Source of the DNA: an uncultured virus (IMG/VR IMGVR_UViG_3300002307_000047)
Taxonomy: Duplodnaviria; Heunggongvirae; Uroviricota; Caudoviricetes
Direction: 5' to 3' (one strand)
Virus record (IMG/VR): IMGVR_UViG_3300002307_000047
Coordinates: 1-64,000 of that record
DNA: 64,000 bases
A program made the translations under genes and the position numbers. Below the pieces are notes generated by a model. That model saw only the letters and a list, made by a program, of their open reading frames with translations, searched no databases and had not been told where the DNA came from. This document shows positions 1 to 64,000 of this stretch, piece after piece. The first letter of the stretch is position 1. Each line of letters begins with the position of its first letter.

Positions 1-45
1 TTTGCGTACCGCGCCCGGTTGTTTGTATTGTGTGATTAAAAAATA

Positions 46-591
46 TTAGTTGTTAGTAGCTGTTTTTTCGTCTCTCCAATTTGCATAGTGAGTAAATGTA
101 ATTTCAGGCATTACAGACCTTAGAACGGATAACAATAGATTTGTGTCCATTACTTTCACCTTTTCATTTGAGTTCCACCTTTGTTTACCACCTGAAAAAA
201 AATTGAACGTTACATAGTGCGAATATTTAGGATCAAACTCATAGACTATATTAACCTTGTCTAAAAACGGATTCTTATAAATAATATCCTTTATATAGTC
301 TTTTATCTTTATGACCTTTGGCATTGACTTTTTAGCCAGCTCATAGTTCTCTACACATGCACCGCTCAATAGCTGATTATTGATTAAGAAAGTTTCTAAG
401 CAATCAAATCCTATTGTATAGCTTTTATTATCATTCAATCCTTTGACATGTGCATGATTCGCTATTAGTTTGCCGCAATTATCACAAGGGCAACCGCCGC
501 CATCTACAATTGATATATAGTTAGTACCTGTTAAGAGATACATTTGAGCTAGTGACAGGTTGCGTTGAATTATTCTTTTAGTGGCGTTCAT
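46..591 (-). CDS. hypothetical phage protein with Cys motifs (CPCDNCG...GFDC), possible zinc finger
   Basis: 181-aa ORF; minus-strand TACCTTTG promoter box at 629-636. Confidence 0.6.
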   Translation of the reverse strand: MNATKRIIQRNLSLAQMYLLTGTNYISIVDGGGCPCDNCGKLIANHAHVKGLNDNKSYTIGFDCLETFLINNQLLSGACVENYELAKKSMPKVIKIKDYIKDIIYKNPFLDKVNIVYEFDPKYSHYVTFNFFSGGKQRWNSNEKVKVMDTNLLLSVLRSVMPEITFTHYANWRDEKTATNN

Positions 592-805
592 GTGATACTT
601 TTATTTGTTCTTAGCTCCGATTGCGATACAAAGGTAAAAAGCCTTTTGATTAAAACAAACTATTTTATTCATTGCAATCTATTTTTAACAATAATAATAC
701 TAAGTAACTGTAAATCAGCACTATTCTTTTTGCAAATAATTATATTTAATGCTATCTATTGGTATTTAGATTGATTATTGTAAATTTGTACCATAAATAA
801 AAACA

Positions 806-1000
806 ATGGGTAGAACTAAAGTAAATACAAAGTATAGACCGTTTACGGGACGCGTCCCCGATTCGCTTGATTCGCTGTTCATAGCAAGGTGCAAGGAATT
901 AGGCCACGTCAACAAAGAAGGCGAAATTAAGCCTACCAAGTACGTAAATGAGCTGATAGCAAATGATCTAAAGCAATATGCTAAAACAATAAAACCATAA
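806..1000 (+). CDS. small DNA-binding protein, ribbon-helix-helix-like
   Basis: 64 aa, basic N-terminus then strand-helix-helix pattern; TAAATTTG box at 781-788 and A-rich start region. Confidence 0.5.
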   Translation: MGRTKVNTKYRPFTGRVPDSLDSLFIARCKELGHVNKEGEIKPTKYVNELIANDLKQYAKTIKP

Positions 1001-1046
1001 GCAATGAAAACAATAGAGGCCGAAATAAGAGAGATAATGGATAGGA

Positions 1047-1071
1047 GGCAATGATATACATTTTTACACTA
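1047..1071 (+). repeat. left terminal inverted repeat, preceded by the 8-bp target duplication at 1039-1046
   Basis: Begins GGCnnTG; complementary to 4660-4684. Confidence 0.93.
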
Positions 1072-1125
1072 AATAATTTGGTGGTTTGAAATATTGAGCA
1101 TATATTTACACCATAATTAAAAACC

Positions 1126-2049
1126 ATGCTGCCTGAATTCAAATCAATCCTCGACTTAATAAAAGCCTTTCCAACTGAACAAAGTTGTATTGACCATTTG
1201 GAAACATTACGTTGGAATGGCAATGTAATGAGTCCTTTTGATTCATCCTCCAAGATTTACAAGTGTGCAGGCAACAAATACAAATGTAAGAATACAGGCA
1301 AGTATTTTAACGTCAGGACAGGTACTTTTTTTGACAACACAAAGATTCCATTGCAAAAATGGTTCTTAGCATTATATGTTTTCAGTTCTCACAAAAAGGG
1401 CATTTCATCTCACCAGTTAGCTAAGGATATTGATATTACTCAAAAAAGTGCATGGTTTGTTTTGCACCGTCTACGTTATGGCTTTGCGCATCCTAATTTC
1501 AAGGCTACACTAAGTAACATTGTGGAAATAGATGAAACGTTCGTCGGTGGTGAGTCTAAGAATAAGCACGAGAACAAAAAAGCTAAAAATTCACGCGGTG
1601 GGACTATAAGCACTAAAGCCCCTGTTTTAGGTATGTTGGAGAGGGACGGTAAAGTAGTTGCTCAGGCTATCCCTACAGTACACAAAAAAGATTTGCTTCC
1701 AGTAATAAAGGAAACAGTTGCCCCTATGTCTATCATTATAACCGATCAATACAATGCCTATAATGATTTGGGAAAAACTTATTTTCACGAATCAGTAAAT
1801 CACAGTGCAAAAGAGTATGTTCGCGGTATGGCTCACACCAATGGAATTGAAAATTTTTGGTCGCATCTGCAAAGGGGTATCACTGGAATTTATCACCAAG
1901 TGAGTATGAAACACCTTAACTCATATGTCATTGAATATACCCTTCGGTTTAATACACGTAAGGACACAACTAATGACCGATTTAATGCAATTTTGAGCCA
2001 CACAGGGAATAGAAGATTAACTTACGCTAAATTGATTGACCATGCTTAA
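1126..2049 (+). CDS. tnp: IS1595-family (ISXO2-like) DDE transposase
   Basis: N-terminal zinc-ribbon-like region; GISSHQLA HTH; motifs VEIDETFVGG, IITDQY, VNHS, HTNGIENFW. Confidence 0.95.
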   Translation: MLPEFKSILDLIKAFPTEQSCIDHLETLRWNGNVMSPFDSSSKIYKCAGNKYKCKNTGKYFNVRTGTFFDNTKIPLQKWFLALYVFSSHKKGISSHQLAKDIDITQKSAWFVLHRLRYGFAHPNFKATLSNIVEIDETFVGGESKNKHENKKAKNSRGGTISTKAPVLGMLERDGKVVAQAIPTVHKKDLLPVIKETVAPMSIIITDQYNAYNDLGKTYFHESVNHSAKEYVRGMAHTNGIENFWSHLQRGITGIYHQVSMKHLNSYVIEYTLRFNTRKDTTNDRFNAILSHTGNRRLTYAKLIDHA

Positions 2050-2953
2050 AATACATGCTCAGGGGAAGGATATTTCTATAATGCAGGTAGGCAACAATGT
2101 CTACATGAGCCTGACCGATATAATAAAAGGAGAGGAAGGGACTGACCACATTAAGAACTGGATGCGCAATAGAAATACTGTCGAGTTTTTAGGACTATGG
2201 GAGTCTTTAAACAACCCAAATTTCAAAGGTGTCGAATTCGATACCTTTCGGAAAGAGGCGGGGTTAAACAGTTTCACGCTCACTCCTAAGAAATGGGTGG
2301 ATTCCACAGACGCAATAGGCATAGTCTCAAAGGCTGGTCAAAATGGAGGCACATTTGCTCATAAGGACATAGCATTAGAGTTTTGTACATGGCTCAGCCC
2401 ACTATTTAAATTGCTCATTCTAAAGGAATTTCAAAGGCTCAAAGAGGCAGAAGCAATACAGGGCAAATGGGATATTCGCCGCTTCATTGCAAAGGCTAGT
2501 TATAAGATTCAAACCGATGCAATTAAAGCTCACCTACTACCTGCTAGAAATATGCCCAAAGACAAAGAGGGTATTGTATATGCCGAGGAAGCGGAATTGC
2601 TGAATTATGCTTTGTTTGGGATGACCTCTAAAGAATGGCGAGAAAAGAACACTAAGGCTGTATTAGAAGGGCTTAATTTGCGCGACTATGCAGATACTCA
2701 CCAGTTAATAGTTTTGTCGCATCTTGAGAGCTTAAACGCCTCTATGATTAAACAGGGCATACCGCCGAAAGAGCGTTTTATCTATTTGCGGGACACTGCG
2801 GTAGATCAATTGAATTCACTTAAAAGTAGTAATGCAGATGAAACGCTTAGATTGGATAGCCCTCATGTTGCATCCGAGAAAACAACGGAAAGCGTATTTA
2901 ACCAAAGCCTGAAAGGATTACTAAACGTACCACCACCACAAAAAAATAAATAG
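2036..2953 (+). CDS. KilA-N domain DNA-binding protein
   Basis: YMSLTDI, IKNWMRNRNTVEFLGLWE and GGTFAHKDIALEFCTWLSP are typical KilA-N motifs. Confidence 0.9.
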   Translation: MTMLKIHAQGKDISIMQVGNNVYMSLTDIIKGEEGTDHIKNWMRNRNTVEFLGLWESLNNPNFKGVEFDTFRKEAGLNSFTLTPKKWVDSTDAIGIVSKAGQNGGTFAHKDIALEFCTWLSPLFKLLILKEFQRLKEAEAIQGKWDIRRFIAKASYKIQTDAIKAHLLPARNMPKDKEGIVYAEEAELLNYALFGMTSKEWREKNTKAVLEGLNLRDYADTHQLIVLSHLESLNASMIKQGIPPKERFIYLRDTAVDQLNSLKSSNADETLRLDSPHVASEKTTESVFNQSLKGLLNVPPPQKNK

Positions 2954-2954
2954 C

Positions 2955-3926
2955 ATGGAAAAGATAAGGTTTATTGACTTATTCTGCGGTATAGGAGGTT
3001 TTCATACTGCTATGCATTCAGCTTGCATCGAAAATAATTTAATACCCGAATGCGTGTTTGCTTCGGATATAGATGTTTCATGTCAAGATTCATACGAAAA
3101 TAATTTTGGACTTAGGCCAGTAGGGGATATTACAAAGGTTAATGAAAATGATGTGCCCGATCATGACATTTTATTTGCCGGATTTCCTTGTCAGCCATTT
3201 AGTATAATAGGCAACATGAAGGGTTTTCATGACATTAGGGGAACATTGTTTTTTGATATTGTCAGGATAATAAAAGCCAAATCTCCTAAAGCCATTGTAC
3301 TTGAAAATGTAAAACAATTGGTAGGTCACAATAAGGGAGAGACTTTAAAAGTTATAATGAAAACCCTAAAAGACATAGGTTATAACCCACGCTTCGCTGT
3401 TCTAAACGCTTTAGATTACGGGCTACCACAAAAGAGGGAAAGGATAATTATTGTAGGACATAGGGAGCCTATACAGTTTACTTATCCTGAGCCAAAGCGA
3501 CCATTTAAACCATTATCCGAGGTACTTGAAAGCAAGGTAGACAAAAAACATTTTGCATCGGACTATATAAAAGAAAAGAGAAAAGAGAGTCATAAATCTG
3601 CCTACAAATTGGCTATATGGCATGAAAATAAAGCGGGTAATATCTGCTCTTACCCTTATTCATGTGCATTACGAGCGGGTGCCTCTTACAATTATCTTTT
3701 GGTCAATGGCGAAAGAAGATTAACCCCACGGGAAATGTTTCGCCTACAGGGATTTCCAGATACCTATAAGATTACACCTAATGATGGACAGGCAAGGAAA
3801 CAAGCGGGTAACGCTGTTCCTGTAAATTTAGTTAAGGCTGTTATTTTGAAACTTTTACCTTATGTTGCATCTACAATGGATATGACATCAGTATTAAAAG
3901 ATTACGAAGTAACAACACATGGCTAA
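2955..3926 (+). CDS. DNA (cytosine-5) methyltransferase; target-recognition domain resembles M.HaeII
   Basis: Motifs DLFCGIGG, GFPCQPFS, LENV, PQKRER, QAGNAV; target-recognition region IWHENKAGNICSYPYSCALRAGASYNYL. Confidence 0.95.
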   Translation: MEKIRFIDLFCGIGGFHTAMHSACIENNLIPECVFASDIDVSCQDSYENNFGLRPVGDITKVNENDVPDHDILFAGFPCQPFSIIGNMKGFHDIRGTLFFDIVRIIKAKSPKAIVLENVKQLVGHNKGETLKVIMKTLKDIGYNPRFAVLNALDYGLPQKRERIIIVGHREPIQFTYPEPKRPFKPLSEVLESKVDKKHFASDYIKEKRKESHKSAYKLAIWHENKAGNICSYPYSCALRAGASYNYLLVNGERRLTPREMFRLQGFPDTYKITPNDGQARKQAGNAVPVNLVKAVILKLLPYVASTMDMTSVLKDYEVTTHG

Positions 3927-4662
3927 AATATCTCCCAAACTAAGAACGGTACACAAAAGCCCACCAGCTTATGAGTTAAACAAATTCCCTAAAGAACTGC
4001 CCTATACAATAGGTCGGGAAATTGTCTATTTGCTTGCATCCAAAGGCAAGCCTAATTTAATTGGCTCTGAATGGGAAGAGATATTTGCTAAGAGCATCGG
4101 TGCCGAATGGAGAGATTCAAACGTTGGTTTAGATGACGTTAGACTAGGTAATACAGCATGGGGAGCAAAGACAGTCAAGTCTGTAAACCCTGCGAATCAA
4201 AAAAAGGTACGTCTTATTTCAGGTAGAAATTCAATTGTATATTCATTCGGTGCAAACATTGATGTGTCGGTAGATCCTAATCTGCCTGGTGAACAAGTTT
4301 TATCTATTTGGAATGATAGAGTAAGCGCAATAAGAGAGAGATTCGACCATTTACGCACCATAGTACTTATAAAGTCAAATGACTTGTCAGAAGTGGTCGT
4401 ATTTGAGTTTGAAACTATAAGGTATGACCCTGAGTTGTTTTATTGGAAATGGAATAAAGAGAACAATCTCGAAGGGTATGATAAAAACGGACACGAGCAT
4501 GTATTTACTTGGCAACCTCATGGCTCACAATTTACCATTCATGAGAAAGTGCCATCCGAAAAGGTTACGATCAAAATAAGAAAGCCACAAGTACTAGATA
4601 AAGATAAAACGCTACAGGCTTTGGGCTTTGATAGCTCATGGGTAACTGTAATTAGCAGCTAG
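3919..4662 (+). CDS. putative type II restriction endonuclease, PD-(D/E)XK-like
   Basis: Overlaps the methyltransferase stop; 247 aa; WEEIFA...LDDV...GAKTVK resembles a PD-(D/E)XK arrangement; mainly a context-based call. Confidence 0.7.
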   Translation: MAKISPKLRTVHKSPPAYELNKFPKELPYTIGREIVYLLASKGKPNLIGSEWEEIFAKSIGAEWRDSNVGLDDVRLGNTAWGAKTVKSVNPANQKKVRLISGRNSIVYSFGANIDVSVDPNLPGEQVLSIWNDRVSAIRERFDHLRTIVLIKSNDLSEVVVFEFETIRYDPELFYWKWNKENNLEGYDKNGHEHVFTWQPHGSQFTIHEKVPSEKVTIKIRKPQVLDKDKTLQALGFDSSWVTVISS

Positions 4663-4684
4663 TGTAAAATAATATATCATTGCC
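4660..4684 (-). repeat. right terminal inverted repeat, followed by the target duplication at 4685-4692
   Basis: TAGTGTAAAATAATATATCATTGCC; its first TAG is the endonuclease stop codon. Confidence 0.93.
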
Positions 4685-4945
4685 GGATAGGAATGATGAA
4701 ACAGTCTATGACAATAGCGATATAAGGCATCGCGGCGTACTGGATAATGACTATGCCGATTTAATCAAAGAACTATCAGTCCTCATAGAGAGGCGCGAAA
4801 AACTGGCTACGGAGATACTGTAAAAGAATACGACATAGCGGAAGAAATCAAAAGGCACATTAAACCAGTTAAACGCCTTTTTTAATCCCTAAAGCGAAGC
4901 GGTTAAAGTGAGCATAGCGAACTAATAAACAATGCTCATTCTGTA

Positions 4946-5320
4946 TTACACGCCCAACAATCTGCATATCTCCAAATTAATCTCCTTTATCCCCGCACAT
5001 AAATAATCCCTACCCTCAGTATTTAGCAACTCCCTGCTAACCCTGCTCCTTTCCTCTAATAGTTTCTTTAGCTCCAATAAACGACGCGTGTCATTCTCTA
5101 TCCAATTGGCATAATTAACGACTACCTCAGTAGTGATATTAGCCCTCAATACAACACTATCCAATGGCTGTAAACACTTCTCTATTGCACCCCTTGCCCA
5201 AGTAGCAGGCTTAACCCCTGATAGCTCAGAAACGGCAATTATCCGGCTTCTCATGGCCTTAGATAGTCTCACCTCAAACCTTTCCCCATATTGCTCCATG
5301 TATATCAATTGTACGGACAA
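4946..5320 (-). CDS. hypothetical protein, possible RHH-type regulator
   Basis: RFEVRLSKAMRSRI...PATWARGAIE resembles an RHH domain; C-terminal coiled coil. Confidence 0.5.
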   Translation of the reverse strand: MSVQLIYMEQYGERFEVRLSKAMRSRIIAVSELSGVKPATWARGAIEKCLQPLDSVVLRANITTEVVVNYANWIENDTRRLLELKKLLEERSRVSRELLNTEGRDYLCAGIKEINLEICRLLGV

Positions 5321-6131
5321 ATCTCGCTAAATTAACCACAAGTTCAAAGGAATAAACGCCAAACACCTATTATAAGGTATAAAACTAAACAAGCGTTTAA
5401 TAAAGCATCCAATAAACACACTACCAGCAACAATCCAACTAAACGGTAATGTTTTAGACGTTGTTCGGCTACCGCCTTTCACCAAGTTCATTGGTTTTGA
5501 GCTAGTTGTGATTCTGCGTCTCAAGTAATTTGGTATCAGTTGCACGATAACAGCTTGATTGTTAAACGCTTTATGGGAATGTTGTGATCTCAAAAGTTGA
5601 TCCAATTTGTGCGAATTATGCAACGAATCACATAGCTACTTTTATGTTAACTCCAATAATGGCTTAATTGTGCTATTATCAAATCACTTTATGAGGCTAC
5701 CAAACAGTTTCACCACATTTCAGTTATCGCTTTATCGCTTTACCCATGATCTAAACAGATCAGCTTTATGAGGATAACAGATTGGTAATCAATGTCAAAT
5801 TAGGATGAACAAGGGCACCCCTCAGCATAAAACCGTTTCCCCTTTTGCGTTTGGGTTTGCCGAAATGGCACGTTCGTTCTCCATCGTTATCTACATATCA
5901 GAATTTTTGGCGGGAAAAATTTTAGGAGATTTTTTTCTTTGGCATCGCGTTTTACGATGTCCACTACGTGTCAGGTTTTAATTCCCTCGATTTCGATGGT
6001 TTTAACTAATTGGTACTATGCAATCAATACTAGTCTAAGAATACTAAGAAGGAGGGTGCCTGTAACGTAGATATAGCTTCAAAGTCATTTACAAGTTTTG
6101 TAATGCTAAATTATCATTTTTGTAACTTTTG

Positions 6132-6162
6132 TTTGTAATTGTGCGAATAGTTACTATATTTG
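6132..6162 (+). promoter_or_regulatory. Bacteroidota housekeeping promoter (-33 TTTG / -7 TAnnTTTG)
   Basis: TTTG at 6132-6135, 19-nt spacer, TATATTTG at 6155-6162, ATG at 6168. Confidence 0.7.
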
Positions 6163-6167
6163 TAACT

Positions 6168-6701
6168 ATGGATAATGGTAGTAAAATAGGGTTTAAAGAC
6201 CTGCCATGCTATGAGGTGAATCCCTTTATAGCCGACATGCAGACTAGATTGATTCCTCGTAAGATCAAAGTGAAACACAATGAGCGGTTTCATAATATGG
6301 AGACCGGGGAGGTTAGGGATATTTTAACAGAGACAGGGCAGATTATTTACGAGTGGAAAGACCCTACTCCGTTCGTTAAGATATTCAACGATCAGGATAA
6401 CTACAAAGACATGGCTAATCTGTCTAAGGGTGCTAACTACTTGTTTTGGCTCATAAATAGCAAGTTAAAGCCTAATGCAGATGTTGTTCGGCTATTGTTG
6501 GCTGAGTACATGGAATATGCCGACACAAGCAATCGGGGACAATTTTACACATCTATCGTTGAATTGGCGATTAAACGGTTTATTGTCAAAATAGGTTCTG
6601 ACACGTTTTACATCAATCCTATCAAGTTTTTTAATGGAAGGAGGGATGTGTTAGCTAGCGATCCGATGGATGCGTATATTAAACAGCATAAAAATAAATA
6701 A
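6168..6701 (+). CDS. RepL-like replication/maintenance protein (winged helix)
   Basis: PFVKIF and C-terminal FYINPIKFFNG motifs; start moved to ATG 6168 because of the promoter position. Confidence 0.6.
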   Translation: MDNGSKIGFKDLPCYEVNPFIADMQTRLIPRKIKVKHNERFHNMETGEVRDILTETGQIIYEWKDPTPFVKIFNDQDNYKDMANLSKGANYLFWLINSKLKPNADVVRLLLAEYMEYADTSNRGQFYTSIVELAIKRFIVKIGSDTFYINPIKFFNGRRDVLASDPMDAYIKQHKNK

Positions 6702-6705
6702 CAAT

Positions 6706-6951
6706 ATGGGGCTTTTAAATCAAGATGAGTGTACGAGCGTTATTATTAATTTGACGAAGGATCAGGATGAATTGTTGCGCAATACTGGCCATAGGTGGGT
6801 AAGTGAAGGTGAGTACGATATATACCAAAATCCCATGTACTTTAATAGGCTTGAGGATGGGTCATATGAGATGCTATACTTTGACGAGTTGCCTGATGAG
6901 GTACAGGAAAGCGTTAGACGTTGGCGGGATAAGCACATTGATTCTTACTAA
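6706..6951 (+). CDS. hypothetical protein
   Basis: ORF closely following RepL. Confidence 0.55.
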   Translation: MGLLNQDECTSVIINLTKDQDELLRNTGHRWVSEGEYDIYQNPMYFNRLEDGSYEMLYFDELPDEVQESVRRWRDKHIDSY

Positions 6952-6983
6952 AATATTTCTTATCATTGCTAAAACCAAACAAC

Positions 6984-7718
6984 ATGAAGCTAACCAAAGA
7001 TAATTTAGAGAAGTGTGCGCCGAAAAACATACAAGACCCGCTATTTAGTTTTATTGTTTTCGTGAATGGCAAATTTACTCAATCGGATATATTAAGTGAG
7101 CGCGGAGTTCTTACTAATGGGGTTGACTACATACCCATACCTGTTTATTTGAGATCGTTTCCTGATGCAGAGTTCTTCCCCGCCTCCGAGATCAAGATGC
7201 CGAATAGTGTAGATGAATCATTTGCGGCACACATTGACGCAGAGAAGCCAAAAGGCTATGACACTTTGATGGAGAAATATAAAAACTACAAAAAATCTGA
7301 ATGGGGGGAATCGAATAGCAAAGACGAAACATCTCAATGGCTCCAAGACCTAGACTATAATCTCGCAGGCATAGGCTTGCTTGTTACCGATCCTAAAGCT
7401 CAGCCGTTCATTGACGCTTGCAAGGTGGCTTTGGACAAGCTGGGGCAGAGGGAGGCGGGAGCAAAGGTGTGGTTTGATGCTATGAACCGAAAGGCTAAAT
7501 TTGACACAAGGGATAGCAACCCCAAAGGCGTAATCCAAGAGATTTGTAAGGATAAAGAAGTTGTAGCCTATACAGGCGGTGTAACCCAAGCAGACTTTGA
7601 TAAAATAGCCGATGGGTTCAATAAGGTTGCTGAACTTGGCAAACCTATTTTGGAAAGGCAAGTAGACAAGATTGATTCTTTCCTAAAGACCAAGTTCGGG
7701 GAGGACTATACAGCATGA
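6984..7718 (+). CDS. hypothetical protein
   Basis: About 244-aa ORF with A-rich start region. Confidence 0.65.
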   Translation: MKLTKDNLEKCAPKNIQDPLFSFIVFVNGKFTQSDILSERGVLTNGVDYIPIPVYLRSFPDAEFFPASEIKMPNSVDESFAAHIDAEKPKGYDTLMEKYKNYKKSEWGESNSKDETSQWLQDLDYNLAGIGLLVTDPKAQPFIDACKVALDKLGQREAGAKVWFDAMNRKAKFDTRDSNPKGVIQEICKDKEVVAYTGGVTQADFDKIADGFNKVAELGKPILERQVDKIDSFLKTKFGEDYTA

Positions 7719-7864
7719 TTTTAGGATTAAAAATAGACTGGGAAGCACTCAACTTCCGCTCCCGCCTCCGCGCATGGTGGTCGCACTACAAGTTTGTCCA
7801 TCGTTACGGTGTCAATAAACATCGGCATGAGCATTATGGCGTAACTTTAAATAATAAACAATGA
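7715..7864 (+). CDS. small hypothetical protein (49 aa)
   Basis: ATGA overlaps at both ends suggest translational coupling. Confidence 0.4.
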   Translation: MILGLKIDWEALNFRSRLRAWWSHYKFVHRYGVNKHRHEHYGVTLNNKQ

Positions 7865-8013
7865 TCTGGACAGGCATTTTAACGAAAGAGGCCCTTGATG
7901 CAGAGTTCAAGAGAATATCTGATGAACTTGAGGCATACGCAAATGAAAAACTGCGTAGGCAAAAGGTGTTTGAGATTTTCAAATCAACCGGAATGATTAT
8001 TTATCATGGATGA
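7861..8013 (+). CDS. small hypothetical protein (50 aa)
   Basis: MIWTGILTKEALDAEFKRI...; ATGA overlap with the upstream ORF. Confidence 0.45.
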   Translation: MIWTGILTKEALDAEFKRISDELEAYANEKLRRQKVFEIFKSTGMIIYHG

Positions 8014-8069
8014 ACCCAAAGTAGACTTTTGCGAGATAGGTGGCTATATTCTGATCTTCAACAAGAAGA

Positions 8070-8366
8070 TTAGGTAAGCGAAAGCTCTATAGCCTTTATA
8101 CGTTTGTCGATAGCATCCAATCTTGAATCAGAATCGCCAGTTTTTATCCATTCAAGGCTCATGGCGGACTCTTTAGCCATGCGCTCACACATCTCATCCG
8201 CTGGCTCGGATTTATGCCCTATAACATCCCTTAGCCTTTCAAAGTCCTCACCTGATGCCTGCGCGTACTGCAATGGCGATTGAAACTTCTTGGATTTACC
8301 CTGTTTGGTGCGGGGATTGCCGATGATGGAGTAATAGGCTTGCATAAAGCGGTCTGTTCTGTTCAT
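8070..8366 (-). CDS. HTH repressor-like protein (cI/Cro N-terminal type)
   Basis: SLEWIKTG resembles the xWLxTG end of cI-type HTH domains; minus-strand TATATTTG box at 8384-8391. Confidence 0.5.
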   Translation of the reverse strand: MNRTDRFMQAYYSIIGNPRTKQGKSKKFQSPLQYAQASGEDFERLRDVIGHKSEPADEMCERMAKESAMSLEWIKTGDSDSRLDAIDKRIKAIELSLT

Positions 8367-8423
8367 ATTGGGGATTTATTACTCAAATATAGGAATTTGA
8401 TTCCCATTTACTAATTTTATCGC

Positions 8424-8858
8424 ATGAAAGAATCATTTGATACGGTGACGTGTGATATATGCGCCAAGGACTTTGTGTGGAAGAAGCTCAGGGAAACCAA
8501 AGAATACGACTTTAGAATAGCCATACATTACAGTAAATCAATCAATTGTTATGACTCAGCTAAAGTAGTACTTTACATGCACAGCGAGCTAGCCAAGAGC
8601 TATCTTTTGAAGGATATAGCAGTAGCCGCGCATGAGTTGGGGCACTATGAGCAAGCGTTATATGGCTACTGGCTAATGAAAATAAGAGAGAAGAGTGGGG
8701 TATTTATTCGGCGAATACTTGACGTGTTCATTGAGGCCGATGCGAATAGGCGCGGTATGCTGATATTGGGCGACTACGCTAAGGGATATGAGCAAGATAT
8801 AGCCAAAATGTACCAAAAAATGCTGTGGGCGTACAAAAAAGAAGCAATTAGGTTTTGA
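8424..8858 (+). CDS. zinc metallopeptidase, HEXXH type (YugP / neutral zinc peptidase-like)
   Basis: IAVAAHELGHYEQ plus downstream IEADANRRG third-ligand motif. Confidence 0.75.
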   Translation: MKESFDTVTCDICAKDFVWKKLRETKEYDFRIAIHYSKSINCYDSAKVVLYMHSELAKSYLLKDIAVAAHELGHYEQALYGYWLMKIREKSGVFIRRILDVFIEADANRRGMLILGDYAKGYEQDIAKMYQKMLWAYKKEAIRF

Positions 8859-8918
8859 ACTATGAATTTCATTCCTATATTTGCATTGCTAAGTCAAAAT
8901 ATCTGAATAATAAAATAA

Positions 8919-9137
8919 GTTGCAATCACACGAAATGTACCACAGTACGCGGCAGAGTTTAGGCGTATCCGAATAAAGCAGAATTTAACTCAGCAGGGGT
9001 TGGCTACACTATTGGGCATGGATGTGACAACAATATCGAAGATTGAATTAGGGAAATCGAAGCCAAGCATAGGCACACTAGAGAATATGGGTGAGAAATT
9101 AGGATTTAAAATTGAGCTAAACTTTGTAGAGGCATGA
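8919..9137 (+). CDS. XRE-family HTH regulator, absent from the ORF track; no canonical in-frame start
   Basis: Frame reads FRRIRIKQNLTQQGLATLLGMDVTTISKIELGKSKPSIGTLENMGEKLG; stop overlaps the next ATG; TATATTTG box at 8876-8883. Confidence 0.75.
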   Translation, partial: VAITRNVPQYAAEFRRIRIKQNLTQQGLATLLGMDVTTISKIELGKSKPSIGTLENMGEKLGFKIELNFVEA

Positions 9138-9505
9138 TAGCAATACCATTCATCTTGATTGTCTTCGCTGCCATATTCTCATTTTGGTACTACTACAAGG
9201 AGTCTTGGACTGTCAAATCGGTAGACGGGGGCTACGATCCGAATGAACGCATTAGCTTTGAGTACCGTGGGCAGATCATCCACATGACAGCCTTTGAAAA
9301 AACGGAGGTGTGGGATAACTGGAACAGAGAACAGCGGAACTTTCACCTTGAAGAAATAAAGAAAGGGTTAAAAACAGACACAATCAGGCTCTTGGATTTA
9401 GGTGATGAGCAATCTATGTTTGTCGCAGGTTCTAAAGGAAAGCAAGCCCAAAAGAGGCAGGACACTTACAATAAAAACTTAGAAAAACCATATGGCAGAC
9501 CTTAA
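9134..9505 (+). CDS. membrane-anchored hypothetical protein
   Basis: N-terminal hydrophobic helix. Confidence 0.65.
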   Translation: MIAIPFILIVFAAIFSFWYYYKESWTVKSVDGGYDPNERISFEYRGQIIHMTAFEKTEVWDNWNREQRNFHLEEIKKGLKTDTIRLLDLGDEQSMFVAGSKGKQAQKRQDTYNKNLEKPYGRP

Positions 9506-9758
9506 ATTCAGACCATTACAGAACCGCGTGGTGGTAAAACCCATCGAAGATCAGCAGGTAAGCGCGGGTGGATTCCATATAGGCGCAATGGAAACGAAAG
9601 AGAAGCGCGGGGAAATACTCGCCAAGGGTAAACTCGCTAATGAGGTAGAAGTAGGCGAAACAGCAGTCTATGGGCACTACAACCCGATAGAAATATCCCT
9701 CAGCGGTCAAAAGCTGATAATTATGAAAGAAACAGACATTTACGGAATCATAGAATAA
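9492..9758 (+). CDS. groES: co-chaperonin GroES (Cpn10)
   Basis: FRPLQNRVVVKP...SAGGFHI...RGEILAKG...IMKETDIYGII. Confidence 0.93.
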   Translation: MADLKFRPLQNRVVVKPIEDQQVSAGGFHIGAMETKEKRGEILAKGKLANEVEVGETAVYGHYNPIEISLSGQKLIIMKETDIYGIIE

Positions 9759-9767
9759 ACCAAACCA

Positions 9768-11378
9768 ATGAGCAGAAAAATTCAATTTAATCAAGAAGCA
9801 AGAGAGTCACTTCTTGCAGGCGCAAACAAGATCGCAAATGCGGTGAAAGCCACGCTAGGGCCATTAGGCAAGAATGCCATACTTGGCACAGACCTAGGAG
9901 CACCCACTTCTACCAAGGATGGAGTTTCTGTTGCTAAATATGTGGAACTGCCTAATAAACTTGAAAATCAAGGGGCACGTGCCCTAAGAGAAGCAGCAAT
10001 CAAAACTGTAGGACAAGCAGGGGACGGCACAACTAGTACAATTGTTTTGGCGCAAAGCATTTTAAACTCAGGAATGGATGCCATAAAAGAAGGTTACAAT
10101 GCTGTAGACCTAAAGCGTGGCATCGACAAAGCAGTAGAAATCGTAGTCGGCAGGCTTAAAGAAATGTCAACTCCCGTAAATGATAGCTACGAGAAGATAC
10201 TGCAAGTAGCGACCATATCGGCGAACAATGATGCAGAGATCGGTAAATTGGTAGCAGATGCCATTTCAAAAGTGGGTCTTGATGGGGTCGTGCATGTAGT
10301 AGAATCAAACAGCACTAAATCTGATCTGTCATTCATGGATGGCATGGTACTGAATAGCGGATATACCAATGTGGGATTTGTCACAGATGCCGAGAAAATG
10401 GAGGCTGTTCTTGAGAACCCGCTAGTACTAATGACATCTAAGTCAATAGAAGGGCCGCAGCAACTTATCCCATTTCTTGATAGTATTGCAAAAATAGTAT
10501 CAGCAAGTGGGCAAAAAATGCCGCCAGTTCTTATCATTTCCGATGGGATAGATAGCACATCAATGGCAGTCCTTGCTACTAACTTTGTAAAGGGCACACT
10601 GAAATCATGTGTTGTGAATGTTCCACATGGACACCCTGAGCAAAGGGATGAGTTTATGGAGGACTTGGCTGTAATGCTTGATGGAAAATATGTAACCGAC
10701 TACAAGGGAGATAAGATTGAGGACTTGACAATAAGTGAACTCGGCTCATGTTCAAAGGTAGTAATAGGCAAAGATAGTACAACATTCATTGGCGCGGCGG
10801 GTGATGAATCGGCAATTGGTAATCGCATTGCTTCTATTCGCCTTGATGTAGCAAGCGCACAAGCGGATGGCAATGAGCCGCGCGTAGCGTTCCTAAAAGA
10901 GAGAATCGCAAAGTTGTCAAGCGGGATTGCAGTGATTGAGGTCGGCGCACCGACAAACTTCGAAATGAAAGAACGCAAAGACCGTTTTGATGATGCAGTA
11001 GGCGCGACACGGGCGGCAATGGAAGAGGGAATCGTACCCGGTGGTGGTACATCATATCTCAGGTGCAATCAGATTGGTCTTGAAGTGGATGCAAGCCTGA
11101 GTAAATCACAACTACGCGGTATGATTATCGTCATGGATGCACTACTATATCCGCTACTCACTATTTGCGAAAATGGAGAAATTGACGCATCGGTTGTGAT
11201 CTCAGAGGTAAAATCGGGCAATGGAGCCTATGGCTACAATGCTTATACTGAGAAATATGGTAATATGATTGAAATGGGGATAATTGACCCCACTAAGGTA
11301 GCGCGTGTGGCATTAGAGAATGCTGCTTCTATCGCGGGTATGCTATTGACAACAGAGGTGCTAATTGTAAATGACTAA
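9768..11378 (+). CDS. groEL: chaperonin GroEL (Cpn60)
   Basis: TLGPLG, TKDGVSVA, AGDGTTS, EEGIVPGGG, GIIDPTKVAR; no C-terminal GGM tail. Confidence 0.97.
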   Translation: MSRKIQFNQEARESLLAGANKIANAVKATLGPLGKNAILGTDLGAPTSTKDGVSVAKYVELPNKLENQGARALREAAIKTVGQAGDGTTSTIVLAQSILNSGMDAIKEGYNAVDLKRGIDKAVEIVVGRLKEMSTPVNDSYEKILQVATISANNDAEIGKLVADAISKVGLDGVVHVVESNSTKSDLSFMDGMVLNSGYTNVGFVTDAEKMEAVLENPLVLMTSKSIEGPQQLIPFLDSIAKIVSASGQKMPPVLIISDGIDSTSMAVLATNFVKGTLKSCVVNVPHGHPEQRDEFMEDLAVMLDGKYVTDYKGDKIEDLTISELGSCSKVVIGKDSTTFIGAAGDESAIGNRIASIRLDVASAQADGNEPRVAFLKERIAKLSSGIAVIEVGAPTNFEMKERKDRFDDAVGATRAAMEEGIVPGGGTSYLRCNQIGLEVDASLSKSQLRGMIIVMDALLYPLLTICENGEIDASVVISEVKSGNGAYGYNAYTEKYGNMIEMGIIDPTKVARVALENAASIAGMLLTTEVLIVND

Positions 11379-12006
11379 CCTAACCCCCATATCAATATCT
11401 GACGACCCAATGACTCAAAGGGTGTATGTGCGATTTGCTGATTCAGTGAAGCATATATCCACTCAGATGCTTGGAGATTTGGAAGTACCCGCTGATGTCA
11501 ATGATATGTATGAGTATGCACCTAAATGGGGTACGATCATATCTATCTCAGATGGAGAGAAAGACCTGATTGTAGGCGATAAAGTCTACGTAGACTACCT
11601 CACATACAAGTTGGCTAAGAAACAGCATGAAGAGGGGCTAATGATGCAAGACGACGCTATCAGGACTGCGGTTATACGCAAATCTGACATTTATCTGATT
11701 GTGCGCGGCGAAGAACTCATAAGTGCGAACGGATACTGCCTCGTAGAGCCGATAAAAGAAACTCAGACAATGGCTAAGGGCTTTTACATACCCAAGTCAG
11801 CACTCGGAGAAAACAAGGCATTGGAGGGTGTTGTGTATCTTTGTCCAAAAGGCAGAGATATTGAGGTCGGTCAGCGGGTGCTATTTGAGACTGACAGCGA
11901 CATACCCCTTGAATTTGACTTGACTCAGACCATGCCGAAAGTTTGGCGTGTGCCGATAAATGAGATAGTTGGCATTTTGGAAACAGCTTTAGATGATGTG
12001 ATATGA
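11371..12006 (+). CDS. tandem double GroES-like domain protein
   Basis: Two Cpn10-like units: RVYVRF...GTIISI...VGDKVYV and YCLVEP...KGFYIP...GVVY...VGQRVLF. Confidence 0.7.
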   Translation: MTNLTPISISDDPMTQRVYVRFADSVKHISTQMLGDLEVPADVNDMYEYAPKWGTIISISDGEKDLIVGDKVYVDYLTYKLAKKQHEEGLMMQDDAIRTAVIRKSDIYLIVRGEELISANGYCLVEPIKETQTMAKGFYIPKSALGENKALEGVVYLCPKGRDIEVGQRVLFETDSDIPLEFDLTQTMPKVWRVPINEIVGILETALDDVI

Positions 12007-12221
12007 TGTTCAATGAAGAGAACTATAATAATCTCCCTTGTGGCAAGTATATTCTTGTTGCCAAAGGTCATTATCATCGGGTAAATATTGAAATCATTGA
12101 ACCGAAAATAACATTTCGTAAGGTTGAATCAAGAAACTTCCTAGGTATTAATCTTAAATATGAGATTTACGCAGAATCAGAACTTAACCCAACAGAAGAA
12201 ATAATAGACTACGTGATATGA
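12003..12221 (+). CDS. hypothetical protein
   Basis: 72 aa with ATGA overlaps on both sides. Confidence 0.55.
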   Translation: MMFNEENYNNLPCGKYILVAKGHYHRVNIEIIEPKITFRKVESRNFLGINLKYEIYAESELNPTEEIIDYVI

Positions 12222-12886
12222 CAATCCGACCCGAAGAATATGGACAAATGGATTGGGACATTTATAGTGTGCCTCTCGCTAAATCGGTACTCAAAGAGTT
12301 CCCTGATTTGGAAACCATATTCAAGGAATTTCTGAAAAAAGAAATGCCGAAAGGTTTTACGCTCGACAAAATGATTCGCTATATCATCTACGTCTATCAT
12401 AAAAAATCACCCCTAGTCAAAAGGATAAGCGACATAGACAGTCGCAAAGACCGCGCCCTAATGGAGCTAGGTTTTATGCGTGACGATGCGTGGGATAAGG
12501 AATTTGTCGATATAATGAACAACGAAAGCGACCTGCAAGTCGATATGATCTTTCAATTCCTGTACTATCAGCGTGATATAAACTTTTTGTCCCTCATCAC
12601 TCAGGAGGAGTCATACATGAATTTTTCCAAGTCTCTGATGAAACTAGAGAAAGGCGCGGCAGGCATAGAGAAGCAGACTAAAATATCAGCGCAACTAGAC
12701 ATCATTCTGACAAGGATAGAGAAGTACAGTACAGCGGCATTCTATGGGGACATATCCCTAAAAGACGACCTATCTGTACAAAAGCTCGTAGCAAGCAGGG
12801 CCGCCCCAGTATCACCGGAAGAAAATGCAGCAAATGAAAAAGACCTCAGATCACGCGCCAAAGCGGAAGCTGCAAGAAATCGTTAA
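12218..12886 (+). CDS. pre-terminase protein, possible terminase small subunit
   Basis: Helical 222-aa protein directly upstream of and overlapping TerL; positional inference. Confidence 0.45.
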   Translation: MTIRPEEYGQMDWDIYSVPLAKSVLKEFPDLETIFKEFLKKEMPKGFTLDKMIRYIIYVYHKKSPLVKRISDIDSRKDRALMELGFMRDDAWDKEFVDIMNNESDLQVDMIFQFLYYQRDINFLSLITQEESYMNFSKSLMKLEKGAAGIEKQTKISAQLDIILTRIEKYSTAAFYGDISLKDDLSVQKLVASRAAPVSPEENAANEKDLRSRAKAEAARNR

Positions 12887-15086
12887 GGAATATCAACCCT
12901 ACCAAAAGGTCATAACTATTCGTCAGGACGTAGAGGGCATGCTACCCTACGAAATAGAACTCCCCGATGCTCCCGACCCCAAAGAATTTATAAACTACGG
13001 GCTACCTAAAGAGGAGCAGTATTTTGTCTATGAGGCTAAACCTGATTGGCTTACTAAGCTGAACAGGATGAAACGTGCCGATGCTATGAAAGTCGCAAAG
13101 ACTAATGCTGAGATCAACGCATGGATAGCATCACAATGGGACAAGCGAAAAAACGGGATATTTATTTACATCAATGGGAAACCACTACACATACCCGGCA
13201 AACATTGGTTTTATCTGAACTACTACACAATCAAGGGACAAATACCCGACTTTCTATGGGTGGATTTGGAGTATTTCTACTGGTATGAGTTCTGTATTTT
13301 AAGGGATTCAACGGTATATGGCGGCATAGAACTAGCTAAACGGCGCGATGGTAAGTCATATCGAGCAGCGTGTAACATGCTTGAGTACATATCTAGGCAG
13401 TATGAGGCATTCGCGGGTATCCTATCCAAGAATGGCGGTGACGCTCAAGAACTATTCGGACGTGGTATAGTCATGGCATGGCGAAGGCTACCATTCTTTT
13501 TTAATCCAAAATTTGACAATAAGACATTCCCCGTAAAGGAATTGGCATTCCGTGATGCGAGTAGGGGCGGTGAAAAGCTAGACCTGAGTGATCTCTTGAC
13601 CGCAAGCGGTGACGTAGATGGGCTTAATTCACGGATAGAGGCGCGTAACACTGTCAATAATGCCTTTGACGGTGAACAGTTAGGGGCAATAGACTTTATG
13701 ACCCGTGGGCTAACCCTAATAATGGATGAAGCGGGTAAGTGGCAAGAGGAAAAGACGGTGCATATTGGTCGGGCGTGGGATAAGCATAAGGAATGCTTGC
13801 GCGTAGGCACAAAAAAGGTCGGCGTAGCTATGCTCACTACTACCATTGAAGAAATGGCAAGTGGTGGACGCGGGTTTGTGGAACTATGGAAACAGTCAGA
13901 TCGTAGCAGTAAAAGCAGGCTCGGAGAAACAGAGAGTGGACTAGTGCCGTTCTTCAAAAAAGCATCTGAGTGCCTTGTGACCGATGAATACGGATTCCCT
14001 ATTATCGGAAAGCCATCGGAACGGGATTCTGCCTATTTAAAGCAAAAGTATCTTGATGAAGGGGAGAAGGTTAAAGTGGAACTTGGCTATCACTTGATGG
14101 GTGGAGAAGAAATATGGCAGGCTGAATACGATGCTTGCTCAAGTGCTAAGGCACGTCAGGAGTATATCAGAAAGTACCCGCCATCTATCAAAAAAGCCTT
14201 TGCCTCTGTCAACAATGAGTGCCAGTTTGACAAAGAGATACTTGATGCAAGCAAGGCGAGGTTCTTTTACGGCGATCCATGCTGCGAGAAGTTTAACCTT
14301 AAAAATGTCGGCACCGAGGATGAACCAAAGGTAGAAGCAGAATGGTGCAGTAATGGTAAATACAAGGCACCGCGTAAACTCATAGAGCATATTCAAGCAA
14401 ACTATGCCAATCAGATATATCGTGGCGAAGATGGTTTTTGGAGGCCGCGCAACATAGATAAGGGGCTGATAGGGTCGGATGCGTTCAAATCAAGCAAAAT
14501 TCTCGCTAAAGAAGGGTCAAACGGTACATTGGTGACATATTTCAGACGAGACTATGGGCTAGACCCGGAGGGAACGCCTGAATTAGACCTAATGACTGAT
14601 GATTATGGCATATGGTACGGTGATAGGCCACCGAGCGTAGATGAATACTGCCGTGAGGCTATCAAATTGTGCGTGTTTTTAGGTATGAAGGTATTCCCTG
14701 AGACAAACGTAGATGCTGTGAGAAACTTCTTTTTAGCAAACGGGATGCAGTATTTTCTTTACCATAGGAAAGAACAAAAGTACGAGCAAGGGCAAATTGT
14801 GACTAAAACAGCAGCAGTAGCGGGTATGCAGACAATCGGCGGCACAAGATCAGATGATATGATTGCCATGATGCAGTCATGGGTAATCAGGTGTGGCATG
14901 AGGTGTAAGTTTGAGGAGATAATAGATGATTGCCTAAAGCTAGAGCCAAACAATTGGTCGCCATATGATACGTTTGTCGGGGCTGTTTACGCATTGTTCG
15001 GTATTCAATCAGATACCAAGCCCCATAGGAGTAAGGACACACAGAAAAAGGCAGATGTTGCGGGGATGTTGTGGGAGGCTAGATAA
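12825..15086 (+). CDS. terL: terminase large subunit
   Basis: Walker A-like KRRDGKS, Walker B IMDEAGK, nuclease region IGSDAF...PETN; size and position. Confidence 0.9.
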   Translation: MQQMKKTSDHAPKRKLQEIVKEYQPYQKVITIRQDVEGMLPYEIELPDAPDPKEFINYGLPKEEQYFVYEAKPDWLTKLNRMKRADAMKVAKTNAEINAWIASQWDKRKNGIFIYINGKPLHIPGKHWFYLNYYTIKGQIPDFLWVDLEYFYWYEFCILRDSTVYGGIELAKRRDGKSYRAACNMLEYISRQYEAFAGILSKNGGDAQELFGRGIVMAWRRLPFFFNPKFDNKTFPVKELAFRDASRGGEKLDLSDLLTASGDVDGLNSRIEARNTVNNAFDGEQLGAIDFMTRGLTLIMDEAGKWQEEKTVHIGRAWDKHKECLRVGTKKVGVAMLTTTIEEMASGGRGFVELWKQSDRSSKSRLGETESGLVPFFKKASECLVTDEYGFPIIGKPSERDSAYLKQKYLDEGEKVKVELGYHLMGGEEIWQAEYDACSSAKARQEYIRKYPPSIKKAFASVNNECQFDKEILDASKARFFYGDPCCEKFNLKNVGTEDEPKVEAEWCSNGKYKAPRKLIEHIQANYANQIYRGEDGFWRPRNIDKGLIGSDAFKSSKILAKEGSNGTLVTYFRRDYGLDPEGTPELDLMTDDYGIWYGDRPPSVDEYCREAIKLCVFLGMKVFPETNVDAVRNFFLANGMQYFLYHRKEQKYEQGQIVTKTAAVAGMQTIGGTRSDDMIAMMQSWVIRCGMRCKFEEIIDDCLKLEPNNWSPYDTFVGAVYALFGIQSDTKPHRSKDTQKKADVAGMLWEAR

Positions 15087-15136
15087 TTATGTATTTTTGT
15101 CCAAATAATGTATAACTTTGCATTTAATGCTAAGAA

Positions 15137-17548
15137 ATGAGTGATTACATTCCCGCGTATGATTACAATGGTCTGTGCCCATCAGACCAAATAGACCCTG
15201 CTCTTAAAGATAAAGATTGGGTGATGATGCGTACTAAATATGCGTATGGTCGCAATCAGAGCAGCGTGTTTATGAACAACGCTCGGCGCAATGATTGGAT
15301 AATCAACGAGCAGTATGCAGACGGTAATCAAAATACATCTAAATATAAGAACTGGCTATCGAAGTTAAAGAGCGATGGCAAGGGGAATGTGCCGAAGGGT
15401 GAAACCATATCCTACATGGATTTGGATTACTCCATCGTATCCACTATCCCGAAGATGGAAGATGTGGTACTTGAGTACTGGAACAAGCTAGACTACGATG
15501 TATACTGCGATGCCATCAATCCCGCAGCTACACAAGACCGCAAATTCTTTGAGGCATTTCTAAAGACCAAGTTAGTATTGAAAGAGTTCAATGCAATGGT
15601 CGATGAGGCATTGGGTAAAAATCCACAGGCGCAGGAAAGTGATTTCATGCCGCAGGATATGGATGAGATTCAGATATTCTTGCAAGATGGATTTAGGCTA
15701 CCATACGAAATGGAGATGGAGCTTGGCATTCAGATGTGCAAGGAAGAATCTGATTGGAAAGAAATTCGCAAGCGCATACGCAAGGACTTTTTCAGAAAAG
15801 CATGTGGCGCATGTAAGGTATATATAGACCGCATTACAGGCAAGCCAAAGGTTCGCTATGTCAATCCTATCAACTGCATCCTTGAAGATTTTGAGGGGCA
15901 TGACGGGGACGCTATGAATGGATTTGGCGAAGTAATCGCTATGACCATAGCCGACATTCGCCTTGACGCGGGAGATCAATTCACAGAGGAGGACTATTAC
16001 AACATAGCCAAGCTAAACTGCGGTATGTATGGTAATCCTGATGAAATGCTCCCGTGGTCGGACTATATCAATACTGATGTGCAGTACACAATGTGGCGAA
16101 ACTATGACAGTTTCAAGATAAAGGTGCTCGACTATGAGTTTAACAGCAGTGATAGGATCAAACAAGCAAGGTCTGAGAAATATTCTAAAGACAGCCCCAA
16201 CTACTACCGCAGACCATACAGCGAACCGGAGGGAATCAAAAAGAAAAAAGCTAAAGATGGCACCATATATGATGAAGAGGTAAAGGCTATCGACATCAAG
16301 ACCATATACGGGTGTATGTGGATTATCGGTAGTAATTTCTGCTATAACGCGGGAAAGAAAGCCAATATCGCACGTCCAAATGAGAATAAAAAAGAGTGCT
16401 ACCGTGAGTTTAAGTTTTGGCGCGTAAGCAACAAGTCAATGATTGAGAGGCTTATCCCATTGGCTGATTCAATCGCTCTTACCTACTTGAAGATTCAGAA
16501 CATGAAAGCCCGTATGGTAAATATGGGTCTGATGATAGAGCATGGGTCTTTTGAGAATATGACGCTTGATGGAGCAGATTTCAAGGCTAAACAAGCTATT
16601 GAGACAGGTTTCCAAACGGGAATATGGATATACAAGCGAAATTCTGCATTTGACTCAGACGGGAGCAAAACAGCGGTAGCAGACCCCGTGAAAGAAATTG
16701 GCGGCGGTGCGTGGAATGAAATTTTGACTGCGTGGCAGGAAATAGATGTCAATATCCAAAAGATGCGTGACATAAGCGGTATCAATGAAGTCATGGATGC
16801 TACTGTCCCCAATCCTAAATTAGCAGTTGGGATTGCCAATATATCCCTTACCGCAGCAAATAATGCTATTTCCCCTCTGATAGAGGCTTTTGTCTCTATG
16901 GAGGAGAAAATATCGTACATGATTATGCTGAAAATTCAAGTGGCATGTAGGCTTGGCAAGTTGACGGGATGGGTTAAAGCCCTTGGCTCAGTATTCCCGC
17001 AAATGATTGAACTCGGTGATGATCTCTCGCCGCTGTCATACGGTATACGTGTCGTGGCAAGGCCAACCGCAGATGAAAAGCAAGCAATACTGACTGTAGC
17101 CGACAAGTGCCTTAATAATGCTAATCCTTCTGAGGATAGCATAGAAGCTCCTGATTATTTTATGATTAGGCGCATGGTGATGAACGGCACCAACCTCAAA
17201 GTGGTCGAAATGATACTCGCAAGCCGTATCGCTAAGAACAAAAAAGCTAAACAGCAGACGCAACAAATGATTGCACAGCAGACGGCATCAGCGCAGACGC
17301 AGGGGGCTATACAGTTAGAGCAAGCTAAAATGACGACTATCCAAGCGAAAGGCGAGGAAGACAGAAAAACGGCAGAAGTGCAGGGTATGTGGGCAGTCAA
17401 AGCTATACAAGCTAAGGCTACTACGCTACAGGATCAATCCATCATAGATGGGGCGATAGACAAGGAAATAGCCTATCATCAGCACCAACTTGACCTCATA
17501 ATGGCAGCAAAGCAGAACGCCAAAGCAAATCAAACTCAACCACAGTAA
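15137..17548 (+). CDS. portal protein
   Basis: 803 aa after TerL; YMDLDYSIVSTIPK, VRYVNP, RDISGINEVMD; Gln-rich C-terminal barrel; TAACTTTG box at 15113-15120. Confidence 0.85.
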   Translation: MSDYIPAYDYNGLCPSDQIDPALKDKDWVMMRTKYAYGRNQSSVFMNNARRNDWIINEQYADGNQNTSKYKNWLSKLKSDGKGNVPKGETISYMDLDYSIVSTIPKMEDVVLEYWNKLDYDVYCDAINPAATQDRKFFEAFLKTKLVLKEFNAMVDEALGKNPQAQESDFMPQDMDEIQIFLQDGFRLPYEMEMELGIQMCKEESDWKEIRKRIRKDFFRKACGACKVYIDRITGKPKVRYVNPINCILEDFEGHDGDAMNGFGEVIAMTIADIRLDAGDQFTEEDYYNIAKLNCGMYGNPDEMLPWSDYINTDVQYTMWRNYDSFKIKVLDYEFNSSDRIKQARSEKYSKDSPNYYRRPYSEPEGIKKKKAKDGTIYDEEVKAIDIKTIYGCMWIIGSNFCYNAGKKANIARPNENKKECYREFKFWRVSNKSMIERLIPLADSIALTYLKIQNMKARMVNMGLMIEHGSFENMTLDGADFKAKQAIETGFQTGIWIYKRNSAFDSDGSKTAVADPVKEIGGGAWNEILTAWQEIDVNIQKMRDISGINEVMDATVPNPKLAVGIANISLTAANNAISPLIEAFVSMEEKISYMIMLKIQVACRLGKLTGWVKALGSVFPQMIELGDDLSPLSYGIRVVARPTADEKQAILTVADKCLNNANPSEDSIEAPDYFMIRRMVMNGTNLKVVEMILASRIAKNKKAKQQTQQMIAQQTASAQTQGAIQLEQAKMTTIQAKGEEDRKTAEVQGMWAVKAIQAKATTLQDQSIIDGAIDKEIAYHQHQLDLIMAAKQNAKANQTQPQ

Positions 17549-17605
17549 AATAAAGTTTGCATAATTAGTATTAGTTAACTACTTTCGTAACATAATAACC
17601 AAATA

Positions 17606-18637
17606 ATGACAGCCGAAGAAGAAGCAAAACTAGAAGCAGCCTTTAGCGAAGGTGGTGGGCAGAAAGCCGCCGCCGCACCCGCTGATGATGCTAGTAAGTC
17701 TGACAATCAGCAGCAAGACGGGAATCAGGCAGCAGATCAACAAGCCGCCGCCGATGCAGCAAAACCCGAAGTATTCAACTTCGATGCTGAGTTTAAGAAA
17801 AAATACGGCATCGAATCAACAGACTTTGACGCTATTAAGCAAAAGGCTACACTCGCAGAGCAGCTTCAAAATGCTGATCCATTCGATAATGATGAGCTAA
17901 GAGCCATCAATACCGTAATGAAAGAGCGTGGTGTAACTGCAAAAGAGGCAATACAATATCTATCAATAGACCCTACCAAGCTAGATGCTAGGGAACAATA
18001 TCATACATTCAGGTCACTAACTGCGAAAGGAATGTCTGCTGAGGCTATCAACAGGCAAATCCTTAAAGAGTTTCCCGACCTCGATAGCGATGATGCTGAT
18101 CTCAAACAACAAGCATTGGAAGACCTTCAATATAAAGTGGCTACAGAGGGTATCGGTGACAAACTGAAAGAACTTCGCGACAAAGCATATCAAAAGCCGG
18201 GGGCAACCCGCGCAGAAGTGCTATCGAACGAGGCTAAAGAATCTCAAGCGAAAGCATGGGATACTGAACTTACTAAAATCGCCGCCGACACCAAGAAGTA
18301 CAAACTGGCATTTGATGGGTCGAATGAGACATTGGATTACGACCTCGGCGTAGATATAACCGAAATAAAAGATCGGGTAATATCAAAGGGTTATCCTGCA
18401 ACCCCCGAAAATCTTGAAGCAGCAAGGGTCGAACTGGAAAGCAAGGCACTACGTGCTCAGCTCCCAAAGATTCTTGCCAAGATAAAAAAGGATAGCTATA
18501 AGGATGGGCAGAACCAAGTAGAGTCAACCCTTTACAATGAACTGCATAATCCTAGCCAAAGCAAAACAGTCACCACCACGGGTAAAACTGTGAATAAAGA
18601 GGCTGAACTTGCAAAACTTGACTCACTCAATTTCTAA
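17606..18637 (+). CDS. capsid scaffolding protein
   Basis: Acidic, disordered N-terminus, helical; lies between portal and capsid; promoter-like TTTG-N20-TACTTTCG at 17556-17587. Confidence 0.65.
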   Translation: MTAEEEAKLEAAFSEGGGQKAAAAPADDASKSDNQQQDGNQAADQQAAADAAKPEVFNFDAEFKKKYGIESTDFDAIKQKATLAEQLQNADPFDNDELRAINTVMKERGVTAKEAIQYLSIDPTKLDAREQYHTFRSLTAKGMSAEAINRQILKEFPDLDSDDADLKQQALEDLQYKVATEGIGDKLKELRDKAYQKPGATRAEVLSNEAKESQAKAWDTELTKIAADTKKYKLAFDGSNETLDYDLGVDITEIKDRVISKGYPATPENLEAARVELESKALRAQLPKILAKIKKDSYKDGQNQVESTLYNELHNPSQSKTVTTTGKTVNKEAELAKLDSLNF

Positions 18638-18655
18638 AAAAACTCAAAAACTAAA

Positions 18656-20095
18656 ATGAAAAAATTTAAATCTCTGATAGCGTTCCTTCTCATAGGAGTT
18701 CTGTCCGTTTTTGGCTCAGGCTCTAACACCGTGTACGGTCAAGGCCCAATCGTGTCTAACCCGTCAGCAACATCCACAAGCGTCACAGACCCGTGGGTAT
18801 CCTCTCTGACAATCCACATGCCCGAATACAAAAGGAAGCTCTACAAGCGTTTCCTTGGTCAAAATGACACCCTTTTCTCTACGCTCGATCTCATGGGCTA
18901 TAGCTCAGGATACGATGGCGTAGCGCAAACTAACTTTGGTCACTGGGAAGAAGGCTACGAAGTGGAAACTATCACTTCGCTTAACTCGGTAGCAGACCCC
19001 GGCGCAGGTAACACAATCTCTATCCTCGTAGACCCCGCAACTGTGGATGCACAAAGCGGTACAATCTACGCACAGGTAAAGGATGATGTGCTATTCCCTA
19101 CTGGTGTAGGTACTGTAAAAGGTAAGATTACTGCAATTACAGGTACAACTCCCAACTTTACTGTGGTAATCACTCCGCATGATACCACTATTACACTCGG
19201 CGCAGTACCCGCAGGACAACAACTATATATCTACTCAAACGGTATGCTTGAGGCTGATTCTAGCCGTCAGAGCCGTATCAGTAAGCCTACACTGTTTAAC
19301 TTCGGTGCAAAGATACTTTGGGAGTCATTTAGCTTCTCAGGAACTGAGTCTACCAACCAAATATGGTTCGATGTGAACGGCAAACAGTGCTATGTTTACA
19401 AAGGACAAGGTGAAATGGAAGCAAGACTGATGAGCGACATTGATGGTGCTGCATTTTGGGATGCTCCTATCAATAACGCTGCCCTCGTAGGCAACCGTAA
19501 CATGACAGGTCTGTGGAACTTCAATGCTACCGCAGGCAACACTCGCCAATACAATCAAGGTCTTTGGGGTATTCCTGATTACTACGCAATCACTAAGCAA
19601 CTGACTAAAACCTTTGGTGGCGATCAGTACCTTGGATTCTTTGCACTCGATCTGTACAATGAGAATGAGCAAGCCTTTGGTGATCTGTTCACAGGCAACC
19701 CGCTTATCTTCTCTAACTTTGATGGTACATTCAGAAATACAGAGGCTAAGAAACTTGATCTCGGCTTTGGCTCGGTGACAGTATCTAACAAGACCTTCAT
19801 GCTGAAATGCCTGAAAGAAATGTCTCACCCTAAGAAAGCAGGTGCGCCGGGTTACAACCTTGAGGGTATCGGTATGATTATGCCTAATGATCGTGCTAAG
19901 GATGCTAAGACAGGTGGCCTTATGCCTCACGTACAGTTCAGGGCTAAACAACTGGACGGTGTGAATCGCAAGATCGTAATGTCTAAGAGGGACTTCGGTA
20001 TCACTGGAACTGACCAAACTAAATTCGATGTACTCTCTGAACAGGGTATCGAGATATTTGGCATTAACCGTTTCATGGCAGTATCACGTAACTAA
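18656..20095 (+). CDS. major capsid protein with an N-terminal signal-peptide-like extension
   Basis: Motifs of crAss-like/Flavobacteriales podovirus capsids (GHWEEG, FSFSGTESTNQIWF, LDLGF, PHVQFRA, FDVLSEQG...NRF); follows scaffold; strong terminator after it. Confidence 0.85.
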   Translation: MKKFKSLIAFLLIGVLSVFGSGSNTVYGQGPIVSNPSATSTSVTDPWVSSLTIHMPEYKRKLYKRFLGQNDTLFSTLDLMGYSSGYDGVAQTNFGHWEEGYEVETITSLNSVADPGAGNTISILVDPATVDAQSGTIYAQVKDDVLFPTGVGTVKGKITAITGTTPNFTVVITPHDTTITLGAVPAGQQLYIYSNGMLEADSSRQSRISKPTLFNFGAKILWESFSFSGTESTNQIWFDVNGKQCYVYKGQGEMEARLMSDIDGAAFWDAPINNAALVGNRNMTGLWNFNATAGNTRQYNQGLWGIPDYYAITKQLTKTFGGDQYLGFFALDLYNENEQAFGDLFTGNPLIFSNFDGTFRNTEAKKLDLGFGSVTVSNKTFMLKCLKEMSHPKKAGAPGYNLEGIGMIMPNDRAKDAKTGGLMPHVQFRAKQLDGVNRKIVMSKRDFGITGTDQTKFDVLSEQGIEIFGINRFMAVSRN

Positions 20096-20110
20096 TCAAT
20101 AAATAACAGG

Positions 20111-20139
20111 CAGGGGCAGTTAATTCTGTCCCTGTTTTT
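20111..20139 (+). terminator. intrinsic terminator after the capsid gene
   Basis: CAGGGGCAG-loop-CTGTCCCTG then TTTTT. Confidence 0.8.
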
Positions 20140-20161
20140 ACAAACCAAAAACAAGAAACAA

Positions 20162-21046
20162 ATGGCTATTTATAAAAACAATGTAGTGTGGGAGGGGTGG
20201 AAAGACACAGACCTTGCAAAAGAACTCGATGTAAAAAAACCTATCGTCTACAAACTAGCGCCACACCACAAGTCGAAAGAAGTAATCGAAAAGGGTAACG
20301 TTCGTGTAGAAATAGACAAGTACCCGCATAGTTTCGCTGTGAGTTGCAGCGAGAGATATTTGGACAAGGACGGAGAAGGATGCGTTATCACCTATGCAAA
20401 CACAATGTTTGAGAGGGGTGGCAACAACTACTACGAGCCATCTGAGATCATGTTTACGGGTGGTGAGCATATCGTACCCGCCGGAGCAAAAGACAAGGCA
20501 TGGTTCATGGCAATCTCTAAGGCTAATATGGCTAATGGGGTGTCGGGAACATTCTTTGAGTATGATATTGATAAGGAGAAGAAGAAAGAGGCGGCTACTA
20601 AAAAAGCTCATTCTGAGGTCGTTTATCTTATCACTAACACAATGACCGATGCAGAAGTAGTAGACATGAATACACGCCTGTATAAAGGCACGACTACAAA
20701 CCCTGATGATGCACGTAAGGCTCTTGAGGTAATCGCCACATCCGATCCTAAGAAGAAAGATGGTGTTGGCCCCGAGAAGTTCAAAAAGGCATTCCTAGAC
20801 GAAATAAGGACATCCAAAAAACTCATCATAGAGGCACAGCGTCAAAAGATCATAAACGACTACAAGACCGAACAGGCTTGGTTTTGGCTCAAGGGGGATG
20901 AAAGCAAAGGACTCAAAATATGTGACTTCGCGAAGGGTTCAGACCCAATCGAGGCACTTGTAAAACACATCGACAAAAATCCGGGTGTGCTTGAGAAGAT
21001 CACATCAGACCTTGAAGCAATAAAAGAACTAGAAACAGCATCATAA
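20162..21046 (+). CDS. hypothetical protein following the capsid gene
   Basis: 294-aa ORF in the head module. Confidence 0.7.
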   Translation: MAIYKNNVVWEGWKDTDLAKELDVKKPIVYKLAPHHKSKEVIEKGNVRVEIDKYPHSFAVSCSERYLDKDGEGCVITYANTMFERGGNNYYEPSEIMFTGGEHIVPAGAKDKAWFMAISKANMANGVSGTFFEYDIDKEKKKEAATKKAHSEVVYLITNTMTDAEVVDMNTRLYKGTTTNPDDARKALEVIATSDPKKKDGVGPEKFKKAFLDEIRTSKKLIIEAQRQKIINDYKTEQAWFWLKGDESKGLKICDFAKGSDPIEALVKHIDKNPGVLEKITSDLEAIKELETAS

Positions 21047-21056
21047 AAAATAATAA

Positions 21057-22733
21057 ATGACTCCTACAATTTTAGCGGCAGCATTAAATTTAAACGTGGC
21101 TTTCGCGGTAGGGGGAGTTTCACAGACACTATCGTATGCCATTACGGTTAATCCCGTAACTGCTCCGCAAGATAGCCAACACGTCTTGTCGCTGATACTT
21201 AAAATCGTGTCACCGTCAGGATTTGTTATGTATAAAAACACAGGATGGGATACATCAAACTTTGGTAGCCCTGATTCTCTTACTGGTACTGAGACATTGC
21301 CGCCAGTAACGGGCACATCAACACCTGAAAGCGGCGTGTATGTAGTGAATATACAGGCCAAGTATGTAGACAGCACATCAACACCTGTAACAACCTTGGC
21401 GACAAGGATATTTTCAACGGAAAGCCTTTGTATAGACTGCCTGCCTGTTGTATCATTGCTACCTACTACTAATTGCAGTGTTCCTTCGCTAATAGTGCAG
21501 GATACTACCAATTATTCCCTGTCAGGGTACACCACGGGGGCGATAGTAAGAAATTACAGTGCTACACCGCCCTCTGGTAGTGGTCAGCCTGACGCGACAT
21601 CTTCTACCGAAATATTAGCTATTGACAATCAGAATGCAAATGGCGTTCTGTGGAATGGCTTGTATGTTGTAGGATTTAGCGGGTCGGCGATATATACTCG
21701 TGGCAATACTACGATCACTCAGACAACTGCCACTAGCCAAAATGTCTCTGTCGGCTGTGCTGATACAATCTGCATTCTCCAATGCACTATTGAAGACCTG
21801 AGTGCAAGATACCAAAGCGCAGTGCTAAGCAATCCACCGACCGCTCCTGCTATATTCATGCAACTCACATACGCGGGTGCAATGATGGCAGCGGCAATGA
21901 ATGCGGTAAACTGTGGTGACGACTATCAAGAGTATATCGACACCTTCTATGAGGTCACCAAAATTGACTACAAGTGTGAATCGTGTGGAGGTTCAGCTCC
22001 AACTGGCCCTGTGCAACCTATCGGTGCGCCACAAAGAGGGCCAGCGGGAACAAATGGTACTAATGGAACTCAATGGAGACATGGAACTACTGTGCCATCT
22101 AATACGCTTGGCGCAGATGGCGACTACTACATTGACACGACAACATCTAACTACTACCTAAGAGTTTCGGGTGTATATGTGCTGCAAGGTGCATTTACGG
22201 GCACTAACGGTACTAATGGATCGTCTTTACTATGGCCTCCTAATGTGCTTCCGCAATATACGTGGGATGGCGCATCGGGGTCTACTGGTAATAGCTATGT
22301 AAGCAACACAATACCCGCTAATAAATTGTCAGTAAATGGTGATTCTATTGAGTTTACCATAAACACCCTAACACCCGCCAAAAATCATGGCTTTATAGAA
22401 ATGGCTATTGGCAATGTAGGTGGCTCTCCTACGGCAATAAACATCCCTATTCAAGGTGGTGTTTCTGCCAATACTGCATATTGTGTGTCAAAAGTATATG
22501 TTCAGTATATTGGAAGTAACCTTATTCAGGTAGATGTCAAGCAACAATATTTTGTACCATCAAGTACAATTGCTGTGGGATGGCAGCAGGAATACGAATT
22601 TAACTATGATACTTCTTCGGCATTCCAATATGCCTATAATCCTACCGTAGATGGGGTTTTTGTGCTTTATTTCTCTAACGCAACGGCGGCTTGTGGCGTA
22701 TCATTCATCGAAGCAGTACTTAAAAAGATATAA
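21057..22733 (+). CDS. virion fibre/adaptor-like structural protein
   Basis: Thr/Ser-rich beta domains, Cys-rich linker, short collagen-like GTNGTNG repeats, fibre motif PSNTLGADGDYYIDT. Confidence 0.65.
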   Translation: MTPTILAAALNLNVAFAVGGVSQTLSYAITVNPVTAPQDSQHVLSLILKIVSPSGFVMYKNTGWDTSNFGSPDSLTGTETLPPVTGTSTPESGVYVVNIQAKYVDSTSTPVTTLATRIFSTESLCIDCLPVVSLLPTTNCSVPSLIVQDTTNYSLSGYTTGAIVRNYSATPPSGSGQPDATSSTEILAIDNQNANGVLWNGLYVVGFSGSAIYTRGNTTITQTTATSQNVSVGCADTICILQCTIEDLSARYQSAVLSNPPTAPAIFMQLTYAGAMMAAAMNAVNCGDDYQEYIDTFYEVTKIDYKCESCGGSAPTGPVQPIGAPQRGPAGTNGTNGTQWRHGTTVPSNTLGADGDYYIDTTTSNYYLRVSGVYVLQGAFTGTNGTNGSSLLWPPNVLPQYTWDGASGSTGNSYVSNTIPANKLSVNGDSIEFTINTLTPAKNHGFIEMAIGNVGGSPTAINIPIQGGVSANTAYCVSKVYVQYIGSNLIQVDVKQQYFVPSSTIAVGWQQEYEFNYDTSSAFQYAYNPTVDGVFVLYFSNATAACGVSFIEAVLKKI

Positions 22734-23756
22734 ATGAAAAAGTTTTTAATAGCCCTGATATTTTCAATATTCGCCTTATCGGTATCGGCAACTAACACGG
22801 TAGGAATAGATACACTTGCACTGCCTCGTAGTGGTGCAGTATATATCTATGCAAGCAATCCTAGTGCGCTATATCTCATAAAGGGTAACGACTCGCTTAC
22901 GGGCAATGTAAGCTATATGTTTTCGGGTACCCCATTGATGGGATCGCAAATTACCCTTTGGTTTAACAATACTACGATGATTGGTATTGATAGGAAAATA
23001 TACATATTAGGCGTGGATTACACCTCTATTTTATTGGGTACAAATAACGTATTTGTCACTTGCACCTATAATGGATCAGCATGGACAGTAAATAGTGTAA
23101 ACGCTACGACTCTCGCATATCTATCTGATTATGTGACTCAGGAACAGTTCTCGGACGCGCTAGGAGGGTTAGAAGATACGGCGAGTCTTACCTCCCGACT
23201 ATCTAACTATGCGCTACTTAGTGGGGCTACATTCGCATCTTTGAATGCGCCAGTACAAGCGAACTCTGATAGTTCAACAAAAGTGCAGACTACGGCAGGC
23301 AGCAAAAGGCTGATTCAGGCGGCAATATCCCCATTAGCAACAACCACATATGTAAATTCATCTATTACAAGCTCTATATCAACTGCAACATCTTCAATCA
23401 CAGCAGCGTATACAGCTGCCATCACAGCAAACAATCAGACATTTCAAAACCTGCAATCACTAGATACGCTTGCAGCAGGCACAATAAGCCTCACTACATT
23501 TGTCGGTGATGTATATAATAAGATAGAGCCAACAGTAATTACGGGCAATATCATTCTTACCTCGGGTGTGTTGCCTGCGGGTTCTGTTTCTACTATTGTC
23601 ATAGAGCTACCATCATCAGGCGCATATACTGTAACTGCGGGAGCAAATATGAATTTCTCTACAATTACAGGATCAAATACGCATACAGCGGTATTGACGC
23701 TCACATGGAGTAATAAGCAGCAACGTTACAATCAGCAATCATTTTCACAAAACTAA
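22734..23756 (+). CDS. fibre-like protein with Sec signal peptide
   Basis: MKKFLIALIFSIFALSVSA; fibre-like SDSSTKVQTTA and ATTTYV motifs. Confidence 0.6.
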   Translation: MKKFLIALIFSIFALSVSATNTVGIDTLALPRSGAVYIYASNPSALYLIKGNDSLTGNVSYMFSGTPLMGSQITLWFNNTTMIGIDRKIYILGVDYTSILLGTNNVFVTCTYNGSAWTVNSVNATTLAYLSDYVTQEQFSDALGGLEDTASLTSRLSNYALLSGATFASLNAPVQANSDSSTKVQTTAGSKRLIQAAISPLATTTYVNSSITSSISTATSSITAAYTAAITANNQTFQNLQSLDTLAAGTISLTTFVGDVYNKIEPTVITGNIILTSGVLPAGSVSTIVIELPSSGAYTVTAGANMNFSTITGSNTHTAVLTLTWSNKQQRYNQQSFSQN

Positions 23757-23759
23757 GCA

Positions 23760-24464
23760 TTGACAGTTGACGACATATATCAAACAGTGGGCTTCTTTGC
23801 AAGAAAATACCAATCGGGTGCAATATCCGGCGTTGAGTTTAATCTTACATTAGTAGCTGCTAATATCAAATACTATAAAAAGTATCTTGGTATCCCCGAA
23901 AATATTGTCATAGGGTCACCCAACCCCGCTCTTTGTTGGCAGATAGGCAATTCTGTAAGCGACCGCATGAGGCAGTTTGTCAAGTACGAGCAACCCATAT
24001 CTCAGAATCCAATTACAGAGTTTTTCAACTATCCAACCGACTATGTAGGATTCAGCTCTATGAGGTTCCCATATACATACGTCAAGAACTGCAAGACTAC
24101 CCTTATTAAAAGGCGTATCGAAATGGTATCTGACGGAGAAATGACAGATAGGCTTGAGGCCTCTTTGACCCCACCGACCCTACGCCGCCCTGTTTCAACA
24201 TGGGCAGATACGGGATTTGTAGTAGAGCCTAGGACAGTTAATAATATCCTACTCACATACCTTCGTGAAGCAAGAACACCTGTTTGGGCTTTTACTGTAG
24301 TCAATGATGAGGAAGTTTACGATCCTGCAAATAGTGTGCAATTTGAGTATCCATCCATATGCGACATTGATTTGTGTATGCTGATGCTTGAAATGTGGGG
24401 CATATCAGTACAGGATGAGGAAGTAGTGCAATATGCGATGAACAAAAATAAAACAGGCTCCTAA
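23760..24464 (+). CDS. head-tail ring/adaptor protein
   Basis: TTG start; YPTDY, LTYLR, YDPANSVQFE resemble crAss-like ring proteins; position. Confidence 0.6.
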   Translation: MTVDDIYQTVGFFARKYQSGAISGVEFNLTLVAANIKYYKKYLGIPENIVIGSPNPALCWQIGNSVSDRMRQFVKYEQPISQNPITEFFNYPTDYVGFSSMRFPYTYVKNCKTTLIKRRIEMVSDGEMTDRLEASLTPPTLRRPVSTWADTGFVVEPRTVNNILLTYLREARTPVWAFTVVNDEEVYDPANSVQFEYPSICDIDLCMLMLEMWGISVQDEEVVQYAMNKNKTGS

Positions 24465-25081
24465 TGAACATACAGCAGTTTTGTGAGATGGTTCAGCAGA
24501 TGCTTGGTTATTTTGACCAAGATACGAAACTCGATGATCGTGCCATCCTTGCTGTGGCAGATGGATTCAGAGGTCAGGTATTAGGCAAAAGGTATCGGGA
24601 TGATGGCCATTTACCATCGGGGGACTATATCAGAACATACGGTAGCGAGCCAAATGAAAGAATAGTGCTGTTTGATGATGTGGCGGGTTCTCCGTTGAAA
24701 TATTTTGATCTGCCAGTGACTATAGCAAACATGAGCGGTGATGCCGCCATAAGGTCAATCTCTAATCTAATCTATCCTTATGTGGGATGGAAAAGATTAT
24801 CTCAGGGTGAAATAGAAAATTTCTCCACAGGCGAAATGACGCAGTTTGGTGGCAAGACGGCGTATTGGCTAGAGGGACAAAGAGTTTGGGCTGTAAATGT
24901 CCCTATTGGGCAAAATGAGGTATTATTAAAGTGTGTGCCATGCCTGACTGAGCTTGATGCTGACGATGAGGTATTAGGCAACTCTGAAATCGAAGGAATA
25001 ATAAGGGATATGACAGTAGCGGCGTTACGTGAACAGAAATTAACACCACAACCGCAGGTAAATAGTCCTAAAAGCAATTAA
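24464..25081 (+). CDS. tail ring / structural protein
   Basis: Position between adaptor and muzzle; coupled start. Confidence 0.5.
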   Translation: MNIQQFCEMVQQMLGYFDQDTKLDDRAILAVADGFRGQVLGKRYRDDGHLPSGDYIRTYGSEPNERIVLFDDVAGSPLKYFDLPVTIANMSGDAAIRSISNLIYPYVGWKRLSQGEIENFSTGEMTQFGGKTAYWLEGQRVWAVNVPIGQNEVLLKCVPCLTELDADDEVLGNSEIEGIIRDMTVAALREQKLTPQPQVNSPKSN

Positions 25082-25083
25082 TA

Positions 25084-25914
25084 ATGCAACCATTTGAGGT
25101 AAAAGATTTATGGCATGTAGTGAATAAGGTGAAGCGAAATCTTCAACTTGACACCACTATGTATGACTTGCAGTTTTATGACTATGCCATAGATGGATTC
25201 CGAGAGTTGACGCAGGCGGGATTGAATAAGCCACTGACTTTTAAAACTATTAGGCTTGAACTGACTATTGGCGCAGATGGCAAAGGTCGCGCACCACTCC
25301 CGTTAGATTATGTTCGCTATTTGAAGATAGGTGCTTTCTGCAATGGTAAACTGATAAACTTTGACCTCAACGAAGACATAAGTACATATAAAAATCAATG
25401 TCCATGCACTACGGATGAAATAAATACATGCTGTGGGCAAGGTGAATACTACGATGGCTTGGGGCTATTCGGCGGTGCATTTTGGCAATGGCAATGGTAC
25501 TATGGTGGCTACTTTCATAACGGGCAGTCCGTCGGCGGCGTATATGGTGCAGGGGCGGGATTCTCGCATGGGGGATTCAACATTGATACCGAGCATAATG
25601 AAATCGTATTTGAAAGATGCACCGACCACTTCAAGGAAATACTCATGGAGTATGATTCTGATGGTGGATTGAATACGGGCGTGAATGTAATTGTAGATAC
25701 TCAGATTGAGCTTACTTTAAGAAAGTATGTACACATGGAACGTGTGAATTACATGATGGAGAAAGATGCCTCACTGAGGGGATATGTGCATCGGACTAGG
25801 ACGAAAGATTTTGAGGATGCTGTACATAGATTGCTTGGTAGGGTTAATAGCTATACGCACAGTGAGTTTTTGCAAATGTATCGTGGTACTGTTAGGCAGA
25901 CAGTAAAAAGGTAG
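25084..25914 (+). CDS. tail ring / structural protein
   Basis: LPLDYVRY and LMEYDSDG motifs typical of ring proteins in this phage group. Confidence 0.55.
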   Translation: MQPFEVKDLWHVVNKVKRNLQLDTTMYDLQFYDYAIDGFRELTQAGLNKPLTFKTIRLELTIGADGKGRAPLPLDYVRYLKIGAFCNGKLINFDLNEDISTYKNQCPCTTDEINTCCGQGEYYDGLGLFGGAFWQWQWYYGGYFHNGQSVGGVYGAGAGFSHGGFNIDTEHNEIVFERCTDHFKEILMEYDSDGGLNTGVNVIVDTQIELTLRKYVHMERVNYMMEKDASLRGYVHRTRTKDFEDAVHRLLGRVNSYTHSEFLQMYRGTVRQTVKR

Positions 25915-26004
25915 ACTACAATGAAAATAAAGAGAAAAATAAAGGCGGGAACTTATATTATAAGAGCAGCAACTGTTTTGTGTAGTTTTGATAAAAAATA
26001 ATAC

Positions 26005-29000
26005 ATGGGTCACCCCGTTCAGAAAATTATCCCTATCGGTGGAATTGATTTTGATTCTGCTGACACAGAAATAAGCTCCAAAGAGGGCGATTTTAGATTT
26101 GCGGTAAACCTAAGAAATTCATGGTCTTATGAGGGTACAGAGAAAGTACTAAGTCCCATCAAAGGAAACATACAAGTCCCTTTCGATCTCGGCACAGTGC
26201 GCCACCAAGACATAGGATCAATCAATGACGAAGAAGATAGCAGTGTGTACTACATGCTGTGGGCTGCTGACAATAACCATAAGATACTCCACTATACGCC
26301 ACATAATACAAGTGTGGCTAACCCATACGGCACGATTCAACTCATCGCTACTTTTGATTGGGGGTGGCTGCAAAACACGCTTATCACCTCCATTGATATA
26401 GTCAATGGTAAGCAGGGTAAAATGATGTATTGGGTAGATAACGTGAAGGGCAGAAAAATAAATCTGACTAAAGCCGATCTGACCAATAAATACAAGTCAT
26501 GGATTACTTATCTGCCTAAATCATTTAGCTTTTATCAGGCATTTTTCTTTTTCAATATCATAGATATAGTCACTGGTGCTACAATACACACACTGACTAT
26601 TGACAGCAATGCACAGACATTTACAACTAATGCTGAGTTGTTGGCTTTTTTTGCATCCGCAATAAATGCCGACCCCACTACAAGCCAATATGTAACTGCT
26701 GAGGCATGTGATTGTAAACTGAACATCGTAGAAAAGTGGGTGAATAAAGTAAATATCCTATTCTTTGGCACTCAGATATTGACTATACCCGACAACTGGT
26801 ATGGCGCAACCCTTACAGATCGAATTACAGACGAGTGTAAGTACCCGCCGATACTATCACCGCTGAATACATTTGACATTGACGCGACTAAGCCATTCAA
26901 CAATATCAAAAATCAGATATTCCAATTTAGGTTGCAGTATTTCTACGATGATTTTGAACCATCTGCTCTAGGCCCAATAAGCCAAGTTCCGATCAACGAG
27001 ACAGTAAATGATGGCTTGCAGATACAATCATATAACCTACTGCATATAGATTTTAATGACACGCAACTTGTGCCTAATCTCGGTCTTATTAGAAAGGTTG
27101 CTGTGCTTGCCAAATCCAATGCTAATGGCAACGTTGGTAAATGGAAACAGGTAGCATTGCTTGACATCTGCGATTTCTATGACTATGCCAATGGGCAGCG
27201 TATCGGGAATTATGACTTTTACAATAATACCATAGCGAACGTCATTGATGATGCTTTAGCGAACAAAGAGTATGATGATGTGCCGATTCATAATGATTCT
27301 CAGGTATTCACGTCAAACCACATGGTCAAGGCGGGGATTACTGAGAATTATGATCCTGTGGAATGCGTGGATATAGCGGTTAGTCATACCTTCCAAGACG
27401 GCAACGAAACATTCTTTAATGTTACAGGAGATATTTCTATTTTTCACCTGCCGCCGCCATCTGTTTCGCATGGTGCCGTTTTTACCCCGATAGACCCCGA
27501 CGATCAAAGAGGGGTTATTTGGAAAGTCCCTCCCCAAGACCCTTCTTCTCCTAAGATATACGAGCAATATCCTCAGTGGGGTGGTATCCCTCCCGCATAT
27601 TTGCAAGGAGGATCAAATCCTGCAAGGCTCCCCGATCCATCCAAAAATCTAAATCAATTACTTCCGCTGGGGGGCTTTCTTTCATATATAGCTGGGACTG
27701 ATAATTGGACAGTATCAAAGCAAATAATCACAGAAGGTTCTAATCCAACGGATACCCCAATATCAAGTTTGGCTTTTGATAACGTATATCAAAACGTACT
27801 AGAAGCAACTAATACACAAACCATTGCGACATACTTTAACAATCCGGGTACAGATGGCAATAATGTAACCCATAGATTTAGTTTTAGACTAAAGCCCGGT
27901 GATTATATTTGCCGACTAGCATCGCATTGGGTATCTTTTGGTGACGTGCTTGATAAAGGCCCAATGTATGATTTGAATAACGGAAGAGAGTATCAGACGA
28001 CATCTACATTTGTCTATACAATTGATGATGCCACAACGGGCAGGTCAAACATATTTGATGTAAAAGAAATACGTTTTACTGTCACCAACTCTGATATTTA
28101 TATAGGCAGATTCAATGTAGAGGATTGTAGGTCTTTTTATCCCGAAGATGATGTACAAAGACCTATTAATGATTTTGAAACACTTAACTGCTCTACATCG
28201 GGTTATCTTGTAGATGCGTCAACCACCGGCGTAAATCCGAGCACATTAAGCGGCGCACCAAGAGTCGAAGGGCAAGGCATTTATCTTGCTGGATTTGGTA
28301 CAAACCCAATTCAATTTTATCCGGGATTTATACCTTCTCCATCACCCACACCAGCAACAAGGACTGCTCCTGTTATAGCATATCCAACATGCTCTGTAAC
28401 GGATCATAATGGATTTTTTTATACATCTTGGAATTGGTATTTTCAGGATTTATCAGGGAACAATAGTAATAACAATATAATTGAGCCTTATATACAGAGC
28501 CAATTTATTTGGCAGTTTGCAAATAACCTTACAAATCTTGTAGCGGGTGGGCCAAATAATGTATTTCTTCCTACTAACGGATACGTTGGGTATTTTTCGA
28601 ATATATATGACTCTCAGGAAAATAGACCATACATCAGTGAATCTATACTAAAAGATTTGGTAAATGGAACCTTAACCCCTGCAAGAAGCAATGTTTTTGC
28701 TCAAAGTAGAGGATTTGGTGCCGTACAATCATCTTTTGATGGCGGCACTAATCGAAACTTCCAACGACCTGCGCCTAACGATGCAATCCAATTACTCGTA
28801 TATGTGTCAGGTACTAGCGTTATTCCAAATGAGTCAACATATATCGAAGGGCAACTAGAAGATTCTAATGGATTAGGTATTTCGGGCGGTATTGTCTTGT
28901 ATGGACAGACAGGGCGATTTGTAACTACGAATATAAATGGGGATTTCTCGATGCTTGTATATGCAAGAGCAACAGGATTTCTAGGGGCATCGGGGCAATT

Positions 29001-31488
29001 CCAAACAGCTCACTTGCCTGTGACTCCTGAAATTATTACTCAGGATATATATTGTTACTACAATGGCACAAATGAGAATATGAATAACAACCCTCAGCCT
29101 GTCCCTGCAATATTTTTCCCACCTAATAATCTTTCTACCCCATATCAACTTACAAATCCATTTTCTCTTTTATCTAACTACGCTCCATTTGGAAAAGGTC
29201 TTAAAAGAGGTGGTGTTTATCAGGTAGGATATAGGGAATATGATGTAGCAGGGCGCGTGAATACGGTAATGACTAATCAGAGCTGTATCTTTACGATCCC
29301 CTTTATCACAGAGGATTTGCACAATTACTATCCTGACGTATATCCTGTTGGCACGTTTAAATATGGCAGACCCACGACTACTGTAACGCTTAACTTTAAA
29401 CCATCTAAGTTCGCAGTTGCATATCAGGTATTTTTGACTTTAAATCAGTATGAGACGGACTATCTTGTATGGGTTGCTAATCAGATAACCTATGTAAGCA
29501 ACATAGGTTATAGCACAGCGGAAAACATCGGGGCATCAACTACATTAACTACGACAAGTACAGCAGGAAGTGTGACATCATCAACAGCAGTAACTACTCC
29601 CGCAGCAACATATACGCCACCAGTGGTTTCGTCTTATCAGGCAGGTGATGCTACAAACATCTATATCAGCATGAAAAACCTTGCTGATTTCCAATTATCC
29701 AATCCTGATTCTGTTTTGGTCTATAACTATAAGGCGGGTGATAGGGTTCGATTGATTGCAGATGAAAACGGAAATAAATATAATAAGCTGTATGAGCTAG
29801 AGGTAACAGGATATGATACGGTGCTTCAATCAATAATAGTTCGCAATAATGGTACTGCTCCTCAGCTAAAAACGGGAGTATTGTTTGAGGTATTACACCC
29901 GCGCCTATCTACCGAATCTGATGAGCAAATATATTATGAAGTAGGCGAATCATTCCTATGTACAAATCCGAATCAAGACAACAATGATTTCTCGGTGAAT
30001 CCTATCGTGCTTACGTGCGGTGATACTTATTGGAGACGCAGGCAGTATCTTGTTAATGACAGCACTGACTTTATATTCTCATCTACCTCATATCTGATTG
30101 AGGACAGCGGTCTATCTGACTTTTTTGCATCGAAGTCATGGGACATAGGCAGGCCCGGATTAGCCGACCCGTATTTTGTGCAAGAATACAAACCGACACT
30201 GTTAAGGCTGTCAGATGTATTTGTCACAGGTACGCTATTGAATGGATTGAGTAGCTATGAGGCACTAAATGACAAATCCGACATAGATATATCCAATGGC
30301 TCGATAATCAGGATGCAGGTTATAGGACAAGTGCTATTACTTGTCTGTCAGAATAAAAACATCGCTGTTTATCTCGGAGCTATCCTAGCTGCGGATTCGG
30401 GTAATCTCGGACTATTGCAGGTAACACAGAATTTCTTTGGCAACACCCGCCCATTTGAGGCTCAATATGGTTGTCAAAATCCTGAGTCTATACGCAGATG
30501 GCAGGGCTACGTTTATGGGTGGGACGCTAACAGAGGAATAGCATGGAGATACAGCACTAACGGCTTCTTTGAGGTTTCAAATTACAATGCCAAGAGCTTC
30601 TTTAATCGCTATCGTGGTGTGCCTATATGGGCTGCACCTGCTGTATTTGATACTGCCTATCAGGAATACATCCTGTCGATATACAAAGGTGCAATAGCAT
30701 ATCAGATACCGAATACAATCACAGCCCCCTTTCTTGGAGGTGGTTTTGAAATTCAGATGCAATTGTCATTAGGGAATTTAGGCATAGCCGATGGTGATAT
30801 AGTGGTTATTAGTGGCAAAAACCCTACTGGCGAGATTATATCATTAACAGGATATGCTCGTGCAGCAACAGTAGGCAGTGCGCTAATGCTCGTATCGGGT
30901 GCTGGGTCGAATCCAAGTCTTACTAATGTGAAGGTAGAGTATAAAGATAAAAATGGCACCACCATATCATTCAGTGAGCCTAAAAACAAATGGTGTACGA
31001 CTTATAGCTATCTGCCCGACTACTATGGTAACTTCGATAAGGAAATGATCTCATTCAGCAACGGGCAGCTTTATATCCATGATAAGGATGATAGTAGCGC
31101 AGGATGGAATAGGTTCTATGGTGTGAAGTACCCGAGTAGCATAACTGTGGTGTTTAATACTGTGGTGTCTGAGATTAAGTTTTGGCTATCTATGACTATT
31201 CAAAACTTCCAAACAGACAAAAAGAGTGCTTGGTTTGCGCCGAATATCACCAATGCTAACGGGCAGAAATCAAGGATACTGAATAACATCTTTAAGAGGT
31301 TGGAGCAATATTTTTCTGCTTCATTCAAGAGAGACTTAAATACGCCAAATATAGCTAATCCTATTGTGAGCGGAAATATACTGAGGTCGAACACATTGAC
31401 GGTGACATTAGAAAATCCTGCTGATGAGCAATTCGCGTTAGTTGATGTAGAAGTGGCGTATCAAATTTCACAAAGCACCCAAAAATAA
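26005..31488 (+). CDS. tail muzzle / stabilisation protein (P22 gp10-like beta-propellers with insertions)
   Basis: 1827 aa; N-terminal GGIDFD...FRFAVN; LKRGGVYQVG, YGCQNPES, WCTTYSYLPD, FSNGQLYIH. Confidence 0.75.
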   Translation: MGHPVQKIIPIGGIDFDSADTEISSKEGDFRFAVNLRNSWSYEGTEKVLSPIKGNIQVPFDLGTVRHQDIGSINDEEDSSVYYMLWAADNNHKILHYTPHNTSVANPYGTIQLIATFDWGWLQNTLITSIDIVNGKQGKMMYWVDNVKGRKINLTKADLTNKYKSWITYLPKSFSFYQAFFFFNIIDIVTGATIHTLTIDSNAQTFTTNAELLAFFASAINADPTTSQYVTAEACDCKLNIVEKWVNKVNILFFGTQILTIPDNWYGATLTDRITDECKYPPILSPLNTFDIDATKPFNNIKNQIFQFRLQYFYDDFEPSALGPISQVPINETVNDGLQIQSYNLLHIDFNDTQLVPNLGLIRKVAVLAKSNANGNVGKWKQVALLDICDFYDYANGQRIGNYDFYNNTIANVIDDALANKEYDDVPIHNDSQVFTSNHMVKAGITENYDPVECVDIAVSHTFQDGNETFFNVTGDISIFHLPPPSVSHGAVFTPIDPDDQRGVIWKVPPQDPSSPKIYEQYPQWGGIPPAYLQGGSNPARLPDPSKNLNQLLPLGGFLSYIAGTDNWTVSKQIITEGSNPTDTPISSLAFDNVYQNVLEATNTQTIATYFNNPGTDGNNVTHRFSFRLKPGDYICRLASHWVSFGDVLDKGPMYDLNNGREYQTTSTFVYTIDDATTGRSNIFDVKEIRFTVTNSDIYIGRFNVEDCRSFYPEDDVQRPINDFETLNCSTSGYLVDASTTGVNPSTLSGAPRVEGQGIYLAGFGTNPIQFYPGFIPSPSPTPATRTAPVIAYPTCSVTDHNGFFYTSWNWYFQDLSGNNSNNNIIEPYIQSQFIWQFANNLTNLVAGGPNNVFLPTNGYVGYFSNIYDSQENRPYISESILKDLVNGTLTPARSNVFAQSRGFGAVQSSFDGGTNRNFQRPAPNDAIQLLVYVSGTSVIPNESTYIEGQLEDSNGLGISGGIVLYGQTGRFVTTNINGDFSMLVYARATGFLGASGQFQTAHLPVTPEIITQDIYCYYNGTNENMNNNPQPVPAIFFPPNNLSTPYQLTNPFSLLSNYAPFGKGLKRGGVYQVGYREYDVAGRVNTVMTNQSCIFTIPFITEDLHNYYPDVYPVGTFKYGRPTTTVTLNFKPSKFAVAYQVFLTLNQYETDYLVWVANQITYVSNIGYSTAENIGASTTLTTTSTAGSVTSSTAVTTPAATYTPPVVSSYQAGDATNIYISMKNLADFQLSNPDSVLVYNYKAGDRVRLIADENGNKYNKLYELEVTGYDTVLQSIIVRNNGTAPQLKTGVLFEVLHPRLSTESDEQIYYEVGESFLCTNPNQDNNDFSVNPIVLTCGDTYWRRRQYLVNDSTDFIFSSTSYLIEDSGLSDFFASKSWDIGRPGLADPYFVQEYKPTLLRLSDVFVTGTLLNGLSSYEALNDKSDIDISNGSIIRMQVIGQVLLLVCQNKNIAVYLGAILAADSGNLGLLQVTQNFFGNTRPFEAQYGCQNPESIRRWQGYVYGWDANRGIAWRYSTNGFFEVSNYNAKSFFNRYRGVPIWAAPAVFDTAYQEYILSIYKGAIAYQIPNTITAPFLGGGFEIQMQLSLGNLGIADGDIVVISGKNPTGEIISLTGYARAATVGSALMLVSGAGSNPSLTNVKVEYKDKNGTTISFSEPKNKWCTTYSYLPDYYGNFDKEMISFSNGQLYIHDKDDSSAGWNRFYGVKYPSSITVVFNTVVSEIKFWLSMTIQNFQTDKKSAWFAPNITNANGQKSRILNNIFKRLEQYFSASFKRDLNTPNIANPIVSGNILRSNTLTVTLENPADEQFALVDVEVAYQISQSTQK

Positions 31489-31493
31489 GCAAT

Positions 31494-31676
31494 ATGAAAA
31501 ACACCCAAAAACCTATTAAAATAAAGAAATCACATAAGGGATTACTTCATAAAGACTTGGGAGTTCCACAGGGAACTAAAATACCTAAGTCAAAGTTAGA
31601 GATTCACAAAGATGATAGCCCTGCATTAAAGAAGAGAAAAAACTTTGCTCTTGAGTTTGGTGGCTATAAGAAGTAA
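31494..31676 (+). CDS. small basic protein, possibly DNA-binding virion cargo
   Basis: 60 aa, Lys-rich; KGLLHKDLGVPQG...KKRKNFA motif seen in phage basic proteins. Confidence 0.6.
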   Translation: MKNTQKPIKIKKSHKGLLHKDLGVPQGTKIPKSKLEIHKDDSPALKKRKNFALEFGGYKK

Positions 31677-32012
31677 CTATTTCTTCTTGGCCTGATACTC
31701 ATCCAAAGCCTGCTCCATTATCTTTGAACAGCGAACAGGACTGTAACCATATATCTCTGACAAGTGAGCAGAGCTACACCCTGTCTTAATATGATACGCT
31801 TTCATTTCGGCTAACTTCTTAGGCGGGATTTTACCCTGCTCATACTTAATTACTTTGGGTACAGGCTTCCTAAGCGGGTACTTATCTATCATGCGCTGTT
31901 TCTCGTCAGGCGTACCATGGATGAGCATTCTTATATCCTTTAGCAGTTTATCGTTCTTATCTTGGAGTTGCTTGTAGGACGTTATTTTTGTTTCGGGGGT
32001 GATTGTTCTCAT
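31677..32012 (-). CDS. hypothetical protein with C-terminal HTH-like segment
   Basis: SAHLSEIYGYSPVRCSKI. Confidence 0.5.
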   Translation of the reverse strand: MRTITPETKITSYKQLQDKNDKLLKDIRMLIHGTPDEKQRMIDKYPLRKPVPKVIKYEQGKIPPKKLAEMKAYHIKTGCSSAHLSEIYGYSPVRCSKIMEQALDEYQAKKK

Positions 32013-32425
32013 GGTAAGAGATTTGGATGCTCATAGATGTTGCCGATTACTTCTCTAAATAATATAGAGTAATTGGCTATTGATTGGCCAGCTAGTACGT
32101 TTCCATATGGAATAAACATCGCGTTGCTATATCTAACTTCTACAATTCCAGAATCTACATTTGTAGGATGGTCAACTAACTTTAATATATCGCCCTCATA
32201 AATCTCTTTCCCATTCTTATCGAGCAACCCTGTGAACTGCATAATTTTCAAATCGTCAGGCTTTTTGCCATTTCTATCAAATAGAAATTCATCAAATATT
32301 CTGCTCCACTCTCCGAACAATACTGCTTCACCCGTTAGGCTAAATCCGCCTACGTTGGGTAGCTCATAACCTAGTAGCCACGTTTTATTGTGATTGTCCC
32401 ACGCTCTGAATTTTAAGTTATCCAT
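32009..32425 (-). CDS. YopX family protein
   Basis: KFRAWD, MQFTGLLDKNGKEIYEGDIL, EVIGNIYEHPNLL. Confidence 0.92.
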   Translation of the reverse strand: MDNLKFRAWDNHNKTWLLGYELPNVGGFSLTGEAVLFGEWSRIFDEFLFDRNGKKPDDLKIMQFTGLLDKNGKEIYEGDILKLVDHPTNVDSGIVEVRYSNAMFIPYGNVLAGQSIANYSILFREVIGNIYEHPNLLP

Positions 32426-32799
32426 GATTTTTTGTTTTGATTATTAAATATAGCTATGACTTCATTAATTACTATCTTTGCACTGCACCGTCTATAGAGG
32501 GTGTACTAATTTCTTTTTAAGCCTCTCACAGCTAATACAAGATACTAATATCACTCCAATGTCCCTCTTTTCTGAATAAGACTGAGGGCATTTTTATGTT
32601 TGCTGCAATTCCTGAGTTGGCAGGTCATTGGATATTCGTGTACATATAGCTCTCGCCACCCTCTACGCGGTCGTCACGGTGTCAGACGTTGCCACGCTAC
32701 TGTTGTACATCCACGGCAGTAACAAAGTTTGTTTTTGAATACTAGCAGTCTATCTAGTGGGCAGTTCAAACTATACAACTGCCCTATATGTCAATACGG

Positions 32800-33063
32800 T
32801 TATATCTCCTTAAATTCGTTTTCTAATTCAGTTAATTTGTCACACAGATGCGCTCGGTACTCTGCAATAAACTCCAACGACCTCGGATAGAAATCATCAC
32901 CCGTGTGAATGTCAAAAGTAATAGCGTGATCTGTACCGACAGCAGATTCAAATATCTTCACGCGCTTGCATTTATCCAATGCCTCGATCTGAGCACGTTT
33001 CTTAGTAATCATATCTAAGATGGACTTACCCTTGCTGAGTCTGCCAAGTTCTTCTTCTGTCAT
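32800..33063 (-). CDS. hypothetical protein
   Basis: 87-aa coiled-coil ORF. Confidence 0.6.
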   Translation of the reverse strand: MTEEELGRLSKGKSILDMITKKRAQIEALDKCKRVKIFESAVGTDHAITFDIHTGDDFYPRSLEFIAEYRAHLCDKLTELENEFKEI

Positions 33064-33068
33064 TTTTT

Positions 33069-33338
33069 TTAGTTTAGCGTTAAGCCTTGCGGTTTATTCA
33101 ATTTAAGCCCCGACAACTCCTCAAATATAGATATGTTATCAGGATGGATAAACACCTTTAAATTTGCTATAGCACAGCTATTTTGTTTGCGTGTGTACTC
33201 GTAGCACAAGCACCAACTGTTTGTTATCTGCGCCCGACTCATTACCATAGCGTACATTACATCTGCCATATTATTCTTAGATAGCTTCATATCTAAGTTC
33301 ATGTAGACCATATCCGATTCTGCGGGGAACTTTATCAT
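33069..33338 (-). CDS. hypothetical protein
   Basis: Probable start MIKFPAES overlapping the upstream stop. Confidence 0.55.
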   Translation of the reverse strand: MIKFPAESDMVYMNLDMKLSKNNMADVMYAMVMSRAQITNSWCLCYEYTRKQNSCAIANLKVFIHPDNISIFEELSGLKLNKPQGLTLN

Positions 33339-33790
33339 TCTTTTATTTTTAGCTCGGTTCCAGTTAATAAATACCACCAACTCTGAAATTCGTGGACATA
33401 TTTAATATCATCTGATTTTATACTTCCTCTCAATCCTTTTATACCAATCCTGCGTATCTCATACTCAAAGAAATCAAGTATTACATCAATTTCTAGTTCA
33501 GGCACATCTTCGGTATTAAATATAGTTTGGCAATAAACCTTGTCTGTTCTTTTTATATCGTTGTAAGCACATTGCCACTTAGCTGTATTAAGTAGTCTAA
33601 AGCCAAACTTAGTCAACCATTCCTCATTGAGTGGGATAGGATGCACATCCTCATGCTCACAATGCGAACATGCAATATCGCCATCTAGTGAATCAAAGCT
33701 GATTCCTGATGCCATTATCTCTTGTACTACTGATGGTGTTTTACCGCACAATACATATGTGCCGATGCGGAGGTCTGTGGATGGTATCAT
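33335..33790 (-). CDS. conserved Bacteroidota phage protein
   Basis: DLRIG...PIPLNEEWLTKFGF...IKYVHEFQ...LTGTEL motif set. Confidence 0.7.
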   Translation of the reverse strand: MIPSTDLRIGTYVLCGKTPSVVQEIMASGISFDSLDGDIACSHCEHEDVHPIPLNEEWLTKFGFRLLNTAKWQCAYNDIKRTDKVYCQTIFNTEDVPELEIDVILDFFEYEIRRIGIKGLRGSIKSDDIKYVHEFQSWWYLLTGTELKIKE

Positions 33791-33798
33791 ATAGAAAT

Positions 33799-33826
33799 AA
33801 AAAAGCCCATAGTGACGGCTATGGGC
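33799..33826 (-). terminator. intrinsic terminator / attenuator in the leader of the 33790 operon
   Basis: GCCCATAG-CCGTCA-CTATGGGC-TTTTTT on the minus strand. Confidence 0.8.
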
Positions 33827-34037
33827 GGGTAAAATTGTATTTCTACATTTTTACAAACCCAGTCTCACTACCGTCATAATGACACGGGGTTTTAATCTAT
33901 ATGTTTACTCCTCTCGGAGACTCTTTAAAAGAATGCTGATGAATGTGCTGAACTTCTAAGTCAACATCTGCCTGAACGTCACATCAGCACCACAAAGATA
34001 GCAAGGGAAACGGAATAAAAAAATTTAATTTTGCTGT

Positions 34038-34469
34038 ATGAGTACTATTTCAGCCGAAGACTACCGAAAAATGTTCCCCAAAAAAGAAGTCGCCGCATTC
34101 CTTACAGCAGCGCAGTACCGAGAACAGTTCACTAATGATAAGCCGAAGAAGAAATCAAAATACAATAATGTGAAAGTGGAGAGGCATGGGATTAAATTTG
34201 ACTCTATCCGTGAGGCTGACCGATACGAAGTGCTAAAAGTGCTTGAATTTAGCGGGGAGATCAGCGAACTTAAATTGCAGGTAGTATTCCCTTTGGTTAT
34301 CATTGATGGCAAGGTTAAGACCCGATACATCTGTGATTTCCAGTATATCCGAAATGGTGTACTAATCGTGGAGGATGTGAAGTCGATCGTGACTAAGAAA
34401 TTAGCCCTCTATGTTACGAAAAAGAAACTCATGCTTGAAAAACACGGGATAGAGATTACTGAGGTGTAA
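34038..34469 (+). CDS. DUF1064-type PD-(D/E)XK nuclease-like protein
   Basis: SKYNNVKV...GIKFDSIREA...YICDF...VEDVKS. Confidence 0.85.
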   Translation: MSTISAEDYRKMFPKKEVAAFLTAAQYREQFTNDKPKKKSKYNNVKVERHGIKFDSIREADRYEVLKVLEFSGEISELKLQVVFPLVIIDGKVKTRYICDFQYIRNGVLIVEDVKSIVTKKLALYVTKKKLMLEKHGIEITEV

Positions 34470-34659
34470 ATAAGGGTGTTTTTGGGCACCACTTGATCGC
34501 ATTGATAATCAAAACATTACTCGTGCACACCCTAGTAAATACGTATGGTCTGAGCTCGGGTTGATCGCACCCTTTTATTCATCCTCATACCGCCAAAATT
34601 CATACGCTACCCATGATAGACCGACTAGGACAAGCAATATGAATTGGAAAGTTGTCACA

Positions 34660-35688
34660 TCAGAGAATCTTTCCGTTGAATATCTTTTTGTTGTCTACAT
34701 GGAAATATCCACTTCCGTCAGTCTCGATGTGGGCGAACCCGTGATTATATTTGCTATTAGGGTTATACTTTGGGCGAAGATCACTCAGGCACCCTACCGA
34801 CCAACAAGATCGCAGTTTCCCGTCTAAATCAGGCTCAGAATGCTCAGCGGTTCTATGAACGTGGCCTTGAATTACAGATGAACCCGTTTTTAGAAATAAA
34901 GCTCGTGCAGGGTTAACGCCACCATTCCCAAATATCTCATGTCCGTGTAGGATATTCAAATGACCCGCCTTGGTACGTGTAGACGAGTCAATAACCGAAA
35001 TCCCTAGCTTGGGAAGCCTTAACATATAAGCAAGCGAGAACTCTTCCATTCCCTCAAACTCGCCCGCATGTGATCCTATGTAGTGATCCCAGCGAAGATC
35101 ATGGTTGCCCACCTTGAAGTATATGCGGCAGTCAGAGAATATATCCCTAAGTACGGATAAGAACTCGCGCGTCTTCTCTAGTTCGTTTGCGAGGTTCCGC
35201 AGTTTCTTGTCTTTTATAAACCTAGATATGCTATAAAAGTCGCAGGTATCCCCATTAAGATATATAGTGTTTACCCTTCGCTCTTTAAGTGACTTAATAG
35301 CAGTAGTTAAAGCGAGCATATCATGGAAAGGGCAATGAATATCAGATAGTAAGCCAATGTTGTTGTCTGCTACTGGTAATGTAAAAACTTCTGCACTATC
35401 ATTGTCAGGTTCGGGCAGTTTGTAAGGATTATATGTCTCAGGCATAACCTCCCTTTTTATTTGGGAGAAACTTGTTGTGCTACTAAAGGACTTTGTTGAA
35501 AGCTCTCGGTTTGCAATTTGTAAACTTTGTGCTTCTTTCCTTATTTTATATAGCGTATCTCGGGTGTTTTCCTCATTAAAATCTTTAGTCAGAGTCGTAA
35601 TAGATGGGTGCAAGATAATTTGCTCTAATGTCAATCCCTGCTGAAACAAAGCATGTGCATTAAGTTTCCATTCAGTTTTATATGCCAT
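34660..35688 (-). CDS. calcineurin-like metallophosphoesterase
   Basis: SDIH, NGDTCD, GNHD, HGH and GHVH motifs. Confidence 0.9.
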   Translation of the reverse strand: MAYKTEWKLNAHALFQQGLTLEQIILHPSITTLTKDFNEENTRDTLYKIRKEAQSLQIANRELSTKSFSSTTSFSQIKREVMPETYNPYKLPEPDNDSAEVFTLPVADNNIGLLSDIHCPFHDMLALTTAIKSLKERRVNTIYLNGDTCDFYSISRFIKDKKLRNLANELEKTREFLSVLRDIFSDCRIYFKVGNHDLRWDHYIGSHAGEFEGMEEFSLAYMLRLPKLGISVIDSSTRTKAGHLNILHGHEIFGNGGVNPARALFLKTGSSVIQGHVHRTAEHSEPDLDGKLRSCWSVGCLSDLRPKYNPNSKYNHGFAHIETDGSGYFHVDNKKIFNGKIL

Positions 35689-35724
35689 AAGATTGTTTAA
35701 GTGGAATAATTTAGATTATACAAT

Positions 35725-35753
35725 AAAAATGCGCTGCCTTTTACAGCAACGCA
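35725..35753 (-). terminator. intrinsic terminator closing a short transcript from the promoter at 35802-35809
   Basis: TGCGTTGC-loop-GCAGCGCA-TTTTT on the minus strand. Confidence 0.7.
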
Positions 35754-35885
35754 CCCCAAACCAATGTAAGAAACAAGAGCAAAATGAAACCAAACCCGAT
35801 TCAAATATACGCCAAAAAAAGACGTAAATAATAAATTATGTAAAAATGAGTGTAAATTGCTTAATTTCGCACAAACAGTTTAGCT

Positions 35886-36716
35886 ATGGACTTCGGATTA
35901 TCAGGCGGTGGCGGGGCGGCAGCAGGCGGCATACTCGATGGGGTCAGTAGTCTCGCAGGCTCAATCGCGCAATTCGGTTTGGCAGGACAGCAAGACCAAA
36001 GAGCTAAGCAATTGGCAGACCTGTCTAAGAATGCCACAGCCCCGCTGCTTCAAAAAGAATATCAGCAAGCATTAAACATCAGGAATGCCAATGCTAACGC
36101 GGGGCTACCTGATTTGCAGTCATATAATGATGCCCTTGATAATCATATGGCTAATTCACTCAGATCAGCACGTGAGAACGCGTCAAGTGGCTCAGGGCTA
36201 CTCGCATACCTATCAGCGGCAAATGGGGCTAATAATAACTCCAAAATACAACTCGATCAGCAAGATGAAACAGCGCGTGTAGGCAATAAAAATGCCTTGG
36301 TAGATGCACTGTGGCAAGTCGGCGGCAGAAAGGATGTAAATGAGGAGATTAAGAGACAGCAACAGGCTAGACTTAATGCAGCATCGGGCGCAGAATCGGC
36401 AGCGGCTACACAGAATAAATATGGCGCGGCAACGGGGCTATTCAAAGCGGGGGCAAGTATAGCGGGTAACGCAATTGCGCCGGGGCTTGGTAGTTTGGCA
36501 AAGGGTGCAGTTGGGGCTATAAGCTCGGTAGCTGCCCCGAAAAACACACAAGTAGGAAGTGCTGATAATAATGGCGTTCAATTTGACGGAGGCTATCAGG
36601 GTGTCCCGCCAGTTAATAACCCATATGCTAACAATAATGTTGGCGATGGTTCACTTAATGGACAAGTAGCAGATACTACACCTACCGACTCAAACTACAA
36701 TTGGGGATATAACTAA
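35886..36716 (+). CDS. internal virion / ejection protein
   Basis: Gly/Ala-rich amphipathic ends with Gln/Asn-rich coiled coil; first of three internal proteins. Confidence 0.65.
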   Translation: MDFGLSGGGGAAAGGILDGVSSLAGSIAQFGLAGQQDQRAKQLADLSKNATAPLLQKEYQQALNIRNANANAGLPDLQSYNDALDNHMANSLRSARENASSGSGLLAYLSAANGANNNSKIQLDQQDETARVGNKNALVDALWQVGGRKDVNEEIKRQQQARLNAASGAESAAATQNKYGAATGLFKAGASIAGNAIAPGLGSLAKGAVGAISSVAAPKNTQVGSADNNGVQFDGGYQGVPPVNNPYANNNVGDGSLNGQVADTTPTDSNYNWGYN

Positions 36717-36719
36717 ACT

Positions 36720-38465
36720 ATGCCACTAGACGGAGCAATCATACAAGGACAGAATCAGGAGCAGAACGCAGCGGGTGCGGGTGTAGGTGCATTTGTGCCA
36801 AATAAAGAAGACCCACAGACAGCGCAGGATGCCATAATGAAAGTCCAAGACCGCAACATGCAATGGCAGTTGATGCAGGACAAGAAGAATGAAGCTCAAA
36901 GAGCGAGGGCGGCTAAGGCTTTGTCCGATGCACAGATTAGCTTTGATGGGATACGGGCAGTAGATAGACAGCCATTGCTTGATGAGCAGAAGGTAGTGAA
37001 TGACTATGCTACGCATGCCTTCGCAGCGGGTAAAGACCCAACAGACCCAAGAAATGTAGAGGAATTTACTAAGTTTAATGCGCTCCAAAACGCAGCACTC
37101 ACACATGCGAATGCCTCTAAACTGTATAACTCACAGATAACAGATGCAGCAAAACAGTATCAGGCACACCCTGAGCTATATGATGAGGGTAGTTTGGACT
37201 TGATAAATAAGCATACTACTGTGCCTATGTCGCAAGCACTGCAAGGTGGGACGGGAGATTATGAGGGTATTGGTATTGGTAAGCCTATTCTAAAAAAGAA
37301 GGGCTACGATTTACAGACCGATCTAAAGGCTACACTCCCCAACTTTGCTAGTCAGGCATGGGAAACTAAGGATAATAACGGGACAGTAAATCAATACGAG
37401 GGTAAAGACTATCCGAGGCAGAAAGACAAAACAGGTGCAGAAATAGTAGGCACAAGCGGAATAGAAAGGCTTGCAGATCAAAAACTATCAGAACCCAAGT
37501 TTAGAGAATATACTAATAACTGGCTGCGAGATCACCCTAATCAGCATGAGTCACTGCAAAAACAAGCCGATGCATTAACCGCAGCAGGTACACCAACAAC
37601 AGTGCAGCAATTGGCAAGTCAAATGATATTAAAGCCTGCTATTGGCTCTGCACTTAAAAAGTCAGAGGAAGACCCTGAGTCTAAAATGAATAGGGCTATC
37701 AGGCAAGCTAATGCCATTAATGACCACAAAGCATATCTGAAAGGCAGTGAAGAACAAGATGCACAAGTAGACGGTTACGACCTATACGATAAGTTCGCTA
37801 AGGTAGCATCAGGCTCACCAAGTGCATATGTAAAGCGTAATGGTGGTTTATACTCTACTGAACTTGGGGGGTATACTATCGGTACATACGTAGGTAAGGA
37901 AGATAATGAAGATAAGGGTAAATCTGTTCCGAATCACATCATTGAAACTCAATATACGGGCGAAGATGAGAATGGCAACCCGATTGTTTGGGCTAAAACA
38001 GACGCGTCCATACAAGCTAAAAAACTCGGTGAATCAGAAAGCGAATGGATACGCGAACCCGACTTAGTAGGCAAATATGCCCCACAGGCTATCAATCAGA
38101 TGTATAAGGGTAAGCAGTATGTAGCCGCTATGGAGGGCTTACAAGCTAATGCTAAGTACAATAAAGAGTTTAGGCCGGGTGCGGCATATGATATGAAAAA
38201 CTATCGTAAACGTACTGCACCTGTTTCAGGCACCGAATATCAGAATGAAAGTGGCCTAACTGATGCAGAGGAATATGAACAAAAGACATCGCCGCTCCAA
38301 AAGATACTGAATATAGCATCTAAGCTATCAGGCGGCACATCTACAACTAAGCCCCAAAGCGGGGCTATTAGGGCAACAAGGGCAAAGTGGCTTGCAAGTG
38401 GGTGGACAGATAAGGATATAGAAGAAGGTAAAAAATCAGGGAAAATAATAGTCGATGGAGAATAA
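36720..38465 (+). CDS. internal virion / ejection protein
   Basis: 581 aa, helical; position. Confidence 0.55.
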   Translation: MPLDGAIIQGQNQEQNAAGAGVGAFVPNKEDPQTAQDAIMKVQDRNMQWQLMQDKKNEAQRARAAKALSDAQISFDGIRAVDRQPLLDEQKVVNDYATHAFAAGKDPTDPRNVEEFTKFNALQNAALTHANASKLYNSQITDAAKQYQAHPELYDEGSLDLINKHTTVPMSQALQGGTGDYEGIGIGKPILKKKGYDLQTDLKATLPNFASQAWETKDNNGTVNQYEGKDYPRQKDKTGAEIVGTSGIERLADQKLSEPKFREYTNNWLRDHPNQHESLQKQADALTAAGTPTTVQQLASQMILKPAIGSALKKSEEDPESKMNRAIRQANAINDHKAYLKGSEEQDAQVDGYDLYDKFAKVASGSPSAYVKRNGGLYSTELGGYTIGTYVGKEDNEDKGKSVPNHIIETQYTGEDENGNPIVWAKTDASIQAKKLGESESEWIREPDLVGKYAPQAINQMYKGKQYVAAMEGLQANAKYNKEFRPGAAYDMKNYRKRTAPVSGTEYQNESGLTDAEEYEQKTSPLQKILNIASKLSGGTSTTKPQSGAIRATRAKWLASGWTDKDIEEGKKSGKIIVDGE

Positions 38466-41400
38466 TGATAAACTACCATCTCCAAGTGAGATATTAGGCG
38501 ATAACTCAAAATTGCCATCCCCATCGGAAATTCTTGGAGGTGAAAAAAAAAATGGTACAACCGACTCGCCTGCGCCTGCCGAGCAGCCTATTTCGCCTTT
38601 AGACTTGGGTGGGCAGAAGAAGCCTATTAATGCTATATCTGAAATAGCGCGTATGAGTGGGGATACAAATCCACCACAAAATACAAACAGTCAAGCAAAT
38701 GCACAATTAGATTCAAAATCCGTTGATGATATCCTTTCAAAACACAAAGACCTCGATTGGGTACAGCGGCTATATGAAAAAAATACACCCAATATTCAGG
38801 TTCAAGGAGAACCATATCCATCTACGCATTTAATGTCAGACGACGGTAATGGGTATGTTTTCCCTCGTATTCAAAGAATAAATGGAAAACTTGTGGACTT
38901 AGGAGATAAAGCGGAAGATTATGCCCGTGAAACAAAAACAGGCATTCAGTTACCAAAAGATATTGGAACGGCATTCGCTGCAAATGGGTATAAAAAAGGC
39001 ACAAATGTGCTTTCAGATTTTCAGGTTGATCCTGCTACACAGCAGCAATCCTCATCTACGGAATACAAATGGAGTGGCGATAATACATCGCTCCCCGCCG
39101 AAACACCTCAAACAAAACTGCCCGCAGATTTAACTCCAAAAGCTAAGAAGGTGCTTGATGATTATGCTGAAAAAGCTAAATCTGAAAATTGGGACGAGAA
39201 TCAGGCTATATACGAGACAAATAAAATATTCGGTCATCCTGAAATAAAAAAGCAAGTAGACGATTGGAGCAATACAGTTGTACAAAAGTCTGATGCTGTA
39301 AAAGGCATGGATAGTGACCCGTCCATTCAAGCCCTAACAGAGCTATATCAATCACAGCAGGCAGCAAAAAAGAAAGGTGATACCAAAGCATACGACGAGA
39401 TAACTAAGCAAATAGAAGAGGCGCGGAAAGTTCCATTCACTCATAATGTAGTCGTAAAGGAAATTGCAGACCCTGATGAGTTTGGCAAAAAGACACCAAT
39501 ATATAACAGCCGAGAGGGTCTACCCGAAAATTATACTCTTGGTGACGTTTGGGATAAAAATCAAAAAGACCTGATAGAGGGGAAGCAAGCACAAAAAAAC
39601 CTCCATGAAATGCTTGCGCCAATGGCAGAGGCTATCAAGGCAAATCAGCTTAAACATGGATTCACGGTAGATGATAAAGGAGTGCATGTAATAGCGGTAG
39701 ACCCTACACACCCCGTGGATGCGGTCAAGCAAGGCGTAGGCGCGTTCATATATGGTGCAGATCGCGCAATGGGTGATATAGAGACAGCGTTTAACTCGGC
39801 TACTATGAACAATAGCCAGTATGCGACCTATCTGATGAAGAAAAGCATACTCGATCAATACCTATACCCAACAGAGACAAAAGGCATAGTAGCAGGAGGC
39901 ATAGAAATGCTGGGCCAAATGACACCCATGGCTCCGAGTATGTTTGTACCCGGCGTGGGTGGTGCGATATTCGGTGGTCTGACAATGGCATCGCAAGCCA
40001 AGGGCTCATCGGCCCAAAGATATTTCAATGAAGGTATAAATGAAAAAGGGTTATCACCTATTCAGGCAGCAGAATATTCCGCTAATCCCTCTAATAAAGA
40101 GGCAACAATTCAAGGCATAGCAGGGACAGTACTCCCCGGCGTATCCTCATTGACCGAAAAGGCACTTTTAAATGCAGGCGAAACGGGGCTGACAATGAAG
40201 TATCTTGCTCATTCACGTGCGACAAGTGGCATATTTGCGGGTGCTCAGGCTACGACAAACCTACTCAATGGTAAGCCACTAACAGAAGGTGTACCCGAAG
40301 CTATCGGCGGCGCATTTGCATTCTCTGCATTAACCGAGGGCATCAAAAGTGGGCTTAAACTAACCAAGCCTATCAGGGATATATATGATGTGGCATGGGG
40401 GCGTGGATTTAATCAATTAGAACCTATTGTGAAGCAGGGTATTCAAGATGGCACTATTCCACAGGGATTCGGCGAAAGTCTGCTTGCTAACGGCGCAGAA
40501 ATGCAAAAAACGGTATCACAAGTCCCACATGATTGGACACCCGCCGAGATCATGGTAGCAAAGCCATTCTTGGATAAGATTGACGCATATAAAGAAGACC
40601 TAAAAAATGCTACTACCGAGACTGCTAGGGCAGATATAGAGGGTAAGATCAAAGCCCTTGATGATAATATGTCTACCGCTGTCGGTCAACATAGGGCAGA
40701 AGTGGAAGGCGCGAAAGCAGAGAAAGCTAAAAATCTGATAAAGGATGATGAACTACTATCAGCATATGTAGACAGCAATCCCGAACTCTCAAAAGAGCGC
40801 GAAGAAATTGCATCCATGCACGATGATGAATTGCGGGATAGGCGCATTGAAGCATTCAAAGAGAAGGCTACGGGCGAGATGCCTGATAAGTTCGTTGAAG
40901 ATTTTACCGCTGAGAAGAAAGCAAAAGAGGCTGAAACAATTGCAAAAGCAGAGGCTAAAGCTGAACCCGTAGCTGAATCAAAAGAAAATGCTACTGATGA
41001 GGCTAAAGAGCCAGTGCAGGAGAAAGGCGAATCACTACCGAATAAGGACGACATTGAAGCTAGGCGTAAACAAGAAATAACCGATGCCGAAAATAACCCA
41101 CTACTTGATGAAACAGGCAAGAAAGAGGTAATACAGAATATCAACGCCAAGCATGATGCAGAAATAGCAAATGCTGATAGGGCGAACAAGGTAGCCGAGA
41201 TAGAAAAGCAAAGGGCGGCAGATTTAGAGGCAGCAAAGTCTATTCCAAGCGAAACAGAAAAAAAGAATGTCATTGCCGAGATCAACGCAAAGCACGATGA
41301 TGCTATTGATGCAGTTAATACTACACCCGAGCAAGTCAAAGCCGCAGATGAACAATTTCACGCATTACCCGAAGTTAAACAACAAGAAATATTAGACGCA

Positions 41401-44400
41401 TATGAACAGAACCCCAAAGCAGCGTTGGGCAGCGATACCACCGCACCACAAAGTACAGTTGATGAATCGACTGCACCACCCAAATCAGAATCGGATAGAC
41501 CCCTCGGTGAGGGCGCAGCGGATAGTCAAGCAGGACGAGAAGACGCAGGACAGTCTAGTGAAAAGCCACAAGCAGAACAAGGACGTGAGCTAAAGGGGCT
41601 TGATAAGTCTGCCGATGCACTACATAACATCCTGTCTAAATTCGGCGGCATAAAGGAGCTTGATGGTAAGAATGAAGTAGATGTAGCCCATGAGTTCAAA
41701 AGACTCGGAGAGGGGCTAATAGAGGCAGGTAAGGCTAAGGCAGAAACACTAATCGAGGATGTGAAGAAATATCTAGGTGATAAGTGGGACGAAAAGATGT
41801 TGCCACATTTGGAGGATGCAGCTAAGCAAATATCTAATTCCGAAGAACCCGCCAAGGAAGGTGAATGGACACCGATACGCAAAGAGGAAATCACTGATGC
41901 TAAAAACAATCTCGCTAAGCGTGGCATCACTTGGACTGAAACAGTCAAAAATGCAATGGAGTCATTGGCAAAAGAAACACCACAAGGCAAATCATTATAC
42001 GATACAGCAGTGGAAAGAGTACGCGTATTGCAAGAGCGGATAAGGGGTGGCGAAAAGGTGAACCCAAACAGCGAAGAAGTTGCAGCACTCACCTACGCAA
42101 GGGCTAAAACACGTCAGCAAATGGCTGATCTGTATGATGGGGTCACTAGCTCAGACCCGAATATAAAAGCATTAGCCGATATTCAGTATTCAGCACTTGA
42201 ATCAAATCTATCGGGGATAGATGAGGTATTGAGCGCAACAGGCTCAGAAGCGGGACGCGCCTTTAATATCCGTCAGATAGAGGGCAAGATAGATGTGAAT
42301 GAAGAAATGAAAATCCGCAGGATGCAGATTGAAAAGGCATCGGGATTGACAATGACTGATTCTGCTATCGAAAAGCTAGAGCAACTCATTGATGCTACCA
42401 AGGAAACGAATGACAAGCTAGATAAGCTAATGGGTAGTGATGGTGACTTTGAAACAGCAGTAAGAAAAGAAGCTGAAAGACTAGCTAAAGAACAGAAGCC
42501 AGTCACTAGAAAATATACCAATAAGGCTAAAAACATAGCCGATAAAATCAGGGGATTGAAAACAAAGCCATTCACCTTTACCGATTCTGAGGGAAATGTG
42601 TTTGAGATGAAGCAGAACGGCATCATACCATATGATGAAATCGTAGAGGGTGTCGCAAAGCTCGTGGAGAAAACAGGCGTACTTGCGGATTCTGTAAAGG
42701 CTACTCTTGATAAATATGCTGATAGCGATTGGTATAAAAACCTGTCAGGAGCAGACAAAGAAAAACTTGCAACCGATCTGACTAAGCACCTTGAAGTAAA
42801 AGAAGATACTGCTATTGACTACATAAAGGAACATGCTGATGCAGAAAAGTCAACTAACATTACTAAAAAAATGGTAGCAGATGGCTTGATAAATGACATT
42901 GTAGGGGAACACGTCAAAAAAGGCGTAGAAACCAAAGAGGTATTAAAGTCTGTCACAGAGGAACTTAAAAAAGAACTCCCTGATGTGACTGAACAGCAGG
43001 TGAGTGATGCCTACCTGAAAGAAGGGGAGTATAAACTGGAGAAAAAAGAGAAAGTTCAATCAGATATTGCCAAAGCCAAAGAAGAAATTAAAAACATCAC
43101 TCGTCTGCAAAAGGACATTGATGCTTTGGAGGTCGGTAAGGAAGTAGCTCGCAAAACTGCCAGTGGAGACAAAAAAGCCGAAAGTGAGTATGAAAAGTCA
43201 TTGAGAGATAAGAAGGAGGCTTTAATAAATGAGAAGAAAGATGCTGAAAATGCACAGGCCAAGTCTGAGAAAGAAGCATTACAAAAAAAGAAAGCCGAAT
43301 TAGCAGAGCAACAAAAGAGATTTGACGATAAGCGCAAAGCACTGGATAAAGAGCAAGCTGAACTTGACAAGCAATCTGCTAAAATAGAGAAGGAGAAGAA
43401 TGCAAAGTACCAAAAAGACATTGATAATAAGCGTAAGGAGATAGACAAGGCACAGTCTGAAATTGATAAGGCATCTGCCAAAGCAGAAAAAGAAAAAAAT
43501 GCGCAACATTTAAAAGATAAACAAAAGGAGATTGATAGGAAACGTAAGGAACTAAAAGAAAAAGAAGCAGAGAATAAGCGCGAATCTATAAGGATAGCTA
43601 AGGAAATCAATGCTAAAGAAGCTAAACTTGAAGAAATAAATCAAAAGATAGCTGATGTAGAAAACGAAGGTAAACTTTGGGAAAAGAATAAAAAAGCTAA
43701 TCCCGATAAGGTAGATGCAGACCTAAAAGCCGCACAGAAAAAATTGGATGATGCTATACGCAAGGCGGGAATAAAGGTAGATAGGAATAGCGGCGCAGTC
43801 AGGGAGGCAAAAGAACAAGTAGCTAAAGCTCATAATGATAGGATTGATAATCTTACCGATGATATAAATACGCATCTTATGTCAGGTGATTTATCCGATT
43901 CGGAGAAAGCCGCATTATCCGATGCAAGAGATAAACTGCAAGCATCAAAGATTGACACCACATCAAAGCAGGATATTGAGCAACTACATAAGAATGCTAA
44001 AGAGAAAGCGCAGACAATGTATGAGCATCTTAAAGAAAAGGGCAAGCAGCTCAATAGTGAGCCAATCCGAGAAGCACAAAAATCGCTCAAAGAACTTATT
44101 AAAAACTTTGAAGCAGACAAAGAAAAAAATGCAAGAGATATTCAGGCAGATAGGCGCAAGGCTACATTGGAACGCGGCATTAAAGAACGCGAACGTCAAA
44201 TAGCGGCGGGTGAAGTAGAGGGCAAAGTAAAACCCACGCCACCCGAAAAAACAGCAGAGATAGTTAAACTTGAAATAGAAAAGCGTAAACTTGATAGTGA
44301 GTTCAGAAGACTCGCACACAAAGAAAAGGAACGCAATAAAACTAAGATAGAAAAGGCCACCGACCTAGTAATGGAAAGCCGTGTAGCGTCTTTGATATTC

Positions 44401-46329
44401 AACTTTTGGGGGCTTACTAAGATCGGGCTATCTGCTATCACTAAGCAACCGCTAGAAGCACTGACAAGATCAACAGCAGGCAAAATAGCACATTTCATTA
44501 ATCCTCGCCTATCAGAGGCGGCAGGCGGCGAAGCTAATGCCACATTCAAGCAAGAGCAAGAAAGACTACGTGCGACATTTTCCCGAATGACCCCTGAGAA
44601 ATTGGCAGAAAAAAGGGTAGCGAATGCCGATGCATTAGATAATGCTACTGAGAAATTCAATGATGCAAAAGCTAAGTTGAAAGAAATAGAAGATGAGTCG
44701 GGGAAGGGCAAAGATTACGACAACTACAAAAAGGGCGAATATGCTAAAGCAGAGGCCGCATACAGAAAAGCAAACTTAGACGTGGCGGCAAATGTAATCT
44801 ATGATTGGCTTGGCGCATCAAGCACAGAGGATGCTACTAAGATATGGATGCAGGGCTTATCTCATATTGAGGAGGCTATGGGTGATAATATCGCATATAC
44901 AAAGGCTGATGCTGAGTCAATGCGTGAGAAATATCTTTATGTAGCTCACTCAATGGGTCGTATTCACTCCATAATGAAAAACTTCTCTGCGCGTGGGGAA
45001 TTTGCCGCAAGTTTTGTAGGAAGATTAGAGCAGATGCAAAAACGCGGGGTAGATATATCTGATCCTGCAAATCAAATACTAGCGGCAGACGCAGCATATA
45101 AAGAAGGGTACAAGCGCGGTAAGTACATGAATGATAATGCCATCACTACTCACATGAAGGGTATAGTGCAGGGAATAGAGCGCGGTGACTGGGATAAGCT
45201 GAATAAGAATCCCAATCTTAGATATGTCGTAGCCAAAGTGCTTAATTTCGATGCCCCTATCGTCAAAGTGCCAATGAATATCTTGAATGAGGCCGTAACT
45301 GAGTACACCCTTGGCGCAGTAGTTGCTCCCATAATGCACATCGCAGAGAATGTGAAAGGATTCAGATTGAGTCGGGCTGATGGCGCAAGCATGAAAGAGG
45401 CTTTTGAGGGGATGCAAAAACATATTGCGGAGCTACCCGAAGATAAGGCAGACTTTATTTTAAGATGCTATCGCAAGGGTGGGTTTGGATTGGGTCTTGT
45501 CGCATTGGCGGGACTTAGTGGCGCAGTTAGTTTTGGTGGATTTTATCGCCAAGGTGAACCAAAGAAACATCCTAACGATCTCGGATTTGGTGAAATATCA
45601 ATAGATGGTAAAAAATTACCTAAACATTTGAGCAAAGCACTGGCCCACTTACCAGTAAATATGCCTACGTTACTCGCCCTGAACTATGAGCGAGTAAAAG
45701 ACCTTGAACAAAATCAGCGTAGGGAGCCAAAGACCGAATCGGAGGCTACCAATAAAGCATTTGAGGCGACTCTTGATGCTATCATGGATGAGAACCCATA
45801 TAGGGATATGTTTCATCCTCTCAAGCAGGCGCAAGACTTTCTGCCTATACCCGGTATAGGACTGGTAAAGGATGTTTCTGAAATGTTTGATACCGATTCA
45901 GATGGCAATTTAGTCCAACGCAAGCCTGAATCATGGGTAGACAGATTGAAAATGAAGACAGGCATTGACAGGCAGAGCGTACCCGAAAAGCCCGAATCAG
46001 TGGAATCTAAAGCTAGGTCTTTAATGAGACAGCACATGGAGGATAAGCCAAAGTTGGGCAAGATGTCTGCCGAAAATGCTTATTCAAAGTTACCTGATGA
46101 TATTAAAAAAGAGGTAGACAATTCATTAACACCTGAGCAAAAAAGCAAATTATTGCATGATGCTAGGTATGATGATGATTTCTTAAAATTCCAAAAGATG
46201 TCAGTAGCACAGAGAGAAAAGGTTTTGCCGACTATTCCCGCAGATAAGCAGATTGAATACAAGCGAGAACTAAAGAAAGCCGAACGCGCTAAAAAGAACC
46301 ACGAAGGGAATCTTTGGGACGCTGAATAA
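38455..46329 (+). CDS. giant internal virion / ejection protein (2624 aa)
   Basis: Gly/Ala-rich membrane-like segments, very long Lys/Glu coiled coil, INAKHD repeats; no RNA polymerase catalytic motif seen. Confidence 0.65.
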   Translation: MENNDKLPSPSEILGDNSKLPSPSEILGGEKKNGTTDSPAPAEQPISPLDLGGQKKPINAISEIARMSGDTNPPQNTNSQANAQLDSKSVDDILSKHKDLDWVQRLYEKNTPNIQVQGEPYPSTHLMSDDGNGYVFPRIQRINGKLVDLGDKAEDYARETKTGIQLPKDIGTAFAANGYKKGTNVLSDFQVDPATQQQSSSTEYKWSGDNTSLPAETPQTKLPADLTPKAKKVLDDYAEKAKSENWDENQAIYETNKIFGHPEIKKQVDDWSNTVVQKSDAVKGMDSDPSIQALTELYQSQQAAKKKGDTKAYDEITKQIEEARKVPFTHNVVVKEIADPDEFGKKTPIYNSREGLPENYTLGDVWDKNQKDLIEGKQAQKNLHEMLAPMAEAIKANQLKHGFTVDDKGVHVIAVDPTHPVDAVKQGVGAFIYGADRAMGDIETAFNSATMNNSQYATYLMKKSILDQYLYPTETKGIVAGGIEMLGQMTPMAPSMFVPGVGGAIFGGLTMASQAKGSSAQRYFNEGINEKGLSPIQAAEYSANPSNKEATIQGIAGTVLPGVSSLTEKALLNAGETGLTMKYLAHSRATSGIFAGAQATTNLLNGKPLTEGVPEAIGGAFAFSALTEGIKSGLKLTKPIRDIYDVAWGRGFNQLEPIVKQGIQDGTIPQGFGESLLANGAEMQKTVSQVPHDWTPAEIMVAKPFLDKIDAYKEDLKNATTETARADIEGKIKALDDNMSTAVGQHRAEVEGAKAEKAKNLIKDDELLSAYVDSNPELSKEREEIASMHDDELRDRRIEAFKEKATGEMPDKFVEDFTAEKKAKEAETIAKAEAKAEPVAESKENATDEAKEPVQEKGESLPNKDDIEARRKQEITDAENNPLLDETGKKEVIQNINAKHDAEIANADRANKVAEIEKQRAADLEAAKSIPSETEKKNVIAEINAKHDDAIDAVNTTPEQVKAADEQFHALPEVKQQEILDAYEQNPKAALGSDTTAPQSTVDESTAPPKSESDRPLGEGAADSQAGREDAGQSSEKPQAEQGRELKGLDKSADALHNILSKFGGIKELDGKNEVDVAHEFKRLGEGLIEAGKAKAETLIEDVKKYLGDKWDEKMLPHLEDAAKQISNSEEPAKEGEWTPIRKEEITDAKNNLAKRGITWTETVKNAMESLAKETPQGKSLYDTAVERVRVLQERIRGGEKVNPNSEEVAALTYARAKTRQQMADLYDGVTSSDPNIKALADIQYSALESNLSGIDEVLSATGSEAGRAFNIRQIEGKIDVNEEMKIRRMQIEKASGLTMTDSAIEKLEQLIDATKETNDKLDKLMGSDGDFETAVRKEAERLAKEQKPVTRKYTNKAKNIADKIRGLKTKPFTFTDSEGNVFEMKQNGIIPYDEIVEGVAKLVEKTGVLADSVKATLDKYADSDWYKNLSGADKEKLATDLTKHLEVKEDTAIDYIKEHADAEKSTNITKKMVADGLINDIVGEHVKKGVETKEVLKSVTEELKKELPDVTEQQVSDAYLKEGEYKLEKKEKVQSDIAKAKEEIKNITRLQKDIDALEVGKEVARKTASGDKKAESEYEKSLRDKKEALINEKKDAENAQAKSEKEALQKKKAELAEQQKRFDDKRKALDKEQAELDKQSAKIEKEKNAKYQKDIDNKRKEIDKAQSEIDKASAKAEKEKNAQHLKDKQKEIDRKRKELKEKEAENKRESIRIAKEINAKEAKLEEINQKIADVENEGKLWEKNKKANPDKVDADLKAAQKKLDDAIRKAGIKVDRNSGAVREAKEQVAKAHNDRIDNLTDDINTHLMSGDLSDSEKAALSDARDKLQASKIDTTSKQDIEQLHKNAKEKAQTMYEHLKEKGKQLNSEPIREAQKSLKELIKNFEADKEKNARDIQADRRKATLERGIKERERQIAAGEVEGKVKPTPPEKTAEIVKLEIEKRKLDSEFRRLAHKEKERNKTKIEKATDLVMESRVASLIFNFWGLTKIGLSAITKQPLEALTRSTAGKIAHFINPRLSEAAGGEANATFKQEQERLRATFSRMTPEKLAEKRVANADALDNATEKFNDAKAKLKEIEDESGKGKDYDNYKKGEYAKAEAAYRKANLDVAANVIYDWLGASSTEDATKIWMQGLSHIEEAMGDNIAYTKADAESMREKYLYVAHSMGRIHSIMKNFSARGEFAASFVGRLEQMQKRGVDISDPANQILAADAAYKEGYKRGKYMNDNAITTHMKGIVQGIERGDWDKLNKNPNLRYVVAKVLNFDAPIVKVPMNILNEAVTEYTLGAVVAPIMHIAENVKGFRLSRADGASMKEAFEGMQKHIAELPEDKADFILRCYRKGGFGLGLVALAGLSGAVSFGGFYRQGEPKKHPNDLGFGEISIDGKKLPKHLSKALAHLPVNMPTLLALNYERVKDLEQNQRREPKTESEATNKAFEATLDAIMDENPYRDMFHPLKQAQDFLPIPGIGLVKDVSEMFDTDSDGNLVQRKPESWVDRLKMKTGIDRQSVPEKPESVESKARSLMRQHMEDKPKLGKMSAENAYSKLPDDIKKEVDNSLTPEQKSKLLHDARYDDDFLKFQKMSVAQREKVLPTIPADKQIEYKRELKKAERAKKNHEGNLWDAE

Positions 46330-46422
46330 ATAAACTTGCACAATAGAATATTAATCGCTTATTTTGCAAGTAATAGCAGAAATGCAATATTTTATATTTT
46401 GTAAACACCCAAAATAACTAAC

Positions 46423-47223
46423 ATGTCAACTTCACTCTTGCTAAATGATGTAAACAACCCTCTTTTAGCGTTCAATGGCAGCTATACTAAGCCGCTCAAT
46501 CAATCAATCAATACGGCGTTCTTTATCGCTCTGCTCTCAGGCACATGTCCTGATAAGAACTTTAATCCCATCCCGTGTCTGGATCTGCTCTATAAGAACC
46601 CAAAGAAGTCACGTTTTGACACGTATAGCTTCGGACTTAATAGCGAGACTAAGGCAACGGCAACACTCGCTATCCCTATCGCAGCTACACCAACAGCGAC
46701 AGATACGCTCGTTCCTAAGATCGGTACAACTACCCTCGCAACGGTAACAGTCGGCGCAGGTGAAACTCAGGCACAGGTAAGAACAGCGGTGCTTGCTGCA
46801 TACAATGCTAACCTACTCGGATATACATTCACTGGCACAATCACATCAAACGTGCTGAATCTCGTAGGTACAGCACCCGGATTCGGAACAGGATACAACG
46901 GTGTGAATCTCTCGTTTACTCAAACGGGTAATGCAACATTCGGCTCTGTATCGCCAGTGGCTACGACCTTCTCGGGTGGGCTTACCGATGCAGCGGGATT
47001 TCTTGCTTATCTGTCGGCTAACAGCATCAGCAATACGCTTGTAACGTATTCTAACCTGATAGCTATGGATGATATAACTCTCGTAACGCCGCAGGCTAAG
47101 ATTCTGATAAACGCACCGAGTATCAGCGGCAAAAGCTACGACGGCACGAATACCAAAGTATACCTTTCGCCTAAGCTGAAACCGTACACATTCACCCTCA
47201 CAGGAGATCAAACAGCACTGTAA
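46423..47223 (+). CDS. Thr/Gly-rich structural protein, possible capsid decoration
   Basis: Beta-rich composition; TFSGG motif; late-gene position. Confidence 0.5.
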   Translation: MSTSLLLNDVNNPLLAFNGSYTKPLNQSINTAFFIALLSGTCPDKNFNPIPCLDLLYKNPKKSRFDTYSFGLNSETKATATLAIPIAATPTATDTLVPKIGTTTLATVTVGAGETQAQVRTAVLAAYNANLLGYTFTGTITSNVLNLVGTAPGFGTGYNGVNLSFTQTGNATFGSVSPVATTFSGGLTDAAGFLAYLSANSISNTLVTYSNLIAMDDITLVTPQAKILINAPSISGKSYDGTNTKVYLSPKLKPYTFTLTGDQTAL

Positions 47224-47744
47224 TGGAAACATTCTATGAAAGTACATCGCTAGGGACTATCCCGCGAAAGCTCCAAGCAGGGCAAGCCTACTACGATACT
47301 ATCGCGCAGGTTGCCACTGGTACTTTTGTGTCGGATACCAATGTGCCTACTGTACTACAATATACCCCTGCTTCAACTGAGCAATTGAACCTGCTTATTG
47401 AAGGGGGACAAGGTAATCTATGGGTATTCTTTCCTACCGAAAAGGTGGTAGCTAGAATCATATCGGCTACTCCCAAGTCCTTGAATCTTGACAGGTCTGT
47501 GAGCATTACAGTAGCAGAGTCAGCTCAGTGGATCGTAGGGAATCTCATCGGATACAAAGGTGTAAATATTGGCAATGCGGCAGTATTGGTAAATCCATCC
47601 CTACCTAGCCAATACACAATCAATCCGAATGGTACGCCACTAGATGAAAAACAGACAGGGCGCGCCACATCAGCAGCGAAATACATGGATGTAATAGTTT
47701 ATGACGCAACAGCAAGTGTCTTTGAGATCATAGAACGCAGATAA
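47223..47744 (+). CDS. hypothetical structural protein
   Basis: Coupled by TAATG overlaps on both sides. Confidence 0.55.
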   Translation: METFYESTSLGTIPRKLQAGQAYYDTIAQVATGTFVSDTNVPTVLQYTPASTEQLNLLIEGGQGNLWVFFPTEKVVARIISATPKSLNLDRSVSITVAESAQWIVGNLIGYKGVNIGNAAVLVNPSLPSQYTINPNGTPLDEKQTGRATSAAKYMDVIVYDATASVFEIIERR

Positions 47745-49228
47745 TGAAAATAAAACACGCGATATTATTAATGCCATTACTTTTAGTGGCATTTTTTTCA
47801 TCAGCACAGACTTACAAATATAAGTTTAGCTATGATTCTACGCGGGTATATCTGAGGGATACGGTGTCAGGAGGGCAACCCATAAGCGCATCCTACGAAA
47901 GGGGATCGCTGTATGTGGTAAGAAACTCTAAGAGTGTTTATCTATTCTTAGAGGGGACGAGTATTGTCGTAAATAGGTGGGATACAGCAGTAAATCTAGT
48001 ATATCTTGCTCCGAGCTTAGATAGTGCATATCGACTCCTTAATAGTCACATCTTCGCTATAAACTATTCAGCAGGCGTTTTGACATACTCTGATACCGTA
48101 GACAGAATTGCCACACAGCACTATGTTATTACCAATGGTCAATACTGGACTTTAAAAGGGGATAGCTTATATCCTACTACTATTACAAACAGTGTAGGTA
48201 TAGGAACGGCCACACCAACATCTACGTTCCAAGTCTACGGCAATTACTCTGTACCGCCGTTTACAGTTGGCAAAGCGGGTCAGACCATGATTCAAACCTA
48301 TCAGCCCGATTATAGCCTGAGCCTTGGCGATTTGACCTTTGACGATTACGGAATCAGATTTGATATAAGCGATTTAGGAAAACAGTTTAGCTGGGGGTGG
48401 TGGACAGATACGGCGATGACATTAAAAGGTCAAAATGGCGCACCAAAATTGCTGACCGTAAATGGTGCAATATGGTCTTTGGGTGAAGATAGCTTTACAA
48501 ATTTTGCAGGAAAAACATCTTCTGTAATAATGTTACATAATGCCATAGATCATAGTCAACCGGGGCCATGTTTGTATTATTCTCCCGATACATCCGTTCA
48601 CGTTTTATCTGGTTATTGTGCTAAGTTTTTGGCTTGTTCAGATATTAATGATTATGGAGATTCGTCTGTTGCTGTTATGTCTGCTGGAGATAATCAAGGC
48701 AATCAATGTTTCATGGGATTATGTGGACAGACAAAGAAGTGGGCATTGAATTTGACGGGTTATCAGAACGTAGCTTTTGTATATAATGATACATCTCTTT
48801 GGGCCGTAGGTAGTCAACTGGCGGGACAACCTAATCCAGTTTCTGTCTTATCTGCAAATCTATTGGCACAAAAAGTAAGTATAACCGATGGCAGTCAAGC
48901 CCAAGGAACGGTTTTAACGGGAGATTCGAATGGAGTAGCGACTTGGGGATATGCGGTATTACCTCATTATATATTTACTCCAACAACCTTGCTTGATACG
49001 GTTTATACAGTTACTAATGCCGTTAATATAATCAACTCTACAGCCGCGACACTCGTTATAAGTCTGCCATCTACACCCAAAAACAATGATAGGGTAGAAC
49101 TAAAATTTAACCAAGCCCATGCANCAATTACATATACCAATGGAACTATCAATGGAGGACTGGCAAGTTCTGTAATAGGCTCATTTACGGTTCTTACATA
49201 TGATTCAGCAAACTCCGCATGGTATTAA
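47744..49228 (+). CDS. fibre/adhesin-like protein with Sec signal peptide
   Basis: MKIKHAILLMPLLLVAFFSSA|Q; VGIGTATP and DGSQAQGTVLTGDSNGVATW fibre motifs. Confidence 0.7.
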   Translation: MKIKHAILLMPLLLVAFFSSAQTYKYKFSYDSTRVYLRDTVSGGQPISASYERGSLYVVRNSKSVYLFLEGTSIVVNRWDTAVNLVYLAPSLDSAYRLLNSHIFAINYSAGVLTYSDTVDRIATQHYVITNGQYWTLKGDSLYPTTITNSVGIGTATPTSTFQVYGNYSVPPFTVGKAGQTMIQTYQPDYSLSLGDLTFDDYGIRFDISDLGKQFSWGWWTDTAMTLKGQNGAPKLLTVNGAIWSLGEDSFTNFAGKTSSVIMLHNAIDHSQPGPCLYYSPDTSVHVLSGYCAKFLACSDINDYGDSSVAVMSAGDNQGNQCFMGLCGQTKKWALNLTGYQNVAFVYNDTSLWAVGSQLAGQPNPVSVLSANLLAQKVSITDGSQAQGTVLTGDSNGVATWGYAVLPHYIFTPTTLLDTVYTVTNAVNIINSTAATLVISLPSTPKNNDRVELKFNQAHAXITYTNGTINGGLASSVIGSFTVLTYDSANSAWY

Positions 49229-49249
49229 TAATTTTACCAAAACAAAACG

Positions 49250-50005
49250 ATGAAGAAATTACTAGTCTTGTTTCTCATTTTATCGGCTACGGCGCAGGCG
49301 CAATTTATAGCTAACAGTACAGCATCGTCTACTCTCGTNGGGATTGGTATAGCATACCCNCAGGCAAATTTGGACGTTTATGGTACAGTCCATTCTTNGG
49401 GAGCACTCCAACTGAATAATTACAGAAATAAAGAGGGAGCACAAATAGGTTTTTTAAATGCCATTGATAGCACTCAATTTGCAGCATGTTTATACTATAC
49501 GTGGGATACCTCCATACACATACTAGGCGGCTACTGTGCTAAGTTTATGGTAGCTCAGGATACTCAAGATTACAATGACCANACATGCGCTATAATGGCT
49601 GCGGGAGATCAATATGGGAATGAATGCTTAAACTCTTTATGTGGTGAGACAAAAAAAATGATTTTAAGTTTACCCGGCTTCCAACATTACTCCTACTCCT
49701 ATCAAGACACATCATTTTGGTCTATTGGTAGCCAAAGAGTGGGGGTTGACACCGCGCCTGTATCAATCATAAGCTTAGACCTGCTTAATCAAAAATTTCG
49801 CATAACNGATGGAAGCCAGTCTGAAGGCTATGTCCTCACCTCAGATTCTAACGGTGTAGCTTCATGGAGGGCACCCACACCAAGCGGCGCAACAGGCTCA
49901 GAACCTATTTCCCCNATACTCGGTCAATTCTACATGGATACCACGCTNACTAAGATGAAGTTTTGGAACGGTACAGTTTGGGCTGTAATCACTTCAACAC
50001 CTTAA
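49250..50005 (+). CDS. fibre/adhesin-like paralogue with Sec signal peptide
   Basis: MKKLLVLFLILSATAQA|Q; shares a domain of about 140 aa with the upstream gene. Confidence 0.7.
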   Translation: MKKLLVLFLILSATAQAQFIANSTASSTLXGIGIAYXQANLDVYGTVHSXGALQLNNYRNKEGAQIGFLNAIDSTQFAACLYYTWDTSIHILGGYCAKFMVAQDTQDYNDXTCAIMAAGDQYGNECLNSLCGETKKMILSLPGFQHYSYSYQDTSFWSIGSQRVGVDTAPVSIISLDLLNQKFRIXDGSQSEGYVLTSDSNGVASWRAPTPSGATGSEPISXILGQFYMDTTXTKMKFWNGTVWAVITSTP

Positions 50006-50007
50006 CA

Positions 50008-50319
50008 ATGGCAGAGACAACAGCAGTAACCAATACGAAAGACGCATCTACCACACGCAGCATCCTCGCATATATCTGCGTAGTAGCGGGTATGGCTTAC
50101 CTATTTGCTATCACATTCATGCCGATCAGCAAGGACAACATTCAGTTTGCCCAAGCAGGTTTAGGATTTGTCATGGGTACAATTGTAGCGGGTGTAGTCG
50201 GCTACTATTTCGGATCAAGCCAGTCTAGCGCGGACAAGAACGAACTGCTAAAAAAGCCATCTGTGGATGCTTCGACAAATACTACTACGACTACTGAGAT
50301 CACTACCGATCCGAAATAA
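50008..50319 (+). CDS. holin-like protein with two transmembrane helices
   Basis: Two hydrophobic helices followed by YYFGSSQSS; start corrected to ATG 50008. Confidence 0.65.
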   Translation: MAETTAVTNTKDASTTRSILAYICVVAGMAYLFAITFMPISKDNIQFAQAGLGFVMGTIVAGVVGYYFGSSQSSADKNELLKKPSVDASTNTTTTTEITTDPK

Positions 50320-50359
50320 TTAGTATCTTTATTTTGGTAACAGCATAAAATCCCCTCAT

Positions 50360-50581
50360 ATGCCACTATCTATCCAAGAGAAGACAACAGACCCCGCTAC
50401 CACTGTGTACGCCGCGTCTAATACCTCAGACACGAATACTTACCTTGATGATCCGGGTACGGGNTCAACCTCCTACACTATCAAATACGGTGAATCTGTG
50501 GATGTCGATATATACTATGTGACTAATGGAGCAGGCAAAAGGACGGTAGTCGGAACTCNCCCTCATGGATCNGGCCATTAG
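50360..50581 (+). CDS. small hypothetical protein
   Basis: 73-aa ORF. Confidence 0.5.
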   Translation: MPLSIQEKTTDPATTVYAASNTSDTNTYLDDPGTXSTSYTIKYGESVDVDIYYVTNGAGKRTVVGTXPHGXGH

Positions 50582-50930
50582 ACACTCTCAAATTATTGGG
50601 TGGATATTCATATTCGCTGCGTACTTGGTAAATACAAGCGGAGGACCTATTGGTGACGATGTTACAACCGCCAGATATTTTCTGCTACTCGCGCTCGGCT
50701 TTGTATTTCTTTCAGCATCACAACTGAAAAGACAACCTAAATGGCTATTCAGATCAATATTTGAGTGCTGTATATGGAATGTTTGTGACGAGCTAATGCA
50801 CAGGGCTTGCATCCTTGATTGGTGGGAGATTATAGGGGCTGTTATCACCTTCGGCGGGAACTTCATTTTCCAGTATAAGGACTCAATCAAAAGGTATATT
50901 ATATACTCTAAGTCGTTTCGGAAGGACTAA
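50565..50930 (+). CDS. multi-pass membrane protein
   Basis: Three to four hydrophobic segments. Confidence 0.55.
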   Translation: MDXAIRHSQIIGWIFIFAAYLVNTSGGPIGDDVTTARYFLLLALGFVFLSASQLKRQPKWLFRSIFECCIWNVCDELMHRACILDWWEIIGAVITFGGNFIFQYKDSIKRYIIYSKSFRKD

Positions 50931-51951
50931 GGTACGATAATATATGCGCGATTACATCTATCGTCCACCCGTCCCCCAAAAGACAAGCAGCATTTTTTCT
51001 TGATAATGATTTTGTATATCCTTCTGGCACCGTCTGTAGGCGTTCTAATTCTACCTGAGTCAAATACCGAATATTGCCCTTTTCAGCAAATACAATTAGC
51101 CTATCAGAAAAAGAAGTTAAACAAGGTGCTTTGCCCATATCTGCGAATACTCTATTTTGCATGTAAGGCTGAACTCCGTTTGACTCCTTGCTTGGATTTA
51201 ACTGATTAACCTTGCTCTTATCAGAAAATTCATATGCAACTTTCATTTGGTTGTATATGCTTTCATCCTTAAAAACCACGGTAGTAAATCCCGTAGAATG
51301 ATACCTGTGAAACATCTTTAATTGGTTGCGAAGTGGGCGGCTATCTGATTCTAAAAGTGCGCGGCTCTTTTCTCTATCAGTGAAGCCATCCTCCAAAATA
51401 TCTTTTAGGCATATTTTTTTATCTACAGGTTGAGGTATTGCGCTTTTTATTCCACCAAATAAATCAATGTGTTGTGGGCCTATATTTGTCCAATAAAGCC
51501 TATCTCTCAATTGAGCAGAAACTAGGCAACTATTTATTCTTACTGGCTCTACTCCCATATACCGTGAAATGATATAGTAGTCTTCATCATTCATAATTAC
51601 ATTTTCAAGAAGGAATTTTATGTTTGGGTTCACCTCCCGTAATTCTTTTAGTATCCTCAAGTAATGAAAGAACAACCCACTTTTTACCCCATCTAACCCA
51701 TTCCTTGTTGCGTTACCCCTGCTAAAGTCTTGGCAAGGTGAACCACCTATTAATAGGTCAATGCGAGGCAACTGGTGTGCTGTTATCTTTGTAACATCTC
51801 CCACCTGAATCGTATGTGGGTAATTCTCCATTGTGGTGCTTATTGCGTGGGGTTTAATTTCCGATGCAAAATAATTATCGTATTTTATCCCACACCGATT
51901 TAAAGCGATTTGCCCACAGCTCATTCCATCAAAAAGCGATAGTACATTCAT
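50908..51951 (-). CDS. orphan phage DNA (cytosine-5) methyltransferase
   Basis: LSLFDGMSCG, GGSPCQDFS, LLENV, QLRDRLYW, ERLQTVP, LGDGWT; own promoter box at 52051-52058. Confidence 0.92.
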   Translation of the reverse strand: MNVLSLFDGMSCGQIALNRCGIKYDNYFASEIKPHAISTTMENYPHTIQVGDVTKITAHQLPRIDLLIGGSPCQDFSRGNATRNGLDGVKSGLFFHYLRILKELREVNPNIKFLLENVIMNDEDYYIISRYMGVEPVRINSCLVSAQLRDRLYWTNIGPQHIDLFGGIKSAIPQPVDKKICLKDILEDGFTDREKSRALLESDSRPLRNQLKMFHRYHSTGFTTVVFKDESIYNQMKVAYEFSDKSKVNQLNPSKESNGVQPYMQNRVFADMGKAPCLTSFSDRLIVFAEKGNIRYLTQVELERLQTVPEGYTKSLSRKNAACLLGDGWTIDVIAHILSYLSPSETT

Positions 51952-52105
51952 ATTAAAAGAAATCCCCGTTCCTACTAAGTGCTATCAGACACCTTTCGAG
52001 AACGAGGAATTTTAAGTTGAAATATTTTTGGATGCTGATAGACATCGGAACAAATATAGTTATTTTATCAGAAATTATGCCTAAATTTGTCAAAACATAG
52101 AGCCG

Positions 52106-52447
52106 ATGGAATTGGTGTGGTTTATTAAACTTGGATTGACTTTTTTAGGAAGTTTAATAATAGGATTAGTAGCAATTTTTTTACCTGACTGGTCTAAGGA
52201 CGAAATAAGCAGATATATACATGAGCATCTATACTATTTCACCTGCGGTTCGACCGTAACGGGAACAGTAATAGCATCAGGCACAGTCAATCCCGCGTTT
52301 GCCGGGTGGTGGGATTTGATAGTACGGTTTGTGATATTGAGCAGTCAGGTAATGATAACTGTGACGATCACATTCTTTCTTACTAAATTGCTAAAGAAAC
52401 TTTTCCCTGATCCGATTATTATTGACAAATCAGTACCTAAAAAATAA
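52106..52447 (+). CDS. membrane protein, holin candidate
   Basis: Two to three TM helices directly upstream of the endolysin; TAAATTTG box at 52082-52089. Confidence 0.55.
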   Translation: MELVWFIKLGLTFLGSLIIGLVAIFLPDWSKDEISRYIHEHLYYFTCGSTVTGTVIASGTVNPAFAGWWDLIVRFVILSSQVMITVTITFFLTKLLKKLFPDPIIIDKSVPKK

Positions 52448-52449
52448 AC

Positions 52450-52980
52450 ATGCTCACACCCGAACAAATAGAATCCATAGCACTATACGCAAGCAAGTCA
52501 AAGGTAGAACTATATACACCGATGATTAACGCTACGATGGAGAGATACGAGATCAATACACCGCTTAGACAGGCACATTTTCTCGCACAGATAATCCACG
52601 AGTCGGGATCATTCAACTACACCACAGAATTAGCGTCAGGCGAGGCATATGAGGGCAGAAAAGACCTTGGCAACACTCAGGCAGGGGACGGCGTTAAATT
52701 CAAGGGCAGGGGCTTTATTCAGCTTACAGGAAGGGCTAACTATGCGGCATACGGCAATGCAATAAATGAGGATTTGATTATTAACCCTGAGTATGTAGCA
52801 ACTCAATTCCCCGCTGATGTTTCGGGGTGGTTTTGGCATACACATTCGCTGAATGCCTTGGCTGATGCTGATAACGTTTTAGCGGTGACCAAAGTCATTA
52901 ACGGCGGCACAAATGGACTGACCGAAAGAACTTACTATCTGAACAGAGCTAAGAATGTTTTAATAAATCAAACAGCATAA
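52450..52980 (+). CDS. endolysin, glycoside hydrolase family 19
   Basis: RQAHFLAQIIHES, FKGRGFIQLTGRANY, VTKVINGGTNGL. Confidence 0.95.
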   Translation: MLTPEQIESIALYASKSKVELYTPMINATMERYEINTPLRQAHFLAQIIHESGSFNYTTELASGEAYEGRKDLGNTQAGDGVKFKGRGFIQLTGRANYAAYGNAINEDLIINPEYVATQFPADVSGWFWHTHSLNALADADNVLAVTKVINGGTNGLTERTYYLNRAKNVLINQTA

Positions 52981-53029
52981 AAAAGAACATCGGGATGAAT
53001 CATTTTGAAGAATGGGAAGAATATAAGAA

Positions 53030-53425
53030 ATGGAAGGCACTGACGAAGTAAAGAAGCCTCGTAAGATGCGCCCACAGCTATATGCGGTCTACTATGATAG
53101 TCTGCATAAGATAGCTAAAGAGATGGGCTACAATCTCCTGATACACGGCTCAATGAATCGNGATATGGACTTAGTGGCTGTGCCATGGGTNAATGAGCCA
53201 AAGTCACATTTGGAGCTTTTAAATGCTTTGTCTGATTTCCTAGGTACTGTGAAGTNTGCGGAGAATCCTGAAAACTTNGGTCAATTCTATATGCACTCCA
53301 AACTACCCGGAGGTAGAGATTCATATGTAATCAATTTGAATAGAGGTAGGCATCACAATGGGTATTTCATGGAGGATGAAGACGCGCAATATTACATTGA
53401 CATATCAATAACTCCACTAGCATGA
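53030..53425 (+). CDS. hypothetical protein with nucleotidyltransferase-like GS...DxD motif
   Basis: LIHGSMNRDMDLVAVPW and a distal YIDIS. Confidence 0.45.
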   Translation: MEGTDEVKKPRKMRPQLYAVYYDSLHKIAKEMGYNLLIHGSMNXDMDLVAVPWXNEPKSHLELLNALSDFLGTVKXAENPENXGQFYMHSKLPGGRDSYVINLNRGRHHNGYFMEDEDAQYYIDISITPLA

Positions 53426-53589
53426 CCCCGATCCCCTACCCAACATCAATGAGCACACCGCTACTGCAAGTCTGCGGGATACTTCTGTTCGCTGTGGCAA
53501 TTGCAGGTAGCTATGTTTTTGCCTGCTACATCATTGAGTCTGTGAGCAAGCATGATTTGACTGATAAAAATAAGACAGATGAAGCGTAA
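53422..53589 (+). CDS. small single-TM protein (55 aa)
   Basis: LLQVCGILLFAVAIAGSYVFACYII; ATGA overlap. Confidence 0.45.
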   Translation: MTPIPYPTSMSTPLLQVCGILLFAVAIAGSYVFACYIIESVSKHDLTDKNKTDEA

Positions 53590-53677
53590 AACTGCTTTGT
53601 GGTTTCTATTGGCGGTAACGGTAGTATTCCTATTCGCAACGATAGTGTTGCCGATTATATCAATGATAAAAATTTAA
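53579..53677 (+). CDS. 32-aa membrane peptide
   Basis: MKRKTALWFLLAVTVVFLFATIVLPIISMIKI; stop abuts the next ATG. Confidence 0.45.
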   Translation: MKRKTALWFLLAVTVVFLFATIVLPIISMIKI

Positions 53678-54040
53678 ATGGCAGACGCAATCCCTACCGA
53701 TCCAATCAGCGCAGACATATCGGCGGTAACTGCTGCGTGGGATGCTACCTTGGCGTTCATTTCCGGTGTAATGCCACCTACTCAATCAAGAATAGACAGA
53801 CTAAAGATTACCCACCTCGCACTATATCAGCGCGTCCGTCTGAGGATGGAAAATAAACTGTACAATGCCATATGCAAAGAAACTAAGCCGCCAGTAACGT
53901 CAGGGTACATTGTGAGCTACGTTCTTTATGCAGACAATGATTTAGTCGGTTCGGAACAGGACGCGCTCATAAGGGTTCTTTTCGCTCGTTTTGGCCTTGA
54001 TGAGAGCTGGCCTCCACTTTCGGTAATCACACCGAAATAA
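53678..54040 (+). CDS. hypothetical protein
   Basis: 120-aa ORF. Confidence 0.55.
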   Translation: MADAIPTDPISADISAVTAAWDATLAFISGVMPPTQSRIDRLKITHLALYQRVRLRMENKLYNAICKETKPPVTSGYIVSYVLYADNDLVGSEQDALIRVLFARFGLDESWPPLSVITPK

Positions 54041-54082
54041 CTTATCTTTGAAATTCTTAATTAACAATAAAATCAAAACAGT

Positions 54083-54460
54083 ATGAATCAATTCGTTTCA
54101 AACATCGTATCAGCGGGAACAGGCGCAATCACAGAAGGTCTTGCCCTTGATCCTAACATCAAGCAGGAGGACTTTAACGCGGCAATCGACCTCGGCATCG
54201 CTCAACTCCAAGCCGCAAAGGATCAATTCGGCTCAACATCAACAGACAGCGAGGTAGTGAAGATCGAAAAGCTCGTAGGATACGGCCTGACAGGCGCGCA
54301 GAACGCATGTGATGCGGCTGGTCTGACTAAGTACGACAACATCTTCGCTGTGGCTGAAAAGATAGATTTGGAGCTTGAAACGGGATCATTCAACTTCATC
54401 ACAGCCATAAAGAACTGGATCGAAGCTAAGAAGGCTGCAAAAGAAGCGACTGCGGCTTAA
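54083..54460 (+). CDS. amphipathic helical protein with its own promoter and terminator
   Basis: TATCTTTG box at 54043-54050; terminator downstream. Confidence 0.65.
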   Translation: MNQFVSNIVSAGTGAITEGLALDPNIKQEDFNAAIDLGIAQLQAAKDQFGSTSTDSEVVKIEKLVGYGLTGAQNACDAAGLTKYDNIFAVAEKIDLELETGSFNFITAIKNWIEAKKAAKEATAA

Positions 54461-54478
54461 TCAACTTTTATGTGTGAG

Positions 54479-54506
54479 GCTCTGTCGGGAATGGCAGAGC
54501 TTTTTT
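54479..54506 (+). terminator. intrinsic terminator at the junction of convergent operons
   Basis: GCTCTGTC-GGGAAT-GGCAGAGC-TTTTTT. Confidence 0.75.
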
Positions 54507-54759
54507 ATTTCTTTAAGTCTCGTATCCAATCCTCAAATGAATCAATTCCCCTAGTGGTGTACATGGCTATTGCACAGTTTCCAAACTGCTCAACAAGCCC
54601 ATCTTCATCTATTTTACTGTCAGGCACATGTTCTAAATACTCTTTTTTGAATCTAGCAAACGTGTAGCCTGAATCATGCAGATTTTTACGCATCTTATTC
54701 ATCAGCGCATGAGCCTCATCTTGCTCATCTTCGTCAAACCAGTCTTCTACGAATCCCAT
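54505..54759 (-). CDS. hypothetical protein
   Basis: 84-aa acidic ORF. Confidence 0.55.
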   Translation of the reverse strand: MGFVEDWFDEDEQDEAHALMNKMRKNLHDSGYTFARFKKEYLEHVPDSKIDEDGLVEQFGNCAIAMYTTRGIDSFEDWIRDLKK

Positions 54760-54770
54760 TGTTTATGATT

Positions 54771-55148
54771 TTATTTGAGCTCTATTATTTCAAAAATCTG
54801 TTCATCTAATATCCCCGTTCCGTCAGGGTGGGGGTCATGCACCATTTTGCCATTTAAATAAATAACCACATGATTAACGCTTGGGAACCGTGGCGATGCG
54901 CCACCAACTAATATATATTTGTCAGCCACATTGTCGCCATCATTTAATGTTCTCCATATATACCCGCGTTCACCTAGCCAAGAATTAAGTATGGTATCCC
55001 AATTTTCATCATCGTAATATTCTTGTATTTGAATTACATCCTCTACCTCCATTTCTAGTATGGACGCAATACATGCAGGGAAACAATTCCCCCTAGCAGA
55101 TACAGGACTCATCCCGCTATGTAGGCGTGTTTGTTTTTGTGGTTTCAT
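54771..55148 (-). CDS. papain-fold (C39-like) peptidase candidate
   Basis: GNCFPACIASIL...HVVIY...VHDP gives a Cys-His-Asp triad; probable start MKPQKQ. Confidence 0.55.
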   Translation of the reverse strand: MKPQKQTRLHSGMSPVSARGNCFPACIASILEMEVEDVIQIQEYYDDENWDTILNSWLGERGYIWRTLNDGDNVADKYILVGGASPRFPSVNHVVIYLNGKMVHDPHPDGTGILDEQIFEIIELK

Positions 55149-55201
55149 TTGATTTATTTGCCCCTGCCGGGGAAACGATCCCCAGCGAGTACCATACAGG
55201 G

Positions 55202-55453
55202 TTATTTCCAAGTAAGAGCCTTTACTGCCCACATCTGTGCGCCCTGAAGCTCGGTAATTGCAACAGATGCCAGTCTTTTTACCTCTGGGTCTGTGCTGCT
55301 GTTTCGCAGATCATTCATTTGGTCGATAGCATCCGCGAGGGTCTGCTTTGCCTTGTGAATAGCATCTTCGCCACTTGGGTTGAAATTGATGCCTACCGCC
55401 TTTTGACCGAAAGTTGGATCTTTGTCGCTTGGTGCTAATTTTGCCTCATCCAT
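55202..55453 (-). CDS. Acb2/Tad1-like helical-hairpin protein, candidate nucleotide-signal sponge
   Basis: VGINFNPSG...KRLASVAITELQGAQMWAVKALT resembles the Tad1/Acb2 C-terminal helix as recalled. Confidence 0.55.
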   Translation of the reverse strand: MDEAKLAPSDKDPTFGQKAVGINFNPSGEDAIHKAKQTLADAIDQMNDLRNSSTDPEVKRLASVAITELQGAQMWAVKALTWK

Positions 55454-55494
55454 TTTTATAGTCGGTTTAACTCAGAGCCGATGTGATTAAAAGT

Positions 55495-55638
55495 TTATTG
55501 AAGTAGTAATATCAGATCGTAAACAATCACCAACGTAGCCCCGACATGCCACAGCAAGAACAGCAGCCAAATGTACCAGTCGCCAAGGTCGATGTCGTGG
55601 TAGCCGATGTAGATTAGGCCGATTAGGGGGAGCATCAT
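55495..55638 (-). CDS. small membrane protein (47 aa)
   Basis: MMLPLIGLIYIG...WYIWLLFLLWHVGATLVIVYDLILLLQ; overlaps the upstream stop. Confidence 0.4.
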   Translation of the reverse strand: MMLPLIGLIYIGYHDIDLGDWYIWLLFLLWHVGATLVIVYDLILLLQ

Positions 55639-55943
55639 TTTGATTTATATTTTGGATTCTTGTGAAAATAATGCTGATCGTCTGCCCAACTATCTACGGA
55701 ATTAAATTCATTTGCATTATAAACACCATAGTTATTGCCATGTGGCATATCACTAGGAGTATCGTTATATGCTGATATTTTGGCTTTGTCATACGCGCCT
55801 ATTGTCCCATAGTTATTATAGAACTCAATGTTTAGGCTCTCGCATAGTTTGTATGCTTTTACCAATTTATTGAATGCCTTTTGTTGTTTGGGATTCAAAT
55901 CTAAAAGGTCTTGCAATTCGTCTTTTCCTTCCGTATTATTCAT
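55635..55943 (-). CDS. hypothetical protein
   Basis: 102-aa ORF. Confidence 0.6.
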   Translation of the reverse strand: MNNTEGKDELQDLLDLNPKQQKAFNKLVKAYKLCESLNIEFYNNYGTIGAYDKAKISAYNDTPSDMPHGNNYGVYNANEFNSVDSWADDQHYFHKNPKYKSK

Positions 55944-56207
55944 ATAAATGGGTTAATTATTGATTCAGGAATAGCCTCCAACGCCACCATAGCGATCTCA
56001 TACAGTTCATCGCGTAGCTTGTCTGTGGGGTGGAGCTTGTACTCGGAATAAAGGGTTTTGAATTGGTCGGTCATATAGCATTCAGTTTTATCCTGCATAA
56101 TCTGTTATAGGCCAAAGATAGCTTGCCCGATGGAGTTTTGTTATAATTAGAAATGCCCTTGGCGCGGTAATGGCGCAGTATCACTTTTATATCTCTTGAT
56201 TTTTTGG

Positions 56208-56522
56208 TCATGGCTTGTAATTTTCGATGCTCTTAATGTTCCCAAGGTGAATGATGATGTCGCCCTTAGCAATGGCTACGCACAAGGTATTTGAGTATGA
56301 TTTTGAAAAATCTGATTCGCTCACCTCATGGCGCAAATATACGCATGTGAATCTCGGTCTGCTAGCTCCGTACCCGTTGGTAAATTCAATCATGTCGCCA
56401 TAGTTTATGCCTTTAAGCCTAGATTTAATCCACTCAGATGGGGTTCTATACTCTTGGCATTTCTCGCCTGTCACCATTACCTCAAATGCTTTCTTGTGCA
56501 GTGTTAACTTTAGTACTTTCAT
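56208..56522 (-). CDS. ASCH/PUA-like domain protein
   Basis: LKLTLHKKAFEVMVTGEKCQEYR...FTNGY. Confidence 0.8.
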   Translation of the reverse strand: MKVLKLTLHKKAFEVMVTGEKCQEYRTPSEWIKSRLKGINYGDMIEFTNGYGASRPRFTCVYLRHEVSESDFSKSYSNTLCVAIAKGDIIIHLGNIKSIENYKP

Positions 56523-56752
56523 GGCTTCTTATTTTTGTCGTAGTGAATCGGGTTTGAGCAGTTACCTTTGTGAGTAAGTGTTACACCTTGCGGTGTATGC
56601 AATTCTAAATATTCACAACTATCAATTGTTAACAATAATATGTTGTTTGCAATTGCCTTGGTTTCTATGCTTTTGTCATAATTGTTTTGCAATTGTTCAC
56701 CGCACCCCGCGATCATTACCGCAGCGATGGCGATTTGGAGGAGTTTTTTCAT
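56519..56752 (-). CDS. small lipoprotein
   Basis: Lipobox IAGC after a hydrophobic stretch; IDSCEYL...THKGNC.NPIH. Confidence 0.75.
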   Translation of the reverse strand: MKKLLQIAIAAVMIAGCGEQLQNNYDKSIETKAIANNILLLTIDSCEYLELHTPQGVTLTHKGNCSNPIHYDKNKKP

Positions 56753-56762
56753 GGCTTGATTT

Positions 56763-57137
56763 TTACTGAGTGATTGAATAATGCTCTAGGATGAACTGGC
56801 AGATGGCGAGGCAGTTGGGTACTTCCATCCAAGGCCAGTCTATCATGCCGTTGTAATAAATAAATAATGACATATTCTCATTCATTTCTATCTCTGTATA
56901 TTCATCATTGGCATCTGCGGCATAAAATTCACAATCCATCAGCCTGCATATCTCCTTACAGTGCTCCTCGTTCTCCGCTAGTTCTCGCAGAGGCGGCTTG
57001 GGTGTAGGTAGATACTTATCCGTAAATGCGCTGAATAGTATATCCGCAGCCTCATCTCCAAATTGTTTTCCAAGTGAATTTCGTAAATCGACTAGATGTG
57101 CTTTCATATCGAAAAGGACAATTTCTTTCTCTTTCAT
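56763..57137 (-). CDS. hypothetical protein
   Basis: 124-aa ORF. Confidence 0.6.
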   Translation of the reverse strand: MKEKEIVLFDMKAHLVDLRNSLGKQFGDEAADILFSAFTDKYLPTPKPPLRELAENEEHCKEICRLMDCEFYAADANDEYTEIEMNENMSLFIYYNGMIDWPWMEVPNCLAICQFILEHYSITQ

Positions 57138-57143
57138 TGATTT

Positions 57144-57896
57144 TTATTTTTGAGGGTTAATAGTTGCTGCGGGGAGAGGTGACAATTCCTGCCAATGGGT
57201 TACGTTATAAACAGGATAATAATACCCAAGATCATCATGTTCATGCTGCTCATAATACCACCCNTCNTGTAGATACAGTGCGCCGACCTCAAGATCATTG
57301 AAAACATAACTTGGCAAATCATCATCCTGATCTTCAAATTCTATTGCNACAGACTTATGNGGGCACCAAAAGCCTTTAAAATCTTTTTTACCATCAGTAA
57401 ANCGAACATTTTTTCCTGCTTTTGGCATTTTAACTACTATCTCTACCCATTCCTTCTCGCTGCTCTGCTCTCCCTTGTCCTTTAACCTATTGTGCAGGTA
57501 ATCGGTCATTTCACGGAGCATTTCTCCGGTCATTTCAATTCCTAATGAGAAACACATATCATGGACATCTGCAAAGCTTATTTCCTTTTCGCCTCCGTTG
57601 TCCTTTGAGCCTGCGAGGTAGGAGCCTTTTGCTAAAGCATGTATGTACCCACTATGAGATTGACCCATTGGATGTTTTTCCGTGGCAGCTTTCGCATACG
57701 CCTCCGCTCTTTCCTGCAAGGTCTTATCTGAGGCAGCGGATAGGTCTGTAGCTACTGACGGATGATCTGTGCGGTATATGTCAAATAGCTGCGCGTCTGT
57801 GTATGAAGTCTCAGGCTGATCTATATTATTCAACCTGTACTCGTTTTCTTCTTTCCATTTTAGGAATGATAGAACTACTTCTTTTTCGTATTTCAT
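57144..57896 (-). CDS. hypothetical protein with DUF551-like C-terminal domain
   Basis: WVEI..KMP...VTHWQEL..LP. Confidence 0.65.
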   Translation of the reverse strand: MKYEKEVVLSFLKWKEENEYRLNNIDQPETSYTDAQLFDIYRTDHPSVATDLSAASDKTLQERAEAYAKAATEKHPMGQSHSGYIHALAKGSYLAGSKDNGGEKEISFADVHDMCFSLGIEMTGEMLREMTDYLHNRLKDKGEQSSEKEWVEIVVKMPKAGKNVXFTDGKKDFKGFWCXHKSXAIEFEDQDDDLPSYVFNDLEVGALYLXXGWYYEQHEHDDLGYYYPVYNVTHWQELSPLPAATINPQK

Positions 57897-57933
57897 TGTT
57901 TGGTGTTGTTGGTTAGGAAGTCGAGTTGAGTGG

Positions 57934-58431
57934 TTATCCTTTTCTTGGGTTTGTATAATTAAGGCCAGACACGCGATTATCTATATCGCTTTGGGTCGGT
58001 TGATATGGTATTATTCGCATTATTTCAAGCCTGTGTGCCACCTTATCCCAATCTACAAATGGTTGTTCGCTTATTTCGGGGTCGTACTTCCGGGGGCAGC
58101 CGAGCGCGGCATCATCAATATAAAGTTGCGCATAGCACTTAGGCGATGTAGTCCAATTGTGTTGGGTCGGATTTTTCTGAATGCCATGCAACGGAATGTC
58201 ATTATCTGCGAACCATTGTACCGCATCGCTTAGGAATGCGCCTGTGACATCTGCTATCAGTTCGTGACCAGTTTCGCCCGACTCGGCTCTGTCTGACCTC
58301 ATGGTGAAAAGTATGAGATTGTGACCGGCAGCCACAAGCCTTTTTAATACCGGCACTGCGCCAATATCCTTACCTATTTTGGGAAATTCGTGTGTAGTAC
58401 ACGTTCCGTCAAAGTCAATTGCTATTTCCAT
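57934..58431 (-). CDS. HAD-superfamily phosphatase-like protein
   Basis: IAIDFDGT, ILFTMR, SPKCYA, LYIDD. Confidence 0.85.
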   Translation of the reverse strand: MEIAIDFDGTCTTHEFPKIGKDIGAVPVLKRLVAAGHNLILFTMRSDRAESGETGHELIADVTGAFLSDAVQWFADNDIPLHGIQKNPTQHNWTTSPKCYAQLYIDDAALGCPRKYDPEISEQPFVDWDKVAHRLEIMRIIPYQPTQSDIDNRVSGLNYTNPRKG

Positions 58432-58438
58432 CTTGTTT

Positions 58439-58816
58439 TTATTTTAAATTATCAATCTGATTCCTAAGGTAGTCGAGTGCTGCTGTGAGGCCAGCGGAGT
58501 AGGCGGCGATGCGGGATTTAGGAAGATCACTCCAATCTACCTCTGCTACCGTACCCTCATCGCTATACACGTGCCAATACCACGACTTTTTGCCTACGGT
58601 TATTCTCGGCTCAATCCATATGCCCTTACTATCCATCCATTCTACGGCCTCATAGATACTCGGAGCAGAAACGGTGTCAACCCTGTCCCTATTCTGAATT
58701 TCATTGTCGGTGTTATCAATGGGTAATCCGGCGCCTATCTGATGATAGTTCAATGTTGCTTTATTGTAGCCGCATTCTTTCAGCTTTATAGCCTGATCTT
58801 TCGTCGTGTATGTCAT
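58439..58816 (-). CDS. hypothetical protein
   Basis: QAIKLKECGY...SAPSIYEAVEW motif common in Bacteroidota phages. Confidence 0.6.
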   Translation of the reverse strand: MTYTTKDQAIKLKECGYNKATLNYHQIGAGLPIDNTDNEIQNRDRVDTVSAPSIYEAVEWMDSKGIWIEPRITVGKKSWYWHVYSDEGTVAEVDWSDLPKSRIAAYSAGLTAALDYLRNQIDNLK

Positions 58817-58992
58817 GGTTTGGTTATTTTTGATTTGCAGTCAGGACAATAGGTGTGATCTCCTATAAGCCCCCACCCTAAACTCTTAAAATACTTGACT
58901 GGCTTTTTTGTTTCACAATCCTCATCTCTATGACCACATTTGCGACATAGCAAGGAATATGTTATGATTATTTTCTGACCGAGTGTTGCCAT
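58813..58992 (-). CDS. 59-aa zinc-finger protein
   Basis: CRKC...GW...YCPDC; below the ORF-track size cutoff; ATGA overlap. Confidence 0.65.
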   Translation of the reverse strand: MATLGQKIIITYSLLCRKCGHRDEDCETKKPVKYFKSLGWGLIGDHTYCPDCKSKITKP

Positions 58993-58997
58993 ACTTC

Positions 58998-59138
58998 TTA
59001 CTTTTTAACTACTACAAATTTTACCCCGTCAATAATTTCACACTTGAGTTTACCAGTTGAAATCAATGTATAAACCCACGTAGTGCTTATCTTATTTGCA
59101 TCAGCATAATTCTTTACTGTTTGTAGTTTTTGTTTCAT
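58998..59138 (-). CDS. 46-aa excisionase-like / winged-HTH DNA-binding protein
   Basis: TVKNYADANKISTTWVYTLISTGKL...IDGVKFV; TAACTTTG box 4 nt upstream of the ATG. Confidence 0.65.
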   Translation of the reverse strand: MKQKLQTVKNYADANKISTTWVYTLISTGKLKCEIIDGVKFVVVKK

Positions 59139-59175
59139 GTTTCAAAGTTATAAGTTATTTCGATACCACCAAATT

Positions 59176-59397
59176 TTATTTCTCAATGTCCTCAAATAAA
59201 ACCTTGAGCGCACTACTGTAGTCCTTGGATGTTGCGCCGTACTTAATAATAGCGGCATCTGATAGCTTCCTTGCTAAGTCAGTTGTTAGTGCATCCATTT
59301 CGTTTAGGAATGTGTTTACTGAGCAATCCCCATCTGCGTTAAGCTGAGTTGTTACCTTGCCCGTGTCGTCTTTTTCTACTGTAATTATGATTTTCAT
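59176..59397 (-). CDS. hypothetical protein
   Basis: 73-aa ORF. Confidence 0.55.
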   Translation of the reverse strand: MKIIITVEKDDTGKVTTQLNADGDCSVNTFLNEMDALTTDLARKLSDAAIIKYGATSKDYSSALKVLFEDIEK

Positions 59398-59435
59398 GTT
59401 TTATGTTTTTTTATTTCTCAATAATAATAACCGCC

Positions 59436-61250
59436 TTAGAAGGGGTAAGGATTACCGTTTTCATCAAGTTCTGGTGCGGGTGGTTCATCCTCTTTGTCTT
59501 TTGATATTCTACTATCCCTGATGTCTCTTTTTAAAAGGCTAGTTGTAGATGCGTTAAATTTTTCTTCATCCGCTTGATTTAAGTATCGCATCTCATTCAT
59601 TGGCTTATCACCCTCCTCAGCGTATCTTCCACTTGGTATATCATAGGTGAACGTTTGCATACCTGTTTTACCAACCCATTTAAACTTTACCTTCTGCACA
59701 TGTACATCAACGGTATTGGTATCAAAATTTCTATACACACAGATACCATTAAAAGCCTTATTATAGAAATGAGCCGAATCTGATATATCGTATAGGGTTG
59801 GAATATTGTGTTTTTTAGTCACAACATCTTTGGGAATCTTAGTCGGGTGCGCCACAAGGAATATATGCACATTATACTTGGCACAAAACATCGTCATTTT
59901 TGTAAGAGCCTCACTGATGTAATCATTTTTGTCCTGTCCATTGTCTCGCTTATGACTCAAATAATTCCAAGGATCAAGTATGAGTGCATTTATACCATAC
60001 CTCTTAACCAACTCAGCACCTTTCGTAAGGACTCCATCTATCGACAAATCATTGTCATTGATCGAAAGAAAGTAGAAGTTATCATTTAAAAACTCCAGTG
60101 TTCTTTTCCTGACATCAATAGGAGTGTCTTTTATGTTTAGTCCAGTAGTCTTTTCCATGAGTCGGATAACATGTATTTCGGGCGGTTGTGTCTCAGGTGA
60201 AAAAACTCCAAATCTCCATTTGTGTCTCGTGGCTAATTTTATCGCTATCTGATCGAGAAAGTCAGATTTACCATGAGACGGTATGCCCGTTATGATTGTA
60301 AGTTCTCCGCCCTTCCACTTGATTAGGTCATTGAATCCAATATAATCTATCGACAATACCTCGGGATACCCATACAGGGCAATATTTTCAACCTTATCAG
60401 CAAGAGACTGAACAGTAACGATCCCCTCCAAATCACACTGCCTTGCATTAGATATACAAGCAAATAAGGTATCCTTACCATGCTTCAAAAGTACATCATT
60501 ACTATCTTTACAGTCTTTCGGATATTGCACTATATAGCACCTGTCTGCGCCAAGCCTACGGACAAGCTCCACCTGCAATGATAATCCCGCCTCGTCCGAA
60601 TCTGTGGCAATCGTGATCTTATCTATATTTTCAAAGGCATCAATGCAATTATCAAGGTATATTAGCTTCTGATTGCCCTTAGATGCCCCATTTGGCACAG
60701 AAATGACGTTTGCAAGCCCTATCTCCATAAGGCTAAGGCAATCTATCTCCCCCTCTGTTATTATGGCCTCAGAATGCCCCGTAATTGAATCTATGTTATA
60801 GAAAATCAACTCTGCGCCCCCTGACAATGAAAACTGCTTGTCTTTATTCCGAAACTTGATATTTATAAGCTCTCCCTCTCGGTAGTAATTGAAACACATA
60901 CAAGGCGTTTCTTTCCCTGCTTGGGGTATAAACTCTAATGCTTCGGTAACTTTTGCTTTTAAAAGTGTCTCATTAGAGATGCCACGAGCCTCAAACCACT
61001 TTGCAATGTTTGCTCCCACAGCCTTGGGGCGTGGTTCAGGTTTTTTGTAAACTTTCTTTTCTCTCACTTCATACACTTTAGCGGTTCCACTAAATCCACA
61101 GTGGTGGCAATTAAAAACACCATCTTCCTTATTCACCGATAGGCAAAGGTCTGTTTTATTCTTTCGCTCGGGACTGCATTTTGGACAGAGTGTTTTACCT
61201 TGTTTAACAATCTTCCTTACGTCAATTCCATATTTGCCCCAATCCATCAT
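59436..61250 (-). CDS. bifunctional primase-helicase (T7 gp4 / Twinkle-like)
   Basis: Zinc finger CPKC...CHHC; TOPRIM TEGEID and TDSD; Walker A GIPSHGKS; ILDPW; VAHPTK. Confidence 0.93.
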   Translation of the reverse strand: MMDWGKYGIDVRKIVKQGKTLCPKCSPERKNKTDLCLSVNKEDGVFNCHHCGFSGTAKVYEVREKKVYKKPEPRPKAVGANIAKWFEARGISNETLLKAKVTEALEFIPQAGKETPCMCFNYYREGELINIKFRNKDKQFSLSGGAELIFYNIDSITGHSEAIITEGEIDCLSLMEIGLANVISVPNGASKGNQKLIYLDNCIDAFENIDKITIATDSDEAGLSLQVELVRRLGADRCYIVQYPKDCKDSNDVLLKHGKDTLFACISNARQCDLEGIVTVQSLADKVENIALYGYPEVLSIDYIGFNDLIKWKGGELTIITGIPSHGKSDFLDQIAIKLATRHKWRFGVFSPETQPPEIHVIRLMEKTTGLNIKDTPIDVRKRTLEFLNDNFYFLSINDNDLSIDGVLTKGAELVKRYGINALILDPWNYLSHKRDNGQDKNDYISEALTKMTMFCAKYNVHIFLVAHPTKIPKDVVTKKHNIPTLYDISDSAHFYNKAFNGICVYRNFDTNTVDVHVQKVKFKWVGKTGMQTFTYDIPSGRYAEEGDKPMNEMRYLNQADEEKFNASTTSLLKRDIRDSRISKDKEDEPPAPELDENGNPYPF

Positions 61251-62092
61251 TTCTGCACTCTCCTATAATACGGAGTTGTTCCTTGGTCTTTTAGGATTCT
61301 ATCTGATTCTTCTACTCTTGATTTAAGTTCTTGGTATGGAGTTGGATGCTCAAATGTGGATACCCATATCATTTCATCTTTTGATGTGCTCCTTTGGATA
61401 ATCCAATTTTGTGGAACATGAATCCCTTTCCATGTTTTTGATATAGCAACATCAATAAGAGCTATAGCATTTTGCTCTATCCCCTCTGATAGCTTAAATA
61501 AATCATTAATGCCTTGTATTTCAGAAATTGTACCCTTGTACTTAAAACCGTGTTGTTGTCTTTTATATTCCTTCCACCGCTCCCAAGCAACCTTAAATTC
61601 ATCCGATGAAAATGGATATACTAATTCTATTTCCTTTTCTTTACTATCCTTTCCTTTCCTTTCCTTTGTTGGATTTCGTTGAACAGTCGTTAACGGTTGC
61701 TCAACGGTCGTTGAACGGTCGTTGGCTCTTTTTTGGGCTGATGCCTTCCCCGCTAGCGATCTTTGTTCTCTTGACAAATTTCGCAACTCTATGTTTCTGA
61801 ATACTCTATCACTCCAAAAATGAGTTTCGTCATTTTGGAACAACTCACATTCATCGGATATGGCATAATCTATTACCTCAGATACAAAGTCAGAAGTAGT
61901 TAGCATCTGCTGAGCTATCGTAGTGTAGATATACTTCTTTTTTTCAATTTTGTGGCCTTCTCCTGAGTGGAGCATTTCTATAAGCCGCCAAAAAATACCA
62001 TATCCAGCTCCACCGTACTTTGCTAAAAGTGCGCCTATTTTTGGATCGGAAGTCGGTTCGTAATCGTGGGGAAAATAAAAAGTATCTTTCAT
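61247..62092 (-). CDS. DUF4373 / Lin1244-like replication initiator
   Basis: YFPHDY...DPKI...YGGAGYGIFWRLIEML; basic KERKGK linker; upstream of the helicase. Confidence 0.75.
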   Translation of the reverse strand: MKDTFYFPHDYEPTSDPKIGALLAKYGGAGYGIFWRLIEMLHSGEGHKIEKKKYIYTTIAQQMLTTSDFVSEVIDYAISDECELFQNDETHFWSDRVFRNIELRNLSREQRSLAGKASAQKRANDRSTTVEQPLTTVQRNPTKERKGKDSKEKEIELVYPFSSDEFKVAWERWKEYKRQQHGFKYKGTISEIQGINDLFKLSEGIEQNAIALIDVAISKTWKGIHVPQNWIIQRSTSKDEMIWVSTFEHPTPYQELKSRVEESDRILKDQGTTPYYRRVQK

Positions 62093-62568
62093 TTAGGTTC
62101 TTTCGGGGTTTCAATATTCACATAATCATCACCGCAGACAGACCTACTTAATAAGTCACTATATTCTTTGCGGTGCTCTTTGCCTAATGAGCTTATAAAT
62201 GACAGGTCTAAGCCCATATCCAAAAGAGACATGCCACTATTGTGCGCGTTTATTATGTATGATAGAAATATCATCATTTCGGGGGTATCTGCATTGCACC
62301 TCCTAAATACAGATAGGATATATTGCCCCATACCCTTTAATTGAGCCTCCTCTGCCCAATGACATTCATGGCACAGCGTCAAAAGACAATCGTTTGTATA
62401 ATCCCAAGGCTCTCTACCTTGTATGTATTGGAGATGATGTACCTGTAATTCTTTTTGGTCGCTCCCGCAGTGCTTGCACTTAAATTCATCGCGCTGCATT
62501 ATTTCTAATTTCTTCTTTTGCCACAAAGGATTACCTAGTTTCCGTTGGTATTCGTTTTTATTATTCAT
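62089..62568 (-). CDS. HNH endonuclease-like protein
   Basis: WQKKKLEIMQRD..CKHC...LQVHH...TLCHECH; start moved to 62568, downstream of a TATCTTTG box. Confidence 0.8.
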   Translation of the reverse strand: MNNKNEYQRKLGNPLWQKKKLEIMQRDEFKCKHCGSDQKELQVHHLQYIQGREPWDYTNDCLLTLCHECHWAEEAQLKGMGQYILSVFRRCNADTPEMMIFLSYIINAHNSGMSLLDMGLDLSFISSLGKEHRKEYSDLLSRSVCGDDYVNIETPKEPK

Positions 62569-62655
62569 TCGGGGAATATTGAGTAATGCAAAGATAGTAG
62601 TCATTTATCAATATCCAAACAATTTCGAAAATAAATAAAAAAAGTTTACTAAATA

Positions 62656-62686
62656 TTTGGTAGTATCAAAAAGCTATCTAACTTTG
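62656..62686 (+). promoter_or_regulatory. Bacteroidota promoter, half of a divergent pair
   Basis: TTTG-N19-TAACTTTG; opposite-strand TATCTTTG at about 62589-62596. Confidence 0.7.
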
Positions 62687-62706
62687 CATCATCTAATAAA
62701 ACAACC

Positions 62707-62955
62707 ATGACAAGAATAGAGGTAAAAGAACAACAAAAAGCACTAGAAAAACTGGTGGATGAATTTGGTAAGTATGGGCACGATAAAGCTGCTGGCGGTG
62801 CATCTACCTATATCATTAAAAAGATGCTTACGGACGCAGCTCCTGACGAATTGACCTTTATTAAGGTGCTTGGGTACTTCCAAGGCTTAAAGGCTGCGAA
62901 AGACGTAGCTATTGAGAAAGCCAAATCAGAATTAGTTCAACCAGTAAAACAATAA
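62707..62955 (+). CDS. hypothetical protein, possible regulator
   Basis: First gene after the promoter. Confidence 0.55.
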   Translation: MTRIEVKEQQKALEKLVDEFGKYGHDKAAGGASTYIIKKMLTDAAPDELTFIKVLGYFQGLKAAKDVAIEKAKSELVQPVKQ

Positions 62956-63160
62956 TCATGTACAAATACACAGACACACAATTTATCGGCCCCACTCGAC
63001 AGTCTATCCGACATCTCAGAGCTAACAGAAGTATTAAGCGAACCCATTTTTGAAATTAAACCATAAACACCATAGCGCAGGGTGACGATACGCTACAATT
63101 CATATTCACCGTAATGAACAACTAGGCGAAGGTTAATTAAACACATAAACAAACAAAACA

Positions 63161-63886
63161 ATGGCAACCGAATTAGCAACAATCAAGATACCAAGCCTAA
63201 CAGATTTGGTCAATGAGTCCGAGGAGCAGTACAAAGACAACGCCCTCATGGTAATCCTCAATCAAGACCCGCCTAAGCAATGGCTTGAACAGCATCCCAC
63301 GGTGAAGGTGAAGAACGCACAAGGGCAATCAGTCCCGCTAATGTTTCTGCCTATTTCACGCGTAGAGTACCTTTTAAGCCGCATATTCACTAAATGGTGG
63401 GTAGAGGTCAAGGAGGTAAAGCTAATCGCTAATAGCGTGGTTACCGTGGTCAGGCTGTACGTTAAGAACCCGACCAATGGAGAAGTAGAATGGACTGAGG
63501 GTGTCGGCGCGTCCCCTTTGCAGATCAAGTCTAAGGACAATGGCGGTCAGGGGGCGATAGACTTTCAAAACATGCAGTCAGCAGCGGTACAGATGGCAGC
63601 ACCGTCTTCTAAGTCATACGCTATCAAGGACGCGGCAGAATGTTTTGGCAAGCTGTTTGGTAAAGACCTCGGTAGGAAGGATATTATCGACTATGGCTCA
63701 CTACTCAAGGAAGAGCCTGCGACACTGGAAGAGCTAAAGGACTTAGCGGTGCAATGTATGGAGGCGGGTATTCAGTTGTCCCCGCAGGAGTTGGCAAACT
63801 ATGACCGGATAACTAAGAATCAGGAGCACAAATCCTACAATACGCTCCGCAAATTGCTCACATCTAAACTAGAACAAAAACCATAA
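63161..63886 (+). CDS. Rad52/Sak-like single-strand annealing protein
   Basis: FLPISRVEYLLSRIF...EGVGA...SYAIKDAAECFGKLFGKDL. Confidence 0.65.
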   Translation: MATELATIKIPSLTDLVNESEEQYKDNALMVILNQDPPKQWLEQHPTVKVKNAQGQSVPLMFLPISRVEYLLSRIFTKWWVEVKEVKLIANSVVTVVRLYVKNPTNGEVEWTEGVGASPLQIKSKDNGGQGAIDFQNMQSAAVQMAAPSSKSYAIKDAAECFGKLFGKDLGRKDIIDYGSLLKEEPATLEELKDLAVQCMEAGIQLSPQELANYDRITKNQEHKSYNTLRKLLTSKLEQKP

Positions 63887-63890
63887 AAAA

Positions 63891-64000
63891 ATGACAGAAG
63901 AAACACAAACACAAAGTAGCGAACTGGTAGTCGTTATTAACCAAAGTGGGCTAGAGAAAGAAACAGCCACTACATTGCTTGAAAAGTTTGCCCCGCTCTT
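63891..64000 (+). CDS. hypothetical protein, truncated by the window end
   Basis: MTEETQTQSSELVVVINQSGLEK... stays open to the edge. Confidence 0.5.
   Translation, partial: MTEETQTQSSELVVVINQSGLEKETATTLLEKFAPL

Follow-up and report, generated by a model that had tools for sequence, protein, structure and literature searches.

The question raised by this locus is whether the major capsid protein (MCP) of a tailed phage begins with a genuine signal-like leader, and what such a leader could be doing in a head protein. The window, that is the whole stretch of 64,000 nucleotides that was analysed, belongs to a record of 71,706 bases with a 101-base terminal repeat, and because of this repeat the phage genome (71.7 kb) is probably complete. 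Coordinates are those of the window and refer to the plus strand unless stated otherwise. A Logan contig (run X1, depth about 110), possibly the source of this DNA, is identical to it over 17600-21000, and 20 N bases lie within about 47700-57900, where at least 6 ORFs are affected. The phage comes from freshwater and probably has a host in Bacteroidota, perhaps in Chitinophagales. Such a host is indicated indirectly, by relatives of the IS1595 transposase of the phage that sit in Bacteroidota genomes; 76 of the 80 best relatives are in genomes titled Bacteroidota, and the top one is from Ferruginibacter (73%). The stretch 1126-4662 holds the IS1595 transposase, a KilA-N protein, a C5 methyltransferase and an unassigned 247-aa ORF, which may be the partner restriction enzyme of the methyltransferase.

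The ORF at 18656-20095 (479 aa) is a true HK97-fold major capsid protein with an ordinary capsid fold. A PDB search with the single sequence gave no match, and the family profile (146 members) matched the major capsid protein of Vibrio phage VP1 (9in6) with an E-value of 2.5e-18. The AlphaFold model (pLDDT 86) had its best Foldseek matches in 9in6 (1.1e-19) and the crAss001 capsid 7qof (2.4e-17), at an identity of 10-16%. The gene stands in a block that runs from the terminase large subunit (12825-15086; phrog_6681, E 4.8e-55) through an 803-aa gene in the portal position (15137-17548; named from synteny, with no family match) and a 343-aa scaffold-like gene (17606-18637; named from its position and its helical, acidic build) to the MCP gene, a terminator-like hairpin seen in the sequence at 20109-20137, and ring- and muzzle-type genes. 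The scaffold-like protein and 12 orthologues have a nearly invariant H/N-N-P-S motif near the C-terminus, a candidate capsid-binding element. Ahead of the head genes lie family-matched genes for GroES, GroEL and a tandem GroES-like protein (9492-12006); of five related genomes checked, all have a homologue of the tandem gene and two have GroEL. A link between GroEL and the leader was considered and rejected, since GroEL is present in this phage (G000), in G001 and in G005, whose MCP has no leader, and is absent from G003, G004 and G007. A single-helix membrane protein at 9134-9505 is conserved before the chaperonin genes in G003 and G004, and a similar gene precedes them in G001 and L002; it is present whether or not the MCP has a leader. 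Three genes at 35886-46329 (276, 581 and 2624 aa) occupy the position of ejected cargo proteins and have no family match; their giant counterparts in G003, G004 and G007 contain HExxH motifs. Virion RNA polymerase genes are a feature of Crassvirales, and none of the ORFs of this genome matched an RNA polymerase family, though a very divergent one could escape. A tblastn search against 50,697 phage records gave no match.

The initial annotation had described a signal-type N-terminus beginning at 18656 with the next Met at codon 55, and the sequence bears this out. Three Lys within residues 2-5 form the basic n-region (residues 1-5, 18656-18670), and the h-region follows at residues 7-19 (18674-18712; mean hydropathy 3.0 over 12 residues). 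A polar spacer (residues 20-28, 18713-18739) ends V-Y-G and has alternative SPase-type sites after residues 20 and 22, and an N-arm modelled with low confidence (residues 29-55, 18740-18820) leads into a basic helix. Residues 29-58 carry a net charge of -2 and are poorly ordered in the AlphaFold model. The A-rich start region noted earlier is also real, as 18631-18658 with ATG1 is unstructured (predicted folding energy 0.0) and ranks at the 67th percentile of 300 host starts. It had been proposed that translation from a downstream GTG would overturn the signal peptide; on the same scale GTG26 stands at the 4th, GTG33 at the 2nd and ATG55 at the 5th percentile. GTG33 (18752-18754) is the only plausible internal start, in a poor context that is not conserved: the codon at the equivalent junction is GTT in L044 and TTA in L002. 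CTG7 has a good start score, but its product would retain the hydrophobic core. No internal ATG, GTG or TTG occurs in codons 11-47 of L044 or 15-84 of L127, the last candidate starts of L002 (codons 27 and 28) are at the 0th-1st percentile, and in L126, by contrast, a TTG at codon 53, near its junction, does moderately well (47th percentile). Because ATG1 is the sole good start and L044 and L127 are without a usable internal one, the leader-bearing precursor is probably the only form of the MCP, and the shell is probably built from it. The leader-bearing MCP at 8749 of L002 starts at a GTG in a strong A-rich context, and a caller restricted to ATG would truncate it inside the hydrophobic core. 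Database entries of 510 and 507 aa for two-helix MCPs look like similar start mis-calls.

The leader is more than a chance product. When all six frames of the genome were scanned, 53 of 43,879 stop-free windows showed the pattern of at least two basic residues followed by an uncharged 12-mer with a mean hydropathy of at least 3.0, the value of the leader itself. The same pattern occurred in 8 of 20,000 shuffles of the leader, and the chance rate is about 0.1%. For comparison with the host, 800 kb of a Ferruginibacter genome (531 ORFs) contained 92 signal-like proteins that are not lipoproteins, [AGS]Q being present in 67, and a weight matrix trained on these 67 signal peptides served as a stand-in for SignalP (leave-one-out site recovery 46/67); hydropathy, Eisenberg and insertion scales were also used. 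The leader scored 11.7, the 49th percentile of host signals, against 6.0 for the 99th percentile of 221 cytoplasmic proteins. Scores above the 5th percentile of host signals were found for 16 of 17 leaders vs 2 of 134 leaderless MCPs. Leaders match host signals in hydropathy (p 0.31), and an amphipathic surface helix was rejected because the hydrophobic moment is also that of host signals (p 0.23); predicted membrane insertion of one-helix leaders is slightly better than that of host signals (p 0.019). There is no Cys within residues 1-60 of the MCP, so it is not of the SPII type. The earlier reading as a Sec-type signal holds for the general build and less well for the cut after Gly28. For this leader the matrix favours cleavage behind residue 20 or 22, and in most leaders its sites (residues 16-24) come earlier than the conserved Gly. 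Gly28 fits the -3/-1 rule but sits 9 residues from the h-region, and a spacer of at least 9 residues occurs in only 4 of the 67 host signals, which end in Ala (50/67) far more often than in Gly (7/67). Taken together, the leader is real, probably translated, signal-like and unusual.

The initial annotation had taken related capsid proteins to lack the extension. A phmmer search found 414 relatives of the MCP, of which 150 were listed; removal of 4 fragments shorter than 400 aa and addition of the query and P0003 gave 148 sequences. Among these listed matches 134 (91%) are leaderless and start 7-37 residues (median 21) before the anchor His54, so that view is right for the majority; it fails for 13 of the 147 other full-length members listed. 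The 14 extended sequences have a basic-plus-hydrophobic extension and begin 41-84 residues ahead of His54. Of 40 related loci, many of them redundant, 38 have an in-frame stop just upstream, so the leader is truly absent there; of the remaining two, L002 has a leader and one was unreadable. Searches with the MCP, P0004 and P0011 against viral contigs, and with alignment A3 against GTDB genomes, found no relatives, and DNA context for leader-bearing MCPs besides this one comes from L002, L044, L126 and L127. Trees built from the body alone require 4 changes, and the careful tree (45 rows) requires 3 (bootstrap range 3-4); a topology uniting the 16 leaders in one clade is rejected (p-AU 1e-56). 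The MCP studied here falls in a leader group of nine (SH-aLRT 99 in the quick tree, 73/89 in the careful tree), which the careful tree widens to 11 members at 91/94, while the four leaders with two hydrophobic helices group apart from it (100/99) and P0107 joins neither group. By these trees leaders are placed in 3-4 separate lineages, in one-helix and two-helix forms, and repeated gain seems a simpler reading than many losses. The alignments further show that leaders are conserved in kind, with charge and hydrophobicity kept rather than sequence. In one close pair 12 of 58 leader positions differ vs 1 of 459 body positions, with hydrophobicity kept; in three other close pairs the leader does not change faster than the body (3/22 vs 39/452; 1-2/54 vs 11-14/466). 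Leader-bearing and leaderless sisters matched for comparison are about 40% identical.

Where the leader could end is indicated by a junction of the form x-[FYL]-G / x-x-P (18731-18748), the putative cut site by its register with leaderless starts. The motif x-[FYL]-G fits the -3/-1 rule of SPase I. It was picked after the data were seen, and 12 of 16 leaders have it at a distance of 18-28 residues ahead of the anchor, vs 11 of 92 host proteins and 7 of 134 leaderless controls. Nine of the 12 leaders continue x-x-P; P0004, P0010 and P0107 are altogether without the motif. The leaderless sisters P0003, P0005 and L004 start M-x-P exactly 25 residues before the anchor, which is the register of Gln29, and because they start there a cut after Gly28 would restore the ancestral N-terminus. 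It had been argued from the Q-rule that Gln29 marks a Bacteroidota SPase I site. In P. gingivalis more than 60% of substrates have Gln at +1, according to the accessible text of PMC5837995, and [AGS]Q is present in 67 of the 92 host signal-like proteins. Within residues 15-40 it was counted by eye in 4 of 17 leaders vs those 67 of 92, and Gln directly after the conserved Gly is found in 1 of 17, this MCP only. Because the junction Gln is peculiar to this MCP, the Q-rule is weak support, and the argument built on it fails. Its absence elsewhere would fit a protein that is not retained in the periplasm, because pyroglutamate protects extracytoplasmic proteins (PMC10653852, accessible part).

On these data we propose that the leader is a cleavable membrane-targeting propeptide, that the body of the protein stays cytoplasmic, and that a host membrane protease, probably SPase I acting with aborted export, removes the leader; we regard this reading as having about an even chance of being right. 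The MCP would be made only as a precursor, whose leader would enter the inner membrane through Sec/YidC, the HK97 body meanwhile folding and remaining inside. The positive-inside rule predicts that with a one-helix leader the chain is directed outward. Residues 29-58, uncharged to acidic, would give enough length for a loop across the translocon with the body folding in the cytoplasm, and on such a loop-inserted chain SPase I would be the likeliest enzyme, cutting at or shortly before Gly28/Gln29, after which the unstructured N-arm could slip back. After the cut the MCP would begin where translation of the leaderless relatives starts at a Met of their own. A two-helix leader would leave the body inside directly. 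The likely use of the membrane step would be to hold subunits there and to delay or nucleate procapsid assembly, and the final head would be an ordinary cytoplasmic one. DNA packaging is cytoplasmic. Full export of the MCP is unlikely, to judge from gene content, since neither a signal nor a hydrophobic N-terminus is present on the terminase, the portal-position protein or the scaffold-like protein; for the same reason the suggested extracytoplasmic assembly is unlikely. In favour of SPase I are the one-helix build and the -3/-1 fit; against it are the Gly ends, the better matrix sites at 16-24 and the two-helix forms, in which the Gly motif would, by topology, be cytoplasmic and out of reach of SPase I. 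A cut in two steps is possible. In the literature searched, no bacterial precedent was found for aborted export of hundreds of subunits per head.

A host enzyme is invoked in view of what the phage itself encodes. The initial annotation had recognised no prohead protease, and for classical prohead proteases and rhomboids this holds in the complete genome; it had missed a zinc-peptidase gene. Rhomboid, ClpP and other head protease families were not found in the complete genome. Rhomboid PF01694 is absent from this genome (0/1) and from 10 related records (0/10), no ORF of the genome has more than two predicted helices, the S78 prohead protease (PF04586) was found in 0 of 5 relatives, and no phage protease common to leader-bearing genomes was found. 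A protease hidden in the gene just upstream of the MCP was considered and rejected: only Met1 and Asn315 are invariant, with no catalytic invariants and no PDB match, and the helical model of this scaffold-like protein is weak (pTM 0.32). The sole peptidase recognised is a 144-aa YugP-like HExxH zincin at 8424-8858, at the front of the late genes, a weak candidate for the leader protease. That this zincin frees a membrane-tethered precursor is an unlikely alternative, to which its PF04298 match above cut-off (E 1e-7) and the agreement of its model with that family (TM 0.85) lend some substance. G001, which is the second complete genome with a one-helix leader, has a homologue with HExxH and a downstream Glu in the corresponding position, and the gene is absent from the leaderless G003, G004 and G005. 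Yet G000 and G001 are sisters, so this pattern is a single event; the complete G007, with a two-helix leader, has no zincin; and the gene faces a repressor-like gene head-to-head, as regulator proteases do. Because of the single phylogenetic event and the repressor-like neighbour, sequence comparison makes a host enzyme more likely than the zincin. The repressor-like gene (8070-8366, minus strand), the zincin and then a small HTH gene make up 8070-9134, and the first two could be a repressor/protease switch; the zincin of G001 has no repressor neighbour upstream. A search for more small zincins returned only full-length PF04298 proteins of 220-240 aa.

Other explanations do away with the membrane, the cut or the single product. 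The leader could be a non-membrane propeptide, comparable to the 80alpha leader or the HK97 delta domain, with a greasy helix that binds scaffold, chaperonin or other leaders in the procapsid until a soluble protease clips it, the likeness to signals being incidental. We consider this improbable, though it is the alternative with most to be said for it. It avoids the topology problem and accounts for a conserved Gly motif common to one- and two-helix forms, but a binding peptide should keep its sequence, whereas leaders keep only charge and hydrophobicity; the scaffold-like genes have no matching leader; and an exposed host-grade signal is hard to hide from SecA/SRP. Host-cleaved capsid leaders as such are known (PMC5744158, accessible part). 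That the leader is never removed, and instead lines the shell interior, where it might hold lipid, or anchors procapsids to the membrane up to lysis, seems quite improbable. No shared protease was found, and one-helix leaders insert slightly better than host signals; an uncleavable 80alpha capsid protein is moreover viable, as the available text of PMC5744158 has it. Against this, the protease-type motif is conserved in register with the ancestral start, and chain B of crAss001, modelled over 503 residues, suggests an ordered N-terminus with little room.

A shade less probable still are two products of the kind known from hepatitis B virus (HBV) precore and core, ATG1 giving an exported periplasmic or secreted form (a decoy or an exclusion factor) and GTG33 the shell protein. 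Initiation at GTG33 would leave a normal N-arm of 21 residues, and L126 has its TTG near the junction, but the low rank of GTG33, the GTT and TTA codons at its position and the lack of an internal start in L044 and L127 speak against it. The separate secreted form suggested initially is weakened likewise, there being no internal start to supply the virion pool. As for a mis-called start or a neutral upstream extension, most relatives do start about 30 codons later; the strong context of ATG1, 16 independent leaders of one type and the low chance rate have largely refuted it, and we give it hardly any weight.

The proposed membrane-targeting leader is not the only signal found in this genome. 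A fibre-like gene of the structural region (22734-23756), with no PDB match and only weak Atlas leads, has a standard signal peptide by the weight matrix, and two further genes (47744-49228 and 49250-50005, together 47744-50005) have standard Q-rule signals by the same measure. Fibre-like genes with standard signals also occur in L002 (12894), L003 (14158, 15686) and L004 (14389, 14984), and three fibre-like orthologues have an Asp inside the hydrophobic core. In 6 of 8 fibre-type genes of these phages Gln comes right after the short standard signal. The signal-bearing fibre-like proteins may leave the cytoplasm by export and be joined to virions when the cell lyses. Because structural-region genes with signals are also present in the sisters G003 and G004, whose MCPs are leaderless (they are absent from G007), use of the export route seems older in the clade than the MCP leader. 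A fuller scheme, in which an HK97 MCP is routed through the Sec translocon with SPase I as head-maturation protease, aborted export returns the cut subunit, the arrangement was gained at least 3 times, and exported fibre-type proteins join the virion only at lysis, is less likely than not.

The accepted picture is that HK97 shells form from soluble subunits and lose any leader to phage proteases or, in Staphylococcus phage 80alpha, to host Prp. The leader described here points to a possible membrane step in the building of a tailed-phage head. With a recurrent leader of membrane type, HK97 shell assembly would gain a route coupled to the membrane, and also a dependence on the host that drugs such as SPase I inhibitors could exploit. 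Cutting by SPase I, if it occurs, would provide a natural example in bacteria of cleavage that is not followed by export, and the Sec/SPase I reading, if true, would mean an M13-like membrane step in a tailed phage. In the filamentous phage M13 the major coat protein is made as procoat with a signal peptide cut by SPase I; unlike this MCP it does not have the HK97 fold, the mature coat is a membrane protein and the virion is extruded. T4 proheads are assembled at the inner membrane with a phage co-chaperonin and a cleaved MCP N-terminus; unlike in the present proposal, the T4 prohead is attached by its portal and a phage protease, gp21, does the cutting. The 80alpha leader is short and soluble and mimics ribosomal protein L27. 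It is common to capsid and scaffold, whereas the leader here is hydrophobic and signal-like and is absent from the scaffold-like gene. The likeness to our proposal is that in 80alpha N-terminal capsid and scaffold leaders are removed by a host protease, Prp, according to the accessible part of PMC5744158.

The closest solved folds, phicrAss001 gp32 (7qof) and the VP1 capsid (9in6), come with a similar head-tail gene block, and the accessible text of the crAss001 paper (PMC10172136) has no occurrence of 'signal', 'protease' or 'cleav'. In the literature searched, outside which subscription papers mostly lie, no study of such an MCP leader was found beyond that of Matrishin et al. 2023 (PMC10367356). 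According to the accessible portion of that paper, MCPs of Nixviridae, prophages of P. gingivalis, carry signal peptides likely cut by prohead proteases. Like this phage, they combine a Bacteroidota MCP with a predicted signal peptide and other Q-rule signal proteins; unlike it, they encode prohead proteases, and the signal is known there by prediction, from one sentence (PMC10367356, same portion). This phage, in contrast, has no prohead protease, and its MCP is of the VP1/crAss-like family. A parallel for the fate of the protein is HBV precore, where the capsid gene is extended by about 29 codons that encode a signal, and where 70-80% of the product, once cleaved, is released back into the cytoplasm (PMC2114996, accessible part). 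The signal-encoding capsid extension and the cleavage followed by release to the cytoplasm resemble what is proposed here; HBV is eukaryotic, however, and its precore is an optional second product beside a core with its own start, whereas in this phage the extended form seems to be the sole one.
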